A stretch of 64,000 nucleotides of DNA, from NCBI GenBank assembly GCA_013140775.1, contig JABFSA010000040.1, forward strand, positions 5,182-69,181, written 5' to 3'. Positions 1 through 64,000 of this stretch are shown piece by piece. Below the pieces are notes generated by a model. The model was not told where the DNA came from. It searched no databases and was given only the letters and a program-made list of their open reading frames with translations. How positions within the stretch are numbered: position 1 is the stretch's first letter; the number at the start of each line of letters is the position of its first letter. A program made the position numbers and the translations under genes. This DNA comes from Acidobacteriota bacterium. GTDB lineage: Bacteria; Acidobacteriota; Vicinamibacteria; Vicinamibacterales; UBA2999.

Positions 1-671
1 CCGCGCGCGGCGGGTCGAAAGGGATTCCCGACAAGAACATTCGTCCTCTCGCGGGCCGCACGCTGCTCGAGTACGCTGCCCGCGTCGCCGCCGAGTCAGG
101 TGTCATCGATCGCATCGTGTTGTCTACCGACTCTGATCGCATTGCCGAAGAGGGACGGCGTGTCGGACTCGAGGTTCCGTTCATGAGGCCGGCCACCCTT
201 GCTGGCGACGACACGCCCATGCTGCCGGTCATCGAGCATGCCGTTGACTTCGTGGCGCAGCACGGGTGGGAGCCAGAGATCGTTGTGCTCTTACAGCCCA
301 CGTCACCTCTGCGAACGGCAGGGCATATCCAGACGGCGATCCGCGAGTTACGTGACTCGGGCGCCGACTCTGTTGTCACCGTCCTTGAACTGCCACGACA
401 CCTGTCACCGGATTACGTCATGCGCGTGGAAGACGGACGTCTCGTGCCGTTTCTGCCTGATGGGATGCGCGTGACGCGGCGGCAGGATGCCAGGCTCGCG
501 TTCGTACGCGACGGCACTGTCTACGCTTTCTGGACGAAGACGCTCCGGAATGCCGGCACCATCTATGGAGACGTGTGTCGTCCGCTGGTCATTCCAGCGG
601 AGGTGTCGATCACCATCGACTCGCCTGATGACTGGCGGGAAGCGGAACGACGAATCGCTGCGAAGGCATGA
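1..671 (+). CDS. Acylneuraminate cytidylyltransferase family protein (CMP-ulosonic acid synthetase, NeuA/KdsB-like), 5' partial
   Basis: Frame 3 is open from the window edge and reads ARGGSKGIPDKNIRPLAGRTLLEY..LLQPTSPLR. This is the classic N-terminal signature of CMP-NeuAc-type cytidylyltransferases. ORF-track entry 117..671 is its 3' part. The stop overlaps the next start (ATGA at 668). Confidence 0.85.
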   Translation, partial: ARGGSKGIPDKNIRPLAGRTLLEYAARVAAESGVIDRIVLSTDSDRIAEEGRRVGLEVPFMRPATLAGDDTPMLPVIEHAVDFVAQHGWEPEIVVLLQPTSPLRTAGHIQTAIRELRDSGADSVVTVLELPRHLSPDYVMRVEDGRLVPFLPDGMRVTRRQDARLAFVRDGTVYAFWTKTLRNAGTIYGDVCRPLVIPAEVSITIDSPDDWREAERRIAAKA

Positions 672-1798
672 CCGTCGCCGCCAGCGATCCTCTTGGCGCA
701 GTACGGAACCTGGCGGGGAAGGCATGGCGCCGCGCGCTGGCGGCGCCGCGTCATGGTGTTCGGCTGGTGCGCCGCGCTGGTCGTCTGCGTGAGCAGGCGG
801 AGGCGGCCAGGGCTGAATGGGGTCTCGAGCGGGAGATCGCCCAGGTCGCGCGCGGACGCGGCCCTATCATCGCAGGGCCGTGGCTATCCGAGGTCGGCTT
901 CGAGGTCCTGTACTGGGTTCCGTTTCTGCGATGGTTTCAGGATCGCTATCGCGTAGACCCCGAACGGATTGTCGCGATCTCCCGTGGTGGTGTCGCCGAC
1001 TGGTACGGGGGTATTGCCGGCCGGTATGTCGAGATTTTCGATCACCTCACACCAGAGGAATTCGGTCGTCGCAATCGTGAGCGCCATCAACAGCAGGAAG
1101 CGGGCGGACAGAAGCAGACGACGCCCGGCGACCTCGATGCGCATCTGATCCAGGCTGCACGGGACACACTGCGTCTCTCCGATGCGGCCGTGTGTCACCC
1201 GTCGCTGATGTATCGCCTCTTCAACCGATTCTGGTTTGGAAACAGAGCGCTGGACCTGGTACTGGCGCGCACTCGGTACGAGCCAATCCACGTGGCGCCA
1301 ATGACCGGCATAGGGTTGCCTGAACGATATGTGGCGGCGAAGTTCTACACCGGTGGCGCCGTGTCCGACACGCCCGAAGTTCGCGAGGCCCTGCGCGGCC
1401 TGGTTCGAACGGCCGCAGCACGAATGCCGGTTGTCATGCTGGACACGGGCATGACGACCGACGAGCACGAGGACTATCTCTTTCGCGATATTCCGAACGT
1501 GGTCAGCGTGAGAGAGCACCTCGAGCCGCGATCAAATCTCGGCGTGCAGACGCGGATCATTGCCGGGTCGCGGGGTTACCTCGGTACGTGCGGGAGCCTG
1601 GCGTGGATGGCGCCGATGCTCGGAGTGGATACGCTCGCTGTGTACAGCGAGGAACGATTTCTCGTCTCACACGTCTACTTCGCCGCCCAGGCGTATCGAC
1701 AGTGTGAGTCTGGCCGGTTCGACACACTCGACCTTCGAGCGGCCACCGAGCTCGAAGCGCTGGGTGTGCCCCTGGCTGCAGCTCAAGAACGCATGTGA
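668..1798 (+). CDS. Uncharacterised paralog family A, copy 1 (putative GT-B-like glycosyltransferase)
   Basis: 376-aa ORF. Shares GPWLSEVGFEVLYWVPFLRW, HPSLMY, KFY, DEH and GTCGSLAWMAPMLGV blocks with the ORFs at 5165, 6211 and 7296. ATGA overlaps on both sides. Confidence 0.85.
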   Translation: MTVAASDPLGAVRNLAGKAWRRALAAPRHGVRLVRRAGRLREQAEAARAEWGLEREIAQVARGRGPIIAGPWLSEVGFEVLYWVPFLRWFQDRYRVDPERIVAISRGGVADWYGGIAGRYVEIFDHLTPEEFGRRNRERHQQQEAGGQKQTTPGDLDAHLIQAARDTLRLSDAAVCHPSLMYRLFNRFWFGNRALDLVLARTRYEPIHVAPMTGIGLPERYVAAKFYTGGAVSDTPEVREALRGLVRTAAARMPVVMLDTGMTTDEHEDYLFRDIPNVVSVREHLEPRSNLGVQTRIIAGSRGYLGTCGSLAWMAPMLGVDTLAVYSEERFLVSHVYFAAQAYRQCESGRFDTLDLRAATELEALGVPLAAAQERM

Positions 1799-3504
1799 GG
1801 GGTGCGGCTTCAAGCGCTGCAGGAGCTGGTTCGCCCTGGTGGACGGGACGACGGATTGCTCTCGCGGCAGTTGCAGCTGCGGTCGTCGGTGCTGTCAGCT
1901 TCATCTTCAGGTTCAACACACTCGGTGGAGCGCTTGGCGGTTTCGACAACGACCACTTCATTTACCTGACGCGGACGGACATGCTGCTCTGGGGAGAGCA
2001 GCCGCTGCGCGACTTCGTGGACGCCGAGTTGCGTGGCGCGTGGCCGGCGATGAGCTATCTGGCGTCGGCCTGGGCTCAGCAGATTGGCGGCCGCACGCTC
2101 CTACCGGAGGCATACCTGTGTGCCGGAGCGCTTGCAGTGGCAAGCGCCGTGGTGTTCCTACTCGCGCTCGATTTTTCGAAGCAGTGGGTTATAGCCGCTC
2201 TGGCGGCGGCCACGACTGTGGCCATGGTTCCAAAGCTCTACAACTACCCGAAGGTGCTCGGCCTGACGGCTGCGGTGTTCGCTCTTCGACTTGCCGTCGC
2301 GTCACCGTCCACCGCCCGCCTGGCAGCACTGGCGTTCGTGACGGTCGTCGTGTCGCTCTTTCGGCACGACCTCGGTCTCTATGTGGGGGCCGCAACCCTC
2401 GTAGCGCTTGTCTTGCGCGACCCCGCACAATGGAGACAACTGATTCGACATCTTGCCATCTACACCGGGTGCGCATTGCTGTTCTTACTGCCCTCCCTGG
2501 TGTGGATTCAGTTGTACGAGGGGATTCCGTCGTATGTCCGGAACGCACTGGCAAGTGTCGCCGCGGAACAGACGCGCACACCGCTGACGCTTCCCACGTT
2601 CGACTTCGCCGTCCCGCTGTCAGAAGACAACCTGCTGTTGACCACGTACTGGGCATTCTGGGCGGTTCCGGTGCTCGCGGGATGTGTGCTCCTCGTTCGG
2701 CTGCTGACTTCCGCTGCGTCTCCTGCGGCGCGGCTCGACCGCGCGCTGGCCGGCGGGCTGCTGACGATGGGTGTCCTGGCCAATCAATCGTTTCTTCGAG
2801 CCAACCTGGAATCGCGATTCGGCGACAGCGTCGCCCCGATCGTTCTTCTGGCCGCCTGCAGCGCCGGCGTTGCCTCTGTGTGGCGGTCGCCCGCGATCAG
2901 ACGAACCGTCGCAACTCTGGTGATCGTGCTTCTCACTCAGATGCTCGCGGCTGCGTATTCGTTTTCAGCGCTCGCACTGGAACTCGATACCAGCGGGCTT
3001 TCCGATTCGTGGGGCAAGGTCGAGCGCCGGTATGCCGCTGTGCGCTCAGAGCTCGGTGCTCTGCCTCCGACAGTCTGGAGCTCGAACGTTCCAGGCGCCG
3101 AGACGGCGACGATGCAGGCCGCGGGATATGTCGCGCGATGCACCGCGCCCGACGATCGCTTGCTGGTCACCGGCGCCATCCACGAGATTCCGGTCCTTGC
3201 CCGACGACGGTTTGCCGCTGGACAGGCGATGTTCAAGCTGTCCCTCTACACCTCCGAACGAGATGAACAGCGAGCGTTGGCCAGGCTCAGGAGCCAGTCC
3301 GTGCCCATCATCCTCGCCGACGCACGTGACTACGGAGAAGGCTTTCTCGAGGATTACCCGCTTCTCGCTGGGCACGTCGAAAAGGACTACCGCAACGCGG
3401 GGACGATCGACGTGGATGATGAGCCAGGCTTTGTGGTGTTCGTAGAGAAGGACCGCATCCCCGTGCGCGAGGACGATGAGCTTCGACTGCCGTGCTTCCG
3501 TTGA
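1795..3504 (+). CDS. Uncharacterised paralog family B, copy 1 (polytopic membrane protein, GT-C-like, with C-terminal soluble domain)
   Basis: 569-aa ORF with many hydrophobic segments. N-terminal FRFNTLGGALGGFDNDHF, C-terminal CTAPDD...RRRFAAGQ...LPCFR. Paralogous to the ORFs at 3492 and 9665. Confidence 0.85.
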   Translation: MRGAASSAAGAGSPWWTGRRIALAAVAAAVVGAVSFIFRFNTLGGALGGFDNDHFIYLTRTDMLLWGEQPLRDFVDAELRGAWPAMSYLASAWAQQIGGRTLLPEAYLCAGALAVASAVVFLLALDFSKQWVIAALAAATTVAMVPKLYNYPKVLGLTAAVFALRLAVASPSTARLAALAFVTVVVSLFRHDLGLYVGAATLVALVLRDPAQWRQLIRHLAIYTGCALLFLLPSLVWIQLYEGIPSYVRNALASVAAEQTRTPLTLPTFDFAVPLSEDNLLLTTYWAFWAVPVLAGCVLLVRLLTSAASPAARLDRALAGGLLTMGVLANQSFLRANLESRFGDSVAPIVLLAACSAGVASVWRSPAIRRTVATLVIVLLTQMLAAAYSFSALALELDTSGLSDSWGKVERRYAAVRSELGALPPTVWSSNVPGAETATMQAAGYVARCTAPDDRLLVTGAIHEIPVLARRRFAAGQAMFKLSLYTSERDEQRALARLRSQSVPIILADARDYGEGFLEDYPLLAGHVEKDYRNAGTIDVDDEPGFVVFVEKDRIPVREDDELRLPCFR

Positions 3505-5177
3505 GCCGAGGCGGATCTCGACACGCCAGGTCTCATCCGTTAAGCATCCTGCTGTGCGCGGTCGTCATTGGCATGCTGGCGTTCATTTTGCGGTTCAACT
3601 CACTCAGTGGATCGCTCGGCGGATTCACGAACGACCAGTTCGTTGCGCTGAGCCGGGTCGAGATGATTCTGCAGGGCGAGCAACCGCTGCGCGATTTCGC
3701 CGACGCGGAGTTGCGGGGCGCGTGGCCCGCCCTCAGCTACGAGGCTTCGGCGTGGGCGCAGCAGATGGGCGGCCACACCCTGCTGCCCGAGGCGTACTTG
3801 ACGGTAGGCGCTCTGGTTGTGGCGCAGGTTGTGGTGTTTGCGTTGACCTGGATTGTTTCGGGACGATGGTGGCTCGCGTCACTCGCGACCGCGCTGTGCA
3901 TCGTCTCGATGCCGAGGCTCTACAGTTATCCGAAGGTCCTGATGCTCGCGTGTGGCATCGCCGTGATGCGAGCTGTGATGACAAGGCCATCGAGGTGGAG
4001 ACTGGCGCTTGCGGCGGTCCTTACAGCCGTCGCCGTCCTGTTTCGTCACGATCTCGGCGGTTACATTGCGGTAGCAATCATTGCCGGGCTGGTCGCCCGC
4101 GACCCCGGCGCATGGACGCTGGCTGGCCGCCGCGTCGGAGCCTATCTGGGTTTCACGGCGCTCTGTCTGCTTCCGTCCGCGATCTGGGTGCAGGCATACG
4201 AAGGGATTCCGAGCTACATCCGCAGCAATCTGGATGTGAGTGCTCTCGAGGCCGGCCGGTCCGAGCTCGTCAACCTGCCGATCCCAACGCTCTCGACGCT
4301 GTTCACCACTACCATCCTCGAAGTGCTGACGTACTGGGGCCTGTGGGCGGTCGCTGTCGTTGCGATGATCGTGATCGCCTGGCGAGTCCTCTCGCCAGCT
4401 GGCCGAGCGCTGACTCCAGAGGATCGCGGTTTCTCGATCGGTCTCCTGCTTCTTGGAATTGTGGGCATCCAGTTTCTGGTGAGAGAACCGCTGGATGCCC
4501 GTCTCAGCGACGCGGTGATTCCAGTCTCGGTTCTTGGAGCCTGGACTGTCACTCTTGCCCAGACGCTCACCGTTCCGATCGCTCGTCGTGTGGCGACGCT
4601 GTCGGTGTCGCTGCTCCTTGTGTGCATGGTGGCCGCGAGCGCCGTGTTCATGGGTGTTGGTCGAACCCTCAGCGACAGCGGATTGACCAGCTCTCCCGGA
4701 CGGGTGACCGAGGAGTATCGGCGGGTGCGTGAACGTCTGAGTCAGCTGCCACCGACGGACTGGTCGAATGTGGAGGCCACCGGTTCGCTGGCAGCGGCGC
4801 GATACGTGGCGGAGTGCACCAGTCCTGACGACTATCTGTTGAGCATCGGCGACACGCCGGAAGTCACCGTGTTCGCACGGCGGCGCTTCGCGGCCGGACA
4901 AGGCGTCTTCGCCAAAGGGTGGTACACGTCTGATATCGAGCAGCGCAGAGCGATCGCCAAACTGGAGTCGCAGTCTGCGCCAATCATGCTGGCCGACGCG
5001 GGATCGTACGAGTCCGATTTCGTGCCGCGGTATCCACTCGTAGCGCACCATGTGGCTGCTCACTACCGAAAGGTTGGCGAGATTCCAGACGAATCCAGGC
5101 CGCTGCTGGTGTTTGTCGATACCGCCCGTGAACCACGCGGCACCGACCCTCACTTCGGACTTCCGTGCTTCAGGTGA
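3492..5177 (+). CDS. Uncharacterised paralog family B, copy 2 (polytopic membrane protein)
   Basis: 561-aa ORF. LRFNSLSGSLGGFTNDQF ... CTSPDD ... RRRFAAGQ ... LPCFR. GTG start at 3492, or TTG at 3501 overlapping the upstream stop. Confidence 0.85.
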   Translation: MLPLSRGGSRHARSHPLSILLCAVVIGMLAFILRFNSLSGSLGGFTNDQFVALSRVEMILQGEQPLRDFADAELRGAWPALSYEASAWAQQMGGHTLLPEAYLTVGALVVAQVVVFALTWIVSGRWWLASLATALCIVSMPRLYSYPKVLMLACGIAVMRAVMTRPSRWRLALAAVLTAVAVLFRHDLGGYIAVAIIAGLVARDPGAWTLAGRRVGAYLGFTALCLLPSAIWVQAYEGIPSYIRSNLDVSALEAGRSELVNLPIPTLSTLFTTTILEVLTYWGLWAVAVVAMIVIAWRVLSPAGRALTPEDRGFSIGLLLLGIVGIQFLVREPLDARLSDAVIPVSVLGAWTVTLAQTLTVPIARRVATLSVSLLLVCMVAASAVFMGVGRTLSDSGLTSSPGRVTEEYRRVRERLSQLPPTDWSNVEATGSLAAARYVAECTSPDDYLLSIGDTPEVTVFARRRFAAGQGVFAKGWYTSDIEQRRAIAKLESQSAPIMLADAGSYESDFVPRYPLVAHHVAAHYRKVGEIPDESRPLLVFVDTAREPRGTDPHFGLPCFR

Positions 5178-6211
5178 CTGCGAACGCGTCGCAGGGCACT
5201 CTTGGAAGCAGGGCGCGGAAGCTCGTGCCGTCGCCGGTTCGTCGTGTTGCGGCGCGCTTCGTGTCGGAGCGGCGCGCGGCAGCGATTCAACGTGAACTGG
5301 CAGCCCTGGCCGCGAGGGATGAGCCCATCATGGTTGGCCCCTGGCTGGGCGAGGTCGGCTTTGAACTTCTGTACTGGGTGCCCTTCCTTCGATGGTTCAC
5401 CTATGAATATGGCGTCCCTCCCGATCGAATCATCGCCGTCGCTCGAGGGGGCAGTGCGAACGCGTGGTATGCATCGTTTGCCGGACGCACGTACGATGCG
5501 CTGTCCTTTATCCCTCCACAGGACTTCAAGCGTCGAAACCTCGATCGCAGTGGATCGCTCGGGGAGCAGAAGCAGATCGCTTCGACCGCGCTCGACGAAG
5601 AGATCATCGGGTTCGTCAGGAAGAGCGAAGGACATGACGTCGCTGTACTGCACCCATCGACGATGTACAGGCTGTACGGTCCGTACTGGTGGGGACACCA
5701 GCCGGTGGGGTGGGTCAGGAGCTTCATGAGGTTCGAGCGGCTGCAGTCTCCGCCGCTCGCAGTGGATCTGCCATCCGAGTACACGGCTGTGAAGTTTTAC
5801 TTCAACGACTGTTTCGCTGACACGCCACGCAACCGTGTCTTTGTCGAGCACACGGTTCGCGGTCTCGCAGCTGACGGACCGGTGATCTCGCTCTCCACTG
5901 GTCTTGCGGTTGACGACCATGATCCGTGCGAGCCGGACATTGCCGCAATGCAAGGCATCAGGCATCTGCTCACGCCAGACACGAACCTGCTCGTGCAGTC
6001 GGCGATTGTTGCCGGCGCTCGGAGGTTTGTCGGGACGTACGGTGGGTTTGCGTATCTGGCCCCGCTGTGCGGTGTGCCGGCCTCGAGCTACTACTCGGAG
6101 CCCGGGTCGTTCTCGTTGCGCCATCTCGATCTCATCCGCGACGTCCTTCGCACGGAGAACAGTCCTGGCCTTCTCGAGGTCACGGACGTCGGAAGGGGAT
6201 CCGGCCGCTGA
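5165..6211 (+). CDS. Uncharacterised paralog family A, copy 2
   Basis: 348-aa ORF. GPWLGEVGFELLYWVPFLRW, HPSTMY, KFY, DDH, GTYGGFAYLAPLCGV. Start is GTG 5165, or GTG 5174 (GTGA overlap with the B2 stop). Confidence 0.8.
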   Translation: MLQVTANASQGTLGSRARKLVPSPVRRVAARFVSERRAAAIQRELAALAARDEPIMVGPWLGEVGFELLYWVPFLRWFTYEYGVPPDRIIAVARGGSANAWYASFAGRTYDALSFIPPQDFKRRNLDRSGSLGEQKQIASTALDEEIIGFVRKSEGHDVAVLHPSTMYRLYGPYWWGHQPVGWVRSFMRFERLQSPPLAVDLPSEYTAVKFYFNDCFADTPRNRVFVEHTVRGLAADGPVISLSTGLAVDDHDPCEPDIAAMQGIRHLLTPDTNLLVQSAIVAGARRFVGTYGGFAYLAPLCGVPASSYYSEPGSFSLRHLDLIRDVLRTENSPGLLEVTDVGRGSGR

Positions 6212-7299
6212 TGGGTATCGGTGCGCGATGGCGCTCCAGGGCTCACCGCATTGGTGAACAGTGGACCACGTGGCGCAGTCAGTGGGAGGTCGAACGGGAT
6301 CTGGAGCAGGCCGTCAGCGGCTCCGGACCGATTGTTGTCGGGCCCTGGCTTTCCGAGGTTGGCTACGAGGTTCTGTACTGGGTCCCGTTTCTTCGATGGG
6401 TGTCCGCCGCTTATCGCGTACCAGCATCACGGTTCGTCATCCTGTCCCGCGGAGGTACTGAAAGCTGGTATCGGGATATCGGATCACGCTACGTCGAGAT
6501 CTTCGATCACATTCGCGCGGATGAACTGGTGAGCATGGCGGGAACTCGGGACTCGGGGCTCGGGACTCGGGATTCGAAATCCGTACGTCAGGCCGTCAAG
6601 CAGCGAACCGTATCCGACCTCGACGTTCATCTGGTCAGCAAAGCGGCGCAGTCCCTGGGCCTCGGCGATTCGGTCAACGTCCTGCATCCGTCACTGATGT
6701 TCCGATGGTTCGCGCCTTTCTGGTCGGGGCAGGAGACGCTCGGATTTGTCGAGCGTCATACCAGGCATGCGCGGATTCAGGCTCCAGAGATCGATCTTCC
6801 GCTCTCGTTGCCTTCCGAGTACGTGGCGGTGAAGTTCTACGGCGCTCGTTCGCTCCCCGACGATCCCTTCACGCGCACACAGGTGCGTGCGCTCACCGAG
6901 GCCTTGAGCCAGCAGCTGCCGATTGTGCAGCTCGACACCGGGTTGAGCCTCGACGACCATGCTGACTTGCGTCTGCCGACTGGTCCGCGTGTGATGAGCA
7001 TCGGCGGACTTGTTGAACCGCGCACCAACCTTGCCGTGCAGACGCGCATCATCGCCGGAGCACGCATGCTCGTGGGCACGTGCGGCAGCCTCTCGTGGCT
7101 TGGACCTCTGCTCGGTGTGCCGACCGTGCCGGTGTTCACCGACGATTCGTTCCTTCACGCCCATTTGCATGTCGCGCGCAGGGTCTACGGTCGCGTTGGC
7201 GGCGGACGGTTCTCGCCGCTCGATCTCACCGGCCTCATGGCCGCCGGCCTGACGATCGGTCGCGCCGAGGCGATTGCCGCGGAGACACTGCGCGGATGA
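6211..7299 (+). CDS. Uncharacterised paralog family A, copy 3
   Basis: The long ORF 5926..7299 was trimmed to ATG 6211, which overlaps the upstream TGA by 1 nt. GPWLSEVGYEVLYWVPFLRW, HPSLMF, KFY, DDH, GTCGSLSWLGPLLGV. Confidence 0.8.
   Translation: MGIGARWRSRAHRIGEQWTTWRSQWEVERDLEQAVSGSGPIVVGPWLSEVGYEVLYWVPFLRWVSAAYRVPASRFVILSRGGTESWYRDIGSRYVEIFDHIRADELVSMAGTRDSGLGTRDSKSVRQAVKQRTVSDLDVHLVSKAAQSLGLGDSVNVLHPSLMFRWFAPFWSGQETLGFVERHTRHARIQAPEIDLPLSLPSEYVAVKFYGARSLPDDPFTRTQVRALTEALSQQLPIVQLDTGLSLDDHADLRLPTGPRVMSIGGLVEPRTNLAVQTRIIAGARMLVGTCGSLSWLGPLLGVPTVPVFTDDSFLHAHLHVARRVYGRVGGGRFSPLDLTGLMAAGLTIGRAEAIAAETLRG
6541..6576 (+). repeat. Degenerate 7-nt tandem repeat (GGNNCTCG-like, about 5 units), including a 14-nt direct duplication, inside family A copy 3
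   Basis: ggaactcg ggactcg gggctcg ggactcg ggattcg. ctcgggactcgg occurs twice 14 nt apart. It encodes GTRDSGLGTRDS in the linker that differs from the other three paralogs. Confidence 0.7.
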
Positions 7300-8489
7300 A
7301 GATCCCCAACGTGACGCGCGCTGCGATCAACCTCGCAGGGGTTCGTCTCCGAAGAGTCGAACGACAGTGGCGTGCGGCGGAGACCGCGCTCGGTCGCATG
7401 GGGCGTCAGGCCCGACGACAACAGGAACGCCTCGTGCGTGCCCCCGAACTGGTTCGCACCCGCGTGCAGCAGGGATGCGCAGCCGTCGAGCGATCGAGAA
7501 AGAGGGTCGTACGGTTCGGCGACCATGTGGTCAGCCCGTACCGCGTCGAGCGCGGCGTCAAACGTGTGCTGGCGAGCGAGGCTGCCGGGTCGAGGCCGAT
7601 CATCGTCGGTCCCTGGACATCCGAGGTCGGCTACGAGGCGCTCTACTGGCTTCCGTTTCTCGCATGGGCGGCCGACCACTACGGCGTCAGGCCTGAGCGC
7701 CTGATCGCGTTGTCACGCGGCGGGACCGACGCCTGGTACGCGGGCATCGCGAATCGCTACGTCGAGATCTTCGATCTCGTGGACCCTGCAGAATTCGCCA
7801 GGCAGGGGGCGGCGCGCAGGGAACGCGGCGACCAGAAGCAGATGACGTTGTCGGAGTTCGACCACGAGCTCATTCGTCGCGCCACCGCCCGGCTCGGTGT
7901 GCGCGACGCAGCGGTGTGGCATCCGGGACTCATGTATCAGTTGTTCCGCGCATTCTGGTACGGCGACCGGTCACTTGATTTTCTGGTTCGCCACACGGAC
8001 TTCCGGCGCCTCCGTCGTCCGGCCGCCTCGGGCCTGTCGCTGCCCGATGGTTACGTGGCTGTGAAGTTCTATACCGGTCCAGCGCTGCCAGATTCCGAGG
8101 CCAATCGGGCGCTTCTGCTGGGTCTTGTGCGGAAAGTGGCAGCGCGAACGCCGGTGGTCATGCTCGATACGGCCTGGAGCGTGGACGAACATCGGGACTA
8201 CGACTTCGACGGAATTCCTGGTGTCACAACCATTCGCCCTTCGTTGGATCCGCGGACAAACCTGGGTCTGCAGACGCAGGTGATTGCGGGGGCTCGACGA
8301 TTCATTGGGACCTGCGGCGGGCTCGCCTGGCTTGCGCCGCTTCTCGGAGTCGATACGACGGCCGTTTACGAAGACGATCGATACCTGACAACTCATCTTT
8401 ACGCGGCGAAGTATGCGTACCGCCGGACCGACGCGGCGCGCTTGACGACGCTCAATGTGAAGGCGCTGCGCGCCGTGGAGCGGTTCTAG
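7296..8489 (+). CDS. Uncharacterised paralog family A, copy 4
   Basis: ORF 7080..8489 trimmed to ATG 7296 (ATGA overlap with the upstream stop). GPWTSEVGYEALYWLPFLAW, HPGLMY, KFY, DEH, GTCGGLAWLAPLLGV. Confidence 0.8.
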   Translation: MKIPNVTRAAINLAGVRLRRVERQWRAAETALGRMGRQARRQQERLVRAPELVRTRVQQGCAAVERSRKRVVRFGDHVVSPYRVERGVKRVLASEAAGSRPIIVGPWTSEVGYEALYWLPFLAWAADHYGVRPERLIALSRGGTDAWYAGIANRYVEIFDLVDPAEFARQGAARRERGDQKQMTLSEFDHELIRRATARLGVRDAAVWHPGLMYQLFRAFWYGDRSLDFLVRHTDFRRLRRPAASGLSLPDGYVAVKFYTGPALPDSEANRALLLGLVRKVAARTPVVMLDTAWSVDEHRDYDFDGIPGVTTIRPSLDPRTNLGLQTQVIAGARRFIGTCGGLAWLAPLLGVDTTAVYEDDRYLTTHLYAAKYAYRRTDAARLTTLNVKALRAVERF

Positions 8490-8502
8490 TGGTGAATTTC
8501 TG

Positions 8503-9651
8503 ATGGCGATACAGTCGATTCTCGTTACCGGCGGCGCGGGTTACATCGGTTCACATCTTGTTGACCGCCTGTGCACGCGTGGCTACTCCGTCACGGTGCT
8601 GGACAGTCTGGAGCCGCAGGTTCATCGCAGCGGCACGTGGCCGTCTTACGCCAATCCGAAAGTTCGCTACGTCCAGGGAGACGTCAGGGATCGAGCGGTG
8701 TTCGAGCCGCTCGTCGTCTCGTCGGACGCTGTCGTTCACTTTGGCGCAGCCGTGAGCGTTGGCCAGAGCATGTATCAGGTGGATCGCTACGTGGACGTCA
8801 ATACGCGTGGCACCGCGTTGCTCCTCGACATCCTGGTCAACGCGAAACACAACGTTCAGAAGCTTCTCGTGGCATCGTCCATCGGTGTCTACGGGGAAGG
8901 GGCGTACCACTGCGCAACCTGCGGGCCCGTTGCGCCAGGTATCCGGCCAACCGAGCAGCTTGCCGAACGTGACTGGGAACAGCACTGTCCGCGTTGCGGC
9001 AAACACGTCATTTCGATTCCGACGCCCGAGGACAAGGCGCTCTATCGCGACAACATCTATTCGATGACGAAGTACCACCAGGAAGAAATGGTGCTGCTCA
9101 TCGGGAAGACCTACGGCATTCCAGCTGTGGCTCCCAGGTTCTTCAATGTGTATGGTCCGCGACAGAGTTTGAGCAATCCGTACGCCGGCGTCGCGGCGAT
9201 CTGGTTGAGCCGGCTGCTGAACGGCAAGCAGCCGGTGGTCTTCGAGGATGGCGGGCAGCTTCGCGATTTTGTCTCCATTCACGACGTCGTCGATTGTCTC
9301 GTGCTGATGCTCGAAAAATCCGGCGCAGACTTCCTTCCAGTGAACGTTGGTTCGGGTGAGGTCGTGACGATTCTGAACATCGCCAAGCTGCTGGCGCGCC
9401 TGCTCGGTTCCTCCATTGAGCCGCTCGTCACGGAAACCGGAAGAAAGTTCGACATCCGTCACAACACCGCCGACATCACGTGCGCCAGAACGACGCTCGG
9501 TTTCGAGCCGAAGGTATCGCTCGAACAGGGGTTCAGTGAGCTCATTGAGTGGGCGAAGACCACGCCCGATGCCGCCGAGGACTTCTTCGACCGTGCGCTG
9601 CGGGAGCTGCAGGATAAAGGTCTGCTTGTAACAGGAACGGCGCCGCAGTGA
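8503..9651 (+). CDS. NAD-dependent epimerase/dehydratase (extended SDR) with an inserted CxxC...CxxC zinc-ribbon-like segment
   Basis: TGGAGYIGSHL Rossmann motif, ASSIGVYG, and YSMTK (YxxxK). An insertion CATCGPVAPGIRPTEQLAERDWEQHCPRCG lies between the catalytic Ser and Tyr regions. Confidence 0.85.
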   Translation: MAIQSILVTGGAGYIGSHLVDRLCTRGYSVTVLDSLEPQVHRSGTWPSYANPKVRYVQGDVRDRAVFEPLVVSSDAVVHFGAAVSVGQSMYQVDRYVDVNTRGTALLLDILVNAKHNVQKLLVASSIGVYGEGAYHCATCGPVAPGIRPTEQLAERDWEQHCPRCGKHVISIPTPEDKALYRDNIYSMTKYHQEEMVLLIGKTYGIPAVAPRFFNVYGPRQSLSNPYAGVAAIWLSRLLNGKQPVVFEDGGQLRDFVSIHDVVDCLVLMLEKSGADFLPVNVGSGEVVTILNIAKLLARLLGSSIEPLVTETGRKFDIRHNTADITCARTTLGFEPKVSLEQGFSELIEWAKTTPDAAEDFFDRALRELQDKGLLVTGTAPQ

Positions 9652-9664
9652 CAGGGGCTGCGTA

Positions 9665-11641
9665 GTGTCCGGCTTCAGCCGGACCACAGACGCGACCCGC
9701 AGTCGCCTGACTGGCGCCTTGCTCGCGATCTCTGTGTTCGTTGCGGCCTTCTTCTACCGGTTCAACACCCTGGGTGGTTCGCTCGGCGGTTTCACCAACG
9801 ACGAGTTCGGCTATCTTTCGCGGGCCCGGCAGATTCAGGCCGGGGAAGTGCCGTTTCGCGACTTCAACGATCCAGGCTGGTTTCTCACCGACTGCGTCGC
9901 GGCAGCCGCGCAGTGGCTTGGAGGCTACAACCTCCGCTCCGAAGCGCTGCTGACTGTCGGCATGCTGGCCCTTGGGGCTGCGGCCATCTTCCTGCTGGCG
10001 CGACGCGCGGCCGGCTCAACGGTAGTGGCGCTCGTCGCCGTCGCCATCTACGTCGCACTCGATACTCGACACTACAACTACCCGAAGATCGTGCTCTACG
10101 CCGCGGGTCTGACGCTGGCGTGGGCGTACGCCGACGCCCCGAGCCTCGCCCGTCGGCTGGGACTCGGTGCGCTCCTAGGTATCGCCTTTCTGTTTCGACA
10201 CGATCACCTGGTCTACCTCGGCGCACTGTCTTTGATGACGGTTGGGGCGGTTCACCACGCGTCGCCACGTGAGGCGATGCGTGCCGCTCTCGGCGTGGGC
10301 GCCGCGGCCGCGTGCTTCGTCGTCCCGTTTCTCGTGTTTCTGGCCACGAATGGTGGCGTTGTGGAGTACTTCCGTTCGGCCCTCGTGTATGTCTCCCGCG
10401 ACGCGCAGCGCACGACGTTCGCTTTTCCGCGCCTCTCGATCGAGCCTACGCTCCCCTGGGTCGGACTATCGCGTGGACCGGCGCCTGTCGATCCACGTAT
10501 CAACATTCGATGGAACTCCGTGGCAGACGATGCCCGGCGCGAGCGGGAGGCTCGTTGGAAGCTCGAAGCAGGTGAGGCGCTCGATGGCAGCACCTGGAGC
10601 TACGTGATCCGCGACACATCCGTGGCGAACATCGAGGCTCTGGTTCGCGATCCACTGGTAGACGACACGCAGGGTTTGAATCGGACGACGTTCATGTTGT
10701 CTGGTGAGCCGAGACCTCTCAGGGTCAGAAGCCAGCTGGATACCGTGCAGAACGCCACCGCGTTCCTGTATTACCTGTTTGCGGCGCTTCCCATCGTGGC
10801 CGCGTGCGCGTTCTGGCGGATGCGTCGTGCAGGCGCCACCGCTCGAGTGCTGACAAGCGCGGCGCACATCGTGCCGCTTCTCGTCCTTGCCGCCATACTC
10901 AACGCTACGTTCCTGAGTCGTGGAAGTACAAACATCCGGATCCCCGACGTCGGCGTGACCGCCACCGTGCTCCTCGCATGGTTAGTGTCGGCGATCGCCG
11001 GACGCGATGGCCGAACGTTGGTCACTGTTCCTTCCGCCAGGGTGTTGGTGCGTGCAGCCGCGGCCGTCGTGCTGTTCCTGACGATTCTCAGCGCCAATGG
11101 CCTTGCTCAGGCAAGCCGTGCGTGGAGCGACGCAGGCTTCGCGGACGGACCGGGCGAGCTCGTGCGTCGGGCGGGCGTCGTGTGGGACGGACTGGGAGCG
11201 CCGCCGAGCGACTTCGTGGCAGATGAGGAACAGCCGGGTATCCTGAGGGTCGCCGGGTATGTGAATGCCTGCACGTCACCGGGCGATCGGTTGTTCGTGC
11301 TGGGCGAGCATCCGGCGCTGTACTACTTCGCCGATCGCCTGTTCGCAGGCGGTCATGCGTGGCTGCTCCCGTATTATTACAGCGGAGATGCCGACGAGGC
11401 GCTGATAGTCGAGCGCCTCAAGAGCGCCCGTGTGCCTATCGTGTTGACTGAAACGGGAGTGACGTACGACGAAGATTACCGCGGTGTGTTCGAGCAGGTG
11501 CACGCCTACCTGCAAGATGCCTACACGGATGCAGGCGAGGTGCAGTACGGCGGCTCTCAACCGTTGCGGTTGCTGGTCCGTGCGGATCTGACGCCGATAC
11601 GGCGATACGAGCCCCTCAATCTTCCCTGTTTCACTCCATGA
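9665..11641 (+). CDS. Uncharacterised paralog family B, copy 3 (polytopic membrane protein)
   Basis: 658-aa ORF, GTG start. YRFNTLGGSLGGFTNDEF ... CTSPGD ... LNLPCFTP. It has a longer central region than copies 1 and 2. Confidence 0.85.
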   Translation: MSGFSRTTDATRSRLTGALLAISVFVAAFFYRFNTLGGSLGGFTNDEFGYLSRARQIQAGEVPFRDFNDPGWFLTDCVAAAAQWLGGYNLRSEALLTVGMLALGAAAIFLLARRAAGSTVVALVAVAIYVALDTRHYNYPKIVLYAAGLTLAWAYADAPSLARRLGLGALLGIAFLFRHDHLVYLGALSLMTVGAVHHASPREAMRAALGVGAAAACFVVPFLVFLATNGGVVEYFRSALVYVSRDAQRTTFAFPRLSIEPTLPWVGLSRGPAPVDPRINIRWNSVADDARREREARWKLEAGEALDGSTWSYVIRDTSVANIEALVRDPLVDDTQGLNRTTFMLSGEPRPLRVRSQLDTVQNATAFLYYLFAALPIVAACAFWRMRRAGATARVLTSAAHIVPLLVLAAILNATFLSRGSTNIRIPDVGVTATVLLAWLVSAIAGRDGRTLVTVPSARVLVRAAAAVVLFLTILSANGLAQASRAWSDAGFADGPGELVRRAGVVWDGLGAPPSDFVADEEQPGILRVAGYVNACTSPGDRLFVLGEHPALYYFADRLFAGGHAWLLPYYYSGDADEALIVERLKSARVPIVLTETGVTYDEDYRGVFEQVHAYLQDAYTDAGEVQYGGSQPLRLLVRADLTPIRRYEPLNLPCFTP

Positions 11642-12084
11642 TGATTCGCTTCGACCAGCTTCGGGACTATCGCCAGCAGGTGGCGATGGTTGACGGCGCA
11701 TTCGATCCGTTGCACCGCGGCCACATTGAGTACTTCAGAGCGGCCAGCACACTCGAGGTGCCGCTCCTGTGCAATGTGGCGTCTGACGCGTACGTTCGGA
11801 CCAAGCACCAGCCGCTCCTGTCGGAAGATCAGCGTGCGGCCGTGGTGGATGCCATCAGATACATTTCCTACACGCACATCAATCAGTTCGATACCGAAAC
11901 CATTCTCCGGGAGCTGCGTCCCAAGTACTACGTCAAGGGCAAGGACTGGGAAGGCAGGCTACCGGGTGAGCAGGTACGCATCTGCGCCGAGCATGGCATC
12001 GGCGTCGTCTATCTCGATACCGTGCTCGATTCGTCGAGCCGGATTCTCAACGAGTTCCTGTCCGCGAAGCAGAGCACACGATGA
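11638..12084 (+). CDS. Cytidylyltransferase-like small nucleotidyltransferase (TagD / RfaE domain II type)
   Basis: 148 aa. GAFDPLHRGHIEYF carries the HxGH motif. The size and the KGKDW..L region fit the glycerol-3-phosphate cytidylyltransferase family. ATGA overlap with upstream. Confidence 0.75.
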   Translation: MMIRFDQLRDYRQQVAMVDGAFDPLHRGHIEYFRAASTLEVPLLCNVASDAYVRTKHQPLLSEDQRAAVVDAIRYISYTHINQFDTETILRELRPKYYVKGKDWEGRLPGEQVRICAEHGIGVVYLDTVLDSSSRILNEFLSAKQSTR

Positions 12085-12749
12085 ACATTACCGAGTTCGA
12101 GCAGCGAGTTCTCGATCAACGTCCCGTCAGCTCCGGTCACTACGATGCCGAGTACTTCACCGGCGAATGGCGTGATGCCGGCAACAACTACAGCCTGGAG
12201 ACGCGACGCCAGATCGAGGCCAGGAATCCGTTCCTCATCAAAGAGGTCTTTCAGCCGACGAAGGCGCTCGACCTTGGATGCGGGCCAGGCGCGCTCATGC
12301 ACCTGCTCTGGGAGCTTGGTGTAGACATCGATGGTATCGATTTCGCGGAGAGCAGCAAGCAGCTGGCGACGCCACAAGTGCGTGACCGCATCGTCGTGGG
12401 CGAGGTCTACGATCAGACGATCAAGTCAGCCGGAGCCTACGACCTGGTCATCTGCCGGGAAGTGCTCGAGCACCTGACCGTCCTGCAGGTGAAACAGGCT
12501 GTCGCCAACATGGTGCGGTTGTCGTCGAAGTACATCTACGTGACGACGCGCTTCCATCCCAATCCGGCCAGCCTGCTGGATTTCACCACGCAGTTCGACG
12601 TCGATCCATCGCACATCACGCTGTTGAACAAGGACATGCTGCGCCTGATGTTCGTGCTCGAAGGCTGTCGCTCGAGGCCGGATCTCGAGGCACGGATGGA
12701 CTGGGGCAACAAGGGCAGGGTGCTCGTCCTCGAAACCCAGGCTCGATGA
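12081..12749 (+). CDS. Class I SAM-dependent methyltransferase
   Basis: LDLGCGPGALMHLL (motif I) and ICREVLEHL. ATGA overlap with the upstream gene. Confidence 0.8.
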   Translation: MNITEFEQRVLDQRPVSSGHYDAEYFTGEWRDAGNNYSLETRRQIEARNPFLIKEVFQPTKALDLGCGPGALMHLLWELGVDIDGIDFAESSKQLATPQVRDRIVVGEVYDQTIKSAGAYDLVICREVLEHLTVLQVKQAVANMVRLSSKYIYVTTRFHPNPASLLDFTTQFDVDPSHITLLNKDMLRLMFVLEGCRSRPDLEARMDWGNKGRVLVLETQAR

Positions 12750-12756
12750 GTCACGC

Positions 12757-13875
12757 ATGATTCCGCTGGCGGATCTTCGCGAGCAGTATCGCCGCCTGAA
12801 GTCCGAGATCGACCCGGCCATCGCGGCCGTGCTCGAGAATGCGCAATTCGTGCTGGGGCCGGCGGTTGAGAACTTCGAGCGCCAGTTCGCCTCCTATTGC
12901 GGCGTCTCACATGCGATTGGCGTGAACTCCGGCACCAGCGCGTTGCACATCGCGCTGCTGGCAGCCGGGATCGGTCCGGGCGACGAGGTCATCACCGTTC
13001 CCTTTACGTTTGTTGCCACGATCGCCGCCATCGAGTACGCGGGCGCGACGCCGGTGTTCGTGGATATCGAGCAGGACACCTGCACGATGGACCCGTCAAA
13101 GCTGGAGCGAGCTATCACTCCGCGGACGAAGGCGTTGATGCCGGTGCACCTCTTCGGGCACCCGGCTGACATGGATCCGATCGCGGAGATCGCCCGCCGG
13201 CACACGCTCGTCGTCATCGAGGACGCCTGCCAGGCCCATGGAGCCGAGTACAAGGGCCGTCGAGCCGGGTCGATGTCCGAGATCGGGTGCTTCAGTTTCT
13301 ATCCAGGTAAGAACCTGGGTGCTTATGGCGAGGGCGGAGCTGCGGTCACCAACAACGCGCAATACGCCGACACCATGCGGTTGCTCCGCAGCTGGGGCGA
13401 ACGGACCCGATACGAGCATTCGATCAAGGCGTTCAACTACAGGATGGATGGCATCCAGGGAGCGATTCTTGGCGTCAAGATGAAGCACCTGGAACCGTGG
13501 ACCGAAGCCCGGCGGGCACTTGCAGCCACCTACGATCGGCTGCTTGCCGGGAGCCCGGCGTCCCCGCCGAAAGCGCGGCAGGACGTCCGGCACGTGTATC
13601 ACCAGTACGCCGTGCGCCTCGAACAGCGCGACCGCTGGCGTGCCCACCTTGCCGACAGAGGCATTCAGACGGCCGTGCACTATCCGGTGCCGCTTCACCT
13701 CCAGCCCGCCTATCGTGACCTTGGCTACGGCGTCGGAGATTTTCCGGTGGCCGAATCAGTCGCCCGTGAAATTCTCTCGCTGCCGTTCTTTCCTGAGATG
13801 ACCGATCCGCAAGTGCAGGAAGTGGCGGGTGTACTTCGTGCGGGACTTCCGGCAAACGCCGGCAGCGTCGCGTAA
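12757..13875 (+). CDS. DegT/DnrJ/EryC1/StrS family PLP-dependent sugar aminotransferase
   Basis: GVNSGTSALHIAL, FSFYPGKNLGAYGEGGAV (PLP lysine), HVYHQYAV and PVPLHLQPAY. Confidence 0.9.
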   Translation: MIPLADLREQYRRLKSEIDPAIAAVLENAQFVLGPAVENFERQFASYCGVSHAIGVNSGTSALHIALLAAGIGPGDEVITVPFTFVATIAAIEYAGATPVFVDIEQDTCTMDPSKLERAITPRTKALMPVHLFGHPADMDPIAEIARRHTLVVIEDACQAHGAEYKGRRAGSMSEIGCFSFYPGKNLGAYGEGGAAVTNNAQYADTMRLLRSWGERTRYEHSIKAFNYRMDGIQGAILGVKMKHLEPWTEARRALAATYDRLLAGSPASPPKARQDVRHVYHQYAVRLEQRDRWRAHLADRGIQTAVHYPVPLHLQPAYRDLGYGVGDFPVAESVAREILSLPFFPEMTDPQVQEVAGVLRAGLPANAGSVA

Positions 13876-13958
13876 GGGTCCTGATCGGGCTCTAAGCCCA
13901 AAGGGTACAGATAGATGGCAAGATCGTCCGCAGACGTGCGTTACAATACCGTCTCCCG

Positions 13959-14882
13959 ATGATCGACTGCATCGCCGGATATCACCTGAACCCTTGGACG
14001 TGTGGGATCGCCAAGTTCAACACCATCCTCGGGCGGCACCTGTCGCTGCCCGTCGTGGGTATCGGGTCGCCAGATTTGGATCGCTACACGCGCCCCCTGT
14101 TGTCCCTCAAGATGTCGGAGTTCGCGGAGGGCGACGCACACACGCTGGACGCGTGGGTGGCAGAACACACAGGACGGTACGAGCTGTTCCTGCATGCCTG
14201 GGATCGGACGCCGACCGAGGACAGGCTGATCGCGCGCGCCGCCAGAGTGTGCGTCGGGAACCGCGAACTGTTCGAACAACTCGTCCCGACCCGACCCGAT
14301 GTCGTCGAGCTCTTCTGCCCGGGAACGCTGCTCAACCCACAGCGCTTCCAGCGCACGGACCTCTCGGTGTTCACCTTCGGGATGGCACACAAGATCCGGG
14401 TGCCGCTGTATCGCCGGCTTCATCGCCTGCTGGAAGCCACCGGGAAGAGCTATTCGGTCTACGTCTCAACAGCCCTCCACGAAAACACCAGCTTTGACGA
14501 CTCGTTCATCGTCCGGTTCGAGGAACTGCAGGCGATTTTTGGCGAGCACGTCTATTTCATGGGGTACCTGTCAGACACGGCCGTGTTCAATCACATCGTG
14601 GACTGCACGTTTCTCGCCGCCTTCTTTGAGAAGGGGCTTCGGGCAAACAACACCAGCGTGATTGCCGCGATGGAATGCGGGTGCGCCGTGATCACGAACC
14701 TGGACGAGCATTCGCCCAGGGGACTTGCGCACATGAAGAATGTGATCGACATCAACGTCTGCGATCGGCTGCCGGATTTCGACCAGGCCGAAAAGATCGG
14801 TCGTGCGGCGCGCGAGATCACGCAGACAGATTACGGCTGGGATCAACTCGTGGCGCAGCTTCGGCCGGCTGTGCGCGTCTAG
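13959..14882 (+). CDS. Hypothetical protein, divergent GT-B (GT1/GT4-like) C-terminal half
   Basis: 307-aa ORF with coding-like codon bias. FFEKGLRANNTSVIAAMECGCAVITN resembles the E..G....EAM..G.PVI block of GT4 enzymes. The N-terminal half is not recognisable. Confidence 0.55.
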   Translation: MIDCIAGYHLNPWTCGIAKFNTILGRHLSLPVVGIGSPDLDRYTRPLLSLKMSEFAEGDAHTLDAWVAEHTGRYELFLHAWDRTPTEDRLIARAARVCVGNRELFEQLVPTRPDVVELFCPGTLLNPQRFQRTDLSVFTFGMAHKIRVPLYRRLHRLLEATGKSYSVYVSTALHENTSFDDSFIVRFEELQAIFGEHVYFMGYLSDTAVFNHIVDCTFLAAFFEKGLRANNTSVIAAMECGCAVITNLDEHSPRGLAHMKNVIDINVCDRLPDFDQAEKIGRAAREITQTDYGWDQLVAQLRPAVRV

Positions 14883-14892
14883 GAGCTGGCAT

Positions 14893-15969
14893 TTGGCAGG
14901 GACGCTGAGAATCGGAACGCGTGAAATTGGCGACGACACGCCGTGTTACGTCATCGCTGAGATTGGCCATAACCATCAGGGCAGCGTCGAGAAAGCGCGC
15001 GAGCTTTTCCGCGAGGCCAAGCTCGCCGGCGCCGACGCGGTCAAGCTCCAGAAGCGGGATAACCGCGGCCTGTATACCCGCGCCGCCTACGACAAGCCGT
15101 ACGACAACGAGAACAGCTTCGGCGCCACCTACGGTGAGCACCGCGAGTTCCTCGAGTTCGGCCTCTCGCAGTACCGGGAGTTGCAGGCGTATGCCAGGGA
15201 ATTAGGCATCGACTTCTTCGCGACAGCGTTCGACATCTCGAGTGCCGACTTTATCGAGTCGCTCGAAATGCCCGCTTTCAAGATTGCATCGGGCGATGTG
15301 AAGAGCACGCCTCTTCTCGAGCACGTGGCGAGATTCGGCAAGCCGATGATTGTCTCCACCGGAGGGGCGCTCATCGAGGATGTTCAGCGCGCCTACGACA
15401 CGATCATGGCGATCAACCCGCAGCTCAGCCTTCTGCAGTGCACGGCGGGATACCCGGCCGCATTCGAAGAGCTCGACCTGCGTGTGATCTCGGAGTATCG
15501 CGAGAGATTTCCAGGCGCCGTGATTGGTTTTTCAGGCCATGACAGCGGGATCGCGATGCCTCTGGCCGCGTACGTGCTCGGTGCACGGATCGTGGAGAAG
15601 CACTTCACGCTGAACCGGGCCATGAAGGGAACGGATCACGCGTTTTCGCTGGAGCCGGTCGGGCTGAGAAAGATGGTGCGCGATCTGCAGCGGACGCACA
15701 AAGCGCTCGGAGATGGACGTAAGAAGGTGTACGAAAGCGAACGTGCGCCCATCGTGAAGATGGGCAAGAGCCTGGTGCTGGCGCGTGACCTGCCGGCGGG
15801 GCACACCCTGACCGAGAGCGACATTCTCATGAAGTCCCCTGGCGGAGGCATCGCGCCGTACGACCTCTCGAAAGTGCTCGGACGTGTCACGCTGAAGCCA
15901 CTGCGCGCGGATGACTTCCTGTCGTTTGAGATGCTGAGCAAGCCGAGCGCCGAGCTCGCGCGTTCGTGA
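14893..15969 (+). CDS. NeuB-family PEP-condensing ulosonic acid synthase (N-acetylneuraminate synthase-like) with C-terminal SAF domain
   Basis: CYVIAEIGHNHQGS signature and a SAF-like C-terminus (LARDLPAGHTLTESDILMKSPGGGI). Start chosen at TTG 14893, 7 nt after AGGAG (14881-14885) and after the upstream stop. The track ORF begins at 14803. Confidence 0.85.
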   Translation: MAGTLRIGTREIGDDTPCYVIAEIGHNHQGSVEKARELFREAKLAGADAVKLQKRDNRGLYTRAAYDKPYDNENSFGATYGEHREFLEFGLSQYRELQAYARELGIDFFATAFDISSADFIESLEMPAFKIASGDVKSTPLLEHVARFGKPMIVSTGGALIEDVQRAYDTIMAINPQLSLLQCTAGYPAAFEELDLRVISEYRERFPGAVIGFSGHDSGIAMPLAAYVLGARIVEKHFTLNRAMKGTDHAFSLEPVGLRKMVRDLQRTHKALGDGRKKVYESERAPIVKMGKSLVLARDLPAGHTLTESDILMKSPGGGIAPYDLSKVLGRVTLKPLRADDFLSFEMLSKPSAELARS

Positions 15970-16778
15970 CCAGCGCTCTCTTCCGACTCGACAACCAGAC
16001 GGCCGTCGTCACGGGGGCATGCGGCAAGCTCGGTCCGATCTGGGCCGAGGCACTGCTCGATGCCGGGGCAAGTGTCGCTGCGCTGGAATTGGCCGGTGCG
16101 CGCGAGTCCGCCGTTTTTGCCGCCCTGTCCGAGCGTTCAGGAGACCGGCTGCGTCGCTTCGACTGCGATGTGACCAACCGTGCGTCGATTCAGCAGGCAG
16201 CCGATGCCGTTGCGGCGCAGCTGGGCGAGCCGTCGGTTCTCGTCAACAACGCGGGCGTGGATCAGCCTCCAGATTCGGGAGGTAACCGCGCGCCGATCGA
16301 CCAGTTGGCGATCGAGGACTTCCGCCGGATGGTCGAAGTCAATCTGCTCGGCACGTTTCAGATGACGCAGGTCTTTGGCGGCCGAATGGCCGGCGGGCAG
16401 GGCGGCGCCATTATCAACATCGGATCGCTCTACGCCTCCGTGTCGCCGGACCAACGCTTCTACGATCATCTTCCCGGCGATCTCCCGTTCTTGAAGTCTC
16501 CAGCCTACGGCGCGTCCAAAGCGGCCGTCGTGAACATGACGAAGTACTTCTCGACGCTCTGGGGTACACAGGGCGTGCGCGTCAACACCCTGTCTCCCGG
16601 CGGTGTGCTCGCCGGTCAGGACGAGAAGTTCCGGTCGAAGTACGGAGCGCGGGTCCCGCTCGGTCGCATGGCGGAGGCGGACGATCTCAAGGGCCCACTC
16701 GTATTTCTGGCCTCGCGAGCCTCGTCGTATGTCACCGGCTACGAGCTGCGGGTGGACGGAGGCTTTACCGCGTGGTAA
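15966..16778 (+). CDS. Short-chain dehydrogenase/reductase (classical SDR)
   Basis: VVTGACGKLG, NNAG and YGASKAAV (YxxxK). GTGA overlap with the NeuB-like stop. Confidence 0.85.
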   Translation: MTSALFRLDNQTAVVTGACGKLGPIWAEALLDAGASVAALELAGARESAVFAALSERSGDRLRRFDCDVTNRASIQQAADAVAAQLGEPSVLVNNAGVDQPPDSGGNRAPIDQLAIEDFRRMVEVNLLGTFQMTQVFGGRMAGGQGGAIINIGSLYASVSPDQRFYDHLPGDLPFLKSPAYGASKAAVVNMTKYFSTLWGTQGVRVNTLSPGGVLAGQDEKFRSKYGARVPLGRMAEADDLKGPLVFLASRASSYVTGYELRVDGGFTAW

Positions 16779-16786
16779 GCGGCACT

Positions 16787-18259
16787 ATGAGCGGGGTGCA
16801 GATCCCGACCACGATTCCAAACCAGATTGGCGGGCGGACAGCCCCGGCCAGCGATGGACGCACCTTTCTGAAGCGAGACCCTGCCACCGGCGCGGCCTTG
16901 TGTCAGGTCGCTCGATCGAGCGCAGCCGATGTTCGTCTCGCGGTCGAGCTGGCGAAGAAAGCGCAGCCCGACTGGGCGGCGGCCACCGTCGTGAAGAGGG
17001 GCGACATTCTTCGTCAGATTGCGCTGCTCATGCGTGAGCGCCGCGAACTGATCGCCGATCTGGTCGCACGCGAGACGGGAAAGTCGCGCAAGGACGCGCT
17101 GGGCGAAACGGACGCGGCCATCGAGATGGGATTCTTCGTGGCCGGAGAGGGTCGGCGATTCTACGGTCAGACGACGACCAGTGCTGTGCCGAACAAGTCG
17201 GCCATGGTCATTCGACAGCCGCTCGGCGTCGCGGGGCTCATCATCGCCGCCAACACTCCTATTGCGAATGTCGCCTGGAAGGCGTTTCCGGCCCTGCTCT
17301 GCGGCAATGCGGCGATTCTCAAAGCATCGGAAGACACGCCGTTGTCCGCCTGGATCTTCGGCGAGATCGCGCGCGAAGCCGGTGTTCCGGAAGGCGTCTA
17401 CTCGACGATCCACGGCTTCGGTGAGGAGGCGGGAGCGCCACTCGTCGAGCATCCGGACGTGGCGGTGGTCAGCTTCACGGGCTCATGCTCGGTCGGTCGC
17501 TGGATCGCGGCTACGGTTGGTCAGCGGCTCGGAAAGGTTTGCCTCGAGTTGGGCGGCAAGAACCCGCTCATCGTGTGTGACGACGCCGACCTGCAGAATG
17601 CCGTGACGTGGACGCTCGGCTCGGCGTTCAGTAATGCGGGTCAGCGCTGCGCGTCGGGCAGCCGCATCATCGTGTTCGATGCTGTCTACGATCGCTTCAC
17701 GCAGATGCTCGTGGAAGCCACCACGAAGCTTGCAGTCGGGACCAGCGACGCCGACGCCTACGGCCCTGTCATCAATGAAGAGCAGATGACAGCGATGCTC
17801 GCGTCCGTGCAGCAGGCGAAGGACGCAGGTGCCGTGATTCTCACGGGTGGTCATCGCCTGACAGGTGGAGCCTATGGCGACGGGTACTTCGTGGCGCCCA
17901 CGATCCTCGCGCACGTCGGGCCGAACGACGAGATTTCCCGCACCGAGCTCTTCGGGCCAATCACCTGTCTGTATCGCGTGAAGAACTTTGAAGAGGCCAT
18001 CACGCTGGCGAACGACGCGCCATTCGGTCTCACGGCGTCGATTCACACCCAGAACCTCCACCGAGCCATGACCTTCGTGGGTCGGATTCAGTCGGGCGTT
18101 GCCGTAGTCAACGGTGGGACGTACGGCAGCGAGCCGCACATGCCGTTTGGCGGTCTGAAGGACTCGGGGAACGGCTGGCGGGAAGCGGGCACACAGGCCC
18201 TGGACGTGTATTCGGACTTGAAGACCGTCTATATCAATCACAACCCGTTGAGCGTCTAA
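16787..18259 (+). CDS. NAD(P)-dependent aldehyde dehydrogenase family protein
   Basis: ELGGKNP and GQRCASGSR (catalytic Cys) with the PFGG..SG C-terminal block. ATG 16787 preferred; 16772 is also possible. Confidence 0.9.
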   Translation: MSGVQIPTTIPNQIGGRTAPASDGRTFLKRDPATGAALCQVARSSAADVRLAVELAKKAQPDWAAATVVKRGDILRQIALLMRERRELIADLVARETGKSRKDALGETDAAIEMGFFVAGEGRRFYGQTTTSAVPNKSAMVIRQPLGVAGLIIAANTPIANVAWKAFPALLCGNAAILKASEDTPLSAWIFGEIAREAGVPEGVYSTIHGFGEEAGAPLVEHPDVAVVSFTGSCSVGRWIAATVGQRLGKVCLELGGKNPLIVCDDADLQNAVTWTLGSAFSNAGQRCASGSRIIVFDAVYDRFTQMLVEATTKLAVGTSDADAYGPVINEEQMTAMLASVQQAKDAGAVILTGGHRLTGGAYGDGYFVAPTILAHVGPNDEISRTELFGPITCLYRVKNFEEAITLANDAPFGLTASIHTQNLHRAMTFVGRIQSGVAVVNGGTYGSEPHMPFGGLKDSGNGWREAGTQALDVYSDLKTVYINHNPLSV

Positions 18260-18263
18260 AACG

Positions 18264-18400
18264 TGTCGTTCACTCTTCCACGTTCTTTCTTCTCGGTGCG
18301 TGTTCAGGTTCACCGAACCCGAACCCGAACTCCGAACCTTGAACCGAGAACCGAACCTGAACGCGAACCAAGAACAAAGAACCCAGAAGAGTGAACGACA
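18264..18400. repeat. 137-nt imperfect palindrome (48-nt arms) around a core of degenerate CCGAAC-type hexamers
   Basis: Arms are 18264-18311 and 18353-18400. The outer 15 bp are perfect (tgtcgttcactcttc / gaagagtgaacgaca). About 41 of 48 arm positions are complementary by hand count. The core is accgaacccgaacccgaactccgaaccttgaaccgagaacc. Confidence 0.8.
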
Positions 18401-19191
18401 AGGTTCAAGTTCGCGTGAACGCCAGAAATCCATCCGTCGTCGCCTTGATTCCCGCGCGCCAGGGCTCCAAACGCGTCCCAGGCAAGAACGTGCGCCTTCT
18501 CGGCGGACACCCTGTTCTTGCGTACACGATCGCGCCAGCACTCGCGAGCGGGCTGTTCGATGCCGTGATCGTCTCTACTGATTCAGAGGAGACGGCCGAG
18601 ATCGCCAGGCACTACGGTGCCGAGGTGCCGTTTCTTCGTCCCGCCGAGCTGGCGGGCGACAAGTCTCCCGACATCGAGTGGCTGGAGTACACGCTGGGGA
18701 GGCTGAGAGACGAAGGACGCCTATGGGATTGCTTCAGTCTCCTGCGCCCAACGAGCCCGTTCCGCACGGCCGGCACGCTCCGGCGAGCGTGGGAGCAATT
18801 CGTCTCGCAGACAGGTGTTGATTCGCTGCGCGCCGTTGAGCGGTGCACGCAGCATCCCGGCAAGATGTGGGTGGTGAACGGCGATCGGATGACGCCGCTG
18901 CTGCAGACGCCCGAAGGCGTGACACCCTGGCACAGCACGCCCTATCAGGCGTTGCCGCCGGTCTACGTGCAGAACGCGTCACTCGAGATTGCCTGGACCA
19001 GATTGATCTTTCACGGACGTACCATTGCGGGAGACGTCCTCGTGCCGTTTGTCACCGAGGGCTTCGAGGGATTCGACATCAACGACCCGCATGACTGGAT
19101 TGTGGCGGAACACTTACTGGCGGATGGCCAGGCCGTGCTGCCGCAGGTTTCGCAGGTTCCGTACGGAGCGACATGGGCGAACAGCAATTAG
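18391..19191 (+). CDS. Acylneuraminate cytidylyltransferase family protein (second CMP-ulosonic acid synthetase)
   Basis: ALIPARQGSKRVPGKNVRLLGGHPVLAYTI and LLRPTSPFR. GTG start at 18391 lies inside the right arm of the palindrome. An alternative GTG is at 18415. Confidence 0.85.
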   Translation: MNDKVQVRVNARNPSVVALIPARQGSKRVPGKNVRLLGGHPVLAYTIAPALASGLFDAVIVSTDSEETAEIARHYGAEVPFLRPAELAGDKSPDIEWLEYTLGRLRDEGRLWDCFSLLRPTSPFRTAGTLRRAWEQFVSQTGVDSLRAVERCTQHPGKMWVVNGDRMTPLLQTPEGVTPWHSTPYQALPPVYVQNASLEIAWTRLIFHGRTIAGDVLVPFVTEGFEGFDINDPHDWIVAEHLLADGQAVLPQVSQVPYGATWANSN

Positions 19192-21143
19192 ATCAGGTCA
19201 CGAGCGACGATCTCGTGTATGTGCCGTCGGCTGAGTTCCGCCGGTTGCGGGATGCGGGGTTGCCCGCCACCCAGACAGCTCAGGCGTTTGCGGCTCTCGC
19301 GCGAATCAACACGCTCTACATGATTGCGCGGGCATGGTCGGGCCACATCGGGACGAGCTTCAGCTCGCTCGAGATCATGAGCTGGCTCTTTCTCAATGAG
19401 ATCCGCGATCTCGACAAGGGACCGGCGGCCTGCGACATTTTCTTCTCGTCGAAGGGGCACGATGCGCCCGCGCTCTACTCGGTCCTGATCGGACTCGGCC
19501 TGCTGCCTGAGGACAAGGCGGATCACCTTCGTCGTCTGCACGGCCTCCCTGGTCATCCGCACGTCGAGACTCCGTATATTCAGGCCAACACCGGTTCGCT
19601 TGGGATGGGCATCTCGAAGGCCAAGGGTATGGCGATTGCCAACCGCCTGAACGGCCTGCCGCGACGCATCTTCGTGCTCACCGGAGACGGTGAGTTGCAG
19701 GAAGGGCAGTTCTGGGAATCACTGGCGTCGGCCGCGAGCCGGCAGCTCAGCGAGATCGTCGTGATTGTGGATCACAACAAGATCCAGTCCGACACCTGGG
19801 TCGAGCAGGTGAGCGATCTCGGCGATGTCGAAGCCAAGGTTCGCGCGTTCGGCTGGCATGTGGCCCGATGCGACGGGCACGACCTCGAGGCGCTCGAACG
19901 GACCTTGCGCAGTCTCGACCGCATCACCGATCGACCGAAGCTCATTGTGGCCGACACGGTGAAGGGGAAGGGCGTGTCGTTCATGGAAGGGCCGGCGCTG
20001 GTGGCCGGAGCCTTGTATGCGTATCACTCCGGCGCTCCCACCGAAGCCGAGTACGCGAACGGATCGAAGGAGCTGCTTACGTCGGCTGCAGGTCTCTTCA
20101 CGGCCGGTGGTCTGGGTCAGGTGGCCACGAGACCTGGCCGACGACCGGAGCGCCGCGAGCCGCGTGATACCCAGAATCTGATCAGTGCCTACAGCGACGC
20201 GCTGCTCTCGCAGGCCGATCGCGACTCACGAATCGTCGCGCTCGACGCGGACCTTGTGAAGGACTGCGGTCTCGTGCCGTTCGCGAAGAAGTACCCGGAA
20301 CGGTTCGTCGAGTGTGGCATCGCCGAGCAGGACATGGTGTCGATGGCGTGCGGCCTGGCACACCGCGGCGCACTGCCGATCGTGCATTCTTTCGCGTGCT
20401 TCCTCTCGGCAAGGCCCAACGAGCAGATCTACAACCAATGCAGTGAGGGCTCCAAGGTGATCTATGTGGGATCGCTCGCCGGCCTTCTGCCCGGTGGCCC
20501 TGGCCACTCGCATCAGTCCGTGCGAGACATCAGCGCGCTGGCATCCGTTCCACACCTCGTGATCGCGGAACCTGCCGTGAACGACGAGGTGCACGCCCTG
20601 CTCGACTATCTCGTCGCGAAAGCGCCTGAGAGCTCGTATCTGCGTCTTGTCTCCGTCAAGTGGCCCGTCCCGTTCGCCTATCCGGCCGGGCAGCGCGTGC
20701 AGCCAGGACAGGGCTGGGTCGTGCGTGAGGGCCAGGACCTGGTGGTGTTCGGTTACGGTCCGTGGCTGTTGTCCAACGCCTGGCACGCGGCGGAGGAACT
20801 GCAGCGGAGCGCCGGGATCACGACACATCTCGTCAATCTTCCGTGGCTCAATCGCGTGGATCCCGTCTGGTTGCGGCAGACGATCGGTGACAGACGCGCG
20901 GTGGTCCTTCTCGACAACCACTACGTCCATGGCGGCCAGGGTGACATGTTGGGCGCTGCCATCGCCGGCCTGGGCCTGGCACCGGCTCGGCGCGTGACGA
21001 AGATTGGCGTAACGGAATTGCCCGAGTGCGGGACCAACGACGAAGTGCTCGCGTACCACGGGCTGGATATCCCATCACTCACCACAATTTTCAAAGCCGC
21101 CGTCTCTCAGCAGAAGACAGGCGTGATCCCGCAACCCGCATGA
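19173..21143 (+). CDS. Transketolase-family ThDP enzyme (fused N- and C-terminal halves, divergent)
   Basis: GHIGTSFSSLEI, GDGELQEGQFWE (ThDP/Mg motif), IAEQDMVSMA and GHSHQSVRDIS. Clearly diverged from the canonical copy at 52876. Confidence 0.85.
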   Translation: MGEQQLDQVTSDDLVYVPSAEFRRLRDAGLPATQTAQAFAALARINTLYMIARAWSGHIGTSFSSLEIMSWLFLNEIRDLDKGPAACDIFFSSKGHDAPALYSVLIGLGLLPEDKADHLRRLHGLPGHPHVETPYIQANTGSLGMGISKAKGMAIANRLNGLPRRIFVLTGDGELQEGQFWESLASAASRQLSEIVVIVDHNKIQSDTWVEQVSDLGDVEAKVRAFGWHVARCDGHDLEALERTLRSLDRITDRPKLIVADTVKGKGVSFMEGPALVAGALYAYHSGAPTEAEYANGSKELLTSAAGLFTAGGLGQVATRPGRRPERREPRDTQNLISAYSDALLSQADRDSRIVALDADLVKDCGLVPFAKKYPERFVECGIAEQDMVSMACGLAHRGALPIVHSFACFLSARPNEQIYNQCSEGSKVIYVGSLAGLLPGGPGHSHQSVRDISALASVPHLVIAEPAVNDEVHALLDYLVAKAPESSYLRLVSVKWPVPFAYPAGQRVQPGQGWVVREGQDLVVFGYGPWLLSNAWHAAEELQRSAGITTHLVNLPWLNRVDPVWLRQTIGDRRAVVLLDNHYVHGGQGDMLGAAIAGLGLAPARRVTKIGVTELPECGTNDEVLAYHGLDIPSLTTIFKAAVSQQKTGVIPQPA

Positions 21144-21826
21144 CAGTTCTTTTCTGGGACATCGACGGCACGCTTCTCACTACCGCCAAAGCCGGCGTCT
21201 TCGCCTGGGAGGACGCCGTACGCGAGGTGGTCGGTGGCGAGTTCGAGCTGGCGAAGATGAGAATCGCTGGAATGACGGACTATCAGATTGCCGTCAAGAC
21301 CTTCGAGATGCTCGGTGTCGAGGTGAACGACGACACGCTTCGACGCTTCGTCAATCGATACGGCGAGCTGCTGCCCACGAGCCTTCCCCGCAAGCAGGGG
21401 CGCGTGATGCCGAACGTCCGCGAAATCCTCGAGCACCTTCAGCAGCGGCCTGATGTGCAGTCGTTCCTGCTCACGGGCAACACTCGCGCGGGAGCCACGG
21501 CCAAGCTGACGCACTACAACCTGATGCACTTCTTTCCTGACGGCGCCTTCGCAGAAGACACCGGCGATCGCGCATCCATTGCGAGGCGAGCCGTCGAGCT
21601 GGCCAGGCAATACGGCCCCGTGGCCGATGATCGTCTGTTCGTCATCGGTGACACCCCGCACGACGTGGCGTGCGCGACTGCCATCAATGCCAGAACGATT
21701 GCCGTTGCGACCGGAGGCTACGCGATCGAGGAACTGAAGGCCTGTGATCCCTGGCGAGTGTTCAGCGAACTTCCAGAGCCTGACGCGTTCATGAATCTCA
21801 TCGACGCCGGAGGCCGCGTGGCGTGA
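21140..21826 (+). CDS. HAD-superfamily phosphatase (capped, PGP/beta-PGM-like)
   Basis: Start at ATG 21140 (ATGA overlap). FWDIDGTLL (DxDGT), LLTGNT and VIGDTPHDV motifs. Confidence 0.85.
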   Translation: MTVLFWDIDGTLLTTAKAGVFAWEDAVREVVGGEFELAKMRIAGMTDYQIAVKTFEMLGVEVNDDTLRRFVNRYGELLPTSLPRKQGRVMPNVREILEHLQQRPDVQSFLLTGNTRAGATAKLTHYNLMHFFPDGAFAEDTGDRASIARRAVELARQYGPVADDRLFVIGDTPHDVACATAINARTIAVATGGYAIEELKACDPWRVFSELPEPDAFMNLIDAGGRVA

Positions 21827-23547
21827 GGCGTGGCATCAGGCGACTGCCGACACTCTGGCGCGCGACGCGGCTGGCGCGCCGGTGGTATCACGCGCGGTTT
21901 GGCGCATATCCGGACTGGCAGGTCCAATCAGCTGCGGACTCGGCATTGTGGGCGTCTGCAAGAAGCGCGGCGAAGGGTGGCCCCAGAGTCCTGATGGCCA
22001 CGACCATCGGATCGTACGCGCACGGGATCACGCTCGAGAGCGCCGTGGCGGCCGCGCTCACCTTCAGGGGCGCCGAGGTGCACGCCTTGCTCTGCGACGG
22101 CGCGATGACCGCGTGCGCGGAGTGTGAGGCATCCCTCTACACAAACGTCAACACATTCGTCGAGCAGGGACCTCAGCGGGATCTCTGCCAGGACTGCACA
22201 TGGCCCGCCGAGCGTGTCTACGAAGAGCTCGGACTGAAGGTTCATCGGTACAGCGACTGGCTCAGCCGCGAAGATCGTCTCGAAGCCAGGCGTCTGTCGA
22301 TCGCGCACCCATTCAACGACATCCGATCGCTGACGATCGATGGCCTGGCTGTCGGTGACCATGCCCACGCCGGGGCCTTGCGCTACTTTGCCACCGGCTC
22401 CCTCGACGGCGAACCAGCGGCCGAACCGGTTCTTCGCCGCTATCTCGAGTCGGCGCTGCTGACGGCGTTTGCCACCCGCCGACTGTTCAGAGGCATCGGA
22501 TTCACGTCAACGGTTCTCACGCACGGCATCTATGTGCCCTGGGGCATCGTTGGGGAGGTCGCCCGCCAGGAAGGCGTGCACGTGTCCACGTGGAATGTGG
22601 CGTACCGCAAGCGCCGTTTCATCTTCAGCCACGACGACACGTATCACCACACGCTCATGACGGAACCGCGGCATCACTGGGAGCACACGCCCCTGTCGCC
22701 TGGCCAGGATCGCGAACTCACCAAGTATCTTGCGAGCCGCAGGGAAGGTCTGTTCGACTGGATTGTCTTCCACCGTGCCCGTCGTCAAGACCCTGAAGAC
22801 ATCGCTCGACGCATCGGCCTGGATCCCGCGAAGCCCGCAATTGGCCTGCTGACCAATGTCACCTGGGACGCGCAACTGCACTATCCGGCGAACGCATTCC
22901 CGAACATCGTGGAGTGGCTGGTCCAGACGGTGCAGTACTTCGCCACCCGCCCCGATCTGCAGTTACTGATTCGAGTGCACCCGGCAGAGATCAGCGGGTT
23001 TCCGCCCTCCCGTCAGCCGATTCTCGAGGAGCTGCGCAAGCACGTTCCCAATCTGTCGTCCAATATCATTGTCGTGCCTCCGGAAAGCGACATGAGCACG
23101 TATGCACTCATGTCGTTGTGCAACGCCGCGATCATCTACGGCACCAAGATGGGCGTGGAGCTCACGAGCATCGGCCTGCCGGTCATAGTCGCGGGCGAGG
23201 CCTGGATTCGCAACAAGGGGCTGACGCACGATGCCAGTTCGCCGGCCGAGTATTTCCGGATTCTCGAGAAGCTGCCGTTCCGCGACCGTCTCGGGCCCTC
23301 GCAGCTGGCGCGCGCGCGTCAGTATGCGTACCACTTCTTCTTCAATCGGATGATTCCGTTGCCCTTCATCGCCCCGAAGGCCGGGTATCCGATCTATCGC
23401 CTCAAACTGGATCGCCTCCAGCAGTTGCTGCCGGGTGCATCGACTGGCCTCGACACGATTTGTGCGGGCATCCTGACTCGCCAACCTTTCGTCATGCACG
23501 CTTCCGAGCCGGCTCCGGTCGAGCTCGCAAGCGTCATGGGCGGCTGA
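21823..23547 (+). CDS. Capsule polysaccharide biosynthesis (KpsS/KpsC, Capsule_synth)-like protein with an N-terminal Cys cluster
   Basis: 574 aa. LIRVHPAE contains an HP motif typical of CMP-sugar-dependent GT-B transferases. Cys cluster: LLCDGAMTACAECE...LCQDC. Family assignment is from memory of similar capsule biosynthesis annotations. GTGA overlap upstream. Confidence 0.5.
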   Translation: MRRGIRRLPTLWRATRLARRWYHARFGAYPDWQVQSAADSALWASARSAAKGGPRVLMATTIGSYAHGITLESAVAAALTFRGAEVHALLCDGAMTACAECEASLYTNVNTFVEQGPQRDLCQDCTWPAERVYEELGLKVHRYSDWLSREDRLEARRLSIAHPFNDIRSLTIDGLAVGDHAHAGALRYFATGSLDGEPAAEPVLRRYLESALLTAFATRRLFRGIGFTSTVLTHGIYVPWGIVGEVARQEGVHVSTWNVAYRKRRFIFSHDDTYHHTLMTEPRHHWEHTPLSPGQDRELTKYLASRREGLFDWIVFHRARRQDPEDIARRIGLDPAKPAIGLLTNVTWDAQLHYPANAFPNIVEWLVQTVQYFATRPDLQLLIRVHPAEISGFPPSRQPILEELRKHVPNLSSNIIVVPPESDMSTYALMSLCNAAIIYGTKMGVELTSIGLPVIVAGEAWIRNKGLTHDASSPAEYFRILEKLPFRDRLGPSQLARARQYAYHFFFNRMIPLPFIAPKAGYPIYRLKLDRLQQLLPGASTGLDTICAGILTRQPFVMHASEPAPVELASVMGG

Positions 23548-23553
23548 ACACTG

Positions 23554-25362
23554 TTGCAGCCTTTCTTCGTGGCGGTGCTTGCCGTCGCTGCGCTCTGCAG
23601 CCTTGCAGGCGGGGCCGTTGTCCGTCGCGTGGCCCGAGCCAGTGGCGCTGTCGTGCCGCCTCGGCCCGATCGCTGGCATACGACACCGACGCCGACGATG
23701 GGTGGGATCGCGATCGCCGCGGGTACCTTGATCGCGTTTGCCATGATCGCGCTTCGCCCGGATCTCGTGGGACCGCCGGCGGACTGGTTGCCTGTTCCGC
23801 TCGCGGCCTTCGCGATGTTCGTGGTGGGCGTGCTCGACGACCGGCTGCAACTGTCGCCGCTTGCGAAGCTGGTGTCCTCGCTGGCTATTGGCGCATTCCT
23901 CGTGTTCGCACTGGCAGGCGGAGGACCCGAGGACGCGTTGCCTTCGGCGTATACGCTCGTCGCCACCGTGTGGTTTGCCGGTATTTGCCACGCGATGAAC
24001 CTGCTCGACAACATGGACGGGCTGGCCGCGGGCATCGGACTGATTGCCGCCGTATTTCTGACGTGGCTGCTCCCGGGCGTGCTTGGGCCAACGCTGGTTG
24101 TGCTGCTTCTCGCACTCGCCGGAGCGCTGGCAGGATTCCTCTACTGGAACCGCAATCGCGCCCGGCTGTTCATGGGGGATTGCGGCAGCTTGTTCATCGG
24201 GGCACTGCTGGGCGCCGCCTCGCTTGTGCCGGTCTACAACGCGCCGATGGCTTTTATCAGCCCCGCGGTCATCGTGGTGTTGATTCTGATCGTCCCTATC
24301 TTTGACACCGCGTTCGTGCTGGTGCTGCGGCGGCTCGCTGGTCTCAAGGCGACCAAGGGAGGCACCGATCACGTGTCCCACCGGCTCGTCTCACTCGGTT
24401 TCTCCGAACGCAGCGCGGTCAGGACGCTGTACATGCTCGGCGCCGTGGGAGGCGGAACAGCGTGGTTTCTGTTGAGTGGGCAGGGCGCGGAGCCCATGCT
24501 GCCCCTCGTGGCGGCCTTCGGTGTGCTCGTCGTCTTGATGGGCATCTACCTCGCGCGCGTTCCCGCGTACGACGCCGAAGATTTTGTCGCGCTCCAGAAG
24601 TCGTCGTTTGCGCCGTTTCTCAAGGATCTGGCGTTCAAGTGGCATGCCGCGGAAGTCATGCTGGATTTCGTCCTGATTGCCGTGTGCTACTACCTGGCGT
24701 ACCGGCTCAGATTCGAGGGTGAAGGTTTCGACAACTTCCTGCCGTACTTCACGGCGTCTCTTCCAGTCGTGCTGGGCTGCAAACTCGCGGGTATCTACGT
24801 TTCGGGTCTGTATCAGCGATCGTGGGATACGTTTGGCCTGCGCGATCTCACAGCCGTCGTGCGGGGTGTCGGCATGGGCTCGCTGTTCTCGATTCTGACG
24901 ATCGCGTATCTGTACCGCTTCGAGGGCTTCTCCCGAGTCGTATTCCTGCTCGACGCTTTGTTGCTCGGAATGGCTATCGTTGCGACCAGGGCGTCATTCC
25001 GCGCAATGAGCCTCGTGGCGGCGGTACGGAACAAGCGCAGCCGCCGAGTGCTCGTGTATGGTGCCGGCCAGTTCGGCCAGACGCTCGTGCGTGAGATGCG
25101 GGCCAACTCGCGGTGGAACATGAATCCGATTGCCTTCATCGACGACGACCCCGGCAAGGTACGTCGCTGGATCTCGGGTGTTCAGGTTCGCGGTTCGCTC
25201 GACGATCTCGAGGCGACCATGCGCCGCTATTCCGTCGATGAGGTCGTCTTGAGCAGCCCGGCAATCAACGGAGCCGTCGAGCACAGGATTCGGGAGATCT
25301 GTTCGCGGATGGAGCGGCCGGTTCGGCGTCTGCGCATGGAAATCCGTGACCTCGACGCGTGA
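23554..25362 (+). CDS. WecA/MraY-family polyprenyl-phosphate HexNAc-1-phosphate transferase fused to a CapD/WbaP-N-terminal-like TM plus Rossmann module
   Basis: HTTPTPTMGGIAI, VLDDRLQLSPLAKL, NLLDNMDGLAAG and MGDCGSLFIG. The C-terminal part has extra TM segments, then VLVYGAGQFGQTLV...IAFIDDDPGKV...VQVRG. Confidence 0.8.
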   Translation: MQPFFVAVLAVAALCSLAGGAVVRRVARASGAVVPPRPDRWHTTPTPTMGGIAIAAGTLIAFAMIALRPDLVGPPADWLPVPLAAFAMFVVGVLDDRLQLSPLAKLVSSLAIGAFLVFALAGGGPEDALPSAYTLVATVWFAGICHAMNLLDNMDGLAAGIGLIAAVFLTWLLPGVLGPTLVVLLLALAGALAGFLYWNRNRARLFMGDCGSLFIGALLGAASLVPVYNAPMAFISPAVIVVLILIVPIFDTAFVLVLRRLAGLKATKGGTDHVSHRLVSLGFSERSAVRTLYMLGAVGGGTAWFLLSGQGAEPMLPLVAAFGVLVVLMGIYLARVPAYDAEDFVALQKSSFAPFLKDLAFKWHAAEVMLDFVLIAVCYYLAYRLRFEGEGFDNFLPYFTASLPVVLGCKLAGIYVSGLYQRSWDTFGLRDLTAVVRGVGMGSLFSILTIAYLYRFEGFSRVVFLLDALLLGMAIVATRASFRAMSLVAAVRNKRSRRVLVYGAGQFGQTLVREMRANSRWNMNPIAFIDDDPGKVRRWISGVQVRGSLDDLEATMRRYSVDEVVLSSPAINGAVEHRIREICSRMERPVRRLRMEIRDLDA

Positions 25363-26477
25363 GCGGCATCCTGAGAGTTGGAATCGATGGCCGCGCGTTT
25401 GCGTCGCCGGCGGCCGGAGTCCGGAGGTACATCAAGGGGCTGACCAGGGCGCTCGTCGCCCTTGGGGAACCGCTCGAACTGGTGGCGCTCGGCGGCCTTG
25501 ACCCGACAGCCCTTCCACCTGGCATCGGCCATGTCGCTGAACCGCCCCATCCCCCGACCAATCTTGGCTGGACACTTGTCGGACTCCCGCGTGCTGCCAG
25601 GCGCGCTGGAGTAGACGTCGTCCATGCCCCGGCATATACGGCGCCGTTCTGGTCGCCGGCACCGGTCGTCCTGACTATTCACGACGTGAGCTACGAACGT
25701 CATCCAGAGTGGTATCCGTATCGCCGCGACTGGGCGCGGCGTGCGTTCTACCGGCGCAGCGCGCACGTCGCGTCGCAGATCCTCACGGTGTCCCGGTTCT
25801 CTGCAACTGAAATCACGGCGGCGTACGGCATTCCGGCGGATCGCATGACCGTCACTCCCCTTGGCGTTGATGGGGCATTCGTCGCCAAAGATCCTCGCTC
25901 GAGGGGACCGCTGCCGCCGGGCGTTCGTCAGCCCTACCTGCTGCACGTCGGCGATCTGCACGAACGACGGAACCTGGCGATGCTCATTCGAGCCGTTGTC
26001 GCGGCACGACGCCAGATGCCCTCCGCGAAGTCGTTGTCGCTCGTGCTCGTCGGCACGGATCTGAGTGTTGGGGATGCAGTATCGGAGATCGCGAGACAGG
26101 CCGGCACACCAGACGCGGTCGTCCGGCTTCGTTCCGTGAACGAGAGGCGGCTCAGAGGTCTCTATCAGGACGCCGTTGCTCTTGCGTATCCGTCGTTCTA
26201 TGAAGGCTTCGGCCTTCCTCTTGTGGAGGCGATGGCCTGTGGAACACCGGTGCTCGCCTCGAACGTCGCTTCAATGCCTGAAGTCCTTGGTGGCGCCGGA
26301 GTGCTGATCGATCCTGCTGACGAGGCGGCCTGGACTCGGGCGATTCTCGATCTGCTGAACGGGGGCGATCTGCGCGGGCGCCTCCGTGATGCCGGCCTTC
26401 GCCGCGCCGGCGAGTTCACGTGGGAGCGGACGGCCCGTCTGACGCTGGACGTGTATCGACGGTCCGTCGCGCGATGA
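25359..26477 (+). CDS. Glycosyltransferase family 4 (GT-B, retaining type)
   Basis: PSFYEGFGLPLVEAMACGTPVLASN. GTGA overlap upstream. Confidence 0.9.
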   Translation: MSGILRVGIDGRAFASPAAGVRRYIKGLTRALVALGEPLELVALGGLDPTALPPGIGHVAEPPHPPTNLGWTLVGLPRAARRAGVDVVHAPAYTAPFWSPAPVVLTIHDVSYERHPEWYPYRRDWARRAFYRRSAHVASQILTVSRFSATEITAAYGIPADRMTVTPLGVDGAFVAKDPRSRGPLPPGVRQPYLLHVGDLHERRNLAMLIRAVVAARRQMPSAKSLSLVLVGTDLSVGDAVSEIARQAGTPDAVVRLRSVNERRLRGLYQDAVALAYPSFYEGFGLPLVEAMACGTPVLASNVASMPEVLGGAGVLIDPADEAAWTRAILDLLNGGDLRGRLRDAGLRRAGEFTWERTARLTLDVYRRSVAR

Positions 26478-27511
26478 CTGCCGACGCTCTTCACGCTGAC
26501 TCGACACATCCGAATCCGGACATCTCGGTCGTGATCGTCAGCTGGAATGGCCGCCGGTTCCTCGAGCCGTGTCTTCGCGCGCTGGAGCGGCAGGAGGGCG
26601 TCCGGGCTGAGGTTGTTCTCGTGGACAACGGCTCGACCGACGGCACCGCGGCATTTGTCCGTTCAGTCTTTCCCGGCGTCCGCATCGTTCGTCTCGAAGA
26701 GAATCGTGGATTCGCTGGCGGCAACAACGCAGGCGCGCGTGAGGCCAGGGGCGAGTACCTGGCGTTTCTCAACAACGATACAGAGGCCGACCCGAACTGG
26801 CTTGCAGAACTCCGCGGCGGCATCGATCTGTCGTCCCGGTTCTCACTGGTCACGTCGCGCGTCGTCTACATCCACGACCCGGGTGTGATCGACAGCGCGG
26901 GCGACGGCCTGTTCAGGGCTGGTGCGGCGTTCAAGTGGCACCATGGTGAGCGTGTCGAAACGGCCGAACGTTCGGCGGAGGTATTCGGTGTCTGCGGCGC
27001 CGCCTGTCTGATGCCGAAAGCCATATTCGAAGAGCTGGACGGTTTCGATTCCGATTTCTTTGCCTCGCACGAGGACGTCGATCTGTCGTATCGTGCAAGG
27101 CTTCGTGGCTACAGGTGTCGATACGTGCCATCCGCTGTGGTGCGCCATCACGGCAGCGCCACACTTGGAACGATCAGCCCGTTCGCCGTTTTTCACGGAC
27201 AGCGAAATCTCGAGTGGGTCTATTTCAAGAACACGCCCACGTCGCTCCTCGTCCGTACGTTGCTCAGCCATGTCCTGTACGACGTCGCTGCCGCGATGCA
27301 TTTCGCCAGACTGGGGCGGCTGGGCTCCTTCGTGAAGGCAAAAGGGGCTGCGATAGCCGCGCTGCCGCGGGTCATGTCAAAGCGCGGACACATTCAGAAG
27401 ACGCGGACGACGGATGTTGCTGACATCGAGCCTCACCTCGAACGAAGCTGGCTGACGACGAAGATTCGCGAAAAGAAGTTCGATACCACTCTCGCGGACG
27501 GGCGTCGATGA
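26474..27511 (+). CDS. Glycosyltransferase family 2
   Basis: ISVVIVSWNG, VDNGSTDGT, NRGFAGGNN and EDVDLSYR. ATG 26474 has an ATGA overlap. Confidence 0.9.
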   Translation: MTADALHADSTHPNPDISVVIVSWNGRRFLEPCLRALERQEGVRAEVVLVDNGSTDGTAAFVRSVFPGVRIVRLEENRGFAGGNNAGAREARGEYLAFLNNDTEADPNWLAELRGGIDLSSRFSLVTSRVVYIHDPGVIDSAGDGLFRAGAAFKWHHGERVETAERSAEVFGVCGAACLMPKAIFEELDGFDSDFFASHEDVDLSYRARLRGYRCRYVPSAVVRHHGSATLGTISPFAVFHGQRNLEWVYFKNTPTSLLVRTLLSHVLYDVAAAMHFARLGRLGSFVKAKGAAIAALPRVMSKRGHIQKTRTTDVADIEPHLERSWLTTKIREKKFDTTLADGRR

Positions 27512-28374
27512 CCACGCCCGAAGTGAGCGTGATCATCGTGAACTACAACGCCGGCGATGAGCTCGAGCAGGCGCTGCAGTCCATCGCTGCGGATCTCGCG
27601 CAGCGGGAGTGGGAAGCCGTTGTCGTTGACAACGCCTCGTCGGATGACAGCTCCGCATCGGTTGCCCGGTTCGCGCCACGAGCACGGGTGTTGCGCAACG
27701 ACCAGAACGTGGGTTTTGCGCGAGGAGTCAATCAGGGGCTGACGGCCACGTCCGCGCCGGTCGTGCTGATCATCAATCCTGACTGCCGTCTTGTCGCCGG
27801 TGCATTCGACTGTCTGCTCGATGAGCTCGGGCGGTCGTCTTGCGCGATCGTGGGACCGCGGATTCTGAACCCGGACGGTTCAGCGCAGGGGAGTGCCAGG
27901 GGAGACCCCGACATGCTGACCGGCCTTTTTGGACGAACGAGCGTCCTCAGGCGACTCCTGCCGAATTCGGCTGCGTCGAAGCGAAATGTCGTGGTTGATG
28001 CCGATGGAGAAGAACGGACCAGCAGGACAGTGGACTGGCTTTCGGGGGCGTGCCTTCTGGCTCGTCGCGACGTGCTGTCAACCGTACGAGGATTCGACGA
28101 ACGCTACTTCCTGTACTGGGAGGACGCGGACCTCTGCCGGAGAATCCGGGCGCTGGGCTACCAGGTGCGATACGTACCTGCGGCGACGGCCGTGCATCGC
28201 GTCGGTCATTCCAGTCGCGATGGACGCGCGGCAGCCATTCGCGCATTCCACGAGAGCGCATATCTGTACTACGCCATCCACGTGGCGCCCCGCGCGTTCT
28301 TCAAGAGGGCTCTGGCCCGCGTGCTTCTGAAGGTGCGATGCCGTGTGCGAGTCGCACTGGCCGCCCGCCGCTGA
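27508..28374 (+). CDS. Glycosyltransferase family 2
   Basis: VSVIIVNYNA, VDNASSD, NVGFARGVNQG and EDADLCRR. ATGA overlap upstream. Confidence 0.9.
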   Translation: MTTPEVSVIIVNYNAGDELEQALQSIAADLAQREWEAVVVDNASSDDSSASVARFAPRARVLRNDQNVGFARGVNQGLTATSAPVVLIINPDCRLVAGAFDCLLDELGRSSCAIVGPRILNPDGSAQGSARGDPDMLTGLFGRTSVLRRLLPNSAASKRNVVVDADGEERTSRTVDWLSGACLLARRDVLSTVRGFDERYFLYWEDADLCRRIRALGYQVRYVPAATAVHRVGHSSRDGRAAAIRAFHESAYLYYAIHVAPRAFFKRALARVLLKVRCRVRVALAARR

Positions 28375-28376
28375 AC

Positions 28377-29486
28377 TCAATCCGACGGCACACCTTCCAC
28401 TAGCTTCGCCACGCGCGCTCCAATCGCCAGGCACGCCGTAAGACCAGGCGACTCGATCCCCACTGCCTGAACCAGGCGCGCGCACCGTCCATCCCTTTCA
28501 ATCCGGAAATCGGCAAATGAACTGCCAGGAGGGTGGAGCTTTGGTCGAATGCCGCTTGCACCGAGACGGAGGTCGTCGAGTGTCAGTTCCGGCAGCAATG
28601 GCCGCGCGTGCTCGAGAAAGTACTTGAGCGGCAGCCTGTCGGACTCGTAGTCGTCTTTCCCTGTTTGAAAGCGGACCGTTGGTCCGAACGTGACGTTGCC
28701 ATGAATCGTTCTGGTTGCGTGGACGCCGAGTGAATGGCCCGATCTGTCAGGCAGTGGATACACGAGGCCGTTGATGAGCGATCGTTTCGTCGGTACGAGC
28801 TCCGCGTATTCGCCGCGGCAGGGATAGATCGTGACCTCGTCACCGCCCAGCAGCGCGGAGACCTCGTCCGCATAGAGGCCAGCGGCATTGACCACCGAGC
28901 GCACGTGAATGCGCTCAGACGATGTCGCGAGCTCGAGGCCGTCCGTGACTTCGGTCATGCCGACGAGTGGAGTGCCGAGCAACACAATCACACCCATCTC
29001 GCTGCATTCCCGATACAATGCTGCGATGAGCCGCTCGGCATCAACTATCCCGGTGTGCGGTGAATAGAGCGCGGCTGCGGCGCTCACATGGGGTTCCCTG
29101 GCACGAATGAATCCACGGTCCACGATCTCGAGGCCTTCGACGCCGTTGTCCCTGCCACGTGACTGCAACGCTTCGAGGGCGGGGATCTCTGTGACATCCG
29201 CGGCGATCACGAGCTTTCCGCACCTGGCGTACGGAACACCGTGAGTGGAGCAGAACTCGTAGAGCATCCGGGCGCCATCGACGCAATCCTTCGCTTTGAC
29301 CGAGTTCGCCGGGTAATACAGACCGGCATGAATGACCTGGCTGTTGCGGGTGCTCGTCCCTCGTCCCGGGCGGGAGTCGCGCTCGAGGACACACACGCTG
29401 CGTCCTCCTCGGGCAATGGCCCGCGCGGTGGCCAGACCGACGACTCCGGCCCCGATGACGGCTGTATCGATGCGTGTCGTGTCCAT
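28377..29486 (-). CDS. FAD-dependent oxidoreductase (DAO family, L-2-hydroxyglutarate oxidase-like)
   Basis: Track ORF trimmed to MDTTRIDTAVIGAGVVGLATA (GxGxxG). SQVIHAGLYY. Converges on the GT2 stop with only 2 nt between them. Confidence 0.8.
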   Translation of the reverse strand: MDTTRIDTAVIGAGVVGLATARAIARGGRSVCVLERDSRPGRGTSTRNSQVIHAGLYYPANSVKAKDCVDGARMLYEFCSTHGVPYARCGKLVIAADVTEIPALEALQSRGRDNGVEGLEIVDRGFIRAREPHVSAAAALYSPHTGIVDAERLIAALYRECSEMGVIVLLGTPLVGMTEVTDGLELATSSERIHVRSVVNAAGLYADEVSALLGGDEVTIYPCRGEYAELVPTKRSLINGLVYPLPDRSGHSLGVHATRTIHGNVTFGPTVRFQTGKDDYESDRLPLKYFLEHARPLLPELTLDDLRLGASGIRPKLHPPGSSFADFRIERDGRCARLVQAVGIESPGLTACLAIGARVAKLVEGVPSD

Positions 29487-29550
29487 GACGTATTCGGAAA
29501 TGGTACGATAGGCGTTTGCAAGTGCCTGTGACGGGCCAGTATCGAGGGTG

Positions 29551-31423
<1,873 letters not shown>

Positions 31424-31431
31424 GAGACAGC

Positions 31432-32724
31432 GTGAGCCTCAAGGACAAGATACGGGATCGCAAGGCGCGGATTGGCGTCATCGGGCTGGGCTATGTCGGG
31501 TTGCCGCTGGCGGTCGAGTTTGCCATGAAGGGCTTCGATGTCACCGGCCTTGACGTCGATGAATCCAAGATCAAGGAAATCAACGCGGGCCGCAGCTACA
31601 TTCTGGACGTCAAGACCGAGCACGTGAAGGCGTGTGTCGATGCCGGCCGACTTCGTGCCTCGAGCGACATGTCGCACCTCAAAGACATGGACGCCATCGA
31701 CATCTGCGTGCCCACGCCGCTGCGCAAGACCAAGGACCCGGATCTTTCGTATGTGGTCCAGGCTGTCGATTCCGTGAAGGCGCACCTCAAGAAGGGGCAG
31801 CTCGTCATCCTCGAGTCCACGACCTATCCGGGCACGACCGATGAGGTCGTCCAGCCGGCGCTCGAGGAGAACGGCTTGAAGGCCGGCGTCGATTTTTATC
31901 TCGCGTTTTCACCTGAGCGCGTCGATCCGGGCAACGAGACCTACAGCACCCGCACGATTCCCAAGGTTGTGGGCGGCGTCAACCGTGAGAGTACGGAGCT
32001 GGCTTCGGATCTGTACGGCTCGATCGTGGACACGGTCGTTCCCGTCAGCTCGACGCAGGTGGCTGAGATGGTCAAGCTGCTCGAGAACACGTTCCGTGCC
32101 GTCAACATCGGTCTCGTGAACGAGATCGCCTTGATGGCGCACCGCATGAACATCGACGTGTGGGAAGTCATCGACGCGGCCGGCACGAAGCCGTTCGGCT
32201 TCATGCCGTTCTATCCGGGGCCCGGCCTGGGCGGGCACTGCATTCCGATCGACCCGTTCTACCTGTCCTGGAAGGCGCGTCAGAGCGGGTTCGAATGCCG
32301 GTTCATCGAGCTTGCGGGCCACGTCAACTCCTCAATGCCCGCGTTCGTCGTTGATCGCATCGGCGAGGCGCTGAATACGAGGAAGAAGGCGATCAACGGT
32401 TCGCGGATTCACATCCTTGGTGTCGCGTACAAGAAGGACGTGAGCGACATGCGAGAATCACCGGCGCTGGATGTGATCGAGCTGCTCCATCGGCGCGGCG
32501 CGTCCGTGACCTATTCGGATCCGTTTGTGCCCGTGCTGCAGCACGGTGACGTAGACATGAAAGCGACACCAGAGGGAGCGGACGGTTCCGGTATCGACTG
32601 TGCCGTTATCTGCACCAATCACCGGGTGTTCGACTACGCGGCGATCGTGAAACGCTATCCCCTGATTGTTGACACGCGAAATGCGCTGAAGGGCATTCAG
32701 GCGGACCACATCTTCCGGCTGTAG
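31432..32724 (+). CDS. Nucleotide-sugar 6-dehydrogenase (UDP-HexNAc dehydrogenase type, WecC/TviB/WbpA-like)
   Basis: GTG 31432 follows AGGAG (31422-31426). IGVIGLGYVGLPLAVEFA, and GGHCIPIDP with the catalytic Cys. Confidence 0.85.
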   Translation: MSLKDKIRDRKARIGVIGLGYVGLPLAVEFAMKGFDVTGLDVDESKIKEINAGRSYILDVKTEHVKACVDAGRLRASSDMSHLKDMDAIDICVPTPLRKTKDPDLSYVVQAVDSVKAHLKKGQLVILESTTYPGTTDEVVQPALEENGLKAGVDFYLAFSPERVDPGNETYSTRTIPKVVGGVNRESTELASDLYGSIVDTVVPVSSTQVAEMVKLLENTFRAVNIGLVNEIALMAHRMNIDVWEVIDAAGTKPFGFMPFYPGPGLGGHCIPIDPFYLSWKARQSGFECRFIELAGHVNSSMPAFVVDRIGEALNTRKKAINGSRIHILGVAYKKDVSDMRESPALDVIELLHRRGASVTYSDPFVPVLQHGDVDMKATPEGADGSGIDCAVICTNHRVFDYAAIVKRYPLIVDTRNALKGIQADHIFRL

Positions 32725-32731
32725 CCACTCC

Positions 32732-32756
32732 GGCGGATCCGCTTCGCGGATCCGCC
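32732..32756. terminator. Perfect 11-bp hairpin between convergent genes (putative bidirectional terminator, no U-tract)
   Basis: ggcggatccgc-ttc-gcggatccgcc. It overlaps the stop codon of the minus-strand gene. Confidence 0.45.
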
Positions 32757-34693
32757 TAACGCAGCGGCATCCACGCAATCTCTCTGGCCATGACCGAGAC
32801 CGGCCGGAGTGCGATGCGCTGACCCAGGCGCACTTCCTGCGTCCACATCTGATTCGCGCGGAAGTCCACACGTCTGAACGGCGTGCCCGTGGGCCGCGCG
32901 GGGACATCGATCGTGATCCAGGCGCCGGGCCTCACCTCCGTGCGATCGACAACCCGACCGGCGATTGAGGTCTCGATGATCATTGGCCGCATCATCGGAC
33001 GTGTCTGTGCGCGCAACTGCAGCCGCAGGAAGCCCGTGCCGTCGGGAATGTAGGTGACTGAATGACGTGTCATCCACCTGAACGTGTCACCATCATCGTT
33101 CTCGACTCCATGAAAACCGGAGTCCGGTGGGATTTCAACCGCGCGCTGTGAGGCCATGGCCGCGCGGCCAACGCCGGCTGCGATGAGGACACATCCCGCG
33201 ACGCAGACAACCCGGATGCCGAGAGGCGAGCGGTGGGCTATTCGCGCCGTGGCGGCGACGGCTCCCAACACGATCCAGAACGGCAGTGCCGCCTCCGGCA
33301 CAAGGAGAGGATGGCCGGTCAGGCAGGTCAGCAGATACCCCGTCGTTCCGGCGGTGAGCGCGAGGGTCGCGGCGTCATCGGGTGACTCGCGTAGCCTCAG
33401 CCATCCAACCCAGGACGCTGCCACGACAAGCCACAGAAACGGGAGTCCTCCGGCGACGCCCAGCTCGGAGAATTCCTGCGCGAAGTAGTTGTGCGCATTC
33501 TCGTTGCCGTAGAGCTCTCGCAGCGTTGGCGTCATGAACTCCGCGGAACGGTCGAAGTAGTGGCCGATGCCGACACCGAAGAGCGGGGACGTCGCGAACA
33601 TGCGGGCGCTCGTCTGCAGGAACTGCGAGCGAAGGCTGGCGGATTGCCGGATGTCTCCCTGTCCGAATGACGCGCTCTCCATGCTGACGGCGAGCGAGAG
33701 TCCGGCGGCCAGCACCGCGGCGCACAGAAGCACCGGAAGCCGCGCCGCCCAGCCGGCCCGAACGATGGCAATCAGGCTCACGGCTCCTGCGACGCCGAGA
33801 TACGCCGAACGCGACCCTGCCAGCCATAAGGCTGGAACCAGAAGGCACAGAGACGCCGCCCACCGTCCGCGCTCTGTGGGCCGGGAGACGAGGTACGCCG
33901 CTCCGATGGCGAACGCGATCACGTACAGCGAGCCTGCCGCGTTGACATCAGCCATCGGAAGGCTGAATCGCTCGCCATGCTGCGTGAACCGCTGGATGAA
34001 CCAGGCAGCGTATTGCTCGTTCGACCAGTGCCAGAGGATGACGAGCGGAGTCGTAGCGGCAAGGGTGGTGACCGCGATGCCGATCGTGGCAGCCATGGTC
34101 CGGAGGCTGCCGGTGTGCGAACGCGCGATGCCCATCGCGGCGACAAACAGTCCGAGGCCGGTGAGGCTCTGCAGTAACGTCCAGGTTTCCGCCTCTGGCG
34201 ATGAATAGATGAGGTGATCGCTGGGGATCGACTGAAAGAGAAACTGCGGCATCGCCATCCACGGGATCCCTGGTGCACCCGCAACAGTGAAGGCAAGCCA
34301 GGAACCGAGGAGTGCCGTGCCGAACAGCCACGCCGGGAGTGAAACGAGTCGCGGCCACGGGCTCGTCGCGAGTGGTCGCCACAGCGAGAGAAGCCAGGCC
34401 GCCAGAAACGCCCACGCGAAAAGCTCAGACGCGCGGATGGGAGGACCGGCGAACAGAGCGCCCGTTGGAACGATGACCGCTGTCAGGGCGAGCCCCCACA
34501 GCGGGCGCCACAGCGTGATCGATGCCACCACGACCGCCACACCCGTGCACAGCAGTGGCAGTTCAGGCGCCGCCATGGCGATCCCAACAGACCACGCGAG
34601 CCAGAGTCCGATGAGGATTCGGAAGACCAGGGAGATCCCTGTGACCACAGGCAACGGAACTGTCTCGCGTGGGCGCGAGCCCGGCTCTGTCAC
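32756..34693 (-). CDS. O-antigen ligase/polymerase (Wzy_C)-like polytopic membrane protein with a C-terminal beta-rich domain
   Basis: Many TM segments. LWLAGSRSAYLGVAGAVSLIAI is the typical O-antigen ligase loop. Start set at GTG 34693 (GTGA overlap with the upstream stop); the track start is 34726. Confidence 0.75.
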   Translation of the reverse strand: MTEPGSRPRETVPLPVVTGISLVFRILIGLWLAWSVGIAMAAPELPLLCTGVAVVVASITLWRPLWGLALTAVIVPTGALFAGPPIRASELFAWAFLAAWLLSLWRPLATSPWPRLVSLPAWLFGTALLGSWLAFTVAGAPGIPWMAMPQFLFQSIPSDHLIYSSPEAETWTLLQSLTGLGLFVAAMGIARSHTGSLRTMAATIGIAVTTLAATTPLVILWHWSNEQYAAWFIQRFTQHGERFSLPMADVNAAGSLYVIAFAIGAAYLVSRPTERGRWAASLCLLVPALWLAGSRSAYLGVAGAVSLIAIVRAGWAARLPVLLCAAVLAAGLSLAVSMESASFGQGDIRQSASLRSQFLQTSARMFATSPLFGVGIGHYFDRSAEFMTPTLRELYGNENAHNYFAQEFSELGVAGGLPFLWLVVAASWVGWLRLRESPDDAATLALTAGTTGYLLTCLTGHPLLVPEAALPFWIVLGAVAATARIAHRSPLGIRVVCVAGCVLIAAGVGRAAMASQRAVEIPPDSGFHGVENDDGDTFRWMTRHSVTYIPDGTGFLRLQLRAQTRPMMRPMIIETSIAGRVVDRTEVRPGAWITIDVPARPTGTPFRRVDFRANQMWTQEVRLGQRIALRPVSVMAREIAWMPLR

Positions 34694-35883
34694 GGCCTGC
34701 GGCCGATCGCGGCGTAGTCGAGCCACGTGAACAAGAGGCGGTTGAGACGCTCGACGTTGGCGTTCAGCGTGTCAACCGCATTGCCCAACGACGCGTGTGG
34801 AGCAATCGGCTGGAGCTTGTCGTGTTCGGGATAGGGCGCGCTGTATCTGATGTCCACGTGCTGAAACCCGCTCGCGATCAACAGGTACTTCAGCGTATCC
34901 GGATGCAGGGGACGGACGTGGGTGATATCGCGGATATAGCTCTCGAAGAAGGCGAACCAGCATGCCGGGTTGATCGTCTCGAGCACGATCGGAGAGCCCG
35001 GTCGCAACTTGTCGAAGGCCTCTCCGAGTAGCGCTGTCAGGTACCCCGGCTCGAGGTGCTCGACGACCTGCGCGGCAAAGAGTCCCCCGAGTGAGCCGTC
35101 CGGCTGCGCGCGCAAGTAAGAGAGCGCGTCCGCATTGCTCGCGTCGAGTCCTTGTTGACGGCACACATCAACCATGGCGCCGTTGAGGTCGATGCCGCGC
35201 GCTGTTACGCCTTCGTCTCGCAGCAGCGACAGAAACTCACCGCGGCCGCAACCAATGTCGAGCACATCGCGAGCGCCGGTGAAAAACGGAAGGTACCCTG
35301 ATACCCGCCGGTGAATGTCTTCCTGCGACCCGCGAAACTGGTCCTCAAACCCGACGTACTGATGGCTGTCGAGCGACTCGCGTGAGACCGGCAGCCCTTC
35401 GCTTGCAGCCGGTGTGTCAGTCGTGCGAACAACGCCGCCCTCCGCAAGCTTCGCGACCTCTCGCTTCAGATGCTGCACACCCTGGTGGAGGCCGCTCATC
35501 GAGGCTTGCATCTCCTCATGGGCAGCGGTCAACGCGGCGAGTGCACCAGCGTTCCGCTGGTCGCGCGCCATCAGCGACTGTTCGTAGCGCCGGAGCTCGT
35601 CGAGCGCGCCTTCGACTCGGGTCTCCGTCCAGTCCATGGCTCGAACACTGGCTTCGTGCGTTTCCACGCCTCGGCGATTCAAGTGGTCCACGACGGCGGC
35701 GTTGAACTCCCGCTGCCGGAACAGAAGCCGGGAGATCACGTAGTCCATGTGGCGGACGAGACGCCGTCGCCAGTTGCTCTCTGGCGAAAAGGCGGTCAGG
35801 TTGAAGGTGGCGTTGAGGCGTTCGATCTGCTGGCGATCGGGAGGCGGGATCGGCGCGGGCCTGGGAGGTTGCGGCTCGCTCAT
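34690..35883 (-). CDS. Coiled-coil protein with a C-terminal class I SAM-dependent methyltransferase domain
   Basis: VLDIGCGRGEFLSLL and AAQVVEHLEP. The N-terminal 200 aa are charged and heptad-like (ALDELRRYEQSLMARDQ...LKREVAKLAE). Start at ATG 35883, just after the thiG stop. Confidence 0.75.
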   Translation of the reverse strand: MSEPQPPRPAPIPPPDRQQIERLNATFNLTAFSPESNWRRRLVRHMDYVISRLLFRQREFNAAVVDHLNRRGVETHEASVRAMDWTETRVEGALDELRRYEQSLMARDQRNAGALAALTAAHEEMQASMSGLHQGVQHLKREVAKLAEGGVVRTTDTPAASEGLPVSRESLDSHQYVGFEDQFRGSQEDIHRRVSGYLPFFTGARDVLDIGCGRGEFLSLLRDEGVTARGIDLNGAMVDVCRQQGLDASNADALSYLRAQPDGSLGGLFAAQVVEHLEPGYLTALLGEAFDKLRPGSPIVLETINPACWFAFFESYIRDITHVRPLHPDTLKYLLIASGFQHVDIRYSAPYPEHDKLQPIAPHASLGNAVDTLNANVERLNRLLFTWLDYAAIGRRP

Positions 35884-35887
35884 CGCC

Positions 35888-36667
35888 TCAGCGTCCGACC
35901 ATGCCTTCGACAGGGCTGCTGGCGGTCGCGTACGACTTTCGGGGGATTCGCCCGGAGAGATAGGCCAGGCGCCCGGCAATCACGGCGTGCTTCATCGCCT
36001 CGGCCATTGCAACAGGCTCCTGCGCTCCGGCAATGGCGGTGTTCATCAACACGCCATCCGCACCCAGTTCCATGGCAAGCGCTGCGTCCGACGCCGTTCC
36101 CACCCCTGCGTCGATGATCATCGGAACCCGTGCGAACTCACGGATGATGCGGATGTTATTAGCGTTCTGAATTCCGAGCCCGGAGCCGATGGGTGCGGCC
36201 AGCGGCATCACTGCGCTTGCACCCGCATCTTCGAGCTTCCGGCACGCGATCAGGTCGTCATTCGTGTACGGCAGGACGACGAAACCCTCGCGCACGAGAA
36301 CTCGAGTGGCTTCGATGAGCGCTTCGTTGTCGGGGAACAGCGTCCGCTCGTCACCAATGACTTCAAGCTTGACCCAGTTCGAAAGTCCCGCTTCTCGTCC
36401 AAGCCGCGCGGTACGGATGGCTTCATCCGCCGTGTAGCAACCGGCCGTATTGGGAAGAATGAAAATGTTCGGGTCGATGTAGTCGAGCAGCGACTCCTTC
36501 GAGCGGTCCGAGATGTTGACCCGCCGAAGGGCGACGGTGACCATGTCGGCGCCAGACGCGGCGTGGGCTTGAGCCATCACCGCGTGAGAAGGATATTTTC
36601 CGGTACCAATGATCAGCCGCGACTTGAACGTGCGGCCTGCGATGACAAGGGACGTATCGCCGGGCAT
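35888..36667 (-). CDS. thiG: Thiazole synthase
   Basis: [12 protein letters not shown] and the PIGSGLG-type block ([11 protein letters not shown]). ATG 36667 is preceded by GGAGG; the track start is 36682. Confidence 0.9.
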
Positions 36668-36671
36668 TCGA

Positions 36672-36926
36672 CTAGCCTCCACCCACGAAGTTCACGATTT
36701 CGATACGGTCGCCTTCGTGCACGAGCGTGTCCGCAAAGAGGGGCCGCCTGAGAATCTCGAGGTTGTGTTCGACCGCGACACGGCGCGCGTCGATCGAGAG
36801 TTTGACCAGCAGGTCAGCGACCGAAAGCGGCTCATCGAGTTCGAACAGTTCGCCGTTGAGCGTGATGCGCAAAGGATCGGGCCGCGAAAACACTTCAGCG
36901 TACTGCGCAGCCGCCAAGGTCGTCAA
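36672..36926 (-). CDS. thiS: Sulfur carrier protein ThiS
   Basis: Ends in [10 protein letters not shown] with the C-terminal GG. A 66-aa version starting at TTG 36872 (LRITLNGE...) is more typical, so the start is uncertain. Confidence 0.8.
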
Positions 36927-37003
36927 GGTAAGCCGTTGATTCGGTGCGGGTTGCGTCAGTCTCTGGATCGCCTCCAGCGTTGCCGTGGTTTATAGTGAAC
37001 TCC

Positions 37004-37807
37004 GTGACATCCGGCTCGGCCTCGAACGTCAGACGCCAGTTCCTCGAACGCTACAAGCACGTCCGTGAAGACCACCTGCGCTACATGCAGAAGTGGGGAT
37101 TGATTCGCCTCGAGCCGCAGGCGAGCGGCGATGGACAGTTCTCCTTCGAGGACCTGGCGGTGGTTCGTCAGGCAGACGACTTGCTGGCTGAAGGCATGAG
37201 CTTCAGGGCGGTCGTCCGGAAGCTTGTCGCCTCTCGCTCAGGACAGCTGGCGTTCGACTTTCGGCTGGAAGCGCAACCGGCCAAGGTGCTGCAGTTGACG
37301 CGCCGTGAAACCCTGCGGTCGAACGCACCGGATCCGCCTGTCGCGGACGGTCCGACGGCGGAGGTGCTGTTTCATGAGGCCTCGCAGATCGACCAGGACG
37401 ATCCCGAGCATCTCGACGAGGCCTCGGTCGCCTACCAGCGGGCACTCGCAGCGGATCCAGGCCTGGTCCCTGCCATCATCAATCTCGCGAATATCCACTA
37501 CGCTCGCGACGAAATCGCACAGGCTCAAGCGCTCTACGAACGGGCGATTGCCCTCGAACCGGACGTCTTCGAGGCGTACTTCAATCTAGGCAATGTCTTT
37601 CACGACCTCGGGCGTTACAACGAAGCTCAGGCGTGCTATCGAGAAGCGCTGCGGCTGAATCCCACCTACGCGGACGCGCACTTCTACCTGGCTGTCACTC
37701 TCGAAAAGGACGGTCAGGCTCAGGAGGCTCGCGCGCATTGGCGCGCCTACCAGCAGCTGGCGCCCAACGGAGAGTGGTTCTATCTAGCGCAGGAATTTTC
37801 GGATTGA
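37004..37807 (+). CDS. MerR-like HTH / tetratricopeptide-repeat protein
   Basis: The N-terminus LRYMQKWGLIRL...FSFEDLAVV resembles a MerR HTH. The C-terminus has TPR units (AYFNLGNVFHDLGRYNEAQACYREALRLNP). Start is uncertain between 36944 and 37004. Confidence 0.65.
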   Translation: MTSGSASNVRRQFLERYKHVREDHLRYMQKWGLIRLEPQASGDGQFSFEDLAVVRQADDLLAEGMSFRAVVRKLVASRSGQLAFDFRLEAQPAKVLQLTRRETLRSNAPDPPVADGPTAEVLFHEASQIDQDDPEHLDEASVAYQRALAADPGLVPAIINLANIHYARDEIAQAQALYERAIALEPDVFEAYFNLGNVFHDLGRYNEAQACYREALRLNPTYADAHFYLAVTLEKDGQAQEARAHWRAYQQLAPNGEWFYLAQEFSD

Positions 37808-37820
37808 TGTCGCCGGCGAA

Positions 37821-38084
37821 TCAATACGAGTAGTCGTCCGGCGATCGCTTCTTCGGTACCCGACGGAGCTTGAAGTACACACAGTCCGGACACCAGGCCG
37901 CGGCATCGAAACTGGCGGTGCCCGCGTACGGCTTCACCTCGCGGTGCGTGCAGAACTCCGCGGTGGTGGTATCAGCCGGCTGCATCCATCGGCAGGACCG
38001 GAAGCGAAGCACGGCTGCCGACACGGGCGTCTCGTCCGTTCCGGGCACGCCTTCGGTGTTCTCCGCGGGGACTGCCGGGTCCAC
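37821..38084 (-). CDS. Hypothetical small Cys-containing protein (start uncertain)
   Basis: The ORF has GC-rich third positions. Contains SCRW...FCTH...WCPDC. The track start at 38171 would overlap the helicase 3' end, so internal GTG or ATG starts are more likely. Confidence 0.3.
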   Translation of the reverse strand: MDPAVPAENTEGVPGTDETPVSAAVLRFRSCRWMQPADTTTAEFCTHREVKPYAGTASFDAAAWCPDCVYFKLRRVPKKRSPDDYSY

Positions 38085-38103
38085 AGGCGCGGGCGGTGTG
38101 TTG

Positions 38104-39369
38104 TTATTGAAGTTGGACTCCAACCGCTTTCTCCAGCGCGCGTAACGCGCGCTCTTCTTCGGGGGCAACAAGCGTCAGCGCGCTACCCGTTGACTCAGCT
38201 CTGCCCGTACGACCCACGCGATGCACGTAGGTTTCGGGCGTGTCAGGAACTTCGAAGTTGACGACGTGCGCGATGCCTTCGATATCGAGGCCGCGGGCGG
38301 CGACATCCGTGGCGACCAGAACAGGAAACGCGCCTGTCCTGAAGCCTTCAACCGCCGACATCCGTTGCTGTTGGGTCCGGTCTGCGTGCAGTGCCGCAGT
38401 GCGAATCCCCATCCGGCTCAGCGAAGACGCGAGGCGGTCCGCTCCGATCTTGGTTCGACAGAAGACGAGCACCGGGCCCTCAGCGTGGCTCCGCAGCCAG
38501 CGGGCCAGCCATTCGACCTTCTCGGCACGCGGGATGACCTGGATCGAATGAGAGATCGTCTGAGCAGGTCCGCCTCGTCTGCCGACCTGAATGAACTTCG
38601 GGCTGCGCAGGAACTCCTGCGTCAGCTTCATGATCTCGCCGGGCATCGTCGCGGAAAAAAGCAGCGTCTGTCGGGTGGCGGGAAGAGCCGAGAGAATCCG
38701 CTGCACGTCGGGCCAGAAACCCATATCGAGCATGCGGTCGGCTTCGTCCAGGACGAGCACCTCGATTCCCGCAAAGTTCACCGAATCGTGCCGCATGTGA
38801 TCCATCAGCCGGCCCGGCGTGGCCACCACGATATCGACACCGGCGCGTAAGGCCCGCTCCTGAACGTCCATCGGGACGCCGCCGTACACAGCGACGCTCG
38901 AGACGGCCGTGTGATACGTCAGACCCTGGACCTGATCCTCGATCTGGACGACCAGCTCACGAGTGGGTGCCAGCACCAGCGCGCGCGTTGCCGCCGGACG
39001 CGTCGGTACGGCGTTCAGAAAGCGCTGAAGGATTGGGACGAGGAACGCTGCCGTCTTGCCAGTGCCCGTTTCCGCGCAGGCGATGACATCGAGGCCTTCG
39101 AGCGCGAAGGGAATGACGCCGCTCTGTACCGAGCGCGTGGCACTCCATCCCAGATCGCGAATCCCGCTGAGGAGCCGCGTGTCCAGACCAAGACGCTCGA
39201 ACGGAATCGGCGCTGGATCGAAGATGGAAGCCTCGTAGGGAAGCGCGGCAGGCTCGGCGGCGACCACCTGACCGTTTGTCGGCGGTCGTTTTCCAGACCG
39301 GGGTCCGCGGCGGCGGGATGGGCCACCTCGGCCTCCAGGGCGTGAGGGATGTGCGGATGTGGCTTTCAA
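38104..39369 (-). CDS. DEAD-box ATP-dependent RNA helicase (RhlE-like)
   Basis: AETGTGKT, LAPTRELVVQI, VLDEADRMLDMGF, SAT and HRVGRTGRA. Confidence 0.9.
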   Translation of the reverse strand: MKATSAHPSRPGGRGGPSRRRGPRSGKRPPTNGQVVAAEPAALPYEASIFDPAPIPFERLGLDTRLLSGIRDLGWSATRSVQSGVIPFALEGLDVIACAETGTGKTAAFLVPILQRFLNAVPTRPAATRALVLAPTRELVVQIEDQVQGLTYHTAVSSVAVYGGVPMDVQERALRAGVDIVVATPGRLMDHMRHDSVNFAGIEVLVLDEADRMLDMGFWPDVQRILSALPATRQTLLFSATMPGEIMKLTQEFLRSPKFIQVGRRGGPAQTISHSIQVIPRAEKVEWLARWLRSHAEGPVLVFCRTKIGADRLASSLSRMGIRTAALHADRTQQQRMSAVEGFRTGAFPVLVATDVAARGLDIEGIAHVVNFEVPDTPETYVHRVGRTGRAESTGSALTLVAPEEERALRALEKAVGVQLQ

Positions 39370-39381
39370 TGAAGATGTTTG

Positions 39382-39600
39382 CTACCGAGCACGGAACGTG
39401 ATGATGCCGCGGACCGGGTCATAGGGAGAAACCCCGACGGTCACGCGGTCGCCTGGAACGACCTTGATACGGAATCGCCTCATTCGGCCGCTCAACTGGG
39501 CGAGTACTTCGTGTCCTGCGTCGCATTGGACACGATACAGCCCACCGGAGTGAACCGCGACGACGGTGCCCTGCATGTCTATGAGATCGTCTTTGCTCAA
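39382..39600 (-). CDS. infA: Translation initiation factor IF-1
   Basis: 72 aa: MSKDDLIDMQGTVVAV...GRMRRFRIKVVPGDRVTVGVSPYD. TTG start. Confidence 0.9.
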   Translation of the reverse strand: MSKDDLIDMQGTVVAVHSGGLYRVQCDAGHEVLAQLSGRMRRFRIKVVPGDRVTVGVSPYDPVRGIITFRAR

Positions 39601-39679
39601 TAGCTAATCCTTTCGCGCACTTTAGCAATGAGTGTGCCACATCGGGGTAAGGGGCGCAACGTAAGGAAAACACTTGACC

Positions 39680-42187
39680 TTAAAGCAATCGAACCCGTTC
39701 TTCCACCTGAAGTGCCAACTCCGTGTAATTGTCTCCTCGCAACACCAGCGGTTCGCCGAACGCCACACGGACCCGGCCGGGCTTCACGAAGTAGGCGTTG
39801 GTCGGCAGTATTCGGTCGAGGCCATCGAGCCGGACCGGCACGACTGGCACCCCGAGACGAGAGGCAATCATCCCCACGCCGCCCCGAAAGGGCTTGATCT
39901 GACCTGTTGGAGATCGAACCCCTTCGGGAAAGATCAGGATTGACCATCCCTCACCCGTCAGTTCGCCCATGTAGCGCAGGGTGTGCCTGGCGCCCGCTTC
40001 GCGCTGTGGGATTGGGAACGTGTTGAAGAAGAAGCAGGCCAGATAGTAATTGAGGGAGTTTGTGAACCACTGGCGCCAGGTGTGGTTCGCGGGATGGAAG
40101 TGGGCGGTGAAAAACTCCTTCAGCATGGCCGGCGCCACGCGTGCCCGCCAGCGCCCCGGCAGGGCCGCCAGGATGACCGGGACATCCATATGACTCTGGT
40201 GGTTCGAGGCAAAGAGGACGGGTCCCTCAAGATGTTCGAGGTGGTCGAGTCCTTCGACGCGGAGGTGCGCAAAGACTCTCGCGAGCGGCAGAATCCACGT
40301 CGCCTGCGACAGACGCCGCACGACCTGCACCGGCCAGGATCTGTTCCACGTTGGAAAATCCGCGGCCGGTTCGGCGCTCTCCGGGGCTGCCTCCTGTTCG
40401 ACCAGCTGTCTCAATTCGCCCACGCTCTGCGCGCCGGCGAATCGGCCTTCGTCGATGCGGGTCTGAAAACGATCCTCGAGCGCGACCATCAGTTCAACTC
40501 GTTCGAGTGAACTGAGACCCAGGTCGTCCAGTGTGGTGGAGGCGTCCACGTCGCGGCCCCGAGCAAAGCGGGCGATGAGCGCCTCGACGCTGTTACCACC
40601 GTCTGTCTCGAGGGGCTGCTCACCGGCGGCCACCCAGGCGCGTATCGCAGAACGCTTCAGCTTGCGTGTGCCCTCGGTGCGCGGCAACGGTCCGGTCAAC
40701 CACGTGGACATCGAGCGGATGCGTTGATGCTCCTGCAGTTTCGTGTTGGCGTCGCGGACGATGGCGTTCGCGTCCGCGCCGGGTTCGATCACCAGCACCG
40801 CATGCACGCGTTCCTCCCCGTCACTCGTTGCGCCGACGACGGCAGACTCGCGAACACCCGGCAGATCGTTGAGCACGCCCTCGACGTCCTCGGGAAACAC
40901 ATTCAGGCCGTCCGGCCTGACGATCATTTCCTTCTTTCGTCCCCTGATGAACAGCCGGCCGGAGGCATCCTGCTCTCCGACGTCACCTGTGTGAAGCCAG
41001 CCCTCACCGTCAGTCGCGGCGACGGCGGTCGCCGGACCCTGTGACTCATCGACGTAGTAGCCCGATGTCACGTTTTCACCACGAACGAGAATCTCGCCGT
41101 CGTCCGCGATGCGCACCTCTACGCCGCTGATCGGTGTGCCGACGGAGCCGCCGGTCGATTTCTTCAACGGATGATTCAGCGTCACGATGGGCGCGGTTTC
41201 TGTCAGCCCGTACCCTTGAATCATGGCGAAGCCCATCCGCCGCCAGAACTCCTCGAGATCCGGCGGCAGGGGAGCCGCACCGACGATGAAGGCCCAGAAT
41301 TTGAAGCCAAACGCCGAGTGCACCCGGCGGTAGCGCCACCATCGGCCTGGAATCGAAATCCCCGCTGGAGGCGGTTCGTTGGCCTCCGGAAATGTGCGCA
41401 CGACGTGTTCCTGAAGGACGTCGAGGATCTTTGGTACACAGACGAGGACGGAGACCCGCCGCGACTGGATCAGGCGCAACAGGTCGTGCGGATTGAAGCT
41501 GCGCGTGAAGATCACGGTTCCGCGTACCAGCGGGGGAATCGTGGCCGCCATCGACTGGCCGAACATATGGCTCAGCGGCAACAGATTGACGAACCGCAGC
41601 GGGTGGAAGGGCTTCGCGTACCGCCGGTACTTCACGATTTCCCGCTCAACCGGGATCACGTTGGCGAGTACGTTTCTGTGCCTGATGACGACGCCTTTGG
41701 GCTCGGCGGTGGCACCCGAAGTGAAGATGATCTGGACGATGTCGTCGCGCGACACCTCGACCGCGGGCATCGGACCGTCGGACTGCCAGTCGAAGTCTGC
41801 GAAGCGCCACTGCACGGCGGTGCCGAAGTCGGCGGTGCCAGTGGCTGGCACGTCGTCGCCGATCAGAACGACCGCGGCATGGACGAGTCCCCGCACTTTG
41901 GCGACAAAATCCGCCGACGATCGATAGTCAATGGGGACGCCGATGATGCCTGAGATGAGGCAGCCCCAGTAGCAGGCCAGCCATTCGGGGCGGTTCTCGC
42001 CCCAGAAGACCACCCTGTCGCCCTTGCGAAGGCCGGTCGCGTGAAGCTTTGACGCGAAACCCCTGGCGGCGCGGCCAACGTCCTCGTAGCTGTAACTTCG
42101 GTGCCGGTACCCGTCGTCGTACACGAGGAACTCTCCGCGAATCGTGACGAGATCGCGGAAGAAGTCGATCAGTGTCTCGCGGGCCAC
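39680..42187 (-). CDS. Tri-domain acyl-AMP ligase / carrier protein / lysophospholipid (PlsC-type) acyltransferase
   Basis: IFTSGATAEPKGVV (AMP-binding), LGLSSLERVELM (phosphopantetheine site) and ASNHQSHMDVPV plus FPEGVRS (HX4D acyltransferase). Confidence 0.85.
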   Translation of the reverse strand: MARETLIDFFRDLVTIRGEFLVYDDGYRHRSYSYEDVGRAARGFASKLHATGLRKGDRVVFWGENRPEWLACYWGCLISGIIGVPIDYRSSADFVAKVRGLVHAAVVLIGDDVPATGTADFGTAVQWRFADFDWQSDGPMPAVEVSRDDIVQIIFTSGATAEPKGVVIRHRNVLANVIPVEREIVKYRRYAKPFHPLRFVNLLPLSHMFGQSMAATIPPLVRGTVIFTRSFNPHDLLRLIQSRRVSVLVCVPKILDVLQEHVVRTFPEANEPPPAGISIPGRWWRYRRVHSAFGFKFWAFIVGAAPLPPDLEEFWRRMGFAMIQGYGLTETAPIVTLNHPLKKSTGGSVGTPISGVEVRIADDGEILVRGENVTSGYYVDESQGPATAVAATDGEGWLHTGDVGEQDASGRLFIRGRKKEMIVRPDGLNVFPEDVEGVLNDLPGVRESAVVGATSDGEERVHAVLVIEPGADANAIVRDANTKLQEHQRIRSMSTWLTGPLPRTEGTRKLKRSAIRAWVAAGEQPLETDGGNSVEALIARFARGRDVDASTTLDDLGLSSLERVELMVALEDRFQTRIDEGRFAGAQSVGELRQLVEQEAAPESAEPAADFPTWNRSWPVQVVRRLSQATWILPLARVFAHLRVEGLDHLEHLEGPVLFASNHQSHMDVPVILAALPGRWRARVAPAMLKEFFTAHFHPANHTWRQWFTNSLNYYLACFFFNTFPIPQREAGARHTLRYMGELTGEGWSILIFPEGVRSPTGQIKPFRGGVGMIASRLGVPVVPVRLDGLDRILPTNAYFVKPGRVRVAFGEPLVLRGDNYTELALQVEERVRLL

Positions 42188-42266
42188 GCTTGGATTATTG
42201 CGCGTCTTCAGGCAGCGGCGTGCGATGACCGGGACGCATTTCGCGCCCGAGGCCAGACCGACTACA

Positions 42267-43194
42267 ATGCCCTTCCCCCCAATGCGAATTTTTCTGACCG
42301 GCGCGACGGGCTATGTCGGATCGGCGGTGCTGCAGGCGCTCGCCCGTGGCGGTCACGAAGTGTGTGCCCTGATTCGCAACCCCCGTGAAGCAACGCAATC
42401 GTCACTCCTGGATGCGCCCCGTCGTGGGCGATCTCGCTGTTCCTCAAAGTTATGCGGCCGTGGTTGAAGGCTGTGATGCCGTGGTGCACACGGCGTTTGA
42501 GTCTTCGAAGCGCGGGCCTGAGATTGATCGGCAGGCGATCGACACCGTTCTGAGCGCAGCCGCCCGGCGCGTCAGCAAAGGCCAGCCCTCGACCGTGGTT
42601 TACACGTCGGCCGCATGGGTGCTTGGCAACACGAGCGGGCAGGCCACCGAGGACGCGGTGTTGAGGCCAACAGCGCACGTGGAGTGGCGGCCGGACCATG
42701 AACAGATCGTGCTCGAGGCGAACCGAGGCCTGCTGCGGACCGCCGTTGTTCGGCCGGGAATCGTCTATGGCGGCACTCGCGGCATCATCGCGGATCTGGT
42801 GAAGACGGCCGCCAACGGACTCGTGCGGGTGGTGGGTGACGGAAGGAATCACTGGGCCTGCGTGCACGATCGGGATCTGGCTGATCTCTACCTCCGTGTG
42901 GCGACGAATCCAGAGGCGACCGGGATCTACCATGCGACCGATGAGGCCGACGAGCGGGTTGCTGACATTGTTGAGTCCGTCGTGCGGCACCCAAGAATGC
43001 CGCCGGATGTCCGGCACGTGCCGATTGAAGAGGCTCGAGCCAAGATGGGTCCGTACGCTGACGCCCTCGCGTTGAACCAGATCGTGCGCTGCCCGCGCTC
43101 CAAGGCCCTTGGGTGGGCGCCGACCTCGCATTCCGTCGCCGGAAGCGTGGCCCGATTGCTCGAAGAGTTCCGGGCCAAGCACGAAGCCGCCTAG
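42267..43194 (+). pseudogene. NAD(P)-dependent epimerase/NmrA-like SDR interrupted by a frameshift near 42414-42420
   Basis: The N-terminus MRIFLTGATGYVGSAVLQALARGGHEV is in frame 3 (ORF 42144..42467). The rest, PVVGDLAVPQSY...VVHTAF...IVYGG...HATDE, is in frame 1 (ORF 42385..43194). The switch occurs at a gcgcccc run. Confidence 0.7.
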
Positions 43195-43201
43195 CGGCTG
43201 G

Positions 43202-44518
43202 CTACCTCCGCCACGGCCCCTCTGCACCCAGAATTGACGCCGACACGAAGTCGGCCAGAAGTCTGTTGCCTCTCAGCGTGTAGTGGCAGCAGTCGTCCAG
43301 GTACACGGGTGACGGTTCCTCGTCGAAGATCCCGACACCGTTGAAGAAGGGTTCTTTCCCGACAAGCGCGCGCGACGCGGCGTTCAGTGCCGGATAGCCT
43401 TGCTCCGCGCCAGACTTGAAGGGTGAGCCAGGGTTGAGTGCCGTCCTGGCTTCCGCATCGCCGAACCGGCGGGTCGTGAAGTACTGGTTCGGCTGCAGGA
43501 AGTGAAAGTACGGAACCCCTCGATCCCGCAGCATCGCCTGCATCATCAACGACGACTGCGCCCATTGTGACGCGATGTCGGCGAAGAGCTTCGCACCGTC
43601 ACGCGTTGCTACCTTGGGCGTGACGCGCACCATTGATGTCTCGACCGCACCGTCCGGCAGGTTGCTCAGCCGCCCCAGCTCTGTGTAGTAGTGCGTCCGG
43701 GTCTGCTGGTAATAGCGGTCGAGGAACACGTAGACGGCTGCAGATCGGGTGCGCATCAAGCGGGTCACGAGGGCATCAAGCGTGTCCCTGTCGCGTTGGA
43801 TTGCGGCCATCGACCGCAGGCGTTCGGGTGTCAGGGTCGAGCGGTCGATGAGATTGACCAGTCCCTGCATGTGCATCGGACTGGGCATGGAGATGTCGGC
43901 GCCTCGCTGGTCGTTCATGGACGCGAGGGCCACTTCATTGAAGCCGTCGATGTTGATGACGAGATCGAACTCCTGGCCGATCGACAGGAAATATGTCAGC
44001 GCCAGCAACTGCTGTGGCTGCTTGTAGCCTTCGTGGCTGAAACAGAGCGGCACCAGTTCACGGCCCTTGAAGTACGCGTTTGCTTCGAGTGAGCGCAGAA
44101 GGTGCGGTACTCCGATATGGCAGAACCAGTTGCCGACAGAGCCGCCAAAAATCCCAATGAGGAACTGGTCGGCACGCGTCCTGGCGAACGGAAAGTCATA
44201 TGCCGAGAGAAACCCGAAGTTATTGGTGCGCGCACCCGTCGGGTTGGCCGGGTCCACCCCAGGCGGCTGGTTCTCACGAAGCTCTGCCGGGATCTGGAGT
44301 GGAAGACCAGGCATGTGTGTCGGGCCGAAGTAGGGATGGAGCGCCTCGCCTGTCAGTCGGCTCTCGGGTGTGTCCGTGATTCGCTCGTACGTCTTGTGAT
44401 GGACGTAGAACAGCGCTCCGGTATCTATGTAGTAGAGGAAGAGTCCGGCGATTTCGGCGAATAGAACGAGAAGGAAAAGATTGACCGAGGCGATCCACAG
44501 GTAGCGGCGTGCCATCAC
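43202..44518 (-). CDS. N-terminally membrane-anchored SGNH/GDSL-like protein (hypothetical)
   Basis: One N-terminal TM (YLWIASVNLFLLVLFAEIAGLFLYY). IGIFGGSVG resembles block I, INIDGFNEV resembles block III, and DDCCHYTLRGN resembles block V (DxxH). Confidence 0.6.
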   Translation of the reverse strand: MMARRYLWIASVNLFLLVLFAEIAGLFLYYIDTGALFYVHHKTYERITDTPESRLTGEALHPYFGPTHMPGLPLQIPAELRENQPPGVDPANPTGARTNNFGFLSAYDFPFARTRADQFLIGIFGGSVGNWFCHIGVPHLLRSLEANAYFKGRELVPLCFSHEGYKQPQQLLALTYFLSIGQEFDLVINIDGFNEVALASMNDQRGADISMPSPMHMQGLVNLIDRSTLTPERLRSMAAIQRDRDTLDALVTRLMRTRSAAVYVFLDRYYQQTRTHYYTELGRLSNLPDGAVETSMVRVTPKVATRDGAKLFADIASQWAQSSLMMQAMLRDRGVPYFHFLQPNQYFTTRRFGDAEARTALNPGSPFKSGAEQGYPALNAASRALVGKEPFFNGVGIFDEEPSPVYLDDCCHYTLRGNRLLADFVSASILGAEGPWRR

Positions 44519-44524
44519 TGATCC

Positions 44525-46363
44525 TCAGTCAGGTACGAACGCGGATTCGTAGCTGCGAGCGAGCGATGCATCTTGCTGGGTCTTGCGCAAAATGCATCGG
44601 CCTGCAACCAGCACATCGAGGTCGGTTCCCATGAAGCACCGGAATGCGTCCTCGGGCGTACAGACGATTGGCTCGCCTCGCACGTTGAAGCTTGTGTTCA
44701 CGAGAACCGGGCATCCGGTTCTCGCCTTGAACGCCTGGAGCAGCTGGTAGTAAAGGGGATGCGAGACGCTGTCCACGGTCTGGATTCGCGCGGAGTAGTC
44801 CACGTGGGTGACCGCTGGAATATCTGATCGCACGACGTTGAGTTTGTCGATCCCAAACAAGCGCTCCTCGCTGTCTGACATCTGGCGTCGGCGTTCGCGA
44901 CGGACGTCCGCGACGAGCAGCATATAGGGACTGTCCACATCCAGCTCGAACCAGTCAGCAGCATCCTCTCGGAGAACCGAAGGGGCGAACGGCCTGAAGC
45001 TCTCTCGGAACTTGACCTTCAAATTCAGCACCTTCTGCGTGGAAGGTGAAAGAGGATTTCCGAGGATCGATCGTGCTCCCAGCGCCCGTGGGCCGAATTC
45101 CATTCGCCCCTGAAACCATCCAACGGTTTCGTCGCGCGCCAGTGCGTCCGCCGTCGCCGCCGTCATTGCGTCGTCGTCCGCCACCGTCTCGAATGTGGCC
45201 CCCACCGCCCTGAGTCGTGCCTCGATCTCCGGATGCGAGAAGGAAGGTCCCAGGTAGCTGCCGGACATTCCGTCCGATCCTGCGTGCGCCACGCGGTCGT
45301 GCCCGGCGTGGAGGTGATACGCGGCCAGGGCAGCGCCGACCGCGCCACCCGCATCCCCAGCGGCTGGCTGAATCCACATCCGTTTGAATGCGCCGTCGCG
45401 AAGGACCTTGCCGTTCGAGACGCAGTTGAGCGCAACTCCCCCGGCCAGGCACAGGTTTGGAATGTTGAACTCGGCCGCAAGCGCCCGGGTCAGTGTGAGC
45501 ACCACCTCGTCGGTGACGGCCTGGATCGACGCGGCGACGTCCATGTGGAACTGTTCAAGAGGCTCGTCGGGACGTCGGACCGATCGTCCGAAGAGTCGGT
45601 CCAGGCGCTCGTTGGTCATTCGAAGACCGGTGCAGTAGTCGAAGTAGTCCAGATTCAGCCTGAAGGTGCCGTCGCTCTTGACGTCGATCACGTTGTCGAG
45701 AATCAATCGGGCAAAACGCGGCGTTCCGTACGGCGCCAGCCCCATGACTTTGTATTCGCCCGAGTTGACCCTGAACCCTGTGTAGTAGGTGAAGGCGGAA
45801 TAGAGAAGACCGAGGGAATGCGGAAACTGGATCTCACGGACTGGCTCGAGTGCTCGTCCGCGGCCGATGCTGACTGATGTAGTGGCCCACTCCCCGACGC
45901 CGTCCATCGTGAGGACCACCGCCTCAGAGAATGGGGACGGAAAAAAGGCGCTGGCCGCGTGGCTCTGGTGATGTTCGGCAAAGAGCAGGCGTTCGTCGAG
46001 ACGGCCCGTGAATCCCAACCGGGTCAACGAGTCACGCAGCCGTGCTTTCTGGAAGAGCTTGTCCTGAATCCAGACTGGCAATGCCGCGGAGAAGCTGGTG
46101 TACCCTCGCGGCGCGAATGCCAGGTAGGTGTCGATCAGGCGTTCGAACTTGAGAAACGGCTTCTCGTAGAACACCACCAGATCGATGTCGTCTGGCGACA
46201 ATCGGGTTTGAGCAAGGCACGCGCGCGTGGCATGACCTGGAAAACGGTCGTCGTGCTTCCGTCGAGTGAACCGCTCTTCCTGGGCGGCCGCGACGATTTG
46301 TCCGTCGATCACGACGGCCGCGGCGCTGTCGTGGTAGAACGCCGAGACCCCGAGGATGCGCAT
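44525..46363 (-). CDS. Carbamoyltransferase (NodU/CmcH family)
   Basis: MRILGVSAFYHDSAAAVV, EERFTRRKHD and NTSFNVRGEPIVCTPEDA. Confidence 0.9.
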   Translation of the reverse strand: MRILGVSAFYHDSAAAVVIDGQIVAAAQEERFTRRKHDDRFPGHATRACLAQTRLSPDDIDLVVFYEKPFLKFERLIDTYLAFAPRGYTSFSAALPVWIQDKLFQKARLRDSLTRLGFTGRLDERLLFAEHHQSHAASAFFPSPFSEAVVLTMDGVGEWATTSVSIGRGRALEPVREIQFPHSLGLLYSAFTYYTGFRVNSGEYKVMGLAPYGTPRFARLILDNVIDVKSDGTFRLNLDYFDYCTGLRMTNERLDRLFGRSVRRPDEPLEQFHMDVAASIQAVTDEVVLTLTRALAAEFNIPNLCLAGGVALNCVSNGKVLRDGAFKRMWIQPAAGDAGGAVGAALAAYHLHAGHDRVAHAGSDGMSGSYLGPSFSHPEIEARLRAVGATFETVADDDAMTAATADALARDETVGWFQGRMEFGPRALGARSILGNPLSPSTQKVLNLKVKFRESFRPFAPSVLREDAADWFELDVDSPYMLLVADVRRERRRQMSDSEERLFGIDKLNVVRSDIPAVTHVDYSARIQTVDSVSHPLYYQLLQAFKARTGCPVLVNTSFNVRGEPIVCTPEDAFRCFMGTDLDVLVAGRCILRKTQQDASLARSYESAFVPD

Positions 46364-46512
46364 CAAAAGATGGTGTAGATGAACGGCGCGACGACGCTGC
46401 CTTTCGCAAGGATGATGAGGCCGCCGAAGAGCAGGAGGACCAGCAGCAGCGGCAGCAGCCAGAACTTCTTTCTGGCCCTCATGTAAGCCCAGAACTCCAC
46501 GGCGAAACTCAT
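46363..46512 (-). CDS. Small membrane protein (DUF5989-like), absent from the ORF track
   Basis: My translation of the minus strand gives MSFAVEFWAYMRARKKFWLLPLLLVLLLFGGLIILAKGSVVAPFIYTIF. Its stop overlaps the carbamoyltransferase ATG. This is the typical partner of SxtJ and carbamoyltransferase genes. Confidence 0.7.
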   Translation of the reverse strand: MSFAVEFWAYMRARKKFWLLPLLLVLLLFGGLIILAKGSVVAPFIYTIF

Positions 46513-46523
46513 GCCTGTTTCCT

Positions 46524-46961
46524 CTAGAACTGCTGATCCATGCGCGACGCAGGCTGTTGCGTGCGATCGATCCAGTACGTCCTGGCCGACGGGTCTTTGG
46601 CGAGCCGCGGAGTCAGCCCTTTACCCAATGCCTGCCGGACCAGGCCGAATGGCGTGACAACCAGATAGAACAATGCGCCCATCACCAGCGGATTGATCAC
46701 TCGGTGCATGGCCAGGCCAAGGCGCAGCCAGAGCCGACTGAGCGGCGCCAGCGCCTGAGGTGCCGCCATCGTGACGAGGCCCACCAGCGTCGCAACGACG
46801 AGAGCCCAGGTCCTCACAGCGCCTCCGCGCCACAACGGGAGGGTTCCGACTACCAGAAAGACCACTGTGAACAGCGCGCCGAACGATCGATGTGAGGGCG
46901 CTGTGTTGACGTCCGTATGGAACGAATCCCTCTCGGTGCCTTCGCCGGCGAGCGCCTGCAT
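46524..46961 (-). CDS. SxtJ-family membrane protein
   Basis: 145 aa with two or three TM segments. SFGALFTVVFLVVG...LSRLWLRLGLAMHRVINPLVMGALFYLVVTPFG. Confidence 0.7.
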   Translation of the reverse strand: MQALAGEGTERDSFHTDVNTAPSHRSFGALFTVVFLVVGTLPLWRGGAVRTWALVVATLVGLVTMAAPQALAPLSRLWLRLGLAMHRVINPLVMGALFYLVVTPFGLVRQALGKGLTPRLAKDPSARTYWIDRTQQPASRMDQQF

Positions 46962-47082
46962 GGGGATGATTCTACGCTGCTTCCGACGGGGAAGCCCGGT
47001 CGCGGACGGCTGACTGCGTTACGCTGGACGCGATGCGACAGCCTCTTCTGCTGAACCGTGAAGCCTCGGTGCGCGGCGCGAG

Positions 47083-47499
47083 ATGAACGTGGATCCAGTC
47101 GTCTTGCTCTATGACTACGTCGGGCTTGGATTGATTCTCGCTTTCCCGAGCGGCGTGCGTTACCGCAACCAGGCCGCCGGACACGCCTGTTGGAAGTTTG
47201 AGATCGAAGGCGTGCTGGTCCCGTTGCCACTTGGTGAGGAACAGGTACCGTTGCGCGCCATCGAGGATCACTTCGACAGCGGTTGGGAGTGTCTCGACGA
47301 GGACGCTGCCGATGCCGTTGATCACATCCTCGCTGCCGCGAATCTAGACTTCGTAACAGTGGATCGTGAGCGTTTGAGTGAATCCTACGAGGCGTGGGTC
47401 CACGTCAGGATCAACTCTCTCGACCCCGATCGGCATCCCGAGCTGTTTCGCGGCCTGAGCCCCGATCACGGTGTCCTGACCTGGCCGAACAGCGACTGA
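47083..47499 (+). CDS. Hypothetical protein
   Basis: 138-aa ORF with a coding-like codon pattern. No recognisable motif. Confidence 0.5.
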   Translation: MNVDPVVLLYDYVGLGLILAFPSGVRYRNQAAGHACWKFEIEGVLVPLPLGEEQVPLRAIEDHFDSGWECLDEDAADAVDHILAAANLDFVTVDRERLSESYEAWVHVRINSLDPDRHPELFRGLSPDHGVLTWPNSD

Positions 47500-47538
47500 C
47501 GCGTGTTCGGGGCATCGGGGTGGCTGACGGGAGCGTGG

Positions 47539-48915
47539 TCAGGACTGCCCGGCGGCAAGGAGCTGCTTCGCCATGCCGATGGCCTCGTCAACGTTGCGGA
47601 CGTCACCGTCGAGTTGCCGCTCGTATACCCGGTTCAACAGTTCGCCGATCGCGGGTCCCGGAGAGAGACCAAGCTCGAGCAGGTGCCGACCCATCAGGAA
47701 TGGTGCGGGTGGCCGGTGTTCGACCCCGAGCGTCCGCGCGCGTGTGATGAACCAATCCATCGCGGAGCAGTCGAAGGTGCCAGTACGGCCCAGGCAGTCC
47801 GCGCGTGCAAGACGAGCGAGCAGCTCGAGGTTGACCTTTTGCGCAAGGCGACGGAATGCACCGTCGCCGACCTGTGCGGCCTTGCGGAACATGCCGGGCT
47901 TCAGGTGGTGGGCCACGAGTCCGATGACCTGCGCGCGAACGTCGAAGCCATCGATCGTGTGAATGTTGAGCCGGTCGAGCAGGCTGATCGTGGGCGCGAC
48001 GCCGGCTTCCTCGTGGTTGAGTGAGCGGATGCGACCGTCGCTGAACGCGGTGGTCGCTGGCTTGCCGAGATCGTGGCAGACGGCGCCGAGCATCACCGTC
48101 GTGAGTCTCGCGCGATCGAGGTCGGGATTCAGTTCGTGCGCTTTGTCGATCACCATCAGGGTGTGCACCCAGACGTCGCCTTCCGGATGCCACTCCGGCT
48201 CCTGTACGCACCCGACGAGCAGGCGCATTTCCGGGAGGATGCGGTCGATCACGCCGAGATCGAGTGCCAGGTCGAACCCGATCGACGGGCGTCGGGCGGC
48301 GAGCAGGAGCTTCTCCAATTCGCCCCAGATCCGCTCGGCCGGCAAATCGTCCAGCGCGATGCGTCTGCAGAGGAAGGCCGTGTCCGGTTCCAATGTGAAC
48401 TCGAAGCGGGCGGCGAACTGGATTGCGCGAAGCACCCGAAGGCTGTCGTCGCCGAAGGTCGTGAGGTCCACAGCCTTCAGCACACGACGTTCGACGTCGT
48501 GACTACCGTTGAAGGGATCCTCGTACTTGTCAGTCAGGGGATCCCAGAAGATGGCATTGACGGTGAAATCCCGGCGCCGGGCTGCGTCTTCCGGTGACAT
48601 CGACGGATCGCCCGTGACCTGAAACCCTTTGTGCCCACGGCCGGATTTCGACTCCCGCCGCGGGAGGGCCACATCGAGGTCGGCCACCTTGTAGACCGGA
48701 AAGCTCTGGCCTACCGCTTCCACGCGGCCGAACGGCGCCAGCAGGCCGGGCAGCCGATCTTGCGGGATCCCAAACACCTCGAGATCGATGTCTTTCGACG
48801 GTTCCTTCCGGAGGCGGTCGCGAACCCATCCCCCGACGACCAGCGCGCGGCCCCCCGCGTTGCGGATGCTCGAAGCGATTGCGCGGACCAGGTCCAGCGC
48901 TCCGTCCTGACTCAC
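47539..48915 (-). CDS. cca: CCA-adding enzyme / tRNA nucleotidyltransferase with HD domain
   Basis: ALVVGGWVRDRL..DIDLEV and an HD domain (VCHDLGKP). GTG 48915 is preferred over track start 49002, which would overlap the divergent gene. Confidence 0.8.
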   Translation of the reverse strand: MSQDGALDLVRAIASSIRNAGGRALVVGGWVRDRLRKEPSKDIDLEVFGIPQDRLPGLLAPFGRVEAVGQSFPVYKVADLDVALPRRESKSGRGHKGFQVTGDPSMSPEDAARRRDFTVNAIFWDPLTDKYEDPFNGSHDVERRVLKAVDLTTFGDDSLRVLRAIQFAARFEFTLEPDTAFLCRRIALDDLPAERIWGELEKLLLAARRPSIGFDLALDLGVIDRILPEMRLLVGCVQEPEWHPEGDVWVHTLMVIDKAHELNPDLDRARLTTVMLGAVCHDLGKPATTAFSDGRIRSLNHEEAGVAPTISLLDRLNIHTIDGFDVRAQVIGLVAHHLKPGMFRKAAQVGDGAFRRLAQKVNLELLARLARADCLGRTGTFDCSAMDWFITRARTLGVEHRPPAPFLMGRHLLELGLSPGPAIGELLNRVYERQLDGDVRNVDEAIGMAKQLLAAGQS

Positions 48916-48977
48916 GTTCAAATTATGCTGCGGACTGTCGCACGTTGGGCGCAGACTGGGAAGTCCGGGAGAATGAC

Positions 48978-50126
48978 GTGGTCGTGGAATCCGGCTCGAC
49001 AATCAAACTGCTCGAAGAACTCGTCGCCATTGATTCGGTGAACCCCTCGCTCGTGCCGGGTTCGCGTGGGGAGATCGACGTCGCGCGTCGAATTGCCACG
49101 GCGTGCATCGACTGTGGTCTCGCCGTGCACATCACCGAGGTGGCTCCTGGCCGTCCTAATGTCGTCTCGGTCCTGGAAGGGCGGACGCCAGGGCCATCGC
49201 TGATGTTCTGCGGCCATATGGACACGGTGGGCGTCACCGGTATGGACGCGCCGTTTCAGCCTGTGCGGCGCGATGGGTTGCTGTACGGTCGCGGCTCGCA
49301 GGACATGAAGGGTGGCCTCGCGGCCATGGTGGACGCCGCTCGAGTGCTTGCAGAAAGCGGAGGCCTCGAACGGGGCCGCCTCATCGTGGCCGCCGTGGTT
49401 GACGAGGAGCACGCGAGTCTTGGCGCCGACGCGCTCGTGGCCACCTGGCGGGCGGACGCGGCAATCGTCACGGAGCCCACCGACCTTCAGGTCGCCATCG
49501 CGCACAAGGGCTTCGAGTGGATCGAGATCGAAACACGCGGACGCGCAGCACACGGAAGTCGTCCGGCGGATGGTCGAGACGCCATTCTGAAGATGGGGCG
49601 CGTGCTCGCGGGTCTCGAGACACTCAATCGAAGGCTCCAGGCAGGAGAGGCGCATCGCCTGCTGGGCACGGCGTCGCTCCACGCCTCCATCATCACCGGC
49701 GGTCGCGAGCTGAGCAGCTATCCCGATCGATGCGTGCTGCAGGTTGAGCGCCGGACTCTTCCGAACGAACCCCTCGACGTTGGATGGCTCGAACTGCGCG
49801 CGTTGCTCGATCAGCTCGCCCGGGAAGACCAGGAATTCGAGGCCGACGCGCGTCAAATGTTGAGTCGCAGCGCTTACGAGATCGACCGTTCGAATGCGCT
49901 GCCCGAGCTGGTACGGAGTACGGCCGCTTCGATGGGCTGCGAATCGAGCGTGACTGGAATGACCTACTGGAGCGACGCGGCGATCCTCGGTGCGGCAGGG
50001 ATCCCGTCGGTGCTCTTCGGGCCGGGAGGCGCTGGTCTCCACAGCAAACAGGAACACGTGAAGATCAACGAGGTGCTCCGCTGCCGCGATGTTCTCGTGG
50101 ACGCGGCTCGTCGCTTCATGCAGTGA
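48978..50126 (+). CDS. M20-family metallopeptidase (ArgE/DapE-like deacylase)
   Basis: LMFCGHMDTVGV, SQDMKGGLA and VVDEEHAS. GTG start around 48978; the track start is 48879. Confidence 0.8.
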   Translation: MVVESGSTIKLLEELVAIDSVNPSLVPGSRGEIDVARRIATACIDCGLAVHITEVAPGRPNVVSVLEGRTPGPSLMFCGHMDTVGVTGMDAPFQPVRRDGLLYGRGSQDMKGGLAAMVDAARVLAESGGLERGRLIVAAVVDEEHASLGADALVATWRADAAIVTEPTDLQVAIAHKGFEWIEIETRGRAAHGSRPADGRDAILKMGRVLAGLETLNRRLQAGEAHRLLGTASLHASIITGGRELSSYPDRCVLQVERRTLPNEPLDVGWLELRALLDQLAREDQEFEADARQMLSRSAYEIDRSNALPELVRSTAASMGCESSVTGMTYWSDAAILGAAGIPSVLFGPGGAGLHSKQEHVKINEVLRCRDVLVDAARRFMQ

Positions 50127-50145
50127 GGATCGGTCCGGCCCCACG

Positions 50146-50170
50146 AAAAATGCGCGGCTGAAGCCGCGCA
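50146..50170 (-). terminator. Rho-independent terminator candidate for the minus-strand proline dehydrogenase operon
   Basis: On the minus strand: tgcgcggc-ttca-gccgcgca followed by TTTTT. Confidence 0.5.
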
Positions 50171-50248
50171 CTACGCCCGCTACAGAAGTCGTCAGTCGTA
50201 GTGCTTGGCTTCAGCCAAGCCCATCGCTCGACAGCGGAGTTCGCACCT

Positions 50249-51181
50249 TCAACGTTCCGCCAGCAATGACCTCAGCACAAAACCGACATTGGCTGGCCGC
50301 TCTCCGAGCCGGCGCATGAAGTAGGGAAACCACTCACGTCCGAATGGCACGTAGACTCGAACGCGATAGCCTGCCGACACGAGCGCTGCCTGCAGGTCGC
50401 GCCTGATGCCGTACAGCATCTGGAACTCGAATCGGTCCCGGGCGATGTGTCGCTCGGTCACGTGCGCACACACCGCGTCGATGATCGCTGCGTCGTGTGT
50501 GGCGATCGCGGGGTAGTGGCCCTCGTCGAGGAGCAACAGTGCGAGCTTGAGGAACGCGGCATCGACAGTCTTCTTGTCCTTGTAAGCAGTTGCCGCCGGT
50601 TCCTTATACGCGCCTTTGACAAGTCGCACCCGCGCACCCAGGGTATTCATCCGGCGGACGTCCTCTTCGGTCCGGTGCAAATACGCCTGGAGCGCGACCC
50701 CGACATTTCGATAGTTCTGCTCCCACAGGGTCTCGAAGATTGAGAGGGTCCGCTCGGTGTACGGCGAGTTCTCCATATCAATCCGGACGTAGCAGTCCTG
50801 ACGCGATGCGGGCTCGAGGATGCGTCGCAGGTTGTCCACGCACGTGGCGTGATCGATGTCGATGCCGAGCTGCGTCAGCTTGAGTGAAATGTTGCGCTCG
50901 ATCCCGGCCGCGACGATGGCTTCGAGCAGCTTGACGTAGTCGTGCGAGGCAGCCGTTGATTCCTCGAGTGTCCGCACGCGCTCGCCGAGGTGGTCGAGGG
51001 TGACGAGCAGACCGTTGGCCTGCAGTCTCTTCGAGGCTTCGATCGCGGTGTCGATGGTTTCACCGGCGATGAAGCGGCTGGCAAAGCTCGTCGGCGTGGC
51101 AAGGCCGTGTCTCGAGGCGAGACGCTTCAAAGCCGCGCTCCGGGAGAGCGCGTAGAAGATCGCCTTCGCTCCCGCGTACAT
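50249..51181 (-). CDS. Proline dehydrogenase
   Basis: FIAGETIDTAIEASKRLQANGLLVTLDHLGE, IDMENS and LQAYLHRTEED. Confidence 0.85.
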   Translation of the reverse strand: MYAGAKAIFYALSRSAALKRLASRHGLATPTSFASRFIAGETIDTAIEASKRLQANGLLVTLDHLGERVRTLEESTAASHDYVKLLEAIVAAGIERNISLKLTQLGIDIDHATCVDNLRRILEPASRQDCYVRIDMENSPYTERTLSIFETLWEQNYRNVGVALQAYLHRTEEDVRRMNTLGARVRLVKGAYKEPAATAYKDKKTVDAAFLKLALLLLDEGHYPAIATHDAAIIDAVCAHVTERHIARDRFEFQMLYGIRRDLQAALVSAGYRVRVYVPFGREWFPYFMRRLGERPANVGFVLRSLLAER

Positions 51182-52341
51182 CAGTGTGTGTGAAGCGAAG
51201 GGGATCCCAGAAGGTGCTCGAGCGTGCGCGCGTAGTACCGCAGCACGTTGCGGTCGCGCACGCGGACGCGACCGTCCCCGGCGACAACAATGCCTCGGGC
51301 TTCCAGCAGCTCGATGCCGCTGTCCATCGCTTCGGCGCCGCTCTGGACTCCGAGGTTGGCGCCCTGGGCCCGCAATGTCTCGATCACGTGATTCGCCCGG
51401 CTCTCCAGATCCTGCAGCGTGGTGGATGGGCGCATCGCGTTAGCGATGACCGCTGTCGGCAGCACCTTGTAGAGCCGACCGACCGCCTCCATCACCGAGT
51501 GCGTGAAGTCCATGACCTCGCTCCTCGACGAAGCATCGAGGTCGATCGCCATCGGTTCTCCGAAGGTCACGAACGCGCGCGACTTGTAGCCGACGGCGCA
51601 GCGCACCATCTCGGCGAGCTCGTGCCTGAACGGTCGCTGCGCCCGCTTGACGCGCTGACGCGCCAGCACCTGATCCTCGAGCACCAGGTCGTACGCGACG
51701 GCCGTAGGAAGGACGACCATCGGTGTGTAGTCAGCCTGTAGTGCCGCGTGCATCAACCCGGTCTTTGGGCTCTTGATCTCACCGCTATAGCTGCGACCGC
51801 CTTCCGGGTAGAAAAAGAGGTCGTGCTTTCGAAGCAGCTCGGCGACATAGGCTTTGAGCGTGATCAGGTATCCAGGGTCGCGTGTGTTCCTGCGGATCGG
51901 AATGGCGCCCGTGACGTGCTTGTGCAGGAGGCCCAGTGGTCCGCCGAACAGATTGATTCCCGCAGCGACGATGGGCGGCCGGACGCCGTTTTCATCCAGC
52001 ACGAGCAGCTCGACCAGATAGTCGGTGTGGCTCTTGTGATTCGAGGCGTACACCACACGGTTGGATCGTGTCGCGGACCGCGCCGAGTCGAGATTCTCGG
52101 GGATCCGTTCGATCTTGCGAAGAATTGGATAGAGAGGATGTTTGAGCGCGCGATAGAACGGATAACGCTGGGTGGTGCGCAGTTCTTCGAGGTACGCCTG
52201 GACCCGCTGTCGTGCGACGCCGCCGCTCTCGCCGTGACTTCCCTCGATGTATCGCGCAACTTCCTGCCGCGACAGGACGGCCTCGGTGAGCTCGTCGAGG
52301 GTGGGCACTGATCGAACTATATCATTCCGGTTCGCGGGCAC
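51181..52341 (-). CDS. PlsB-like glycerol-3-phosphate / lysophospholipid acyltransferase
   Basis: YASNHKSHTDYLV (HX4D) and FYPEGGRSYSG. The stop shares 1 nt with the proline dehydrogenase start. Confidence 0.8.
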   Translation of the reverse strand: MPANRNDIVRSVPTLDELTEAVLSRQEVARYIEGSHGESGGVARQRVQAYLEELRTTQRYPFYRALKHPLYPILRKIERIPENLDSARSATRSNRVVYASNHKSHTDYLVELLVLDENGVRPPIVAAGINLFGGPLGLLHKHVTGAIPIRRNTRDPGYLITLKAYVAELLRKHDLFFYPEGGRSYSGEIKSPKTGLMHAALQADYTPMVVLPTAVAYDLVLEDQVLARQRVKRAQRPFRHELAEMVRCAVGYKSRAFVTFGEPMAIDLDASSRSEVMDFTHSVMEAVGRLYKVLPTAVIANAMRPSTTLQDLESRANHVIETLRAQGANLGVQSGAEAMDSGIELLEARGIVVAGDGRVRVRDRNVLRYYARTLEHLLGSPSLHTH

Positions 52342-52351
52342 GGCCGCCCGC

Positions 52352-52840
52352 TCACTCGCGGGCTTCCCAGTATAAGAGGATCATCGCGGCAGCCAGGTTC
52401 AGCATCATGAGCCGAGTCGAGAGTTGATGCAGGCCGTCGAACTCGACGCGTCTGGCATCGGTGGCTGAGAGTCGCGTCACCGTCCCCCCGATCTCCTGCT
52501 GAATCGCGTCGATGCGGCTGATGATCACCATGCCTGAGTACATCGATACCGCCAGCATGGCGCCGATGATGGAGCACCGGACGGCAAATGCGCGGGGCCG
52601 GGGACCCAGCACGGCCATTGCGGCGAGGCAGACAAGCAGCAGACCGCCGGACGCGTAGGCGACATAGTGAAACCTGCCGATGATCGCCCCAAAGAGCACA
52701 CCCGCCAGTTCGCGCCCCCCGTTGGGCTCGGTTGCCTGTAGGATCTGGAACGTTGCGGGCGCGACGAGTGCGCCGAGCACAATCATTCCTCCGAGCCACA
52801 CGACCAGCGCCAAGACGTAGACGTACCGCAGCGCGAGCAT
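52352..52840 (-). CDS. Integral membrane protein (DUF4149/TMEM205-like)
   Basis: Four hydrophobic segments. Start placed at ATG 52840 (MLALRYVYVLALVVWLGG). The track start at 52891 would overlap the transketolase start and promoter region. Confidence 0.6.
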   Translation of the reverse strand: MLALRYVYVLALVVWLGGMIVLGALVAPATFQILQATEPNGGRELAGVLFGAIIGRFHYVAYASGGLLLVCLAAMAVLGPRPRAFAVRCSIIGAMLAVSMYSGMVIISRIDAIQQEIGGTVTRLSATDARRVEFDGLHQLSTRLMMLNLAAAMILLYWEARE

Positions 52841-52846
52841 CCGCGC

Positions 52847-52854
52847 ATTATAAT
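52847..52854. promoter_or_regulatory. Palindromic ATTATAAT, a candidate shared -10 element for divergent transcription
   Basis: It reads TATAAT on both strands in an otherwise GC-rich spacer. It lies 6 nt upstream of minus-strand ATG 52840. On the plus strand it precedes GGAGG (52863-52867) and TTG 52876. Confidence 0.35.
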
Positions 52855-52875
52855 TCCCGACCGGAGGTCCACTCG

Positions 52876-54732
52876 TTGTCCGTTCATACACTTCTTCCCG
52901 TGCCCGCGCTCACGAACATCGCCACGCGCCTGCGAATCGATTCGGTGCTGGCCACCAGCGAGTCGGGCAACGGTCACCCGAGTACGTGCTGTTCGGCGGC
53001 CGATATTGTCGCGGCGCTGTTCTTTGCCGAGATGCGGTACGACCCGCGCGACCCGCAGCATCAGGACAACGATCGATTCGTGCTCTCGAAGGGACACGCC
53101 GCGCCCTTGCTGTACGCGGCCTGGGCTGAGGCGGGCTTCCTGAAACGCGAGGACCTTCTCACGCTGCGGCGCCTCGACTCCGACCTCGAAGGACATCCCA
53201 CGCCGCGGCTGCCATTTGTCGATGTCGCGACGGGGTCGCTCGGACAAGGACTCTGTGCTGGCGTCGGCATTGCGCTGAACGCCCGGAGAATCGGCTCGGA
53301 CTACCGCACGTACGTGCTCCTTGGCGACGGAGAGTCGGCGGAAGGGTCGGTCTGGGAAGCTGCTGACGTCGCCGCATTCGAGAAGCTCGATTCACTGTGC
53401 GGCATCACTGACGTGAATGCGCTGGGGCAGAGCGGTCCGACGCAGTTCCAGCACAACCTCGAGGCTCTGGCCGCACGGTGGCGTGCATTCGGGTGGCACG
53501 CGATCCTGGTGGACGGCCACGATCTGCCGCAACTGCTCGATGCGCTCGAACAGGCGCGACAGACCAAAGGCCGTCCGACGATGGTCCTGGCGAAGACGCT
53601 CAAGGGCAAAGGGATCTCGTTCATGGAGGGCAAGGGCGGCTGGCACGGCAAGGCCGTGTCGAAGGGCGCACAGCTCGACTCCGCGCTCACCGAACTGCAG
53701 GCGCAGTTCGTTCCTCAGAGTGGTGCCGCGCCGGCGATTCCAGCACCGAACGCCGTGAAGCGCTCACCCGTGCGCCAGGGCACCGTTGGTTCGACGACCT
53801 ACAAACTCGGGGACAGCGTGGCGACGCGCGAAGCGTACGGTGATGCGCTCGCAAAGCTTGGGGCGTCCGACGATCGGATCGTCGCGCTCGACGCCGACGT
53901 CAAGAACTCCACCTTCAGCGACAAGTTCGAACAGCAGCATCCCGAGCGGTTCTATCAGAACTTCATCGCCGAGCAGGTGATGGTGGGCGCCGCGATGGGG
54001 CTTGCCAGCCGCGGCGCGATTCCGTTTCCATCCACTTTCGCTGCGTTCCTGACCCGCGCGTACGACTTCATCCGGATGGCGGCGGTGAGCAAGCTGAACG
54101 TCAAGCTCGCGGGCTCGCACGCCGGTGTGTCGATTGGCGAGGACGGGCCGTCTCAGATGGCGCTCGAGGATCTCGCGATGATGCGGGCGCAGCCGAACAT
54201 GGCCGTGTTGTATCCGTGCGACGCCGTGAGTACCGAGCAGCTCGTCGAGCGCGCCGCGTATCACGCGGGCCCGGTCTACATGCGCACCTCCAGACCGAAG
54301 ACGCCCGTGATCTACGGTCCGGGTGAATCGTTCGAGGTTGGTGGTCTCAAGGTCCTGCGTCAGAGCGACGCGGATGTCGCCACGGTTGTTGGTGGTGGCG
54401 TCACGGTGTTCGAGGCGTTGAAGGCCTACGACGCACTCCAGAAGCAGGGCATCAGCATCCGGGTCATCGACCTCTACTCACTGCAGCCTATCGACGCGGC
54501 AACGCTGGTGCGTTGCGCCAAGGCCAGCAAGGGACGGGTCATCACAGTCGAAGATCACTATCCGGGCGGGGGGATCGGCGATGCTGTGGCGGGTGCGATC
54601 GCCTCAGAAGGATTCTCGGTTCGGCGGTTGGCTATCACTGAAATTCCTCGCAGCGGCACGCCAGATCAGCTGCTGGACCACTACGGCATCTCCGCCCGGC
54701 ACATCGTCGCGGCCGTCACCGCCTCAGCGTAG
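52876..54732 (+). CDS. tkt: Transketolase (canonical, single polypeptide)
   Basis: GNGHPSTCCSAADI, LLGDGESAEGSVWEA, FIAEQVMVGAAMG and GEDGPSQMALEDLA. TTG 52876 is 8 nt after GGAGG; GTG 52900 is an alternative. Confidence 0.85.
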   Translation: MSVHTLLPVPALTNIATRLRIDSVLATSESGNGHPSTCCSAADIVAALFFAEMRYDPRDPQHQDNDRFVLSKGHAAPLLYAAWAEAGFLKREDLLTLRRLDSDLEGHPTPRLPFVDVATGSLGQGLCAGVGIALNARRIGSDYRTYVLLGDGESAEGSVWEAADVAAFEKLDSLCGITDVNALGQSGPTQFQHNLEALAARWRAFGWHAILVDGHDLPQLLDALEQARQTKGRPTMVLAKTLKGKGISFMEGKGGWHGKAVSKGAQLDSALTELQAQFVPQSGAAPAIPAPNAVKRSPVRQGTVGSTTYKLGDSVATREAYGDALAKLGASDDRIVALDADVKNSTFSDKFEQQHPERFYQNFIAEQVMVGAAMGLASRGAIPFPSTFAAFLTRAYDFIRMAAVSKLNVKLAGSHAGVSIGEDGPSQMALEDLAMMRAQPNMAVLYPCDAVSTEQLVERAAYHAGPVYMRTSRPKTPVIYGPGESFEVGGLKVLRQSDADVATVVGGGVTVFEALKAYDALQKQGISIRVIDLYSLQPIDAATLVRCAKASKGRVITVEDHYPGGGIGDAVAGAIASEGFSVRRLAITEIPRSGTPDQLLDHYGISARHIVAAVTASA

Positions 54733-55314
54733 TCAGCGCGGAAACGCTGGCGCTTCGCAGACGCGTCTGGCTTGAGCCAGGTGCCGGTGCTCGTGCGCGA
54801 CGGCCAGCGCGAACGCTGAGCCGAGTGGAAGACGGATCCACCGTACGATCGGGGACGCGACACGGGCGCGTCCCAGATCCAGTCCATTCGACTGACGCAG
54901 GCGGTCTACGTACTGCACCTGATAGGCCTTGAAGGCCGCCATGATTTCTGAACGCTGTCGGCCAGGCGCGGGCACAAATGCCTGAGGCGCCTTCGCGCGA
55001 AAACGCGTGGTCGGCTTCATCGACCAGACCATCAGCCTGCCGATCCAGTTGTACTGGTAGGGTCCTGATGTGTACTGACCGCGTCGAATCGCATTTGCGA
55101 TCCCTTCGTCGAGCTTCGGAAGGTACTCGCGCGCGGCGGCATTGAGGTGATCGATGCACTGGGCCACCGACCACGAGTCTGGTTCAGGTTGCCAGGTGAA
55201 TTGTTCGTCGGTCAGGGGTGCTACGAGTGTGACCGCGGCTGCAGAGAGTGCTTCGAATTCCTTCCGAAATGCTTCGCACTCGGGCGTCAGCACCATCGGG
55301 CCGGACACTGGCAT
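54733..55314 (-). CDS. DinB-family protein
   Basis: Trimmed to MPVSGP... WSVAQCIDHLN and AHEHRHLAQA. Its stop abuts the transketolase stop with 0 nt between. Confidence 0.7.
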   Translation of the reverse strand: MPVSGPMVLTPECEAFRKEFEALSAAAVTLVAPLTDEQFTWQPEPDSWSVAQCIDHLNAAAREYLPKLDEGIANAIRRGQYTSGPYQYNWIGRLMVWSMKPTTRFRAKAPQAFVPAPGRQRSEIMAAFKAYQVQYVDRLRQSNGLDLGRARVASPIVRWIRLPLGSAFALAVAHEHRHLAQARRVCEAPAFPR

Positions 55315-55403
55315 CGGCCCAATCCTACCGTGAATAAAGAGATGCGGGGTCGGGGGTGCTCGAAACTGTGCAGCCTGCTCTCTGTTCGGCGTGATCGAGT
55401 TGC

Positions 55404-56801
55404 TCAGGCGAATCTGAAGAGCGGCGGGAACAACAAGACGACCAGCGCGGCCCAGATTGAGTACGCAAGAAGGTACGCCGTCTGCCATGCCTCGAGCGCA
55501 CGGAACGTGTTTCGCCCGCGGAGGAACTCCGCATAGAGCCACGCTGAGCCCGAAAGGTTCACGAGCAGAATCAGGTTCTCTCCAAGCGCGGCGACACGAT
55601 TGGGCGTGAAGCCGAATTCCGAAATGCGCGACGCGATTGCCGCCAGCGCCACGAGATCAACCACGAGAGCGCTCACGATCAGCAGCAGTTGCAGGCTGTC
55701 GAAGAGGTTCGGCGGAGCCTGAGGGTCGCGCGCGGATGCTGAGTAGAGCACCAGACCGACCACGAGCACCAGGAGCAGGTCGAACGCGATGAGCACGTCG
55801 CGCTGGATGTCGATCGGACGCCCGGTCCAGATCATCGTCGTCAGGAACACGAGCAGGAGGATGGTAAAGAGCGGAGTGAAGAGGCGCGTGAGTACGGGGG
55901 CCATGTTCTCGATGACGCTTTGTTTCGCTTCAACGAGCCAGGAACCGATGATGACAGCCCCGGCCGCGCCGCATGGGAGCAGCCAGCCCGCGACGAACCA
56001 CGCAGGGTCCATTCCAATGGCGCCGAACATCATGAACGTAAAGGCGGTGACGACGCCGCCACCGAGTGCAATGAGTATGAAGTAGATGACCAGCTCGCCC
56101 GTGAACCGCACGAAGTTCATGCGCCTGCCCTCGTCGAACCAACGGCCCCGGACGTAAGCGACGCCGACCGCCAGCCACAAGGCTATTGGCATGTGCAGTA
56201 CGGCCAGCACCTCAGTGTCACTGGGTTCAGGCGCGTTGTTCATCACACGAGTCTCAAACGGGTAGACGTTGACGCAAAGAGCCCCGACCACGAAAGGCAG
56301 CGCGAGCCACAGCCTGCTCATCGCATTCCATCCGCGCTTCCACAAGAAGTAGACGGTCAACAGCGGGAAGACGAACAGGCTGGCGTTGCGGAAATAGAAC
56401 AGCGGCACTTCTTCGTTGGGGTCGAGCGGCACACCGAACAGGGCAGGAATCTTGACGACCAATGCCACAGTGGCCACAAGGCCGAGGACGACGAGTGCCT
56501 CTGTGCGGTTGCTCTTCGTGCTGTCGTCGGTGGCGGAGACGATGACGAGCTGCTTCCACAGCCGGTCCGAATGCTCGAGAGCGAATTCGCGCGAGAGGGC
56601 ATCGAGGCTGCCCATGCGTTTGACGGCAACGAGAAACGCTTCGTCATCTGCGAGCCCGGCCTGAGTGAGAGAACTCACCTGGTCGCGGAGGTGAGTCTCG
56701 AGCTCCTCGACGTCAGGTCCCTCGATAGCGCGGCGTCGATGCAGGTACGCACGCCATTGACCGATCTGTGCTTCGAGCGGGTCGTCAGGCGCCACGTTCA
56801 T
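55404..56801 (-). CDS. Polytopic membrane protein with an N-terminal cytoplasmic helical domain, partner of PadR
   Basis: Start ATG 56801 has an ATGA overlap with the padR stop. The N-terminus (IGQWRAYLHRRRAIEGPDVEELETHLRD) is followed by about 10 TM segments. Confidence 0.7.
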   Translation of the reverse strand: MNVAPDDPLEAQIGQWRAYLHRRRAIEGPDVEELETHLRDQVSSLTQAGLADDEAFLVAVKRMGSLDALSREFALEHSDRLWKQLVIVSATDDSTKSNRTEALVVLGLVATVALVVKIPALFGVPLDPNEEVPLFYFRNASLFVFPLLTVYFLWKRGWNAMSRLWLALPFVVGALCVNVYPFETRVMNNAPEPSDTEVLAVLHMPIALWLAVGVAYVRGRWFDEGRRMNFVRFTGELVIYFILIALGGGVVTAFTFMMFGAIGMDPAWFVAGWLLPCGAAGAVIIGSWLVEAKQSVIENMAPVLTRLFTPLFTILLLVFLTTMIWTGRPIDIQRDVLIAFDLLLVLVVGLVLYSASARDPQAPPNLFDSLQLLLIVSALVVDLVALAAIASRISEFGFTPNRVAALGENLILLVNLSGSAWLYAEFLRGRNTFRALEAWQTAYLLAYSIWAALVVLLFPPLFRFA

Positions 56802-57136
56802 GAGGAGTACGCCTTCAGCCAGATGCGGTGAAGCGTCGCATCGACGATCTGCCAACGCTTTCTGTCCTCCTCCAGCTGTGTTCGGCCCTGCCTGGTCAGC
56901 CGGTAGTACTTACGTTGACGGCCGCTGTCCGAGGCCCCCCACTTGGAGGCAACGAGCCCATGCCGCTCCAACCGGTGGAGCACCGGATAGAGCATCCCGT
57001 CCGTCCACTGGAGGTGTCCGTCGGAGAGTTCACTGACGCGCTTGATGATGGCGTAGCCATAACTCTCGCCGTCCGCCAGGATGGCGAGGACGAGAGGCGT
57101 GGCCGAGGCGGCGACGAGGTCTTTTCCGAGGTCCAT
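56798..57136 (-). CDS. PadR-family transcriptional regulator
   Basis: LVLAILADGESYGYAIIKRV...GMLYPVLHRLERHGLV...RKYYRLTRQG. Confidence 0.9.
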   Translation of the reverse strand: MDLGKDLVAASATPLVLAILADGESYGYAIIKRVSELSDGHLQWTDGMLYPVLHRLERHGLVASKWGASDSGRQRKYYRLTRQGRTQLEEDRKRWQIVDATLHRIWLKAYSS

Positions 57137-57149
57137 GCCTAGGACTCTT

Positions 57150-57170
57150 ATACATTGAGCTGTTATGTAT
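57150..57170. promoter_or_regulatory. Inverted repeat ATACAT-N9-ATGTAT, candidate PadR operator
   Basis: It lies 14 nt upstream of the padR start codon, in the 109-nt divergent spacer. Confidence 0.4.
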
Positions 57171-57245
57171 GGTCAATCGGAGCGATGTGCCGCTGTCGGA
57201 CGCGACTTGGTTCCGGTCTACAATCGGCCTCGGGAGGAAACGCGG

Positions 57246-57620
57246 ATGAAGAAGGTGCACGTCCTCGCGGCTCTGGTGACTGCGCTGGTTGCTCTTGCCG
57301 TGCCGTTGTCTGCGCATCACGCCTGGCCCGTGAGTTATTCCAAGCTCGTGACCGTGAAGGGAACGGTCAACGAGTTCACGTGGGCGAACCCACACCCCAT
57401 GATCACGGTCGAAGTTCGCGCCGACGGCAAGGTGGAGAAGTGGCTGATCGGTGGACCCGCCATCAACCGTATGGAAGCCAACGGTTGGGGGAAAGAGACG
57501 GTCAAGATCGGCGACATGATCACGGGCGTTGGATATCAGTTCGCCGACGGCCAGAAGATCATCAGGCTCGAGCGGGTCACACTCGCCAACGGCAAAGAGA
57601 TGCGATTGTACGGTCGATAG
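57246..57620 (+). CDS. Small secreted protein (DUF6152-like)
   Basis: ATG 57246 follows GGAGGAAA. Signal peptide MKKVHVLAALVTALVALAVPLSA, then HHAWP. Confidence 0.65.
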   Translation: MKKVHVLAALVTALVALAVPLSAHHAWPVSYSKLVTVKGTVNEFTWANPHPMITVEVRADGKVEKWLIGGPAINRMEANGWGKETVKIGDMITGVGYQFADGQKIIRLERVTLANGKEMRLYGR

Positions 57621-57644
57621 TTCTCGCGCGCCGAGGTTCCAGTC

Positions 57645-58217
57645 ATGGCGGATCTAATGTCTTCGATCGCTGCGGAGTTCCGTCGCTACAAGGCGCTCGG
57701 GCAGGCCGCGATCGCGCAGCTGGACGAAACGGACCTGGCGCGCGCCGGCGACGGCGAGAGTAACTCCATTGCCGTGATCGTCTGGCACATCTCCGGAAAT
57801 CTCCGGTCGAGGTTCGTGGACTTCCGCACCGCCGACGGCGAGAAGCCGTGGCGAAATCGCGATGAGGAATTCGAATCGCGGGTTGTGGGCCGCGAAGAGC
57901 TGATGGCCAAGTGGGAAGCGGGTTGGGCGGAGTTGTTCTCCGCACTCGGCACTCTGACAGATGCCGACCTCCACGAGAACGTCGTCATTCGACGACAGCC
58001 ACATGCGATCCACGAAGCCCTCCACCGAGCGCTCGCGCACACCAGCTATCACGTGGGACAGATCGTCTCGATAGCGAAAACGATCAAGGGTGATGCCTGG
58101 CGGAACCTGTCTATTCCGAAGGGCGGATCCGCGGCCTATAACCAGAGTCCGCATCGCGAAACGCCGGAGAATCATGCCGCGATGTTGCGAACGCGCATCA
58201 GCGGAGACCAGTCGTGA
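57645..58217 (+). CDS. DinB-superfamily protein (DUF1572-like)
   Basis: IAVIVWHISGNLRSRF and LAHTSYHVGQIV. Confidence 0.65.
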   Translation: MADLMSSIAAEFRRYKALGQAAIAQLDETDLARAGDGESNSIAVIVWHISGNLRSRFVDFRTADGEKPWRNRDEEFESRVVGREELMAKWEAGWAELFSALGTLTDADLHENVVIRRQPHAIHEALHRALAHTSYHVGQIVSIAKTIKGDAWRNLSIPKGGSAAYNQSPHRETPENHAAMLRTRISGDQS

Positions 58218-58684
58218 AGCTGAGCCGCTTCGTGCGCGTGGCAGTATTTGCGGCCGCAGGTACCGCGGCGGCATGCCACAGCGCGTCTCCGCTTGAAGGG
58301 CCCTCGCCCTTGCCCGCGATATCCGGCCTCAACGGCACGTCGTGGCAACTCGTCAGGTTTATCGGAGGCGACGACACCGTGCTCCTGCCTCGGGCCGGTG
58401 CAGCCTACACTGTTGAATTCGGCTCTGGCGGAGAGTTGAGCGCTCGAGTCGATTGCAACCGTGGTCGCGGATCATGGCAGTCAAGCGGACCGAACCAGCT
58501 CCAGTTCGGTCCCCTGGCGCTCACGCGCGCGCTCTGTCCGGACCAGACCCTCCACGACCAGATCATCAGGCAATGGGACTTCGTCCGCTCCTACGTCCTG
58601 AAGGACAGGCGTCTCTTTTTGTCGCTGATGGCAGACGGAGGCGTCTACGAGTTCGAGCCAATGGGGTCAAACGCTGCAAAGTGA
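58214..58684 (+). CDS. META-domain (HslJ-like) lipoprotein
   Basis: Lipobox-like AAGTAAAC. GTSWQLV..., VDCNRGRGSW and LALTRALC. Confidence 0.75.
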   Translation: MKLSRFVRVAVFAAAGTAAACHSASPLEGPSPLPAISGLNGTSWQLVRFIGGDDTVLLPRAGAAYTVEFGSGGELSARVDCNRGRGSWQSSGPNQLQFGPLALTRALCPDQTLHDQIIRQWDFVRSYVLKDRRLFLSLMADGGVYEFEPMGSNAAK

Positions 58685-58713
58685 AGCACAGAAGGGGTTT
58701 GTGCTCGATTTTT
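58685..58713 (+). terminator. Weak Rho-independent terminator candidate
   Basis: agcaca-(9 nt)-tgtgct followed by cgaTTTTT, immediately after the META-gene stop. Confidence 0.35.
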
Positions 58714-58817
58714 GAACAGTCACGTCACTTGAAAACGATCTCCAAGACGACGTAATCTCCAGTCGGTACACCACTTCTTGACGGCTTGTCCCAGCGAGCC
58801 AGGAAGGAAGCCGATCC

Positions 58818-59237
58818 ATGCGGAGCTTCGTTGTCGCGCTGACTGTCGTCCTTTCCTCCACGCTCATGGCCCAGACGGACCTGAGCTATCACCGCGGCGA
58901 CACGGTGCGGTTGCAGTTGAAGGATCAGAAGCCCACGCCTGATCCCCGAATCATCGCGGTCCCCGGCGACCGCGTGCGCATTAATACGTCAGGCGTCTTC
59001 GTGAACGACATCCCGCTGACCTGGGTGTCGCGCGATTTCACCGCGAACTATGGCGCACGGCCCCTGGACTCGATGGTGCCCGAGGGCCAATATGTGGTGA
59101 TTGCCGATTACCGGCAGAACCACGACGTCTCTCAGTTCCTCGGGTTCGTTTTTGCCAACACCATCGTTGGCAGAGTCGAGGATACCGGCGTCGTTGCTGC
59201 ACCGAGCCGGCCGCTCGCAAGACCGCTCGCGCGTTAG
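58818..59237 (+). CDS. Secreted S26 (signal peptidase I)-like domain protein, apparently lacking the Ser/Lys dyad
   Basis: Signal peptide MRSFVVALTVVLSSTLMA. RIIAVPGDRVRI..GVFVNDIPL and VPEGQYVVIADYRQNHDVS resemble the LepB C-terminal boxes. There is no SM-PT box, and PR replaces the expected KR. Confidence 0.5.
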   Translation: MRSFVVALTVVLSSTLMAQTDLSYHRGDTVRLQLKDQKPTPDPRIIAVPGDRVRINTSGVFVNDIPLTWVSRDFTANYGARPLDSMVPEGQYVVIADYRQNHDVSQFLGFVFANTIVGRVEDTGVVAAPSRPLARPLAR

Positions 59238-59346
59238 CCGCCGCGGCCGCTCCCCCCACATCCTCGAGTTGCTGGAGACGTCGTGTTCCTCTGGGCACGG
59301 CCTGGCAGAACGCGTATCATCTGTCCATTCTTTTTGCGGAGGATTC

Positions 59347-60297
59347 ATGAGCAGACCGATCGTCCTCGGTGCCGTCATCGTGTTTGGCGCTCTCTCGATG
59401 ACTGCGAAGGCACTCCAGCAGCCGGCGCCTTCAGCAGCCGCCATCGAGGTCGATAAACTGGCGGACAACCTGTTCGTGCTCAAGGCGCTCGCAGGTGGTG
59501 GTGGTGGAAATACATCGGTGCTCGTCACGGCGACCGGAGTGGTTGTCGTGGACACCAAGAATCCGGGCTGGGGGCGACCGCTGCTCGACAAGATCAAGAC
59601 GATCACCGACAAGCCGGTGACGATGATCATCAACACGCACACACATGGTGATCACGTGAGCGGGAACGTCGAGTTCCCGGCCGCGATTGACGTTGTCGCC
59701 CACGAGAACACCAAGGCCAACATGGAAGCCATGCGGCCCGCGTCGTTTGTCGCGCAGCCAGCGGGTGGTCCTCCGCCAAACATCTTCACGCGGAACAATG
59801 GCACCGGCATGGCCAAGCGCACGTTCAAGGACTCGATGACGATTGGCGCTGGCGCCGATCGAATTGAGCTGCACTATTTCGGGCGTGCGCACACGAACGG
59901 TGATGCCATGGTGTTCTTCCCGGCGGCGAGGGCGTTCCACATGGCGGACGTCTTTGCGAACAAGGGCATGCCGGGTATGGACTCGAACAATGGCGGCACG
60001 GGCGTTGGCTACGCGGCAACGCTGACGAAAGCGGCGGACTTCGCGGACAAGGTGAACGTTCAGACGATCATCAACGGCCACAACGCCGCGACGACCACGC
60101 GTGCCGACCTCCGGGAGTTCATCCAGTACGTTGGTGATTTCGTGAAGACCGCGCAGGACGGCAAGCGGAGCGGCAAGAGCGTGGACGACGTGGTTCAGGC
60201 CTGGAAGACCCCGGCGAAGTACGCGGGGTACGAGCCGACGTCGCCCGCGGTTCGCGTAAAGGCAAACGTCGAGCTGATCTACAAAGAGACCAACTGA
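59347..60297 (+). CDS. Secreted MBL-fold metallo-hydrolase
   Basis: ATG 59347 follows GGAGGA. Signal peptide, then INTHTHGDHVSGN (HxHxDH). Confidence 0.85.
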   Translation: MSRPIVLGAVIVFGALSMTAKALQQPAPSAAAIEVDKLADNLFVLKALAGGGGGNTSVLVTATGVVVVDTKNPGWGRPLLDKIKTITDKPVTMIINTHTHGDHVSGNVEFPAAIDVVAHENTKANMEAMRPASFVAQPAGGPPPNIFTRNNGTGMAKRTFKDSMTIGAGADRIELHYFGRAHTNGDAMVFFPAARAFHMADVFANKGMPGMDSNNGGTGVGYAATLTKAADFADKVNVQTIINGHNAATTTRADLREFIQYVGDFVKTAQDGKRSGKSVDDVVQAWKTPAKYAGYEPTSPAVRVKANVELIYKETN

Positions 60298-60299
60298 GC

Positions 60300-61232
60300 A
60301 TGGGTCGGGTCGGCGCTATTGTTATCGCGCTTGCGGGCGTGCTGGTTCTGGCTGGAACCGGGGTTCACGTCACGCAGGCGCAGCAGCCGGCGCCACCCGA
60401 CAGTCTGCTGCGCGGCGCCATCGACATTCACGTCCACAGCCTTCCCGACGATCGCCCGCGTTCGGTAGACGGGGTCGAAGCCGCAACCTTCGCCAGGGCG
60501 AAGGGCATGCGCGCCATCGTGCTCAAGAATCACTATGAGTCGTCCGCCGGTCCGGTCTTCATGGTCCGCAAGGCGGTGCCTGGGATCGAGGTGTTTGGTG
60601 GCATCGATCTGAACTTGACTGTTGGCGGCATGAACCCGCACGCGGTCGAGCACATGACGAAGGTCACTGGCGGATACGGACGTATCGTCTGGATGTCCAC
60701 CTTCGATGCCGAGAACGCGGTACGGACGGCCAAGGAGAATCGACCGTTCGTCAGCGTCTCCAGAAACGGTGAACTGCTTCCTGAAACCAAGGCGGTGATT
60801 GCGATGATCGCCAGGCACAACCTGGTGCTGGCCACCGGTCATGTGACGGCTCAGGAAGGTCTGCTTTTGCTGCGCGAAGGTCGGCGTCAGGGAGTACGAC
60901 GCATGGTGGTGACGCACGCGATGAACCCACCGATCTTCATGACCGTGGTGCAGATGCAGGAAGCCGCCAAAGAGGGGGCGTTCATCGAATTCGTCGGCAG
61001 TGCGATAAGGACCGCTGACGATCAGGCGCGCATGGACAGGTTTGCCGCCGCAATCAAGCAAATTGGCCCCGCCGTGACCATCCTGTCGTCTGATCTGGGC
61101 CAGCAGGGAAACCCTCTGCCTGCCGATGGGTTCGCGATGTTCCTCGGCGCCATGCGCGATCGCGGCATCAGCGTCGCCGACATCGAGACGATGACCAGGC
61201 GAAACCCCGCGACGTTTCTCGGGTTGCCGTAG
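60300..61232 (+). CDS. Secreted amidohydrolase/PHP-like TIM-barrel protein (DUF6282-like)
   Basis: Signal peptide. IDIHVHSLPDDRPRSVD, IVLKNHYESS and ATGHV..VVTHAMNPP. Confidence 0.6.
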   Translation: MGRVGAIVIALAGVLVLAGTGVHVTQAQQPAPPDSLLRGAIDIHVHSLPDDRPRSVDGVEAATFARAKGMRAIVLKNHYESSAGPVFMVRKAVPGIEVFGGIDLNLTVGGMNPHAVEHMTKVTGGYGRIVWMSTFDAENAVRTAKENRPFVSVSRNGELLPETKAVIAMIARHNLVLATGHVTAQEGLLLLREGRRQGVRRMVVTHAMNPPIFMTVVQMQEAAKEGAFIEFVGSAIRTADDQARMDRFAAAIKQIGPAVTILSSDLGQQGNPLPADGFAMFLGAMRDRGISVADIETMTRRNPATFLGLP

Positions 61233-61432
61233 TTCCAACCCGCCCTCGGCACGGCGCACCCATGCCCAAGTCAGGCTTCACCTTCAGGTGAAGGCAATCG
61301 CTCCATTGCCGATTACACAGTGGCACGCCATCGATCCGCCGGGGCACGTGTGTGCAATGGTGGACCACTGCGTATCGTGATGAGAAGACCTGGACGCCGC
61401 ACATTTGTTTTCGCAACCCCGCCGGGGACTCG

Positions 61433-63616
61433 ATGACGCCTGATCTGGGCCCGCTGCTTGTCGTGGACGACGACGAGGCCAACCGGGATATGCTCGCCCG
61501 CCGCCTCATGCGGAGCGGTTTCCGCGTGGCGACAGCTGCGAGCGGGGCGGAGGCGCTGGCGCACATCGAGGCCAACGTGACGGAGCTCGTCCTGCTGGAC
61601 GGCGAGATGCCGGGCATGAACGGTCTGCAGGTGCTGCAGGAGATTCGCAAGACCAGATCGTCGTCCGTGCTCCCCGTTGTGATGGTGACGGCGAGAAACG
61701 AGAGCGAAGACATTGTCGAAGCTCTGAATCTCGGCGCCGACGACTACATCACCAAGCCGATCGACTTCGCTGTTGCGCTTGCACGCATTCGCACGCAGTT
61801 GTCCCGCAAGGAGGCCGAAGGTCGGCTGCGCGAGAGCGAGGAGCGCTACGCGCTGGCGGCGATGGGCGCGAACGATGGGTTGTGGGATTGGGACCTGGCG
61901 TCGGGGAAGATTTATCTCTCGCCCAGATGGAAGGCGATTGTAGGTGCTGAGCCAGAGGCGATTGGCGAGGATCCGAAGGAATGGTTCGATCGCATTCACC
62001 CGGACGATCTGGACCGTGTCCGACAGCATCTCGCGGCGCATCTCAAAGGGCGGTCCCCGCATTTCGAGTGCGAGCACCGCATTCGACACGAGTCAGGCGC
62101 CTTCCGCTGGGTCCTGGTGCGCGGCCTGGCGATCCGCGATGCGAAGGGCGGGGCGATTCGAATCGCAGGATCACAGGCGGACCTCACGTCCACGAAGATC
62201 CTCGATCCGCTGACGGGGTTGCCCAATCACCGGCTGCTGCACGACCGGATGGAACGCGCGCTGTCAGATCAGAAGGTGCAGGAGGACAAGCGCTGCGCCG
62301 TCCTGCTGTTCGACCTTGACGGCCTGAAGCTGATCAACGACAGCCTGGGCCATCATGCAGGCGACGAGCTGATTCAGGCCGTAGCGGGCAGGCTCGATGC
62401 CTCGTTGCGCGCGACCGACACGATTGTGCGCGCGGATGCCGCCGATGAAGCGACCAGCTTGCGGAGCATCACGGAGCACACGCTGGCGCGCCTCGGAGGC
62501 GACGAATTTATCATCCTGCTGCCCGACGCGCAGGAAGTGGCCGACGTCACCTGTGTCGCAGAGCGGCTGCAAAAGCTCATGTCGCAGCCGTTCGACGTCG
62601 CGGGGCACCAGATTTTCGCCACGGCCAGCATCGGGATTGCCATGAGCCGCCCTGGCAGAACCAACCCGAAGGAACTGCTGCGAGATGCTGACACCGCGAT
62701 GAACAGGGCGAAAATCTCGGGCACCGGGCGCTACGAGATCTTCGACGAGACAATGCGGAAAGAGGTACAGCAGCGCCTGCTCCTCGAAACGGATTTGCGG
62801 CATGCGGTGACGCGCGAAGAGTTCGTACCATACTTCCAGCCCATTGTGGAGATGACGACGGGAAGGCTGGCCGGGTTCGAAGCGCTGCTGCGATGGCGAC
62901 ATCCGACGCGTGGCGTGGTTCTACCCGGTGAGTTCGTGCCTGTCGTGGAAGAGAACGGGCTCATCGTGCCGATCGGCCGATCGTGCTTCGAGCAGGTGTG
63001 CCGTCAGATGCGGGAGTGGCTCGATACCTATGCCTGTCCGGAGCACTTCTGGGTCAGTGTGAACTTCTCGAGGCAGCAGTTCCTCGAGGACGGCCTGCTG
63101 CCGTGGCTGCTCGGATGTCTCGAGCGGTCGAATCTCCTGCCGTCTCATATCGTCGTCGAGATCACCGAGAGCACCGCGGTGCAGGACCTCGACCGTACGA
63201 TTCATGTGCTCGGACAGTTGCGTGAGGCAGGCGTCAAGGCGCTCATGGATGACTTCGGAACGGGCTATTCGTCGCTCGTCTGCCTGCACCAACTGCCGAT
63301 CGGGGGCCTTAAGCTCGACAGGACGCTGCTCCTTGCAACCGAGAAGCATCCCGCACTCCTCGAAACCGTCGTCGGGCTTGCAGTCAGCCTCGGGCTGACC
63401 GTGACGGCAGAGGGCATCGAGACGGAATCCCAGTGTGAGCGAGTGGCGGCGGTCGGTTGCGATTTCGCTCAGGGCTACATCTTTGAGCGTCCCGTAGAGG
63501 CGGACAAGGCGGCGGAGATCATCACCGCCAACGAACGCTGGCTGCAGGATCTGGTCACGCCAGTTACCTTCGCCGGCCGGTCAGCGCAACAGATCGCTCT
63601 TCAACCAGCCAGTTAG
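61433..63616 (+). CDS. Response-regulator receiver / PAS / GGDEF / EAL protein (c-di-GMP turnover)
   Basis: LLVVDDDEANRDML...LLDGEMPGMNG (REC), WDWDL..PAS, RLGGDEFIILL (GGDEF), and FEALLRWRHP with DDFGTGYSSL (EAL). ATG 61433 preferred over track start 61352. Confidence 0.85.
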   Translation: MTPDLGPLLVVDDDEANRDMLARRLMRSGFRVATAASGAEALAHIEANVTELVLLDGEMPGMNGLQVLQEIRKTRSSSVLPVVMVTARNESEDIVEALNLGADDYITKPIDFAVALARIRTQLSRKEAEGRLRESEERYALAAMGANDGLWDWDLASGKIYLSPRWKAIVGAEPEAIGEDPKEWFDRIHPDDLDRVRQHLAAHLKGRSPHFECEHRIRHESGAFRWVLVRGLAIRDAKGGAIRIAGSQADLTSTKILDPLTGLPNHRLLHDRMERALSDQKVQEDKRCAVLLFDLDGLKLINDSLGHHAGDELIQAVAGRLDASLRATDTIVRADAADEATSLRSITEHTLARLGGDEFIILLPDAQEVADVTCVAERLQKLMSQPFDVAGHQIFATASIGIAMSRPGRTNPKELLRDADTAMNRAKISGTGRYEIFDETMRKEVQQRLLLETDLRHAVTREEFVPYFQPIVEMTTGRLAGFEALLRWRHPTRGVVLPGEFVPVVEENGLIVPIGRSCFEQVCRQMREWLDTYACPEHFWVSVNFSRQQFLEDGLLPWLLGCLERSNLLPSHIVVEITESTAVQDLDRTIHVLGQLREAGVKALMDDFGTGYSSLVCLHQLPIGGLKLDRTLLLATEKHPALLETVVGLAVSLGLTVTAEGIETESQCERVAAVGCDFAQGYIFERPVEADKAAEIITANERWLQDLVTPVTFAGRSAQQIALQPAS

Positions 63617-63683
63617 TCTCGTAACGATCCACGTCGCCCTGACGTCCGATCGGCTGTTTTCAGCGTCCTATACTGAACAACTC

Positions 63684-64000
63684 ATGCGATTCGCTGCGCT
63701 CTTCGTGTGTCTACTGTTCGTGCTTGCGCCACGGCCAGTTGAGGCTCAGGATGCGTCGGCTTCGGGATCGACGAAACGTGTCCGCGTGACCCGAGTGGCA
63801 ACCGCTCCGACTGTGGATGGGCTCCTCGATGACGAGGTGTGGAAGCAGGCTGAGGCGATCACGGACTTTCACCAGATTCGGCCGGGGGATGGTGCTCAGC
63901 CCTCGGAACGGACTGAGGTCTATCTGGTCTATACGGATGACGCGCTGTATGTCGGCGCGCGGATGTTCGACAGCGAGCCGCACAGGATTGCCGCGCCGAC
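63684..64000 (+). CDS. Secreted protein, 3' partial (carbohydrate-binding family 9 / DUF5916-like N-terminus)
   Basis: My translation gives MRFAALFVCLLFVLAPRPVEAQD...RVATAPTVDGLLDDEVWKQAEAITDFHQIRPGDG...YLVYTDDALYVGARMFD. The frame is open to the window end, so it is not in the track. Confidence 0.6.
   Translation, partial: MRFAALFVCLLFVLAPRPVEAQDASASGSTKRVRVTRVATAPTVDGLLDDEVWKQAEAITDFHQIRPGDGAQPSERTEVYLVYTDDALYVGARMFDSEPHRIAAP

Follow-up and report, generated by a model that had tools for sequence, protein, structure and literature searches.

A surface-sugar locus of a soil, Vicinamibacterales-type acidobacterium carries an array of two protein families, A and B, that are new and uncharacterised. 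On their predicted folds, the soluble family A belongs to the GT-B superfamily and family B to the GT-C superfamily, and both are predicted to be glycosyltransferases. We consider it fairly probable that the A proteins are cytoplasmic enzymes extending a glycan and the B proteins periplasmic accessory enzymes decorating it. This reading draws on the structure and paralogy of the genes, the predicted folds and conserved motifs, the genomic associations and the variation in B copy number; from these we infer what the proteins catalyse, their topology, their donors and acceptors, and the sequence of steps. An earlier sequence-only reading of the same DNA had suggested an undescribed glycan-elaboration system. 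The families are indeed uncharacterised, but their predicted folds are a GT9-like GT-B and an ArnT-like GT-C: while the families are new, the glycan-building route is familiar, a known system logic within known superfamilies.

The array and its surroundings

Nine genes follow each other on the forward strand in the order CMP-sugar synthetase, A1, B1, B2, A2, A3, A4, SDR, B3 (Table 1), as the sequence-only reading had it. Its count of four A and three B paralogs is exactly what tblastn returns for the 64 kb window, the whole stretch of DNA that was analysed. Most junctions among the nine genes overlap and the seven A/B genes are tightly packed, with start/stop codon overlaps running along the A/B operon: the ATG of A3 (6211) overlaps the A2 stop as TGATG, with GGAAGGGGA upstream of A3, and the A4 start overlaps the A3 stop (ATGA). 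The placement after a CMP-sugar synthetase also holds, the upstream gene being a fragment of a PseF/CMP-ulosonate synthetase (NCBIfam TIGR03584 PseF, E 3.4e-25, profile positions 44–218). At the equivalent position, directly 5' of the A1 ortholog, two other loci (L155 and L156) have a complete CTP_transf_3 gene. The surrounding glycan locus spans 36 kb and also contains GT1/GT2 enzymes and a Wzy_C protein.

Table 1 Features of the array and of the downstream supply and initiation genes, in window coordinates.
Feature	Position	Strand	Remarks
CMP-ulosonate (PseF/NeuA-like) cytidylyltransferase, C-terminal part	117-671	+	cut by window start; stop overlaps A1 start
A1, predicted GT-B, soluble	668-1798	+	376 aa
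B1, polytopic, predicted GT-C	1795-3504	+	569 aa
B2, predicted GT-C paralog	3492-5177	+	561 aa
A2, predicted GT-B paralog	5165-6211	+	348 aa
A3, predicted GT-B paralog	6211-7299	+	362 aa
A4, predicted GT-B paralog	7296-8489	+	397 aa
Extended SDR sugar epimerase/dehydratase	8503-9651	+	
B3, predicted GT-C paralog	9665-11641	+	658 aa
CTP_transf_like nucleotidyltransferase	11638-12084	+	small, RfaE-domain-II/TagD-like
SAM methyltransferase	12081-12749	+	
PseC/DegT aminotransferase	12757-13875	+	
Unannotated protein	13959-14882	+	307 aa
NeuB-family ulosonate synthase (ORF)	14803-15969	+	
Second SDR	15966-16778	+	
Remainder of supply/initiation block	16772-25362	+	includes aldehyde dehydrogenase, transketolase-like enzyme, HAD phosphatase
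Second CMP-ulosonate synthetase	18391-19191	+	
Weak Capsule_synth match	21823-23547	+	574 aa
WecA/MraY-type polyprenyl-phosphate sugar-phosphate transferase	23554-25362	+	fused to CoA_binding_3

The first SDR matches Pfam Epimerase (E 5e-45) and GDP_Man_Dehyd (E 7e-41) and carries an inserted Cys4, zinc-ribbon-like segment, with weak Zn_ribbon matches over residues 135–173; the arrangement A4-SDR-B3 is conserved across loci. The genes from the aminotransferase to the second SDR are sugar-supply genes travelling with family A, and the block that follows them has the same gene order in locus L153. Within this block, the 574-aa Capsule_synth-like protein is a rival candidate for the ulosonate transferase, a role that A need not have.

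As the earlier reading had supposed, both families lie outside the characterised ones. Searches of Pfam, NCBIfam and PDB sequences gave no significant match for A (best E 0.035–0.11 for Pfam/NCBIfam) and none for B. The reading had named strong hits to GT9 and ArnT/PMT as the case against it; A and B match GT9 and ArnT at fold level only, not as strong family membership, so that case does not apply.

Family A: fold, conservation and putative donors

The four A copies are 36–52% identical in pairs (tblastn E 1e-58 to 1e-104), A2 being the most divergent. All motifs quoted for them before recur in our alignment (GPW..EVG.E.LYW.PFL.W, HP..M(Y/F), KFY, D(E/D)H and GT(C/Y)G(G/S)), except that A3 has LGP at the LAP position. 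In the AlphaFold2 model of A1 (pLDDT 84, pTM 0.82) an Arg-rich N-terminal helix (residues 8–61) precedes two Rossmann-like domains; A4 has a longer N-terminal helical extension, and A1 contains no hydrophobic or TM segment. When the model was compared with the PDB by Foldseek, all 50 matches listed were GT-B proteins, 40 of them at E<=1e-3. The closest folds (E about 1e-5) are GT9 heptosyltransferases, GT1 enzymes and UDP-GlcNAc 2-epimerases, among them WaaF (1psw), WaaC (2h1h), TibC (4rap), 3tov and the GT1 enzyme 6j32; for A and B alike the E-values are modest, with TM-scores of 0.3–0.5.

The GT9 heptosyltransferases (WaaC, WaaF, TibC-type; PF01075) share the GT-B fold and are among the best structural matches of A. 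The segment IAGA..FVGT.G..AWLAPLLGV.T.AVYS in the C-terminal domain of A aligns with LAGAKFVVSVDTGLSHLTAALDRPNITVYG of WaaC. In hhalign, A 241–329 pairs with WaaC 198–282 over the GT9 donor-binding signature, a weak match (E 0.013, probability 3%), and weak hints come from Glyco_transf_9 in 3 of 30 A members (Pfam) and from heptosyltransferase I TIGR02193 at the A4 C-terminus (E 0.035). Both groups would be soluble enzymes working on lipid-linked acceptors at the cytoplasmic membrane face, and the locus includes an RfaE-domain-II-like nucleotidyltransferase. However, A has Cys or Tyr in place of the Asp of the GT9 D-[ST]-G motif, its invariant motifs GPW..EVG.E, HP, KFY and D-E/D-H and its long N-terminal helix are its own, and the window contains only part of the heptose pathway, GmhA and the kinase not being found.

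Clustering at 50% identity divides this large family into 1643 clusters. Some proteins join the A domain to a second GT-B-like domain, to another A domain in tandem or to a sulfotransferase, architectures that are typical of polysaccharide synthases. Ahead of the A domain, two fusion proteins (P0262, P0265) have a hydrophobic and then a basic stretch, and a third (P0273) a weaker hydrophobic, then Arg-rich one.

In Vicinamibacterales loci A is nearly always multi-copy, and A1–A4 recur as one-to-one orthologs in fixed order, with identities of 60–80% for A1 and 61–78% for A2, whose position is unchanged. They are ancient paralogs, each tied to its position, and hence probably form different linkages within a conserved structure. 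Family A is linked to NeuB (41/50 A-centred loci, within 10 kb), CMP-ulosonate synthetase (41/50), the small nucleotidyltransferase (42/50), the methyltransferase (43/50) and an SDR homolog (48/50), counts that shared synteny inflates, since the surveyed loci are mostly of one order. In distant genomes, where A is 26–44% identical, it still adjoins NeuB, the nucleotidyltransferase-methyltransferase and the 307-aa protein, and B is absent; in two of them (L157, L158) nucleotidyltransferase and methyltransferase form one fused protein of 367–369 aa.

We thus picture A1–A4 as soluble Leloir-type GT-B enzymes, distantly GT9-like and probably associated with the membrane surface. At the cytoplasmic face they would most likely extend a polyprenyl-diphosphate-linked glycan started by the WecA-like enzyme. 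This conserved glycan probably contains an ulosonic acid. Our best guess for the donor of at least one A is a CMP-activated ulosonic (nonulosonic-type) acid from the neighbouring NeuB and CMP-synthetase; the product of the nucleotidyltransferase-methyltransferase pair may serve as an alternative.

An ulosonate donor brings to mind the sialyl and Kdo transferases with an HP motif (GT38, GT52, GT80, GT99, GT107), which share with A the GT-B fold, an invariant His-Pro and the linkage to a CMP-ulosonate synthetase, here one whose stop overlaps the A1 start. In A, however, HP comes after strand four of the N-terminal domain and ahead of the acidic D-E/D-H, whereas in sialyltransferases the order and domain placement of the two motifs are reversed. 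None of these five families appears among the 50 Foldseek matches listed for A1, nor does A match them in Pfam.

The nucleotidyltransferase allows for a different chemistry, in which A would be a TagF-like GT-B phosphotransferase adding a phospho-alcohol unit, such as glycerol phosphate or a methylated phospho-amino-alcohol, from the CDP-activated product of the nucleotidyltransferase and methyltransferase. The enzyme does match TagD glycerol-3-phosphate cytidylyltransferase (TIGR01518, E 8e-9), it accompanies A both in the survey and, fused to the methyltransferase, in distant genomes, and A has three invariant histidines (H177, H267, H335); TagF-type enzymes use catalytic histidines. Yet the best NCBIfam match of the nucleotidyltransferase is the heptose-1-phosphate adenylyltransferase domain, Glyphos_transf (PF04464) is unmatched even at E<=10 in 30/30 A members, and the 50 Foldseek matches listed include no TagF-type structure, GT9, GT1 and epimerases taking their place. 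We hold this reading to be unlikely, and prefer A as a glycosyltransferase.

Family B: fold, copy number and relation to A

B1 and B2 share 47% identity (E 1e-140), and B3 has 29–39% identity to them; about 90 inserted residues lengthen its loop after the helix at B1 residues 244–261. Judged from these alignments, paralogy in A and B alike is far beyond chance. Both B motifs reported earlier recur: RFN..G.LGGF.ND.F follows the first TM helix, and LPCF lies at the C-terminus. Directly after TM1 come a nearly invariant N52 and an invariant D53; basic residues precede TM1, and two invariant Cys lie within the C-terminal domain. The motif loop is predicted to be periplasmic.

The AlphaFold2 model of B1 (pLDDT 87, pTM 0.89) ends in a soluble domain of ~130 aa. 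All 16 Foldseek matches at E<=1e-3 are GT-C proteins, with ArnT (5f15, E 3.7e-7) the best. DPY19, STT3/PglB and AftA are also among the closest folds, and EmbB and Pmt4 are among the structural matches. With ArnT (GT83) and the wider GT-C_A group (DPY19, STT3/PglB, AftA, EmbB, PMT), B shares in prediction the multi-helix membrane domain, a first extracytoplasmic loop with two short helices, a conserved Asp that directly follows TM1, and a soluble domain at the C-terminus. In contrast, there is no sequence-profile similarity: hhalign against E. coli ArnT found nothing, RFN..G..GGF.ND is specific to B, and the one NCBIfam hint is a weak match of B3 to the LA_3751/3752 putative glycosyltransferase family (E 0.066).

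Copy number sets B apart from A. Across otherwise syntenic loci there are 0, 1, 2, 3 or 4 B genes: B3 orthologs (60–74% identical) stand after the SDR, B2 is found in only some loci, and two loci (L002, L003) keep the A1–A4 quartet with no B at all. B would thus be an accessory rather than the coupled partner of each A, and its varying number suggests that the B proteins are optional, decorating the glycan with side branches and thereby varying its structure. The catalytic loop with its invariant Asp would face the periplasm, and B would move a sugar from a polyprenyl-phosphate-linked donor to the exported glycan.

Similar logic is known from the three-component GtrA/GtrB/GtrC systems and the GT136 pentofuranose system of Citrobacter youngae; in the latter, post-polymerisation periplasmic glycosylation is the work of a new GT-C family encoded next to an SDR epimerase (PMC11127046). 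There as here, a previously unclassified GT-C sits inside a polysaccharide locus beside an SDR epimerase and is variably present, which gives rise to structural diversity. Unlike those systems, the locus has several B paralogs, and a GT-B gene stands directly before many B genes. The window yielded no counterpart of the other two components, a lipid-phosphate-sugar synthase and a flippase: neither a TM-bearing GT2 synthase of GtrB/ArnC type nor any GtrA, Wzx or MATE-like protein turned up in the 36 kb locus, which thus lacks the supply route for the B donor. Several GT-C paralogs per organism, each presumed to use a lipid-phosphate sugar for a linkage of its own, are also a feature of the mycobacterial EmbA/B/C and AftA-D, of which AftA and EmbB are structural matches of B1; they differ in having no sequence similarity to B and in belonging to another phylum and envelope, and no decaprenyl-phosphoribose genes were identified here.

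Because STT3/PglB, the DPY19 C-mannosyltransferase and Pmt4 appear in Foldseek at E-values similar to those of ArnT and AftA, B might instead be an oligosaccharyltransferase or protein glycosyltransferase (PglB/STT3, PMT, DPY19-like) whose targets are envelope proteins, not a polysaccharide. This we judge improbable: even at E<=10, none of 30 B members matches a Pfam STT3 or PMT family, the Wzy_C protein and the WecA-like initiating enzyme of the locus are what one expects of a polysaccharide pathway, and the copy-number variation is typical of side-chain modification modules (PMC11127046).

The sequence-only reading had coupled a cytoplasmic A step to a membrane or periplasmic B step; the division of labour is reasonable, A being soluble and B polytopic, but the pairing is not obligatory. 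The two do co-occur outside this genome: of 71 A-centred loci, about 30 have B within 10 kb, and of 33 B-centred loci at least 8 kb long, 23 contain A. A true functional pair, in which a membrane-peripheral A makes a polyprenyl-phosphate-sugar in place of the GT2 synthase and the adjacent B uses it in the periplasm, would fit the lack of such a GT2 in the locus, the basic N-terminal helix of A, the minimal A-B cassettes (L009, L010, L014, L147) and the 34 of 115 B genes directly 3' of an A gene, with 15 more behind A and one intervening gene (SDR); it is nonetheless very unlikely given quartets and distant genomes with A and no B, loci with 4–6 B copies and a single A (L016, L021, L057, L061), 42 of 115 B genes with no A nearby upstream, and a conserved array in which A2 and A3 never adjoin a B gene.

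Layout of the array and its two families

The array comprises nine consecutive genes on the plus strand, from a CMP-sugar synthetase fragment to B3, in the order listed in the table. Neighbouring genes overlap by 1–13 bases at six of the nine junctions between the synthetase and the gene after B3, with a 13-base gap on each side of the SDR gene, and the array is a translationally coupled operon. Both the gene order and the motifs quoted in the sequence-only reading are borne out by the ORFs and alignments. Pairwise identity among the four soluble A paralogs ranges from 36 to 52%. Within the polytopic family B, B1 and B2 are 47% identical, while B3 shares 29–39% with either and carries an insertion of about 90 residues relative to both. 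A tblastn search of the whole 64 kb window found no copies beyond these four A and three B genes.

Positions of array genes and of further features in the window and in related loci (L-numbers)
Sequence	Feature	Position	Strand	Remark
Window	CMP-sugar synthetase fragment	117-671	+	
Window	A1	668-1798	+	
Window	B1	1795-3504	+	
Window	B2	3492-5177	+	
Window	A2	5165-6211	+	
Window	A3	ATG 6211	+	overlaps A2 stop as TGATG
Window	A4	ATG 7296	+	overlaps A3 stop as ATGA
Window	SDR	8503-9651	+	between A4 and B3
Window	B3	9665-11641	+	
Window	nucleotidyltransferase, methyltransferase	11638-12749	+	separate overlapping genes
Window	307-aa protein	13959-14882	+	
Window	second ulosonate-type block	14803-21826	+	
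Window	574-aa protein	21823-23547	+	
Window	two GT2 genes	26420-28374		
Window	AMP-binding fusion cluster	39680-46366	-	
Window	unannotated ORF of that cluster	42262-43227		
Window	unannotated ORF of that cluster	43202-44518		
Window	483-aa ORF	55404-56855	-	
L153	upstream unannotated protein	1-1437		
L155	upstream unannotated protein	1-1377		
L156	upstream unannotated protein	760-3447		
L157	fused nucleotidyltransferase-methyltransferase	8614-9723	-	
L158	fused nucleotidyltransferase-methyltransferase	18199-19302	+	

Scans against Pfam and NCBIfam, run on the nine array genes and on 30 members of each family individually, gave no significant match for A or B; A1–A4 have no Pfam match at E ≤ 1. 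Profiles of both families searched against the PDB sequences returned chance-level matches only.

The SDR itself contains an inserted Cys-x2-Cys...Cys-x2-Cys segment (CATCG...CPRCG, residues ~135–173) with weak zinc-ribbon Pfam matches, which is unusual among GalE/RmlB-type enzymes. The A4-SDR-B3 arrangement is conserved.

Predicted folds

Structures of one member of each family were predicted with AF2 from 30-sequence alignments. The model of A1 (pLDDT 84, pTM 0.82) shows a long Arg-rich N-terminal helix (residues 8–61) followed by two Rossmann-like domains, in which strands and helices alternate in two blocks (67–200 and 222–355). A Foldseek search of the PDB gave 40 matches at E ≤ 1e-3, and all 50 matches listed are GT-B proteins, including the GT9 entries WaaF, WaaC, TibC and 3tov, a GT1 enzyme and UDP-GlcNAc 2-epimerases (best E 1.9e-5, TM-scores 0.3–0.45). 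Model and Foldseek matches together place family A in the GT-B superfamily at the level of predicted structure.

Profile membership in GT9 is a different matter: PF01075 appears in only three of 30 A members, each time at E ≥ 0.11, and TIGR02193 reaches 13 bits against a cutoff of 185. Aligning the A profile with E. coli WaaC by hhalign pairs A 241–329 with WaaC 198–282 at a weak E of 0.013; the corresponding value for WaaF is 0.16. The WaaC alignment spans the GT9 donor-binding signature G-x-D-[ST]-G-x-x-H-L-A, within which A has Cys or Tyr for Asp and Trp or Tyr for His. On its predicted structure, A is thus described as a new sequence family with a GT-B fold, distantly GT9-like. No hydrophobic segments were found in the A proteins.

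Bacterial sialyltransferases of the GT-B type (GT38/52/80) were considered for A and rejected. In those enzymes a D/E-D/E-G motif marks the N-terminal domain, and HP follows in the C-terminal one. In A the placement is reversed, with HP (177–178) in the N-terminal and D-E/D-H (265–267) in the C-terminal domain, and no GT38/52/80 structure is among the best 50 Foldseek matches to A1.

For B1, the model (pLDDT 87, pTM 0.89) shows a polytopic bundle of helices, to which a soluble domain of about 130 residues is attached at the C-terminus. All 16 Foldseek matches at E ≤ 1e-3 are GT-C enzymes, namely ArnT (E 3.7e-7), DPY19, STT3/OST and AftA, with ALG12, PglB, EmbB and Pmt4 following at weaker E-values. 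The motif RFN..G..GGF.ND lies directly after TM1 (18–41), where the short helices 52–65 and 86–98 follow, and contains D53, a residue invariant in 30 of 30 B sequences. The catalytic Asp of several solved GT-C structures occupies this same site (PMC11127046). The predicted model, its Foldseek matches and the position of D53 all agree with the GT-C superfamily. Membership in the ArnT/PMT families (GT83, GT39; PF02366, PF13231) finds no such backing: B has no Pfam or NCBIfam match, its hhalign comparison with E. coli ArnT yields nothing (E 0.26), and its profile finds no ArnT/PMT match among the PDB sequences. As modelled, B is a new sequence family with a GT-C fold. Its active site and its C-terminal domain would both be periplasmic, which is consistent with Arg residues before TM1 and with two invariant Cys residues in the C-terminal domain, C449 and C567, the latter in LPCF.

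Strong matches to GT9 and ArnT/PMT enzymes in a locus type already described would have counted against the array as an undescribed system. Since the similarity revealed by profiles and Foldseek is at the fold level only and both families are unannotated, this is not the case.

Distribution, conserved core and variable membrane genes

At E ≤ 1e-3, a database clustered at 90% contains at least 1755 homologs of A1 and at least 281 of B1. All homologs with a source name bear the label 'hypothetical protein', and where a name includes an organism, as a few do, it is an Acidobacteria MAG. An exhaustive profile search counts 1643 clusters of family A at 50% identity, 816 of them with E ≤ 1e-30; when P0256, a divergent protein with two A domains in tandem, served as query, only hypothetical proteins were recovered, and tblastn of A1 against plasmids gave no match. 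Many of the clusters are proteins of 850–920 aa with a further soluble GT-B-like domain ahead of the A domain; tandem A-A proteins and, in one case, a fusion to a sulfotransferase also occur. Such architectures are typical of polysaccharide-building enzymes. A hydrophobic and then a basic stretch precedes the A domain in P0262 and P0265; in P0273 the hydrophobic stretch is weaker, and the one after it is Arg-rich. This arrangement fits an association with the membrane surface. The N-terminal domain of about 500 aa in the long fusions was examined as a possible B-like partner, which would have made these proteins Rosetta-stone fusions, and proved to be soluble and GT-B-like instead, with a weak Glyco_transf_4 match; it is unrelated to the 574-aa protein of the window. 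In P0262, P0265 and P0273 this unannotated domain (~480 aa) has a conserved SWDNLTNKG motif.

A and B co-occur outside this genome, as their neighbourhoods show. Among 71 A-centred loci from species-representative genomes, most labelled Vicinamibacterales or Acidobacteriota, B lies within 10 kb of A in about 30, and A is present in 23 of 33 B-centred metagenome loci, each at least 8 kb long. At least two A copies are found in 59 of the 71, with a maximum of six in about 21 kb. Directly upstream of 115 B genes stand an A gene (34 cases), another B gene (24) or neither (42); in the remaining 15 one intervening gene, an SDR, separates B from an A gene.

A wide taxonomic spread, as some MAG labels would have it, was discounted. 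Five loci (L023, L026, L034, L053, L062) belong to MAGs that bear the labels Acidimicrobiia, Gammaproteobacteria, Bifidobacteriaceae or Actinobacteria. In L034 (Bifidobacteriaceae) and L053 (Acidimicrobiia) comparable neighbours are mostly 68–84% identical to the window proteins, and judging from these sequences both contigs are probably Vicinamibacterales DNA placed in the wrong bin. For L023 and L026 there was no neighbour to compare, and for L062 just a NeuB, 32% identical.

In eight syntenic loci, A1, A2, A3 and A4 have one-to-one orthologs in fixed order at 60–83% identity, while paralogs compared across these loci share 33–53%. Because orthologs are so much closer than paralogs, the quartet must be old and functionally differentiated. 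The B genes come and go within this constant framework: none is present in L002 and L003, only B3 in L005 and L006, B1 and B3 in L001, L007 and L046, all three in the window and L082, and all three plus an extra copy in L078 and L096. This is the pattern expected for optional decoration modules, and not that of obligatory partners of the A enzymes, which weakens the suggested A-B coupling. In two distant complete genomes (L157, CP030885.1, and L158) the A domains, 26–44% identical to those of the window, adjoin NeuB, the 307-aa protein and a fused nucleotidyltransferase-methyltransferase, and B is absent from these loci. The association of A that is conserved most deeply is therefore the one with a NeuB-based ulosonic-acid pathway, and not that with B.

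Fifty A-centred loci, each at least 15 kb long, were scored for genes lying no more than 10 kb from A: NeuB and a CMP-synthetase occur in 41 each, the small nucleotidyltransferase in 42 and a methyltransferase in 43. Downstream of B3 the window encodes a small CTP_transf_like nucleotidyltransferase (RfaE-domain-II/TagD-like), a SAM methyltransferase, a PseC-like aminotransferase, the 307-aa protein, NeuB and an SDR, then an aldehyde dehydrogenase, a second CMP-ulosonate synthetase, a transketolase-like enzyme and a HAD phosphatase. The 574-aa protein, a WecA/MraY-type initiating transferase, one GT1/GT4-type and two GT2 glycosyltransferases come next, followed by dTDP-rhamnose-type and UDP-glucose dehydrogenase genes and a Wzy_C protein. 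Beyond the window start, related contigs carry an unannotated protein of 887–895 aa, another NeuB, a UDP-GlcNAc 2-epimerase-type gene, a methyltransferase and a CMP-synthetase whose stop codon overlaps A1. In syntenic loci an A-domain match lies about 7 kb upstream; together with its size, this suggests that the 887–895-aa protein is an A-domain fusion.

A proposed pathway and its alternatives

We propose that a lipid-linked glycan begun by the WecA-like enzyme would be extended at the membrane surface by the A enzymes, acting as cytoplasmic GT-B transferases with one linkage per paralog; at least one of them probably transfers a CMP-activated ulosonic acid. The B enzymes, as GT-C transferases, would use polyprenyl-phosphate sugars to attach variable side residues in the periplasm. 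This donor may be tailored by the SDR conserved before B3, as happens through an SDR epimerase in the GT136 system (PMC11127046). Gtr systems, GT136 and the Emb/Aft sets of paralogs likewise proceed from Leloir assembly in the cytoplasm to GT-C modification in the periplasm, and new GT-C families continue to be established on this footing (PMC11127046).

The claim of an undescribed system accordingly stands in part: both families are real and uncharacterised, while the enzyme kinds and the overall logic are well known. What is new are two large families invisible to standard annotation, in a locus type tied to ulosonic-acid synthesis, where a conserved four-enzyme core is joined by variable membrane decorators on the familiar principle of GT-B assembly and GT-C decoration. 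The main value lies in the large GT-B family, which belongs to ulosonic-acid loci of abundant soil bacteria. Vicinamibacterales are among the most abundant bacteria in soil, and to our knowledge nothing is known of their surface glycans; a literature search on Vicinamibacteria glycosyltransferases and on accession CP030885 found nothing relevant. Their characterisation would probably lead to new CAZy families for A and B and provide new enzymes for nonulosonic-type sugars.

A bolder reading, which we regard as rather unlikely, is that family A, on a GT9-like scaffold, transfers ulosonic acids derived from NeuB, whether modified or not, or that it supplies lipid-linked donors directly to the adjacent B. 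The first would turn a large unclassified family (>1600 clusters) into a new 'sialyltransferase-like' kind of enzyme. The second would amount to two-component periplasmic glycosylation without the usual GT2 synthase. In three-component periplasmic glycosylation a synthase and a flippase accompany the GT-C enzyme, whereas neither a polyprenyl-phosphate sugar synthase (TM-anchored GT2 of the GtrB/ArnC type, or PRPP type) nor a dedicated flippase (GtrA, ArnEF or MATE type) was found in the window, which is a weak point of the pathway proposed above. Its two GT2 genes lack a hydrophobic segment and match soluble GT2 models, and the only multi-TM ORFs within 1–36 kb are B1–B3, the WecA-like enzyme and the Wzy_C protein. 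B as a protein glycosyltransferase was also considered. For A, a TagF-like enzyme that transfers phospho-alcohols and draws on what the small nucleotidyltransferase makes is an unlikely alternative, as Glyphos_transf (PF04464, TagF-like glycerophosphotransferases) has no match at E ≤ 10 in 30 of 30 members.

Several neighbouring genes deserve mention in their own right. The nucleotidyltransferase and methyltransferase, separate in the window, are fused into 367–369 aa in L157 and L158, always near NeuB and A-domain proteins. The 307-aa protein, which has no Pfam or NCBIfam match, is conserved beside NeuB, with an identity of 47–74%, in distant genomes too; its C-terminal part FFEKGLRANNTSVIAAMECGCAVITN resembles the EX7E region of GT4-type enzymes, and it may be another hidden glycosyltransferase. 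A second ulosonate-type block of NeuB, SDR, aldehyde dehydrogenase, CMP-synthetase, transketolase-like ThDP enzyme and HAD phosphatase has identical order in L153 and L017, and this unusual mixture suggests a non-standard keto-acid sugar pathway. The soluble 574-aa protein, conserved in L153, L017 and L070, has only a weak Capsule_synth (KpsC/KpsS-like) match (E 3e-4); it, too, could be the enzyme of the locus that transfers ulosonic acid. A 483-aa ORF that contains about nine hydrophobic segments and has no Pfam match lies at a great distance from the glycan genes. Finally, an AMP-binding/PP-binding/acyltransferase fusion, a carbamoyltransferase and two unannotated ORFs on the minus strand possibly form a separate lipid- or glycan-modifying cluster.

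Follow-up and report, generated by a model that had tools for sequence, protein, structure and literature searches.

A cross-phylum gene cassette joining a NeuB-like synthase to a divergent transketolase suggests an as yet undescribed pathway to an unusual acidic sugar of the cell surface

Ulosonic acids such as Kdo and the sialic, pseudaminic and legionaminic acids influence the surfaces of bacteria and how these are recognized, and all of the routes to them that are known to us combine a synthase with sugar-nucleotide or phosphate chemistry. A locus in a 64,000-nucleotide stretch of an acidobacterial genome (hereafter the window) raises the question of what kind of sugar is made where a NeuB-like synthase is encoded together with a classical SDR oxidoreductase, an aldehyde dehydrogenase (ALDH), a NeuA-like cytidylyltransferase, a ThDP-dependent transketolase-family enzyme and a HAD phosphatase.

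Examination of the window bears out the six-gene module that a preliminary description had recognized: all six genes are found on the forward strand at positions 14893-21826, mostly with overlapping stops and starts (Table 1). The synthase gene, which has a TTG start preceded by AGGAG, overlaps that of the SDR by 4 nt; the SDR and ALDH genes overlap by 7 nt and the cytidylyltransferase and transketolase genes by 19 nt. The HAD_2 gene truly begins with the ATG at 21140, which overlaps the transketolase stop by 4 nt as ATGA. Between the ALDH and cytidylyltransferase genes lies a gap of 131 nt containing a (CCGAAC)n repeat, a pattern that occurs once in the window, with 0 matches expected from shuffled sequences. 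A sequence scan found no promoter-like sites, and terminator-like sites were rarer than in shuffled sequence. While the six genes belong to the module as described, the boundary set at the HAD gene falls one gene short, as the next gene, which overlaps it by 4 nt and encodes a KpsC-like protein, is also a member.

Table 1. Features of the locus, in window coordinates
Feature	Coordinates	Strand	Basis
RfaE-II/TagD-like nucleotidyltransferase	11638-12084	+	Pfam, NCBIfam
SAM methyltransferase	12081-12749	+	Pfam, NCBIfam
DegT aminotransferase, PseC-like	12757-13875	+	Pfam, NCBIfam
307-aa protein without assignment	13959-14882	+	Pfam, NCBIfam
NeuB-family ulosonic acid synthase with C-terminal SAF/AFP domain, 358 aa	14893-15969	+	PF03102, PF08666
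Classical SDR oxidoreductase, 270 aa	15966-16778	+	adh_short_C2, 148 bits; NNAG and Y-x3-K motifs
Aldehyde dehydrogenase (ALDH), 495 aa	16772-18259	+	PF00171, 500 bits; ELGGKNP and GQRCASGS catalytic motifs
(CCGAAC) hexanucleotide repeat, about nine copies	18313-18369		in ALDH-cytidylyltransferase spacer
CMP-ulosonic acid synthetase, NeuA/PseF-like cytidylyltransferase (CTP_transf_3), 266 aa	18391-19191	+	PF02348
Transketolase-family ThDP enzyme, 656 aa	19173-21143	+	all three transketolase domains
HAD_2-type phosphatase, 228 aa	21140-21826	+	HAD_2, HAD and Hydrolase_like matches; DIDGT and GDTPHD motifs
KpsC/KpsS-like glycosyltransferase, 574 aa	21823-23547	+	weak PF05159 matches; Foldseek
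Downstream polysaccharide assembly genes, same operon	23554-28374	+	profile matches

With 261.8 bits against PF03102 (cut-off 22.1) and 42.4 bits against PF08666 (cut-off 21), the synthase is, by its profile matches, a member of the NeuB/sialic acid synthase superfamily. It scores below both the NeuB (TIGR03569, 292.4 versus 399.65) and the PseI (TIGR03586, 234 versus 340.25) equivalog models and forms an orthologous clade of its own, whose members share 82-97% identity in Vicinamibacterales and 53-69% in other phyla; its closest solved structure is that of Bacillus subtilis SpsE (1vli). The cytidylyltransferase (PF02348, 71.7 bits) displays the N-terminal nucleotide-binding motif IPARQGSKRVPGKN and has NeuA structures (9ftb, 1eyr) as solved relatives, and it too remains below its equivalog, PseF (130.6 bits versus a cut-off of 205.7). 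Indeed, none of the six gene products reaches the NCBIfam cut-off for a characterized enzyme. Thus, the earlier claim that the classical partners are absent holds at the level of curated models, with matches to NeuB, PseI, PseF and the transketolase model NF004559 all being sub-cut-off.

Relatives of these genes are numerous, with at least 597 confirmed matches to the transketolase in a genome scan and at least 565 to the synthase in a metagenome scan. Gene neighborhoods were compared in the 64 loci that were found via the transketolase with enough flank, and reciprocally in 20 metagenome loci found via NeuB, in both cases among the matches listed; these samples are biased by sampling and phylogenetically non-independent, and include many MAGs with possible frameshifts. 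Upstream of the transketolase and on the same strand, the SDR, the ALDH and the cytidylyltransferase are each encoded in 57 of the 64 loci, NeuB in 49 and the complete NeuB-SDR-ALDH trio in 46. Conversely, the NeuB-derived loci contain the transketolase in 17, the ALDH and the cytidylyltransferase in 18 each and the SDR in 16 of 20 cases. The loci found via the transketolase span at least ten phyla, with hosts including Acidobacteriota, Gemmatimonadales, Nitrospirota, Chloroflexota, Proteobacteria, Myxococcota, Planctomycetota, Verrucomicrobiota and Obscuribacterales. Gene order and strand are repeated across phyla, and in nearly every locus the SDR and ALDH genes are flanked by those for NeuB and the cytidylyltransferase. 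The cassette genes are hence not chance neighbors, and the survey is positive in both directions for the functional link of transketolase, SDR and ALDH to the synthase that had been postulated from the window.

The most constant members are NeuB, the transketolase and the cytidylyltransferase. The SDR is missing from some loci (L095, L096, L098, L109, L130 and L140) and the ALDH from others (L053, L058, L079 and L082), so that the steps proposed below for these enzymes would need substitutes there; the Streptomyces locus L082 has a class-III aminotransferase in place of the ALDH, and a SAR202 locus encodes a Zn-ADH/GFO fusion as a variant aldehyde consumer. Two Moorena loci retain only the cytidylyltransferase, transketolase and HAD_2 genes, NeuB not being found within about 5-10 kb. 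Two apparent fusions of the cytidylyltransferase to the transketolase (P0233, P0250) are joined by low-complexity linkers and are likely frameshift artefacts; they were dropped as Rosetta-stone evidence.

The preliminary description had also compared the locus with routes that proceed through phosphorylated sugars. In the Kdn-9-phosphate route of Bacteroides thetaiotaomicron a Kdn-9-P synthase is followed by a Kdn-9-P phosphatase, and like this and the animal Neu5Ac-9-P route the cassette couples its NeuB-family synthase to a HAD phosphatase of its own and to a CMP-transferase. The window phosphatase differs in being of the HAD_2 type (PDB 2hcf, 3.5e-30), with only weak matches to the beta-phosphoglucomutase and phosphoglycolate phosphatase models, and does not belong to the KdsC/Kdn-9-P phosphatase (HAD-IIIA, C0) family. 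In other phyla, however, a gene of 168-190 aa adjoining NeuB matches the models of KdsC (114 bits) and of the Kdn-9-P phosphatase (92 bits). Across the 64 loci, 31 carry the HAD_2 gene, located after the transketolase, 15 the KdsC type beside NeuB, none both, and 18 neither nearby; one phosphatase type or the other is thus encoded in 46. This pattern shows a non-orthologous displacement at the phosphatase step, and the mutual exclusivity of the two types supports a phosphorylated route, which is now likely. Accordingly placed in the pathway, the window HAD_2 protein is proposed to be a ulosonate-phosphate phosphatase. Given the additional conserved SDR, ALDH and transketolase-like members, which set the cassette apart from the Kdn-9-P and Neu5Ac-9-P routes, the end product would not be plain Kdn.

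The affinities of the SDR and the ALDH suggest how it might differ. The best NCBIfam matches of the SDR, all below cut-off, are D-mannonate oxidoreductase, gluconate 5-dehydrogenase, the GolD/DthD family and KduD, enzymes whose site of oxidation is in every case the carbon adjoining a CH2OH end group in a polyol or sugar acid. Those of the ALDH, likewise below cut-off, are the 2,5-dioxovalerate and alpha-ketoglutaric semialdehyde dehydrogenases, followed at lower scores by glyceraldehyde and lactaldehyde dehydrogenases; the substrates of the nearest families are 2-keto-3-deoxy semialdehydes. On the strength of these family-level matches we propose that the SDR is a dehydrogenase of the ulosonic acid acting on its penultimate carbon, and that the ALDH turns an aldehyde at the chain end into a carboxylate. 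Oxidation first at that carbon and then of an aldehyde to an acid would give a shortened dicarboxylic sugar, and nothing points to the higher-carbon product that had been anticipated.

The transketolase, too, falls short of its equivalogs, scoring 387.6 against NF004559 (cut-off 488) and 131.5 against TIGR00232 (cut-off 682); the window protein matches human transketolase with 209 bits and representatives of its own subfamily with 480-720 bits. H37, H77, H110, D155, N185, H258 and E366 (human numbering), which we take to be the ThDP- and metal-binding and catalytic residues, recur in 25-26 of the 26 subfamily members, whereas R318, S345, H416, R474 and D424 are replaced across the subfamily by I/V, D, L, S and P, respectively; the first four of these are presumably the sugar-phosphate-binding residues of the human enzyme. 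Judged by its alignment, it is a distinct subfamily that has kept the cofactor-binding and catalytic residues and lost the canonical sugar-phosphate site. A fusion to an FkbM sugar methyltransferase occurs in one member, in line with a tailoring role. A DXS-like or 2-keto-acid decarboxylase role was rejected: the N-terminal domain is of the transketolase type (112 bits versus 46 for the DXS N-terminal domain), the histidines holding the donor C1-OH are conserved in the subfamily, and with decarboxylation of the ulosonic acid the anomeric centre needed by the CMP-transferase would be lost.

Loss of the phosphate-binding residues argues against the transketolase as the supplier of an unusual sugar phosphate, the role first suggested for it. 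In a pathway of that kind, the transketolase would act first to make an unusual aldose or ketose phosphate, which NeuB would condense with PEP and the HAD enzyme dephosphorylate, with the SDR and ALDH converting a terminal CH2OH to COOH or adjusting the redox state before CMP-activation. The constancy of NeuB, transketolase and cytidylyltransferase, and the SDR-less and ALDH-less variants, would agree with a core of this type and optional tailoring, and the phosphatase would be integral to it. We nevertheless consider it unlikely: every canonical phosphate-binding residue is lost in the subfamily; standard donors would by our reasoning yield only E4P, R5P and GAP, which are already in the cell; and the nearest SDR families act on secondary rather than primary hydroxyls. 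Moreover, a ketose product would need an isomerase, and clustering of the locus ORFs, a minority of whose families were Pfam-scanned, reveals no conserved isomerase or kinase to feed NeuB.

Together, the co-conservation of the synthase with the SDR, ALDH, transketolase and cytidylyltransferase across phyla supports the notion of a non-canonical ulosonic acid module, and we tentatively suggest, at somewhat short of an even chance, that the cassette is the core of a widespread, uncharacterized pathway whose product, a 3-deoxy-2-ulosonic acid modified in its chain and activated with CMP, is destined for a surface polysaccharide. The order of steps, substrates and product that we infer are as follows. 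The synthase would join PEP to an aldose phosphate drawn from central metabolism, most simply a hexose 6-phosphate, for instance Man-6-P, and the terminal phosphate would be removed by the HAD phosphatase (HAD_2 in the window, the KdsC/Kdn-9-P-phosphatase type elsewhere). The SDR might then oxidize the penultimate hydroxyl to give a terminal ketol (-CO-CH2OH), which the transketolase-like enzyme could take as donor, removing the terminal two carbons to leave an aldehyde. Oxidation of the latter by the ALDH would yield a 3-deoxy-2-ulosaric acid (a heptulosaric acid if the start is C9), to be converted to its CMP-sugar by the NeuA-like enzyme and transferred by the KpsC-like protein. Read from C9, 8-keto-Kdn has the D-threo (3S,4R) configuration needed in transketolase donors. 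Somewhat less probable is the proposition that a transketolase-family enzyme serves here as a sugar-tailoring C-C lyase, in a pathway that would be the first known to make a CMP-activated 3-deoxy-hept-2-ulosaric acid. Dha itself was rejected as the product on stereochemical reasoning, as truncation of a Kdn-derived sugar would give the L-arabino rather than the D-lyxo isomer. Rhizobiaceae are reported to contain Dha; a plasmid search recovered, besides one Streptomyces record, only ordinary split transketolases of about 33% identity, including those of Rhizobium and Sinorhizobium, and thus offers no link to these bacteria. A full-text literature search, which largely excluded subscription journals, returned no description of a NeuB-transketolase-ALDH cassette or of CMP-Dha.

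The last step is suggested by the 574-aa protein, whose gene is present in 44 loci. It barely exceeds the PF05159 cut-off (20.7 versus 20 bits), and weak matches to this family occur in 17 of 19 members of its own. As PDB searches with the single sequence and with the family profile gave no meaningful match, its connection to KpsC is, besides PF05159, made solely by fold comparison: the AlphaFold model, predicted with database homologues (pLDDT 80), has as its best PDB match in Foldseek the KpsC beta-Kdo transferase 6mgb (E 1.4e-6, TM 0.32/0.53), followed by the KpsC structures 6mgc, 6mgd, 8fux and 8fuw. Unlike the KpsC/KpsS enzymes, it is about 250 residues longer and has a Cys-rich N-terminal region (C91, C98, C122 and C125) that is invariant in its family. 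Comparisons with hhalign against an upstream 569-aa paralogue and a family of ~520 aa from alphaproteobacterial loci showed no informative similarity. We propose from the modelled fold that it is the transferase for the CMP-activated sugar; such an enzyme would fit a CMP-linked 2-ulosonic acid donor. The operon continues with genes for a WecA/MraY-type phosphoglycosyl transferase with a CoA_binding_3 domain, a GT4-family (Glycos_transf_1) glycosyltransferase and two GT2 glycosyltransferases. Upstream, the accessory genes at 11638-14882 are lineage-specific, occurring only in Acidobacteriota loci; most loci from other phyla lack them, which places them outside the conserved core. A dehydratase-like SDR is also encoded upstream in the window.

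It is rather improbable that the functions are split, with NeuB, the phosphatase and the cytidylyltransferase making an ordinary Kdn-like sugar, and the transketolase, SDR and ALDH a separate small substituent, for instance glycolyl, glyceroyl or, to donate a C2 unit, hydroxypyruvate, that decorates the sugar or the polymer. The Moorena loci, in which the cytidylyltransferase, transketolase and HAD_2 occur without NeuB, SDR and ALDH, would accord with such a division, as would the lower-scoring resemblance of the ALDH to glyceraldehyde and lactaldehyde dehydrogenases and the precedent of tetrahydroisoquinoline antibiotic pathways, where glycolyl units are made by transketolase-type enzymes. 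Against it, the SDR and ALDH genes almost always sit between those of NeuB and the cytidylyltransferase, the recurrent locus ORF families include no conserved acyltransferase, ligase or carrier protein, and a C2-extension product would be a ketose, unusable by NeuB. That this is a standard locus for Neu5Ac, legionaminic or pseudaminic acid, with the transketolase, ALDH, SDR and HAD genes as unrelated neighbors, is very improbable, as the upstream DegT aminotransferase, dehydratase-like SDR and methyltransferase that give it a superficially Pse/Leg-like appearance are restricted to Acidobacteriota while the NeuB-SDR-ALDH-cytidylyltransferase-transketolase set is conserved across phyla, NeuB, PseI, PseC and PseF all score below equivalog cut-offs, homologues of PseH, PseG and NeuC were not found in the window operon, and the co-occurrence analysis contradicts it.

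The proposed chain-shortening route has partial parallels among known systems. It shares with the pseudaminic and legionaminic acid pathways a NeuB-family synthase, a PseF-like cytidylyltransferase and, in the window, a PseC-like aminotransferase; however, this aminotransferase is missing from most related loci, equivalents of PseB, PseH, PseG and LegG are not conserved, and of the full tailoring set the acetyltransferase and NDP-sugar hydrolase were not detected in the window operon. In the Shewanella Kdo8N pathway the iron-dependent alcohol dehydrogenase KdnB oxidizes a primary alcohol directly and the aminotransferase KdnA follows, with no C-C cleavage and no ThDP enzyme. There, as proposed here, a 3-deoxy-2-ulosonic acid is modified at its far end via an aldehyde, and the Streptomyces variant of the cassette includes an aminotransferase; unlike that pathway, the cassette links an SDR, a transketolase-like enzyme and an ALDH. 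Precedent for the cleavage itself comes from the sulfo-TK pathway, where 6-deoxy-6-sulfofructose transketolase acts on a non-phosphorylated anionic sugar (PMC9594981, PMC11659671), so that in both cases a transketolase-family enzyme would shorten a sugar that is not a phosphate ester by two carbons. The likeness drawn here is one of chemistry; the sulfo-TK pathway is catabolic and its split-chain enzyme acts on a sulfonated ketohexose, while the cassette enzyme is fused and would be biosynthetic and linked to a CMP-sugar.

Dha is a member of the 3-deoxy-hept-2-ulosaric acid class. Its biosynthesis and activated form are listed as unknown for plant RG-II (PMC3355719, PMC12168206). Should the product of the cassette be a ulosaric acid, it would provide concrete candidate enzymes for Dha-type sugars, whose biosynthesis is still unsolved. 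From the Streptomyces variant, it would seem that a secondary-metabolite cluster employs the chemistry of the cassette as well. More generally, a cassette that combines a ThDP enzyme with an SDR and an ALDH would bring a new reaction type to the ulosonic acid field. The cassette thus speaks for a pathway, not yet described, to an unusual acidic sugar at the cell surface, and would indicate that such a sugar has gone unrecognized in the abundant soil Acidobacteriota and in many other phyla.

The preliminary description of a six-gene module stands, with coordinates and families confirmed, given its gene content, the intact catalytic motifs of all six proteins, and scores that in no case reach the cut-off of a curated characterised enzyme. 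Five of the six junctions are overlaps of 4-19 nt, and the real start of the HAD_2 gene is the ATG at 21140, where it shares an ATGA with the transketolase stop. Only the cytidylyltransferase gene is set apart from its upstream neighbour, by a 131-nt spacer that forms the sole sizeable intergenic gap of the module and carries about nine copies of a hexanucleotide in a pattern found once in the window. A consensus scan gave no promoter-like site, and its terminator-like sites were fewer than in shuffled sequence.

Features of the module and its surroundings (window coordinates), with scores against curated models
Feature	Position	Strand	Sequence features	Model: score (cut-off)
Second CTP_transf_3 (NeuA/KdsB-like) gene	3-671	+	cut by window edge	
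Six consecutive ORFs, 348-569 aa	668-8489	+	no Pfam or NCBIfam match	
One paralogous family of these	1795-3504; 3492-5177	+		
Other paralogous family	668-1798; 5165-6211; 5926-7299	+		
NeuB+SAF synthase (family assignment)	14893-15969	+	TTG start 3' of AGGAG	NeuB: 292 (400); PseI: 234 (340)
Classical SDR	15966-16778	+	NNAG, Y-x3-K	mannonate oxidoreductase: 162 (281)
ALDH	16772-18259	+	ELGGKNP, GQRCASGS	2,5-dioxovalerate dehydrogenase: 419 (750)
Hexanucleotide repeat	18313-18369		CCGAAC	
CTP_transf_3 cytidylyltransferase	18391-19191	+	IPARQGSKR	PseF: 131 (206)
Three-domain transketolase	19173-21143	+	GDGE...N	NF004559: 388 (488)
HAD_2 hydrolase	21140-21826	+	DIDGT, GDTPHD	
KpsC-like gene (574 aa)	21823-23547	+		
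Initiating transferase	23554-25362	+	WecA/MraY-type GT4 domain (residues 81-225) and CoA_binding_3 (418-570)	

The first 28 kb of the window form a single long array of forward-strand genes, and G+C is uniform (61-65%) throughout the window. By its gene content the region is a predicted surface-polysaccharide locus. Given the second CTP_transf_3 gene, it encodes two CMP-ulosonic acid synthetase homologues by sequence. Homologues of the six upstream ORFs, which comprise two paralogous families, are present in related Acidobacteriota loci. Also upstream of the module are genes for an extended-SDR epimerase/dehydratase, a 658-aa protein of no assigned family, an RfaE-II/TagD-like nucleotidyltransferase, a methyltransferase, a DegT aminotransferase and an unknown 307-aa protein. 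Downstream lie the 574-aa protein, a WecA/MraY-type phosphoglycosyl transferase, a GT4-family (Glycos_transf_1) and two GT2 glycosyltransferases, and further on RmlD-like and dehydratase-like genes, a UDP-glucose dehydrogenase and a Wzy_C protein. An unusual fusion is seen in the initiating transferase, whose CoA_binding_3 region is typical of WbaP/PglB-type sugar transferases. Soil metagenomes and MAGs labelled Vicinamibacterales or Acidobacteria are the sources of the closest NeuB homologues (82-97% identity), and the contigs found through them have the gene order of the window. In one MAG (CAWHBF01) two contigs each carry a full locus, with transketolases 86% and 89% identical to that of the window; this pair could reflect duplication or strain heterogeneity.

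Sequence comparison places the transketolase in a subfamily of its own. Used as query against 1.84 billion representative proteins, the window's transketolase recovered about 30 full-length clusters at 480-720 bits, and the best solved relative, human transketolase, scores only 209 bits. An alignment of 26 subfamily members was scanned against one genome per GTDB species, and the best 80 of at least 597 confirmed matches were kept as loci. Hosts among these 80 include Acidobacteriota, Gemmatimonadales, Nitrospirota, Chloroflexaceae, SAR202, Dehalococcoidia, Desulfovibrionaceae, Gamma-, Beta- and Alphaproteobacteria (including Rickettsiales), Myxococcota, Planctomycetota, Verrucomicrobiota, Obscuribacterales and Moorena. 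In tblastn searches with the window proteins almost all loci showed the same gene order and strand as the window, with identities outside Acidobacteriota of 53-69% for NeuB, 37-62% for the SDR, 49-70% for the ALDH, 54-69% for the cytidylyltransferase and 51-59% for the transketolase. In 64 of these best 80 loci the contig reaches 5.6 kb or more upstream of the transketolase; among the 64, the SDR, ALDH and cytidylyltransferase each occur in 57, NeuB in 49, and NeuB, SDR and ALDH together in 46. Metagenome contigs were also scanned from the opposite side, with a NeuB-orthologue alignment headed by a gammaproteobacterial sequence. Here 20 loci extended 6.5 kb or more past the 3' end of NeuB, and these encode the transketolase in 17, the ALDH and the cytidylyltransferase in 18 each and the SDR in 16. 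Both samples are conditioned on the query, the lineages are not independent and many records are MAGs. Given this co-occurrence from both the transketolase and the NeuB sides, the proposed linkage of the synthase to the transketolase and ALDH is upheld, and these genes are not merely unrelated neighbours.

The 574-aa protein encoded 3' of the HAD gene recurs in 44 loci. Searches of PDB sequences with it gave no match, and 17 of 19 family members show weak matches to PF05159 (KpsC/KpsS family). When an AlphaFold model (pLDDT 80, pTM 0.83) was compared with PDB folds, 6mgb, a KpsC beta-Kdo transferase, ranked first (E 1.4e-6), and 6mgc, 6mgd, 8fux and 8fuw were among the top ten. The protein is most likely the glycosyltransferase acting with the CMP-sugar of the module. 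In alphaproteobacterial and planctomycete loci its place is taken by a different family of about 520 aa, also with weak PF05159 matches.

Loci outside Acidobacteriota contain, immediately upstream of NeuB or separating it from the SDR, a 168-190 aa ORF of the KdsC/YrbI HAD-IIIA family (KdsC model, 114 bits; Kdn-9-P phosphatase model, 92 bits). Among 64 informative loci, defined by orthologous NeuB and transketolase genes on one strand with enough flank, the HAD_2 type lies directly 3' of the transketolase in 31 and the KdsC type beside NeuB in 15, with both types in none and neither nearby in 18. We read the two types as a probable non-orthologous displacement of a single step. Their mutual exclusivity implies, by analogy with the Kdn-9-P and Neu5Ac-9-P routes, that the NeuB product would carry a terminal phosphate, which supports the phosphorylated route suggested earlier.

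The transketolase had initially been proposed to supply an unusual sugar phosphate to the synthase. We mapped the 26 aligned subfamily members onto human transketolase (human numbering), whose residue roles we take to be those of the human structure. The cofactor and catalytic residues H37, H77, H110, D155, N185, H258, E366, F389 and F392 are kept in 21-26 of the 26. R318, S345, H416 and R474, which presumably bind the substrate phosphate, are replaced by I/V, D, L and S, respectively, and D424, which presumably reads the acceptor hydroxyl, by P; the conservation list of the 26 members reveals no evident compensating basic residue for the lost phosphate site. A transketolase dedicated to making sugar phosphates should, judging from these positions, have retained that site, so that the supplier role is disfavoured. 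Precursor supply also faces a logical problem. The only aldoses that a transketolase can make from standard donors are E4P, R5P and GAP, which are always available, and NeuB could use a ketose product only after the action of an isomerase; clustering of the locus ORFs detected no conserved isomerase. A tailoring role fits a 900-aa subfamily transketolase, P0122 of the representative-protein search, with some 250 additional C-terminal residues, read by eye as an FkbM-type methyltransferase, and the stand-alone FkbM genes recurring in three loci (L034, L058, L109).

Among curated families the SDR comes closest to D-mannonate oxidoreductase, gluconate 5-dehydrogenase, GolD/DthD and KduD, all of which, in sugar acids or polyols, oxidise the carbon adjoining a terminal CH2OH to give a terminal ketol. 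The ALDH comes closest to 2,5-dioxovalerate and alpha-ketoglutaric semialdehyde dehydrogenases, families which oxidise the aldehyde end of 2-keto-3-deoxy acids. Such family-level likenesses are suggestive, not diagnostic. Given that a transketolase donor requires precisely a terminal ketol, we propose that the SDR would act before the transketolase. The synthase would form an ulosonic acid, to be dephosphorylated by the phosphatase and oxidised by the SDR to the penultimate ketone; the transketolase would then take off the terminal C2 unit to leave an aldehyde, which the ALDH would convert to a carboxylate, drawing the reversible cleavage forward, before CMP activation and transfer by the KpsC-like protein. 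By our own stereochemical reasoning, the D-threo configuration required of transketolase donors is present in 8-keto-Kdn when the chain is read from C9. If the pathway starts from a C9 sugar such as Kdn, it would end in a pyranosidic 3-deoxy-hept-2-ulosaric acid; by the same reasoning Kdn would lead to the L-arabino isomer and not to Dha. A precedent exists in the sulfo-TK pathway, where a transketolase shortens a non-phosphorylated anionic sugar (PMC9594981, PMC11659671).

Variants with other potential aldehyde consumers fit the proposed logic. In Streptomyces sp. NBC_01237 (L082; NZ_CP108509.1, 6580-24313) NeuB, SDR and transketolase genes are followed by RmlD-like, HAD_2 and class-III aminotransferase genes and LuxR and SARP regulators, with no ALDH or cytidylyltransferase present. 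The trio looks like part of a secondary-metabolite cluster, its neighbours being hydroxyphenylglycine-type genes (HmaS-like dioxygenase, FMN-dependent dehydrogenase, aminotransferase), with an AMP-binding enzyme and an O-methyltransferase nearby. A SAR202 locus has a Zn-ADH/GFO fusion 3' of the transketolase. Running counter to the model are six loci with NeuB, ALDH, cytidylyltransferase and transketolase but no SDR (L109 examined in detail) and four without the ALDH. The 18 informative loci devoid of a nearby phosphatase fit it poorly, as does Moorena bouillonii (L064, 8769-13132), in which cytidylyltransferase, transketolase and HAD_2 genes stand alone between unrelated neighbours, polyphosphate kinase and Ni-SOD among them, with NeuB, SDR and ALDH absent within 10 kb. 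The same three genes occur in a second Moorena locus (L059) on a shorter contig with about 5 kb upstream of the transketolase. Variant architectures in several alphaproteobacterial, planctomycete and Desulfovibrionaceae hosts (L045, L056, L062, L066, L035) have a family of about 300 aa beside a low-identity cytidylyltransferase; the one member scanned, from L045, is DHDPS/N-acetylneuraminate-lyase-like (PF00701). These loci also carry several copies of the family of about 520 aa. In three Acidobacteriota MAGs (L008, L013, L065) the ALDH gene directly follows the unknown 307-aa gene, NeuB and SDR being missing at this position through true loss or assembly error, and the ALDH, cytidylyltransferase, transketolase, HAD and KpsC-like genes are retained.

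In its first steps the module resembles the Kdn-9-P route, in its last steps Kdo/KpsC systems, and it has three conserved extra enzymes found in none of the described ulosonic-acid pathways. Its proteins fall outside the NeuB, PseI, PseF, PseC and transketolase equivalogs, and full-text searches of the accessible literature found no description of such a cassette. We consider it very probable that the cassette is conserved and uncharacterised, makes a CMP-ulosonic acid through a phosphorylated intermediate and includes a non-canonical transketolase; the specific chain-shortening mechanism is offered tentatively, its chances being somewhat short of even. Russa et al. (1991, as cited in PMC5713287) reported the ulosaric acid Dha from the LPS core of Rhizobiaceae, and reviews still give its biosynthesis and activated form as unknown (PMC3355719, PMC12168206). 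If true, the transketolase-mediated truncation would be a reaction new for sugar biosynthesis.

Follow-up and report, generated by a model that had tools for sequence, protein, structure and literature searches.

A carbamoyltransferase cassette with a membrane-anchored SGNH-fold protein may modify a cell-surface glycan in an acidobacterium

We found that an O-carbamoyltransferase, two small membrane proteins, and a predicted extracytoplasmic SGNH-fold enzyme are encoded by one operon-like cassette. We tentatively propose that this cassette modifies a cell-surface glycan, with the SGNH protein as an accessory enzyme that edits the exported polymer; we give this reading a little less than an even chance. 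The window (the whole stretch of 64,000 nucleotides that we analyzed) contains these four genes:

46524..46961, minus strand: SxtJ-family small membrane protein (145 aa; three hydrophobic segments and a basic C-terminal tail)
46363..46512, minus strand: DUF5989 mini-protein, the SxtK counterpart (49 aa; basic N-terminus, one transmembrane helix, C-terminal tail APFIYTIF)
44525..46366, minus strand: ATP-dependent O-carbamoyltransferase (CT) of the NodU/CmcH/TobZ family (613 aa; cytoplasmic, without a transmembrane segment)
43202..44518, minus strand: G4, predicted type II membrane-anchored extracytoplasmic SGNH-fold enzyme of an unnamed family (438 aa)

The original prediction described four tightly packed genes between 43202 and 46961, and all four open reading frames are indeed there. 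Two of the three junctions are gaps, of 11 nt and 6 nt, and at the other the stop codon of the DUF5989 gene overlaps the start of the CT gene (TTTTGATG), which is why we consider the genes to be a single operon-like cassette. An RBS-like GAGGAAACAGGC lies upstream of the DUF5989 ATG. CT is translationally coupled to the two small membrane proteins. (The host is a freshwater acidobacterium.)

As judged from its sequence, CT is a full-length O-carbamoyltransferase of the TobZ/NovN/GdmN type. Both Pfam domains are present (Carbam_trans_N, 345.6 bits; Carbam_trans_C, 242.4 bits), the GPRALG(A)RS motif is legible in the translation, and the full-length matches in the PDB are 7xb6, GdmN, NovN (9s2t), and TobZ (E = 1e-76 to 1e-92). 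(The NodU equivalog of NCBIfam was rejected, with 151.8 bits against a cut-off of 1000.) Because CT is homologous to these four proteins over its full length and in both domains, we infer that it shares their carbamoyl-adenylate mechanism. To our knowledge, the solved relatives all pass the carbamoyl group straight to the final acceptor. They are soluble antibiotic-pathway enzymes and, unlike CT, are without membrane partners. The same enzyme family has a member with a putative envelope-glycan substrate: WapO (PA5005) from Pseudomonas is a putative heptose 7-O-carbamoyltransferase of the LPS core, and so provides a precedent, itself only putative, for glycan O-carbamoylation. We know of no SxtJ, DUF5989, or SGNH partner for WapO.

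The SxtJ-family protein matches PF19588 in Pfam with 28.3 bits (cut-off 24.4) and has hydrophobic segments at residues 26-44, 48-66, and 88-106. Across 78 homologs, few positions are at least 90% conserved (two adjacent ones in an RSFG stretch, a Pro, a Trp, another Pro, and a Tyr beside a well-conserved Trp), and no His, Asp, or Glu is among them. The DUF5989 protein matches PF19451 with 83.7 bits. Identity to its counterparts in Acidobacteriota and Cyanobacteria is 51-84%, and W8, R14, K16, W18, L19, P21, G30, A42-P-F-I-Y46, and F49 are invariant. Hydropathy places its transmembrane helix at residues 17-35, and the topology of DUF5989/SxtK is a single helix with the C-terminal tail outside. 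Of 80 metagenome loci anchored on DUF5989, 72 contain the complete trio of SxtJ, DUF5989, and CT (the remaining 8 are on contigs that are short or truncated), and the literature up to 2026 still has SxtI, SxtJ, and SxtK as "hypothesised to work in conjunction." The original view of the trio as recurrent and functionally unexplained therefore stands.

G4 has no match in Pfam (even at E ≤ 10), in NCBIfam, or among PDB sequences. Its family forms about 3,450 clusters at 50% identity (3,452), and its more than 3,100 homologs are, every one, annotated as "hypothetical." The AlphaFold2 model (pLDDT 82, pTM 0.70) bears out the SGNH fold that had been predicted: with Foldseek, it matches GDSL esterases, acetyl-xylan esterases, and TesA from the PDB (probability 1.00), and 7toh and 7ddy are also among the matches. 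Similarly, hhalign aligns G4 with canonical GDSL proteins (which we call c4) at 92% probability (E = 5e-7). The features of G4 are:

44438..44494, minus strand: membrane anchor, residues 9-27, N-terminus inside (hydropathy 2.21)
44132..44149, minus strand: SGNH block I, F124-G-G-S127-V-G129, with the nucleophile Ser and with Gly in place of the usual Asp of GDS
44012..44035, minus strand: SGNH block II region, H162-E-G164-Y-K-Q-P-Q169, all eight residues invariant in 50 sequences
43934..43948, minus strand: SGNH block III, D191-G-F-N194-E, with D191, G192, and N194 invariant in 50 sequences
43283..43297, minus strand: SGNH block V, D408-D409-C-C-H412, followed by Y-T-x-x-G417-N

We assessed conservation in 50 homologs with 54-89% identity. 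Block I lies at the end of a strand in the model (118-125) and aligns with the GDS of c4 proteins; G125, G126, and S127 are invariant. In the same alignments, the block II region is matched by DGYGTAQE in c4 proteins and block III, at the end of strand 186-191, by their GND. In block V, there is no variation at D408, C410, C411, H412, Y413, T414, or G417, and residue 409 is either D or N. The spacing D409-x-x-H412...G417 fits DxxH(P)xxxG, which we take to be the canonical SGNH block. The motifs on which the original prediction relied (FGGSVG, DGFNE, and DDCCH) are real and, in these homologs, far beyond chance.

The single N-terminal transmembrane helix of that prediction is also present (hydropathy gives residues 9-27, and the model has a helix at 2-33). 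Across the family, net charge averages +2.2 on the N side of the anchor and -0.2 on the C side, which shows that the anchor is N-in. Relatives fused to CBM_4_9 have the layout TM1-CBM-TM2-basic loop-TM3-SGNH, so the CBM and the SGNH domain are on the same outer side. The catalytic domain of G4 is thus predicted to face the periplasm. AT3-fused SGNH domains (OafA/OafB; PF19040) and acetyl-xylan esterases likewise have extracytoplasmic SGNH folds and act on glycans. (One c4-like protein adjacent to the trio has a weak match to PF19040.) G4 differs from these AT3-fused domains and carbohydrate esterases by a 140-residue helical insertion between strands 3 and 4, by GGS instead of GDS, and by a CC pair beside the catalytic His; it also has a single-helix anchor instead of an AT3 domain.

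The linkage of G4 to the trio is real but partial. The expected co-occurrence of the four genes held only in part: at least one trio member is present in 34 of 77 G4 loci, and any SGNH neighbor is limited to about 20-30% of the informative trio loci. No trio member is present in 41 of the 77 G4 loci, 30 of which have at least 5 kb on both sides, and linked and unlinked copies are interspersed in the tree. Where they are linked, there are four arrangements (co-directional, divergent, convergent, and the cyanobacterial CT-J-K-c4-G4). The gap between CT and G4 is at most 574 bp in all 17 non-cyanobacterial loci with a detected CT, and all 14 cyanobacterial G4 loci with enough flank have the trio. 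Cyanobacterial operons have the form CT-SxtJ-DUF5989-(canonical GDSL)-(G4); Lyngbya PCC 8106 and an Oscillatoria-like operon have both c4 and G4 copies, and the Lyngbya locus also has AlgX-domain genes. Among the genes flanking the trio (n=124), the most frequent Pfam family is Lipase_GDSL_2 (10 members), followed by Epimerase (8), GDP_Man_Dehyd (6), Polysacc_synt_2 (4), GT4 (3), heparinase II/III (3), and CPSase (2). By hhalign, there are 15 c4-like SGNH proteins in 12 trio loci, and there are no strong G4-type matches in the 80 DUF5989-anchored loci.

The window also contains a large cluster of glycan genes:

1..34726, unstranded: surface-glycan biosynthesis cluster, candidate substrate source (about 35 kb, nonulosonic-acid glycan)

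This cluster encodes Epimerase, DegT, NeuB, SDR, aldehyde DH, CTP_transf_3, transketolase-like, Glycos_transf_4+CoA_binding_3, two GT2, DAO, GDP-mannose dehydratase, UDP-glucose dehydrogenase, and Wzy_C proteins. Unrelated genes (ThiSG, DEAD helicase, IF-1, and an Aas-like enzyme) fill the roughly 8.5 kb between it and the cassette. In an orthologous locus (L001/L006, 57% identical), the cassette directly adjoins the same kinds of glycan genes, and a G4 homolog from Anaerolineales lies inside a homologous, collinear NeuB cluster that has no trio. On the strength of these neighbors, a glycan is the best-supported substrate class for the cassette, one of the two (surface glycan or lipid) that were originally proposed. 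The literature that we searched contains no report of a carbamoylated glycan in Acidobacteriota or Oscillatoriales.

The closest known parallel to the cassette is sxtI-sxtJ-sxtK-sxtL from the saxitoxin (PST) gene clusters of cyanobacteria, which likewise combines an O-carbamoyltransferase, SxtJ, a mini-ORF, and a GDSL/SGNH protein (about 425-432 aa). sxtK is a 165-bp mini-ORF and is DUF5989-like in size and position. The proposed acceptor for SxtI is the saxitoxin precursor, which is soluble, and sxtL, a GDSL lipase gene, is a proposed decarbamoylase that is missing where sxtI is truncated. All four sxt genes have a common origin in the Oscillatoriales, which also carry CT-SxtJ-DUF5989-c4-G4 operons. 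The gene order differs (SxtJ-DUF5989-CT-SGNH versus CT-J-K-SGNH), and the cassette has no sxt core genes and a glycan rather than an alkaloid context. Also, its SGNH protein is of the Pfam-invisible G4 type (GGS, DGFNE, DDCCH), whereas SxtL, given its annotation as a GDSL lipase, is probably of the canonical c4 type. (The original prediction overlooked this parallel.)

That prediction drew instead on acetylation systems and gave the SGNH protein the final transfer. PatA-PatB-Ape1 and AlgI-AlgJ-AlgF-AlgX have extracytoplasmic SGNH-like writers (PatB, AlgJ/X) or an eraser (Ape1), and like the cassette they combine cytoplasmic donor chemistry, outer SGNH-like enzymes, and small accessory membrane proteins. 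But the cassette has no MBOAT or AT3 conduit, its donor would be carbamoyl phosphate and ATP via a soluble TobZ-like enzyme, and its SGNH pairing is not obligate. The analogy implies an obligate pair of donor conduit and SGNH protein, so it is weakened by the partial linkage. In a corresponding relay, a carrier would be charged by CT, the carbamoyl group would be handed across the membrane by SxtJ and DUF5989, and the SGNH protein would transfer it to the glycan via a carbamoyl-serine. This is the weaker reading compared to glycan editing, and we consider it unlikely. Known acyl relays are obligate pairs, but an SGNH neighbor is missing from about 70-80% of the informative trio loci, and the trio is missing from 30 well-flanked G4 loci. 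SxtJ, with its three transmembrane segments, lacks conserved polar catalytic residues, and neither MBOAT nor AT3 is among the most frequent flanking families. We know of no trans-membrane carbamoyl carrier, and direct transfer by the relatives of CT, the soluble acceptor proposed for SxtI, and the opposite role proposed for SxtL all count against a final transfer by G4. The relay does fit an outward SGNH domain with a cytoplasmic CT, the fact that the extracytoplasmic tail of DUF5989 (APFIYT[IL]F) falls within the best-conserved part of that protein, and a faint AlgX signal (PF16822) in c4 proteins. It stays alive because of separate DUF5989-SGNH gene pairs: second DUF5989 copies lie directly upstream of TM-anchored SGNH genes as separate units in two loci (L112 and L121), and another locus (L076) has a DUF5989-G4 pair without CT or SxtJ. 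DUF5989 is also immediately upstream of an SGNH gene in all cyanobacterial operons.

Alternatively, G4 could be independent of the trio: a periplasmic enzyme (glycan esterase or O-acyltransferase) and, in variable glycan loci, a chance neighbor of another module that tailors glycans. The unlinked G4 loci, the mixing of linked and unlinked copies in the tree, the Anaerolineales copy, and the lack of strong G4-type matches around DUF5989 would fit. We find this improbable, given that the adjacency is kept through four arrangements and two phyla, always with short gaps, that the homologous c4 family is the top neighbor of the trio elsewhere, and that the sxt block has the same pairing. Tailoring of a small molecule, with CT and SxtJ/K carbamoylating a secreted or membrane-associated metabolite and G4 decarbamoylating it outside, seems less probable still. 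The only named context for SxtJ/K/L is a toxin gene cluster with a proposed decarbamoylase, and the solved relatives of CT are all natural-product enzymes. But neither the window nor the surveyed loci have a PKS, an NRPS, or another biosynthetic core gene close to the cassette, its recurrent neighbors are sugar-nucleotide and glycosyltransferase genes, trio-bearing genomes range from 23-71% GC with housekeeping-like contexts, and the CBM_4_9 fusions point to carbohydrate. Finally, a membrane lipid or glycolipid target (such as a polyol lipid or lysophospholipid) is very unlikely. An AMP-binding + PP-binding + acyltransferase fusion (Aas-like acyl-ACP synthetase/acyltransferase, 39680-42187; syntenic in L004) and a PlsC-like gene (51181-52341) are in the window, SGNH enzymes include lysophospholipases (G4 matches TesA), and Lnt adjoins some unlinked G4 copies. 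Across other loci, however, glycan genes are conserved beside the cassette and lipid genes are not.

If the cassette does modify a glycan, CT would follow the chemistry of its solved relatives and use ATP and carbamoyl phosphate to form carbamoyl-adenylate. On the inner side of the membrane, it would then directly carbamoylate a sugar hydroxyl of a membrane-bound, polyprenyl-linked glycan intermediate. SxtJ and DUF5989 would be a membrane dock or a substrate-presenting adaptor. Serine hydrolases are usually slow on carbamates, so a decarbamoylase role for G4 is not self-evident, and the DUF5989-SGNH pairs suggest that the mini-protein and the SGNH enzyme are physically coupled more tightly than would be needed for an esterase that is only an accessory. 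An accessory role does fit, because most trios do without an SGNH protein. The carbamoylated unit would then be flipped and polymerized by the neighboring Wzy-type machinery, and G4 would edit the exported polymer on the outer face, as a non-obligatory step. G4 may instead be an O-acyl transferase acting on the same polymer, but it would most likely be an ester or carbamate hydrolase, similar to what has been proposed for SxtL. Its analog alongside PatA/PatB would be the esterase Ape1.

The ORF list bears out the originally predicted group of four co-directional minus-strand genes:

46524-46961, minus strand: SxtJ (PF19588; Pfam 28.3 bits, cut-off 24.4)
46363-46512, minus strand: DUF5989, the SxtK counterpart (Pfam 83.7 bits)
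44525-46366, minus strand: CT, an O-carbamoyltransferase (Pfam Carbam_trans_N, 345.6 bits, and Carbam_trans_C, 242.4 bits)
43202-44518, minus strand: G4, a 438-aa protein

An enzyme with both carbamoyltransferase domains adjoins SxtJ and a DUF5989 ORF of ~50 aa; we refer to these three genes as the trio. The intergenic distances within the cassette are 11 nt and 6 nt, and the start of CT is overlapped by the stop of DUF5989 (TTTTGATG). An RBS-like GAGGAAACAGGC precedes the ATG of DUF5989. Promoter and terminator scans gave no signal above chance. The sequence is present in DNA runs only (drinking-water and aquatic metagenomes), with no transcript evidence. (A DUF6210 protein, 91 bits, is encoded divergently from SxtJ at 47083-47499 on the plus strand, and is not kept beside the cassette in other loci.)

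We then examined G4. It has no Pfam match even at E ≤ 10 (PF00657, PF13472, PF16822 and PF19040 included), no NCBIfam match, and no match to a PDB sequence. By sequence, it is tied to the SGNH superfamily only by profile-profile comparison with c4, the canonical GDSL-type SGNH proteins that follow DUF5989 in cyanobacterial operons (92% probability, E 5e-7, 210 columns). The membrane anchor and an N-x-G-F/R motif line up in this alignment. Three motifs that had originally been picked by eye (G125-G126-S127, D191-G192-N194, and D408/C410/C411/H412) proved to be invariant across 50 homologues with 54-89% identity, as is the block H162-EGYKQPQ-169. In block I, GGS of G4 aligns with GDS of c4, and S127 is invariant; the canonical block is G-D-S-x, so G4 differs at the second position. 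In block II, EGYKQPQQ aligns with DGYGTAQE (G164 is invariant), and in block III, DGFNE aligns with GND (N194 is invariant). By this alignment, G164 and N194 are the predicted block II glycine and block III asparagine of the oxyanion hole. Block V, D409-C-C-H412-Y-T-x-x-G417, has the canonical DxxH...G spacing: H412 and D408 are both invariant, and position 409, next to D408, is either D or N.

Structure prediction also favors the SGNH fold that had been proposed for this protein. The AlphaFold2 model, built on the alignment of 50 homologues (pLDDT 82, pTM 0.70), has an N-terminal helix (residues 2-33) and an alpha/beta core with strands at 118-125, 154-159, 186-191, 337-341 and 391-393; a helical insertion of ~140 residues separates strand 3 from strand 4. 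The five parallel strands belong to a three-layer alpha/beta/alpha architecture, the flavodoxin-like fold. When the model was compared to the PDB with Foldseek, SGNH/GDSL enzymes matched at probability 1.00, with TM scores (target) of 0.53-0.69; these included CgnD, the GDSL esterases 7e16 and 8ik1, the acetyl-xylan esterases 7toh and 7ddy, and TesA.

As to topology, the mean net charge in the G4 family is +2.2 on the N-terminal side of the anchor helix and -0.2 on the C-terminal side. Some relatives of ~660 aa also carry an N-terminal carbohydrate-binding module (CBM_4_9). In these proteins (P0121, P0124, P0131 and P0147), an N-terminal signal anchor and two more TM helices precede the SGNH domain, in the order TM1-CBM-TM2-basic loop-TM3-SGNH, which puts both domains, CBM and SGNH, on the outer face of the membrane. 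Because of the charge bias and the TM order of these relatives, we predict that the anchor of G4 is N-in and that G4 is an outward-facing, type-II-anchored enzyme of the SGNH fold, as its originally proposed extracytoplasmic role implies. It has more than 3,100 homologues, every one of them labelled "hypothetical." With 3,452 clusters at 50% identity, this defines a large SGNH-fold family that had no name.

The cassette has a parallel that the original prediction missed. In saxitoxin clusters, sxtI (a carbamoyltransferase), sxtJ (405 bp), sxtK (165 bp) and sxtL (~1,280 bp) lie in this order, and sxtL is described as a "GDSL-lipase" with a proposed function in "decarbamoylation." The cassette, too, combines a carbamoyltransferase, SxtJ, a short DUF5989 protein and an SGNH gene. 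Moustafa et al. placed sxtI, J, K and L in one gene class that is common to Oscillatoriales; in Lyngbya wollei, sxtI is truncated and sxtL is absent. Reviews and a 2026 preprint still call SxtJ and SxtK uncharacterized and the role of SxtL hypothetical, and we found no mention of DUF5989 in the literature we searched. Pfam annotation of the scanned window genes revealed nothing of the saxitoxin core (sxtA, sxtG and others); instead, it shows a glycan cluster and housekeeping genes.

The same block is found in filamentous cyanobacteria. All 14 cyanobacterial G4 loci with enough flank read CT-SxtJ-DUF5989, then c4 (zero to two or more copies), then G4 (one or two copies). Their genera include Planktothrix, Arthrospira/Limnospira, Lyngbya and Microcoleaceae. 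Beyond these 14, an Oscillatoria nigro-viridis-like contig has CT-SxtJ-DUF5989-c4-G4-G4', and Lyngbya sp. PCC 8106 has CT-(60 aa ORF)-SxtJ-DUF5989-c4-c4'-G4-G4'. (The Lyngbya locus, L161:6166-17881, holds six SGNH/AlgX-like genes, as two AlgX-domain genes lie on the opposite strand, separated from the c4/G4 set by a histidine kinase. Its 60-aa ORF is unannotated.) As a TM-anchored protein of the canonical GDSF type, c4 matches PF00657 (42.8 bits) and also gives a faint AlgX signal. Source annotations name c4 proteins "GDSL" and G4 proteins "hypothetical," so going by these names, SxtL is probably of the c4 type. No protein named SxtL was among the best 120 homologues of a Lyngbya G4 copy or of a Microcoleaceae c4 copy; in both searches, these best 120 were saturated by Microcoleus orthologues. 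G4 itself is homologous, by a profile comparison with c4 rather than with SxtL, to the GDSL proteins that follow DUF5989 in cyanobacteria. The cassette is a variant of the sxtIJKL-type block, with a glycan context and a divergent, unannotated SGNH partner.

We also asked how often G4 and the trio occur together. Working outward from G4, at least one trio member was within 10 kb in 34 of 77 distinct genome loci. The other 43 are two cyanobacterial contigs that are cut short and 41 non-cyanobacterial loci, 30 of which extend for at least 5 kb on both sides. The linked non-cyanobacterial loci are arranged in three ways: co-directionally (SxtJ-DUF5989-CT-G4, the window's own order), divergently (L006 and L012-L014) or convergently (L027, L043, L044 and L050). 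Wherever CT was detected in them (17/17), it was at most 574 bp from G4. Where the trio is missing, G4 has no recurrent partner; the genes beside it encode methyltransferases, alpha/beta hydrolases, Lnt and PMT_2, and neither MBOAT nor AT3 proteins are among them. (We rejected the idea that trio-linked copies of G4 form their own clade: in a neighbor-joining distance tree, copies with and without the trio are mixed.)

Working outward from the trio, we surveyed 80 metagenome loci anchored on DUF5989; the one metagenome scan from which they were taken had at least 541 confirmed matches, in genomes of 23-71% GC. The trio is indeed recurrent and very widespread. All three genes are present in 72 of the 80 loci, and the remaining 8 are contigs that are short or cut. 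The genes most often run SxtJ-DUF5989-CT (68 versus 7). None of the 80 loci had a strong match of the G4 type. Lipase_GDSL_2 tops the Pfam families that flank the trio, with 10 members among 124 flanking genes, and profile comparison identified 15 c4-like proteins in 12 loci. At the level of ORF matches, an SGNH-like neighbor is present in 14 of the 46 loci whose flank is 1.2 kb or longer, and in only 1 of the 10 that extend 2.5 kb or more to each side. (For a single TM-anchored neighbor of 444 aa, in L105, hhalign gave no support for a relationship to the G4 profile.) GDSL genes make up 8-12% of the trio's neighbors, and by our estimate they are well under 1% of typical genomes, so the association between the trio and G4 or other SGNH proteins is real and strongly enriched. 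Yet it is not obligate: the linkage is 34/77 in one direction and ~20-30% in the other, counting adjacency only. Still, the trio's commonest neighbor is a membrane-anchored SGNH enzyme.

The key counts are from ORF-level HMM matches; a simple gene caller mis-called the trio in L006. Within the window, it chose an antisense ORF of 417 aa whose third-position GC is high (48918-50171, minus strand) over the M20 peptidase gene that this ORF shadows (48879-50126, plus strand, Pfam 117.9 bits). In this genome, at 63% GC, long ORFs are no evidence of genes.

The surroundings of the trio are rich in glycan genes. Its other frequent neighbors are sugar-nucleotide epimerases and dehydratases, Polysacc_synt_2, GT4 and DegT, along with UDP-galactopyranose mutase, UDP-glucose dehydrogenase, heparinase II/III-like proteins and, twice, carbamoyl-phosphate synthase. 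In the window, positions 1-34726 are a surface-glycan biosynthesis cluster of ~35 kb. It has a nonulosonic-acid branch (NeuB at 14803-15969, an SDR, an aldehyde dehydrogenase, a CMP-type cytidylyltransferase at 18391-19191, and a transketolase-like gene) as well as DegT, epimerases, an initiating Glycos_transf_4, two GT2, DAO, GMD, UGD and Wzy_C (32756-34726, minus strand). It ends with a methyltransferase-ThiG-ThiS block. The same block is found at an orthologous locus with 57% identity (L001/L006), which reads ThiS-ThiG-methyltransferase-[CT-DUF5989-SxtJ]-G4-epimerase-epimerase-DegT-DAO-GT2-GT2-GT4-Glycos_transf_4. Four large proteins of the window's cluster (1795-3504, 3492-5177, 9665-11641 and 21823-23547) have no Pfam match. 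(The window has two transketolase-family genes, at 19173-21143 inside the cluster and at 52732-54732 outside it, and two cytidylyltransferase-like genes, at 3-671 and 18391-19191, which fall in the same blast cluster, c94.)

The cassette lies ~8.5 kb past Wzy_C, and the interval holds a TPR gene, a DEAD helicase, IF-1, an Aas-like enzyme and a split epimerase-like gene. The Aas-like gene (39680-42187, minus strand) is one gene away from the cassette and syntenic in L004. It encodes an 835-aa protein in which AMP-binding, phosphopantetheine-binding and PlsC-type acyltransferase domains are fused. (Aas is an acyl-ACP synthetase / lysophospholipid acyltransferase.) A second PlsC-like gene is at 51181-52341. 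The NAD-dependent epimerase-like gene (42144-43194, plus strand) is apparently split over two frames, with the Rossmann N-terminus MRIFLTGATGYVGSAV in ORF 42144-42467 and the remainder in 42385-43194; this is either a frameshift (a pseudogene) or an assembly error.

G4 can also have a glycan setting on its own. A G4 homologue with 49% identity, from an Anaerolineales genome (L024), sits between the SDR and the aldehyde dehydrogenase, with overlapping gene boundaries, and the trio is absent. This cluster (L024:7593-17377) is collinear with the NeuB block of the window (14803-23547) at 42-69% protein identity. Because this is unusually high between phyla, it suggests that the block was transferred horizontally. 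We count the CBM_4_9 fusions in G4's relatives toward a glycan substrate as well. Several lines point to a surface glycan as the substrate class, and the surveys show that the trio's usual home is surface-glycan biosynthesis and not toxin synthesis. In the literature searched, we found no carbamoylated exopolysaccharides with a carbamoyltransferase.

How might the cassette work? CT is a full-length homologue of the solved O-carbamoyltransferases 7xb6, GdmN, NovN and TobZ (E 1e-76 to 1e-92), and it has no TM segment. Those enzymes make a carbamoyl-adenylate and move the carbamoyl group directly onto a hydroxyl. (CT is not a NodU equivalog: it scores 151.8 bits against NF041651, whose cut-off is 1000.) No His, Asp or Glu is conserved in SxtJ, and the protein has three hydrophobic segments and a basic tail, features that suit a scaffold better than a catalyst. 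DUF5989 is an N-in, single-pass protein with a highly conserved basic juxtamembrane RKKFWLLP and a highly conserved outer tail, APFIYT[IL]F. To our knowledge, no function has been assigned to SxtJ or SxtK since the description of the saxitoxin cluster in 2008. Our preferred reading, which builds on the observed gene identities, fold, topology and linkage, has three steps. At the inner face, the trio would carbamoylate a glycan intermediate bound to the membrane (we infer this acceptor), and the carbamoylated unit would be exported. Outside, G4 would edit the polymer, either as a hydrolase, in the sense of SxtL or Ape1, or as an O-acyl enzyme acting on the same polymer. Transferases and hydrolases are not separable by sequence here, and we infer the direction of the reaction.

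The main rival is the relay across the membrane that was originally proposed by analogy with PatA/PatB and AlgI/J/X, in which the SGNH-like protein performs the final transfer. The predicted fold and outward topology of G4 agree with it, as does the placement of DUF5989. In every cyanobacterial operon, DUF5989 directly precedes the SGNH genes; L010 has the order SxtJ-DUF5989-G4; and L076 retains DUF5989-G4, while neither CT nor SxtJ lies within 10 kb. Two loci have a second DUF5989 directly upstream of a TM-anchored GDS[FL] SGNH gene, separate from SxtJ-DUF5989-CT:

L112:3382-4553, minus strand: second DUF5989 and SGNH gene
L121:942-2149: second DUF5989 and SGNH gene

These separate pairs imply that the DUF5989 mini-protein may be a physical partner of SGNH enzymes, although any such complex is a prediction. 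The relay is weakened by the partial co-occurrence of SGNH proteins with the trio, by the direct-transfer chemistry of the CT family, and by the lack of an MBOAT or AT3 partner: no such acyltransferase is in the window's flanks or among the 25 families that most often flank the trio or G4, and we saw just one HGSNAT-like gene (in L062). So, of the original interpretation, the membrane-anchored SGNH partner and the glycan context hold up, and the relay does not fare well. A broader version, in which SxtJ and DUF5989 are a minimal membrane adaptor that physically couples cytoplasmic CT to outward SGNH enzymes (G4 and c4) in a new trans-envelope O-carbamoylation relay, seems unlikely to us. If it were true, O-carbamoyl groups would be a widespread and overlooked decoration of bacterial surface glycans, and SxtL would be recast as a transferase partner instead of a decarbamoylase.

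Two of these loci have other features. In L076 (9756-11237), an intact DUF5989 is 48 nt upstream of the G4 gene, whose frame is interrupted near 10,700; either an error in long-read sequencing or decay of the gene could explain the break. ECF sigma-like sequence follows G4 in the same ORF. L121:2139-3278 encodes a 380-aa protein with G4-like motifs (LLGGS, VGFNEF and DVEHFT..GN), seen by eye only and undetected by HMMs and hhalign.

The cassette overturns nothing. Under the preferred three-step reading, it turns an annotation gap into a testable hypothesis, the O-carbamoylation of envelope glycans and its editing, and it offers a concrete, testable function for three orphan families. It also suggests where the saxitoxin tailoring block came from: sxtIJKL may have been taken over as a unit from a cassette that modifies glycans in filamentous cyanobacteria.
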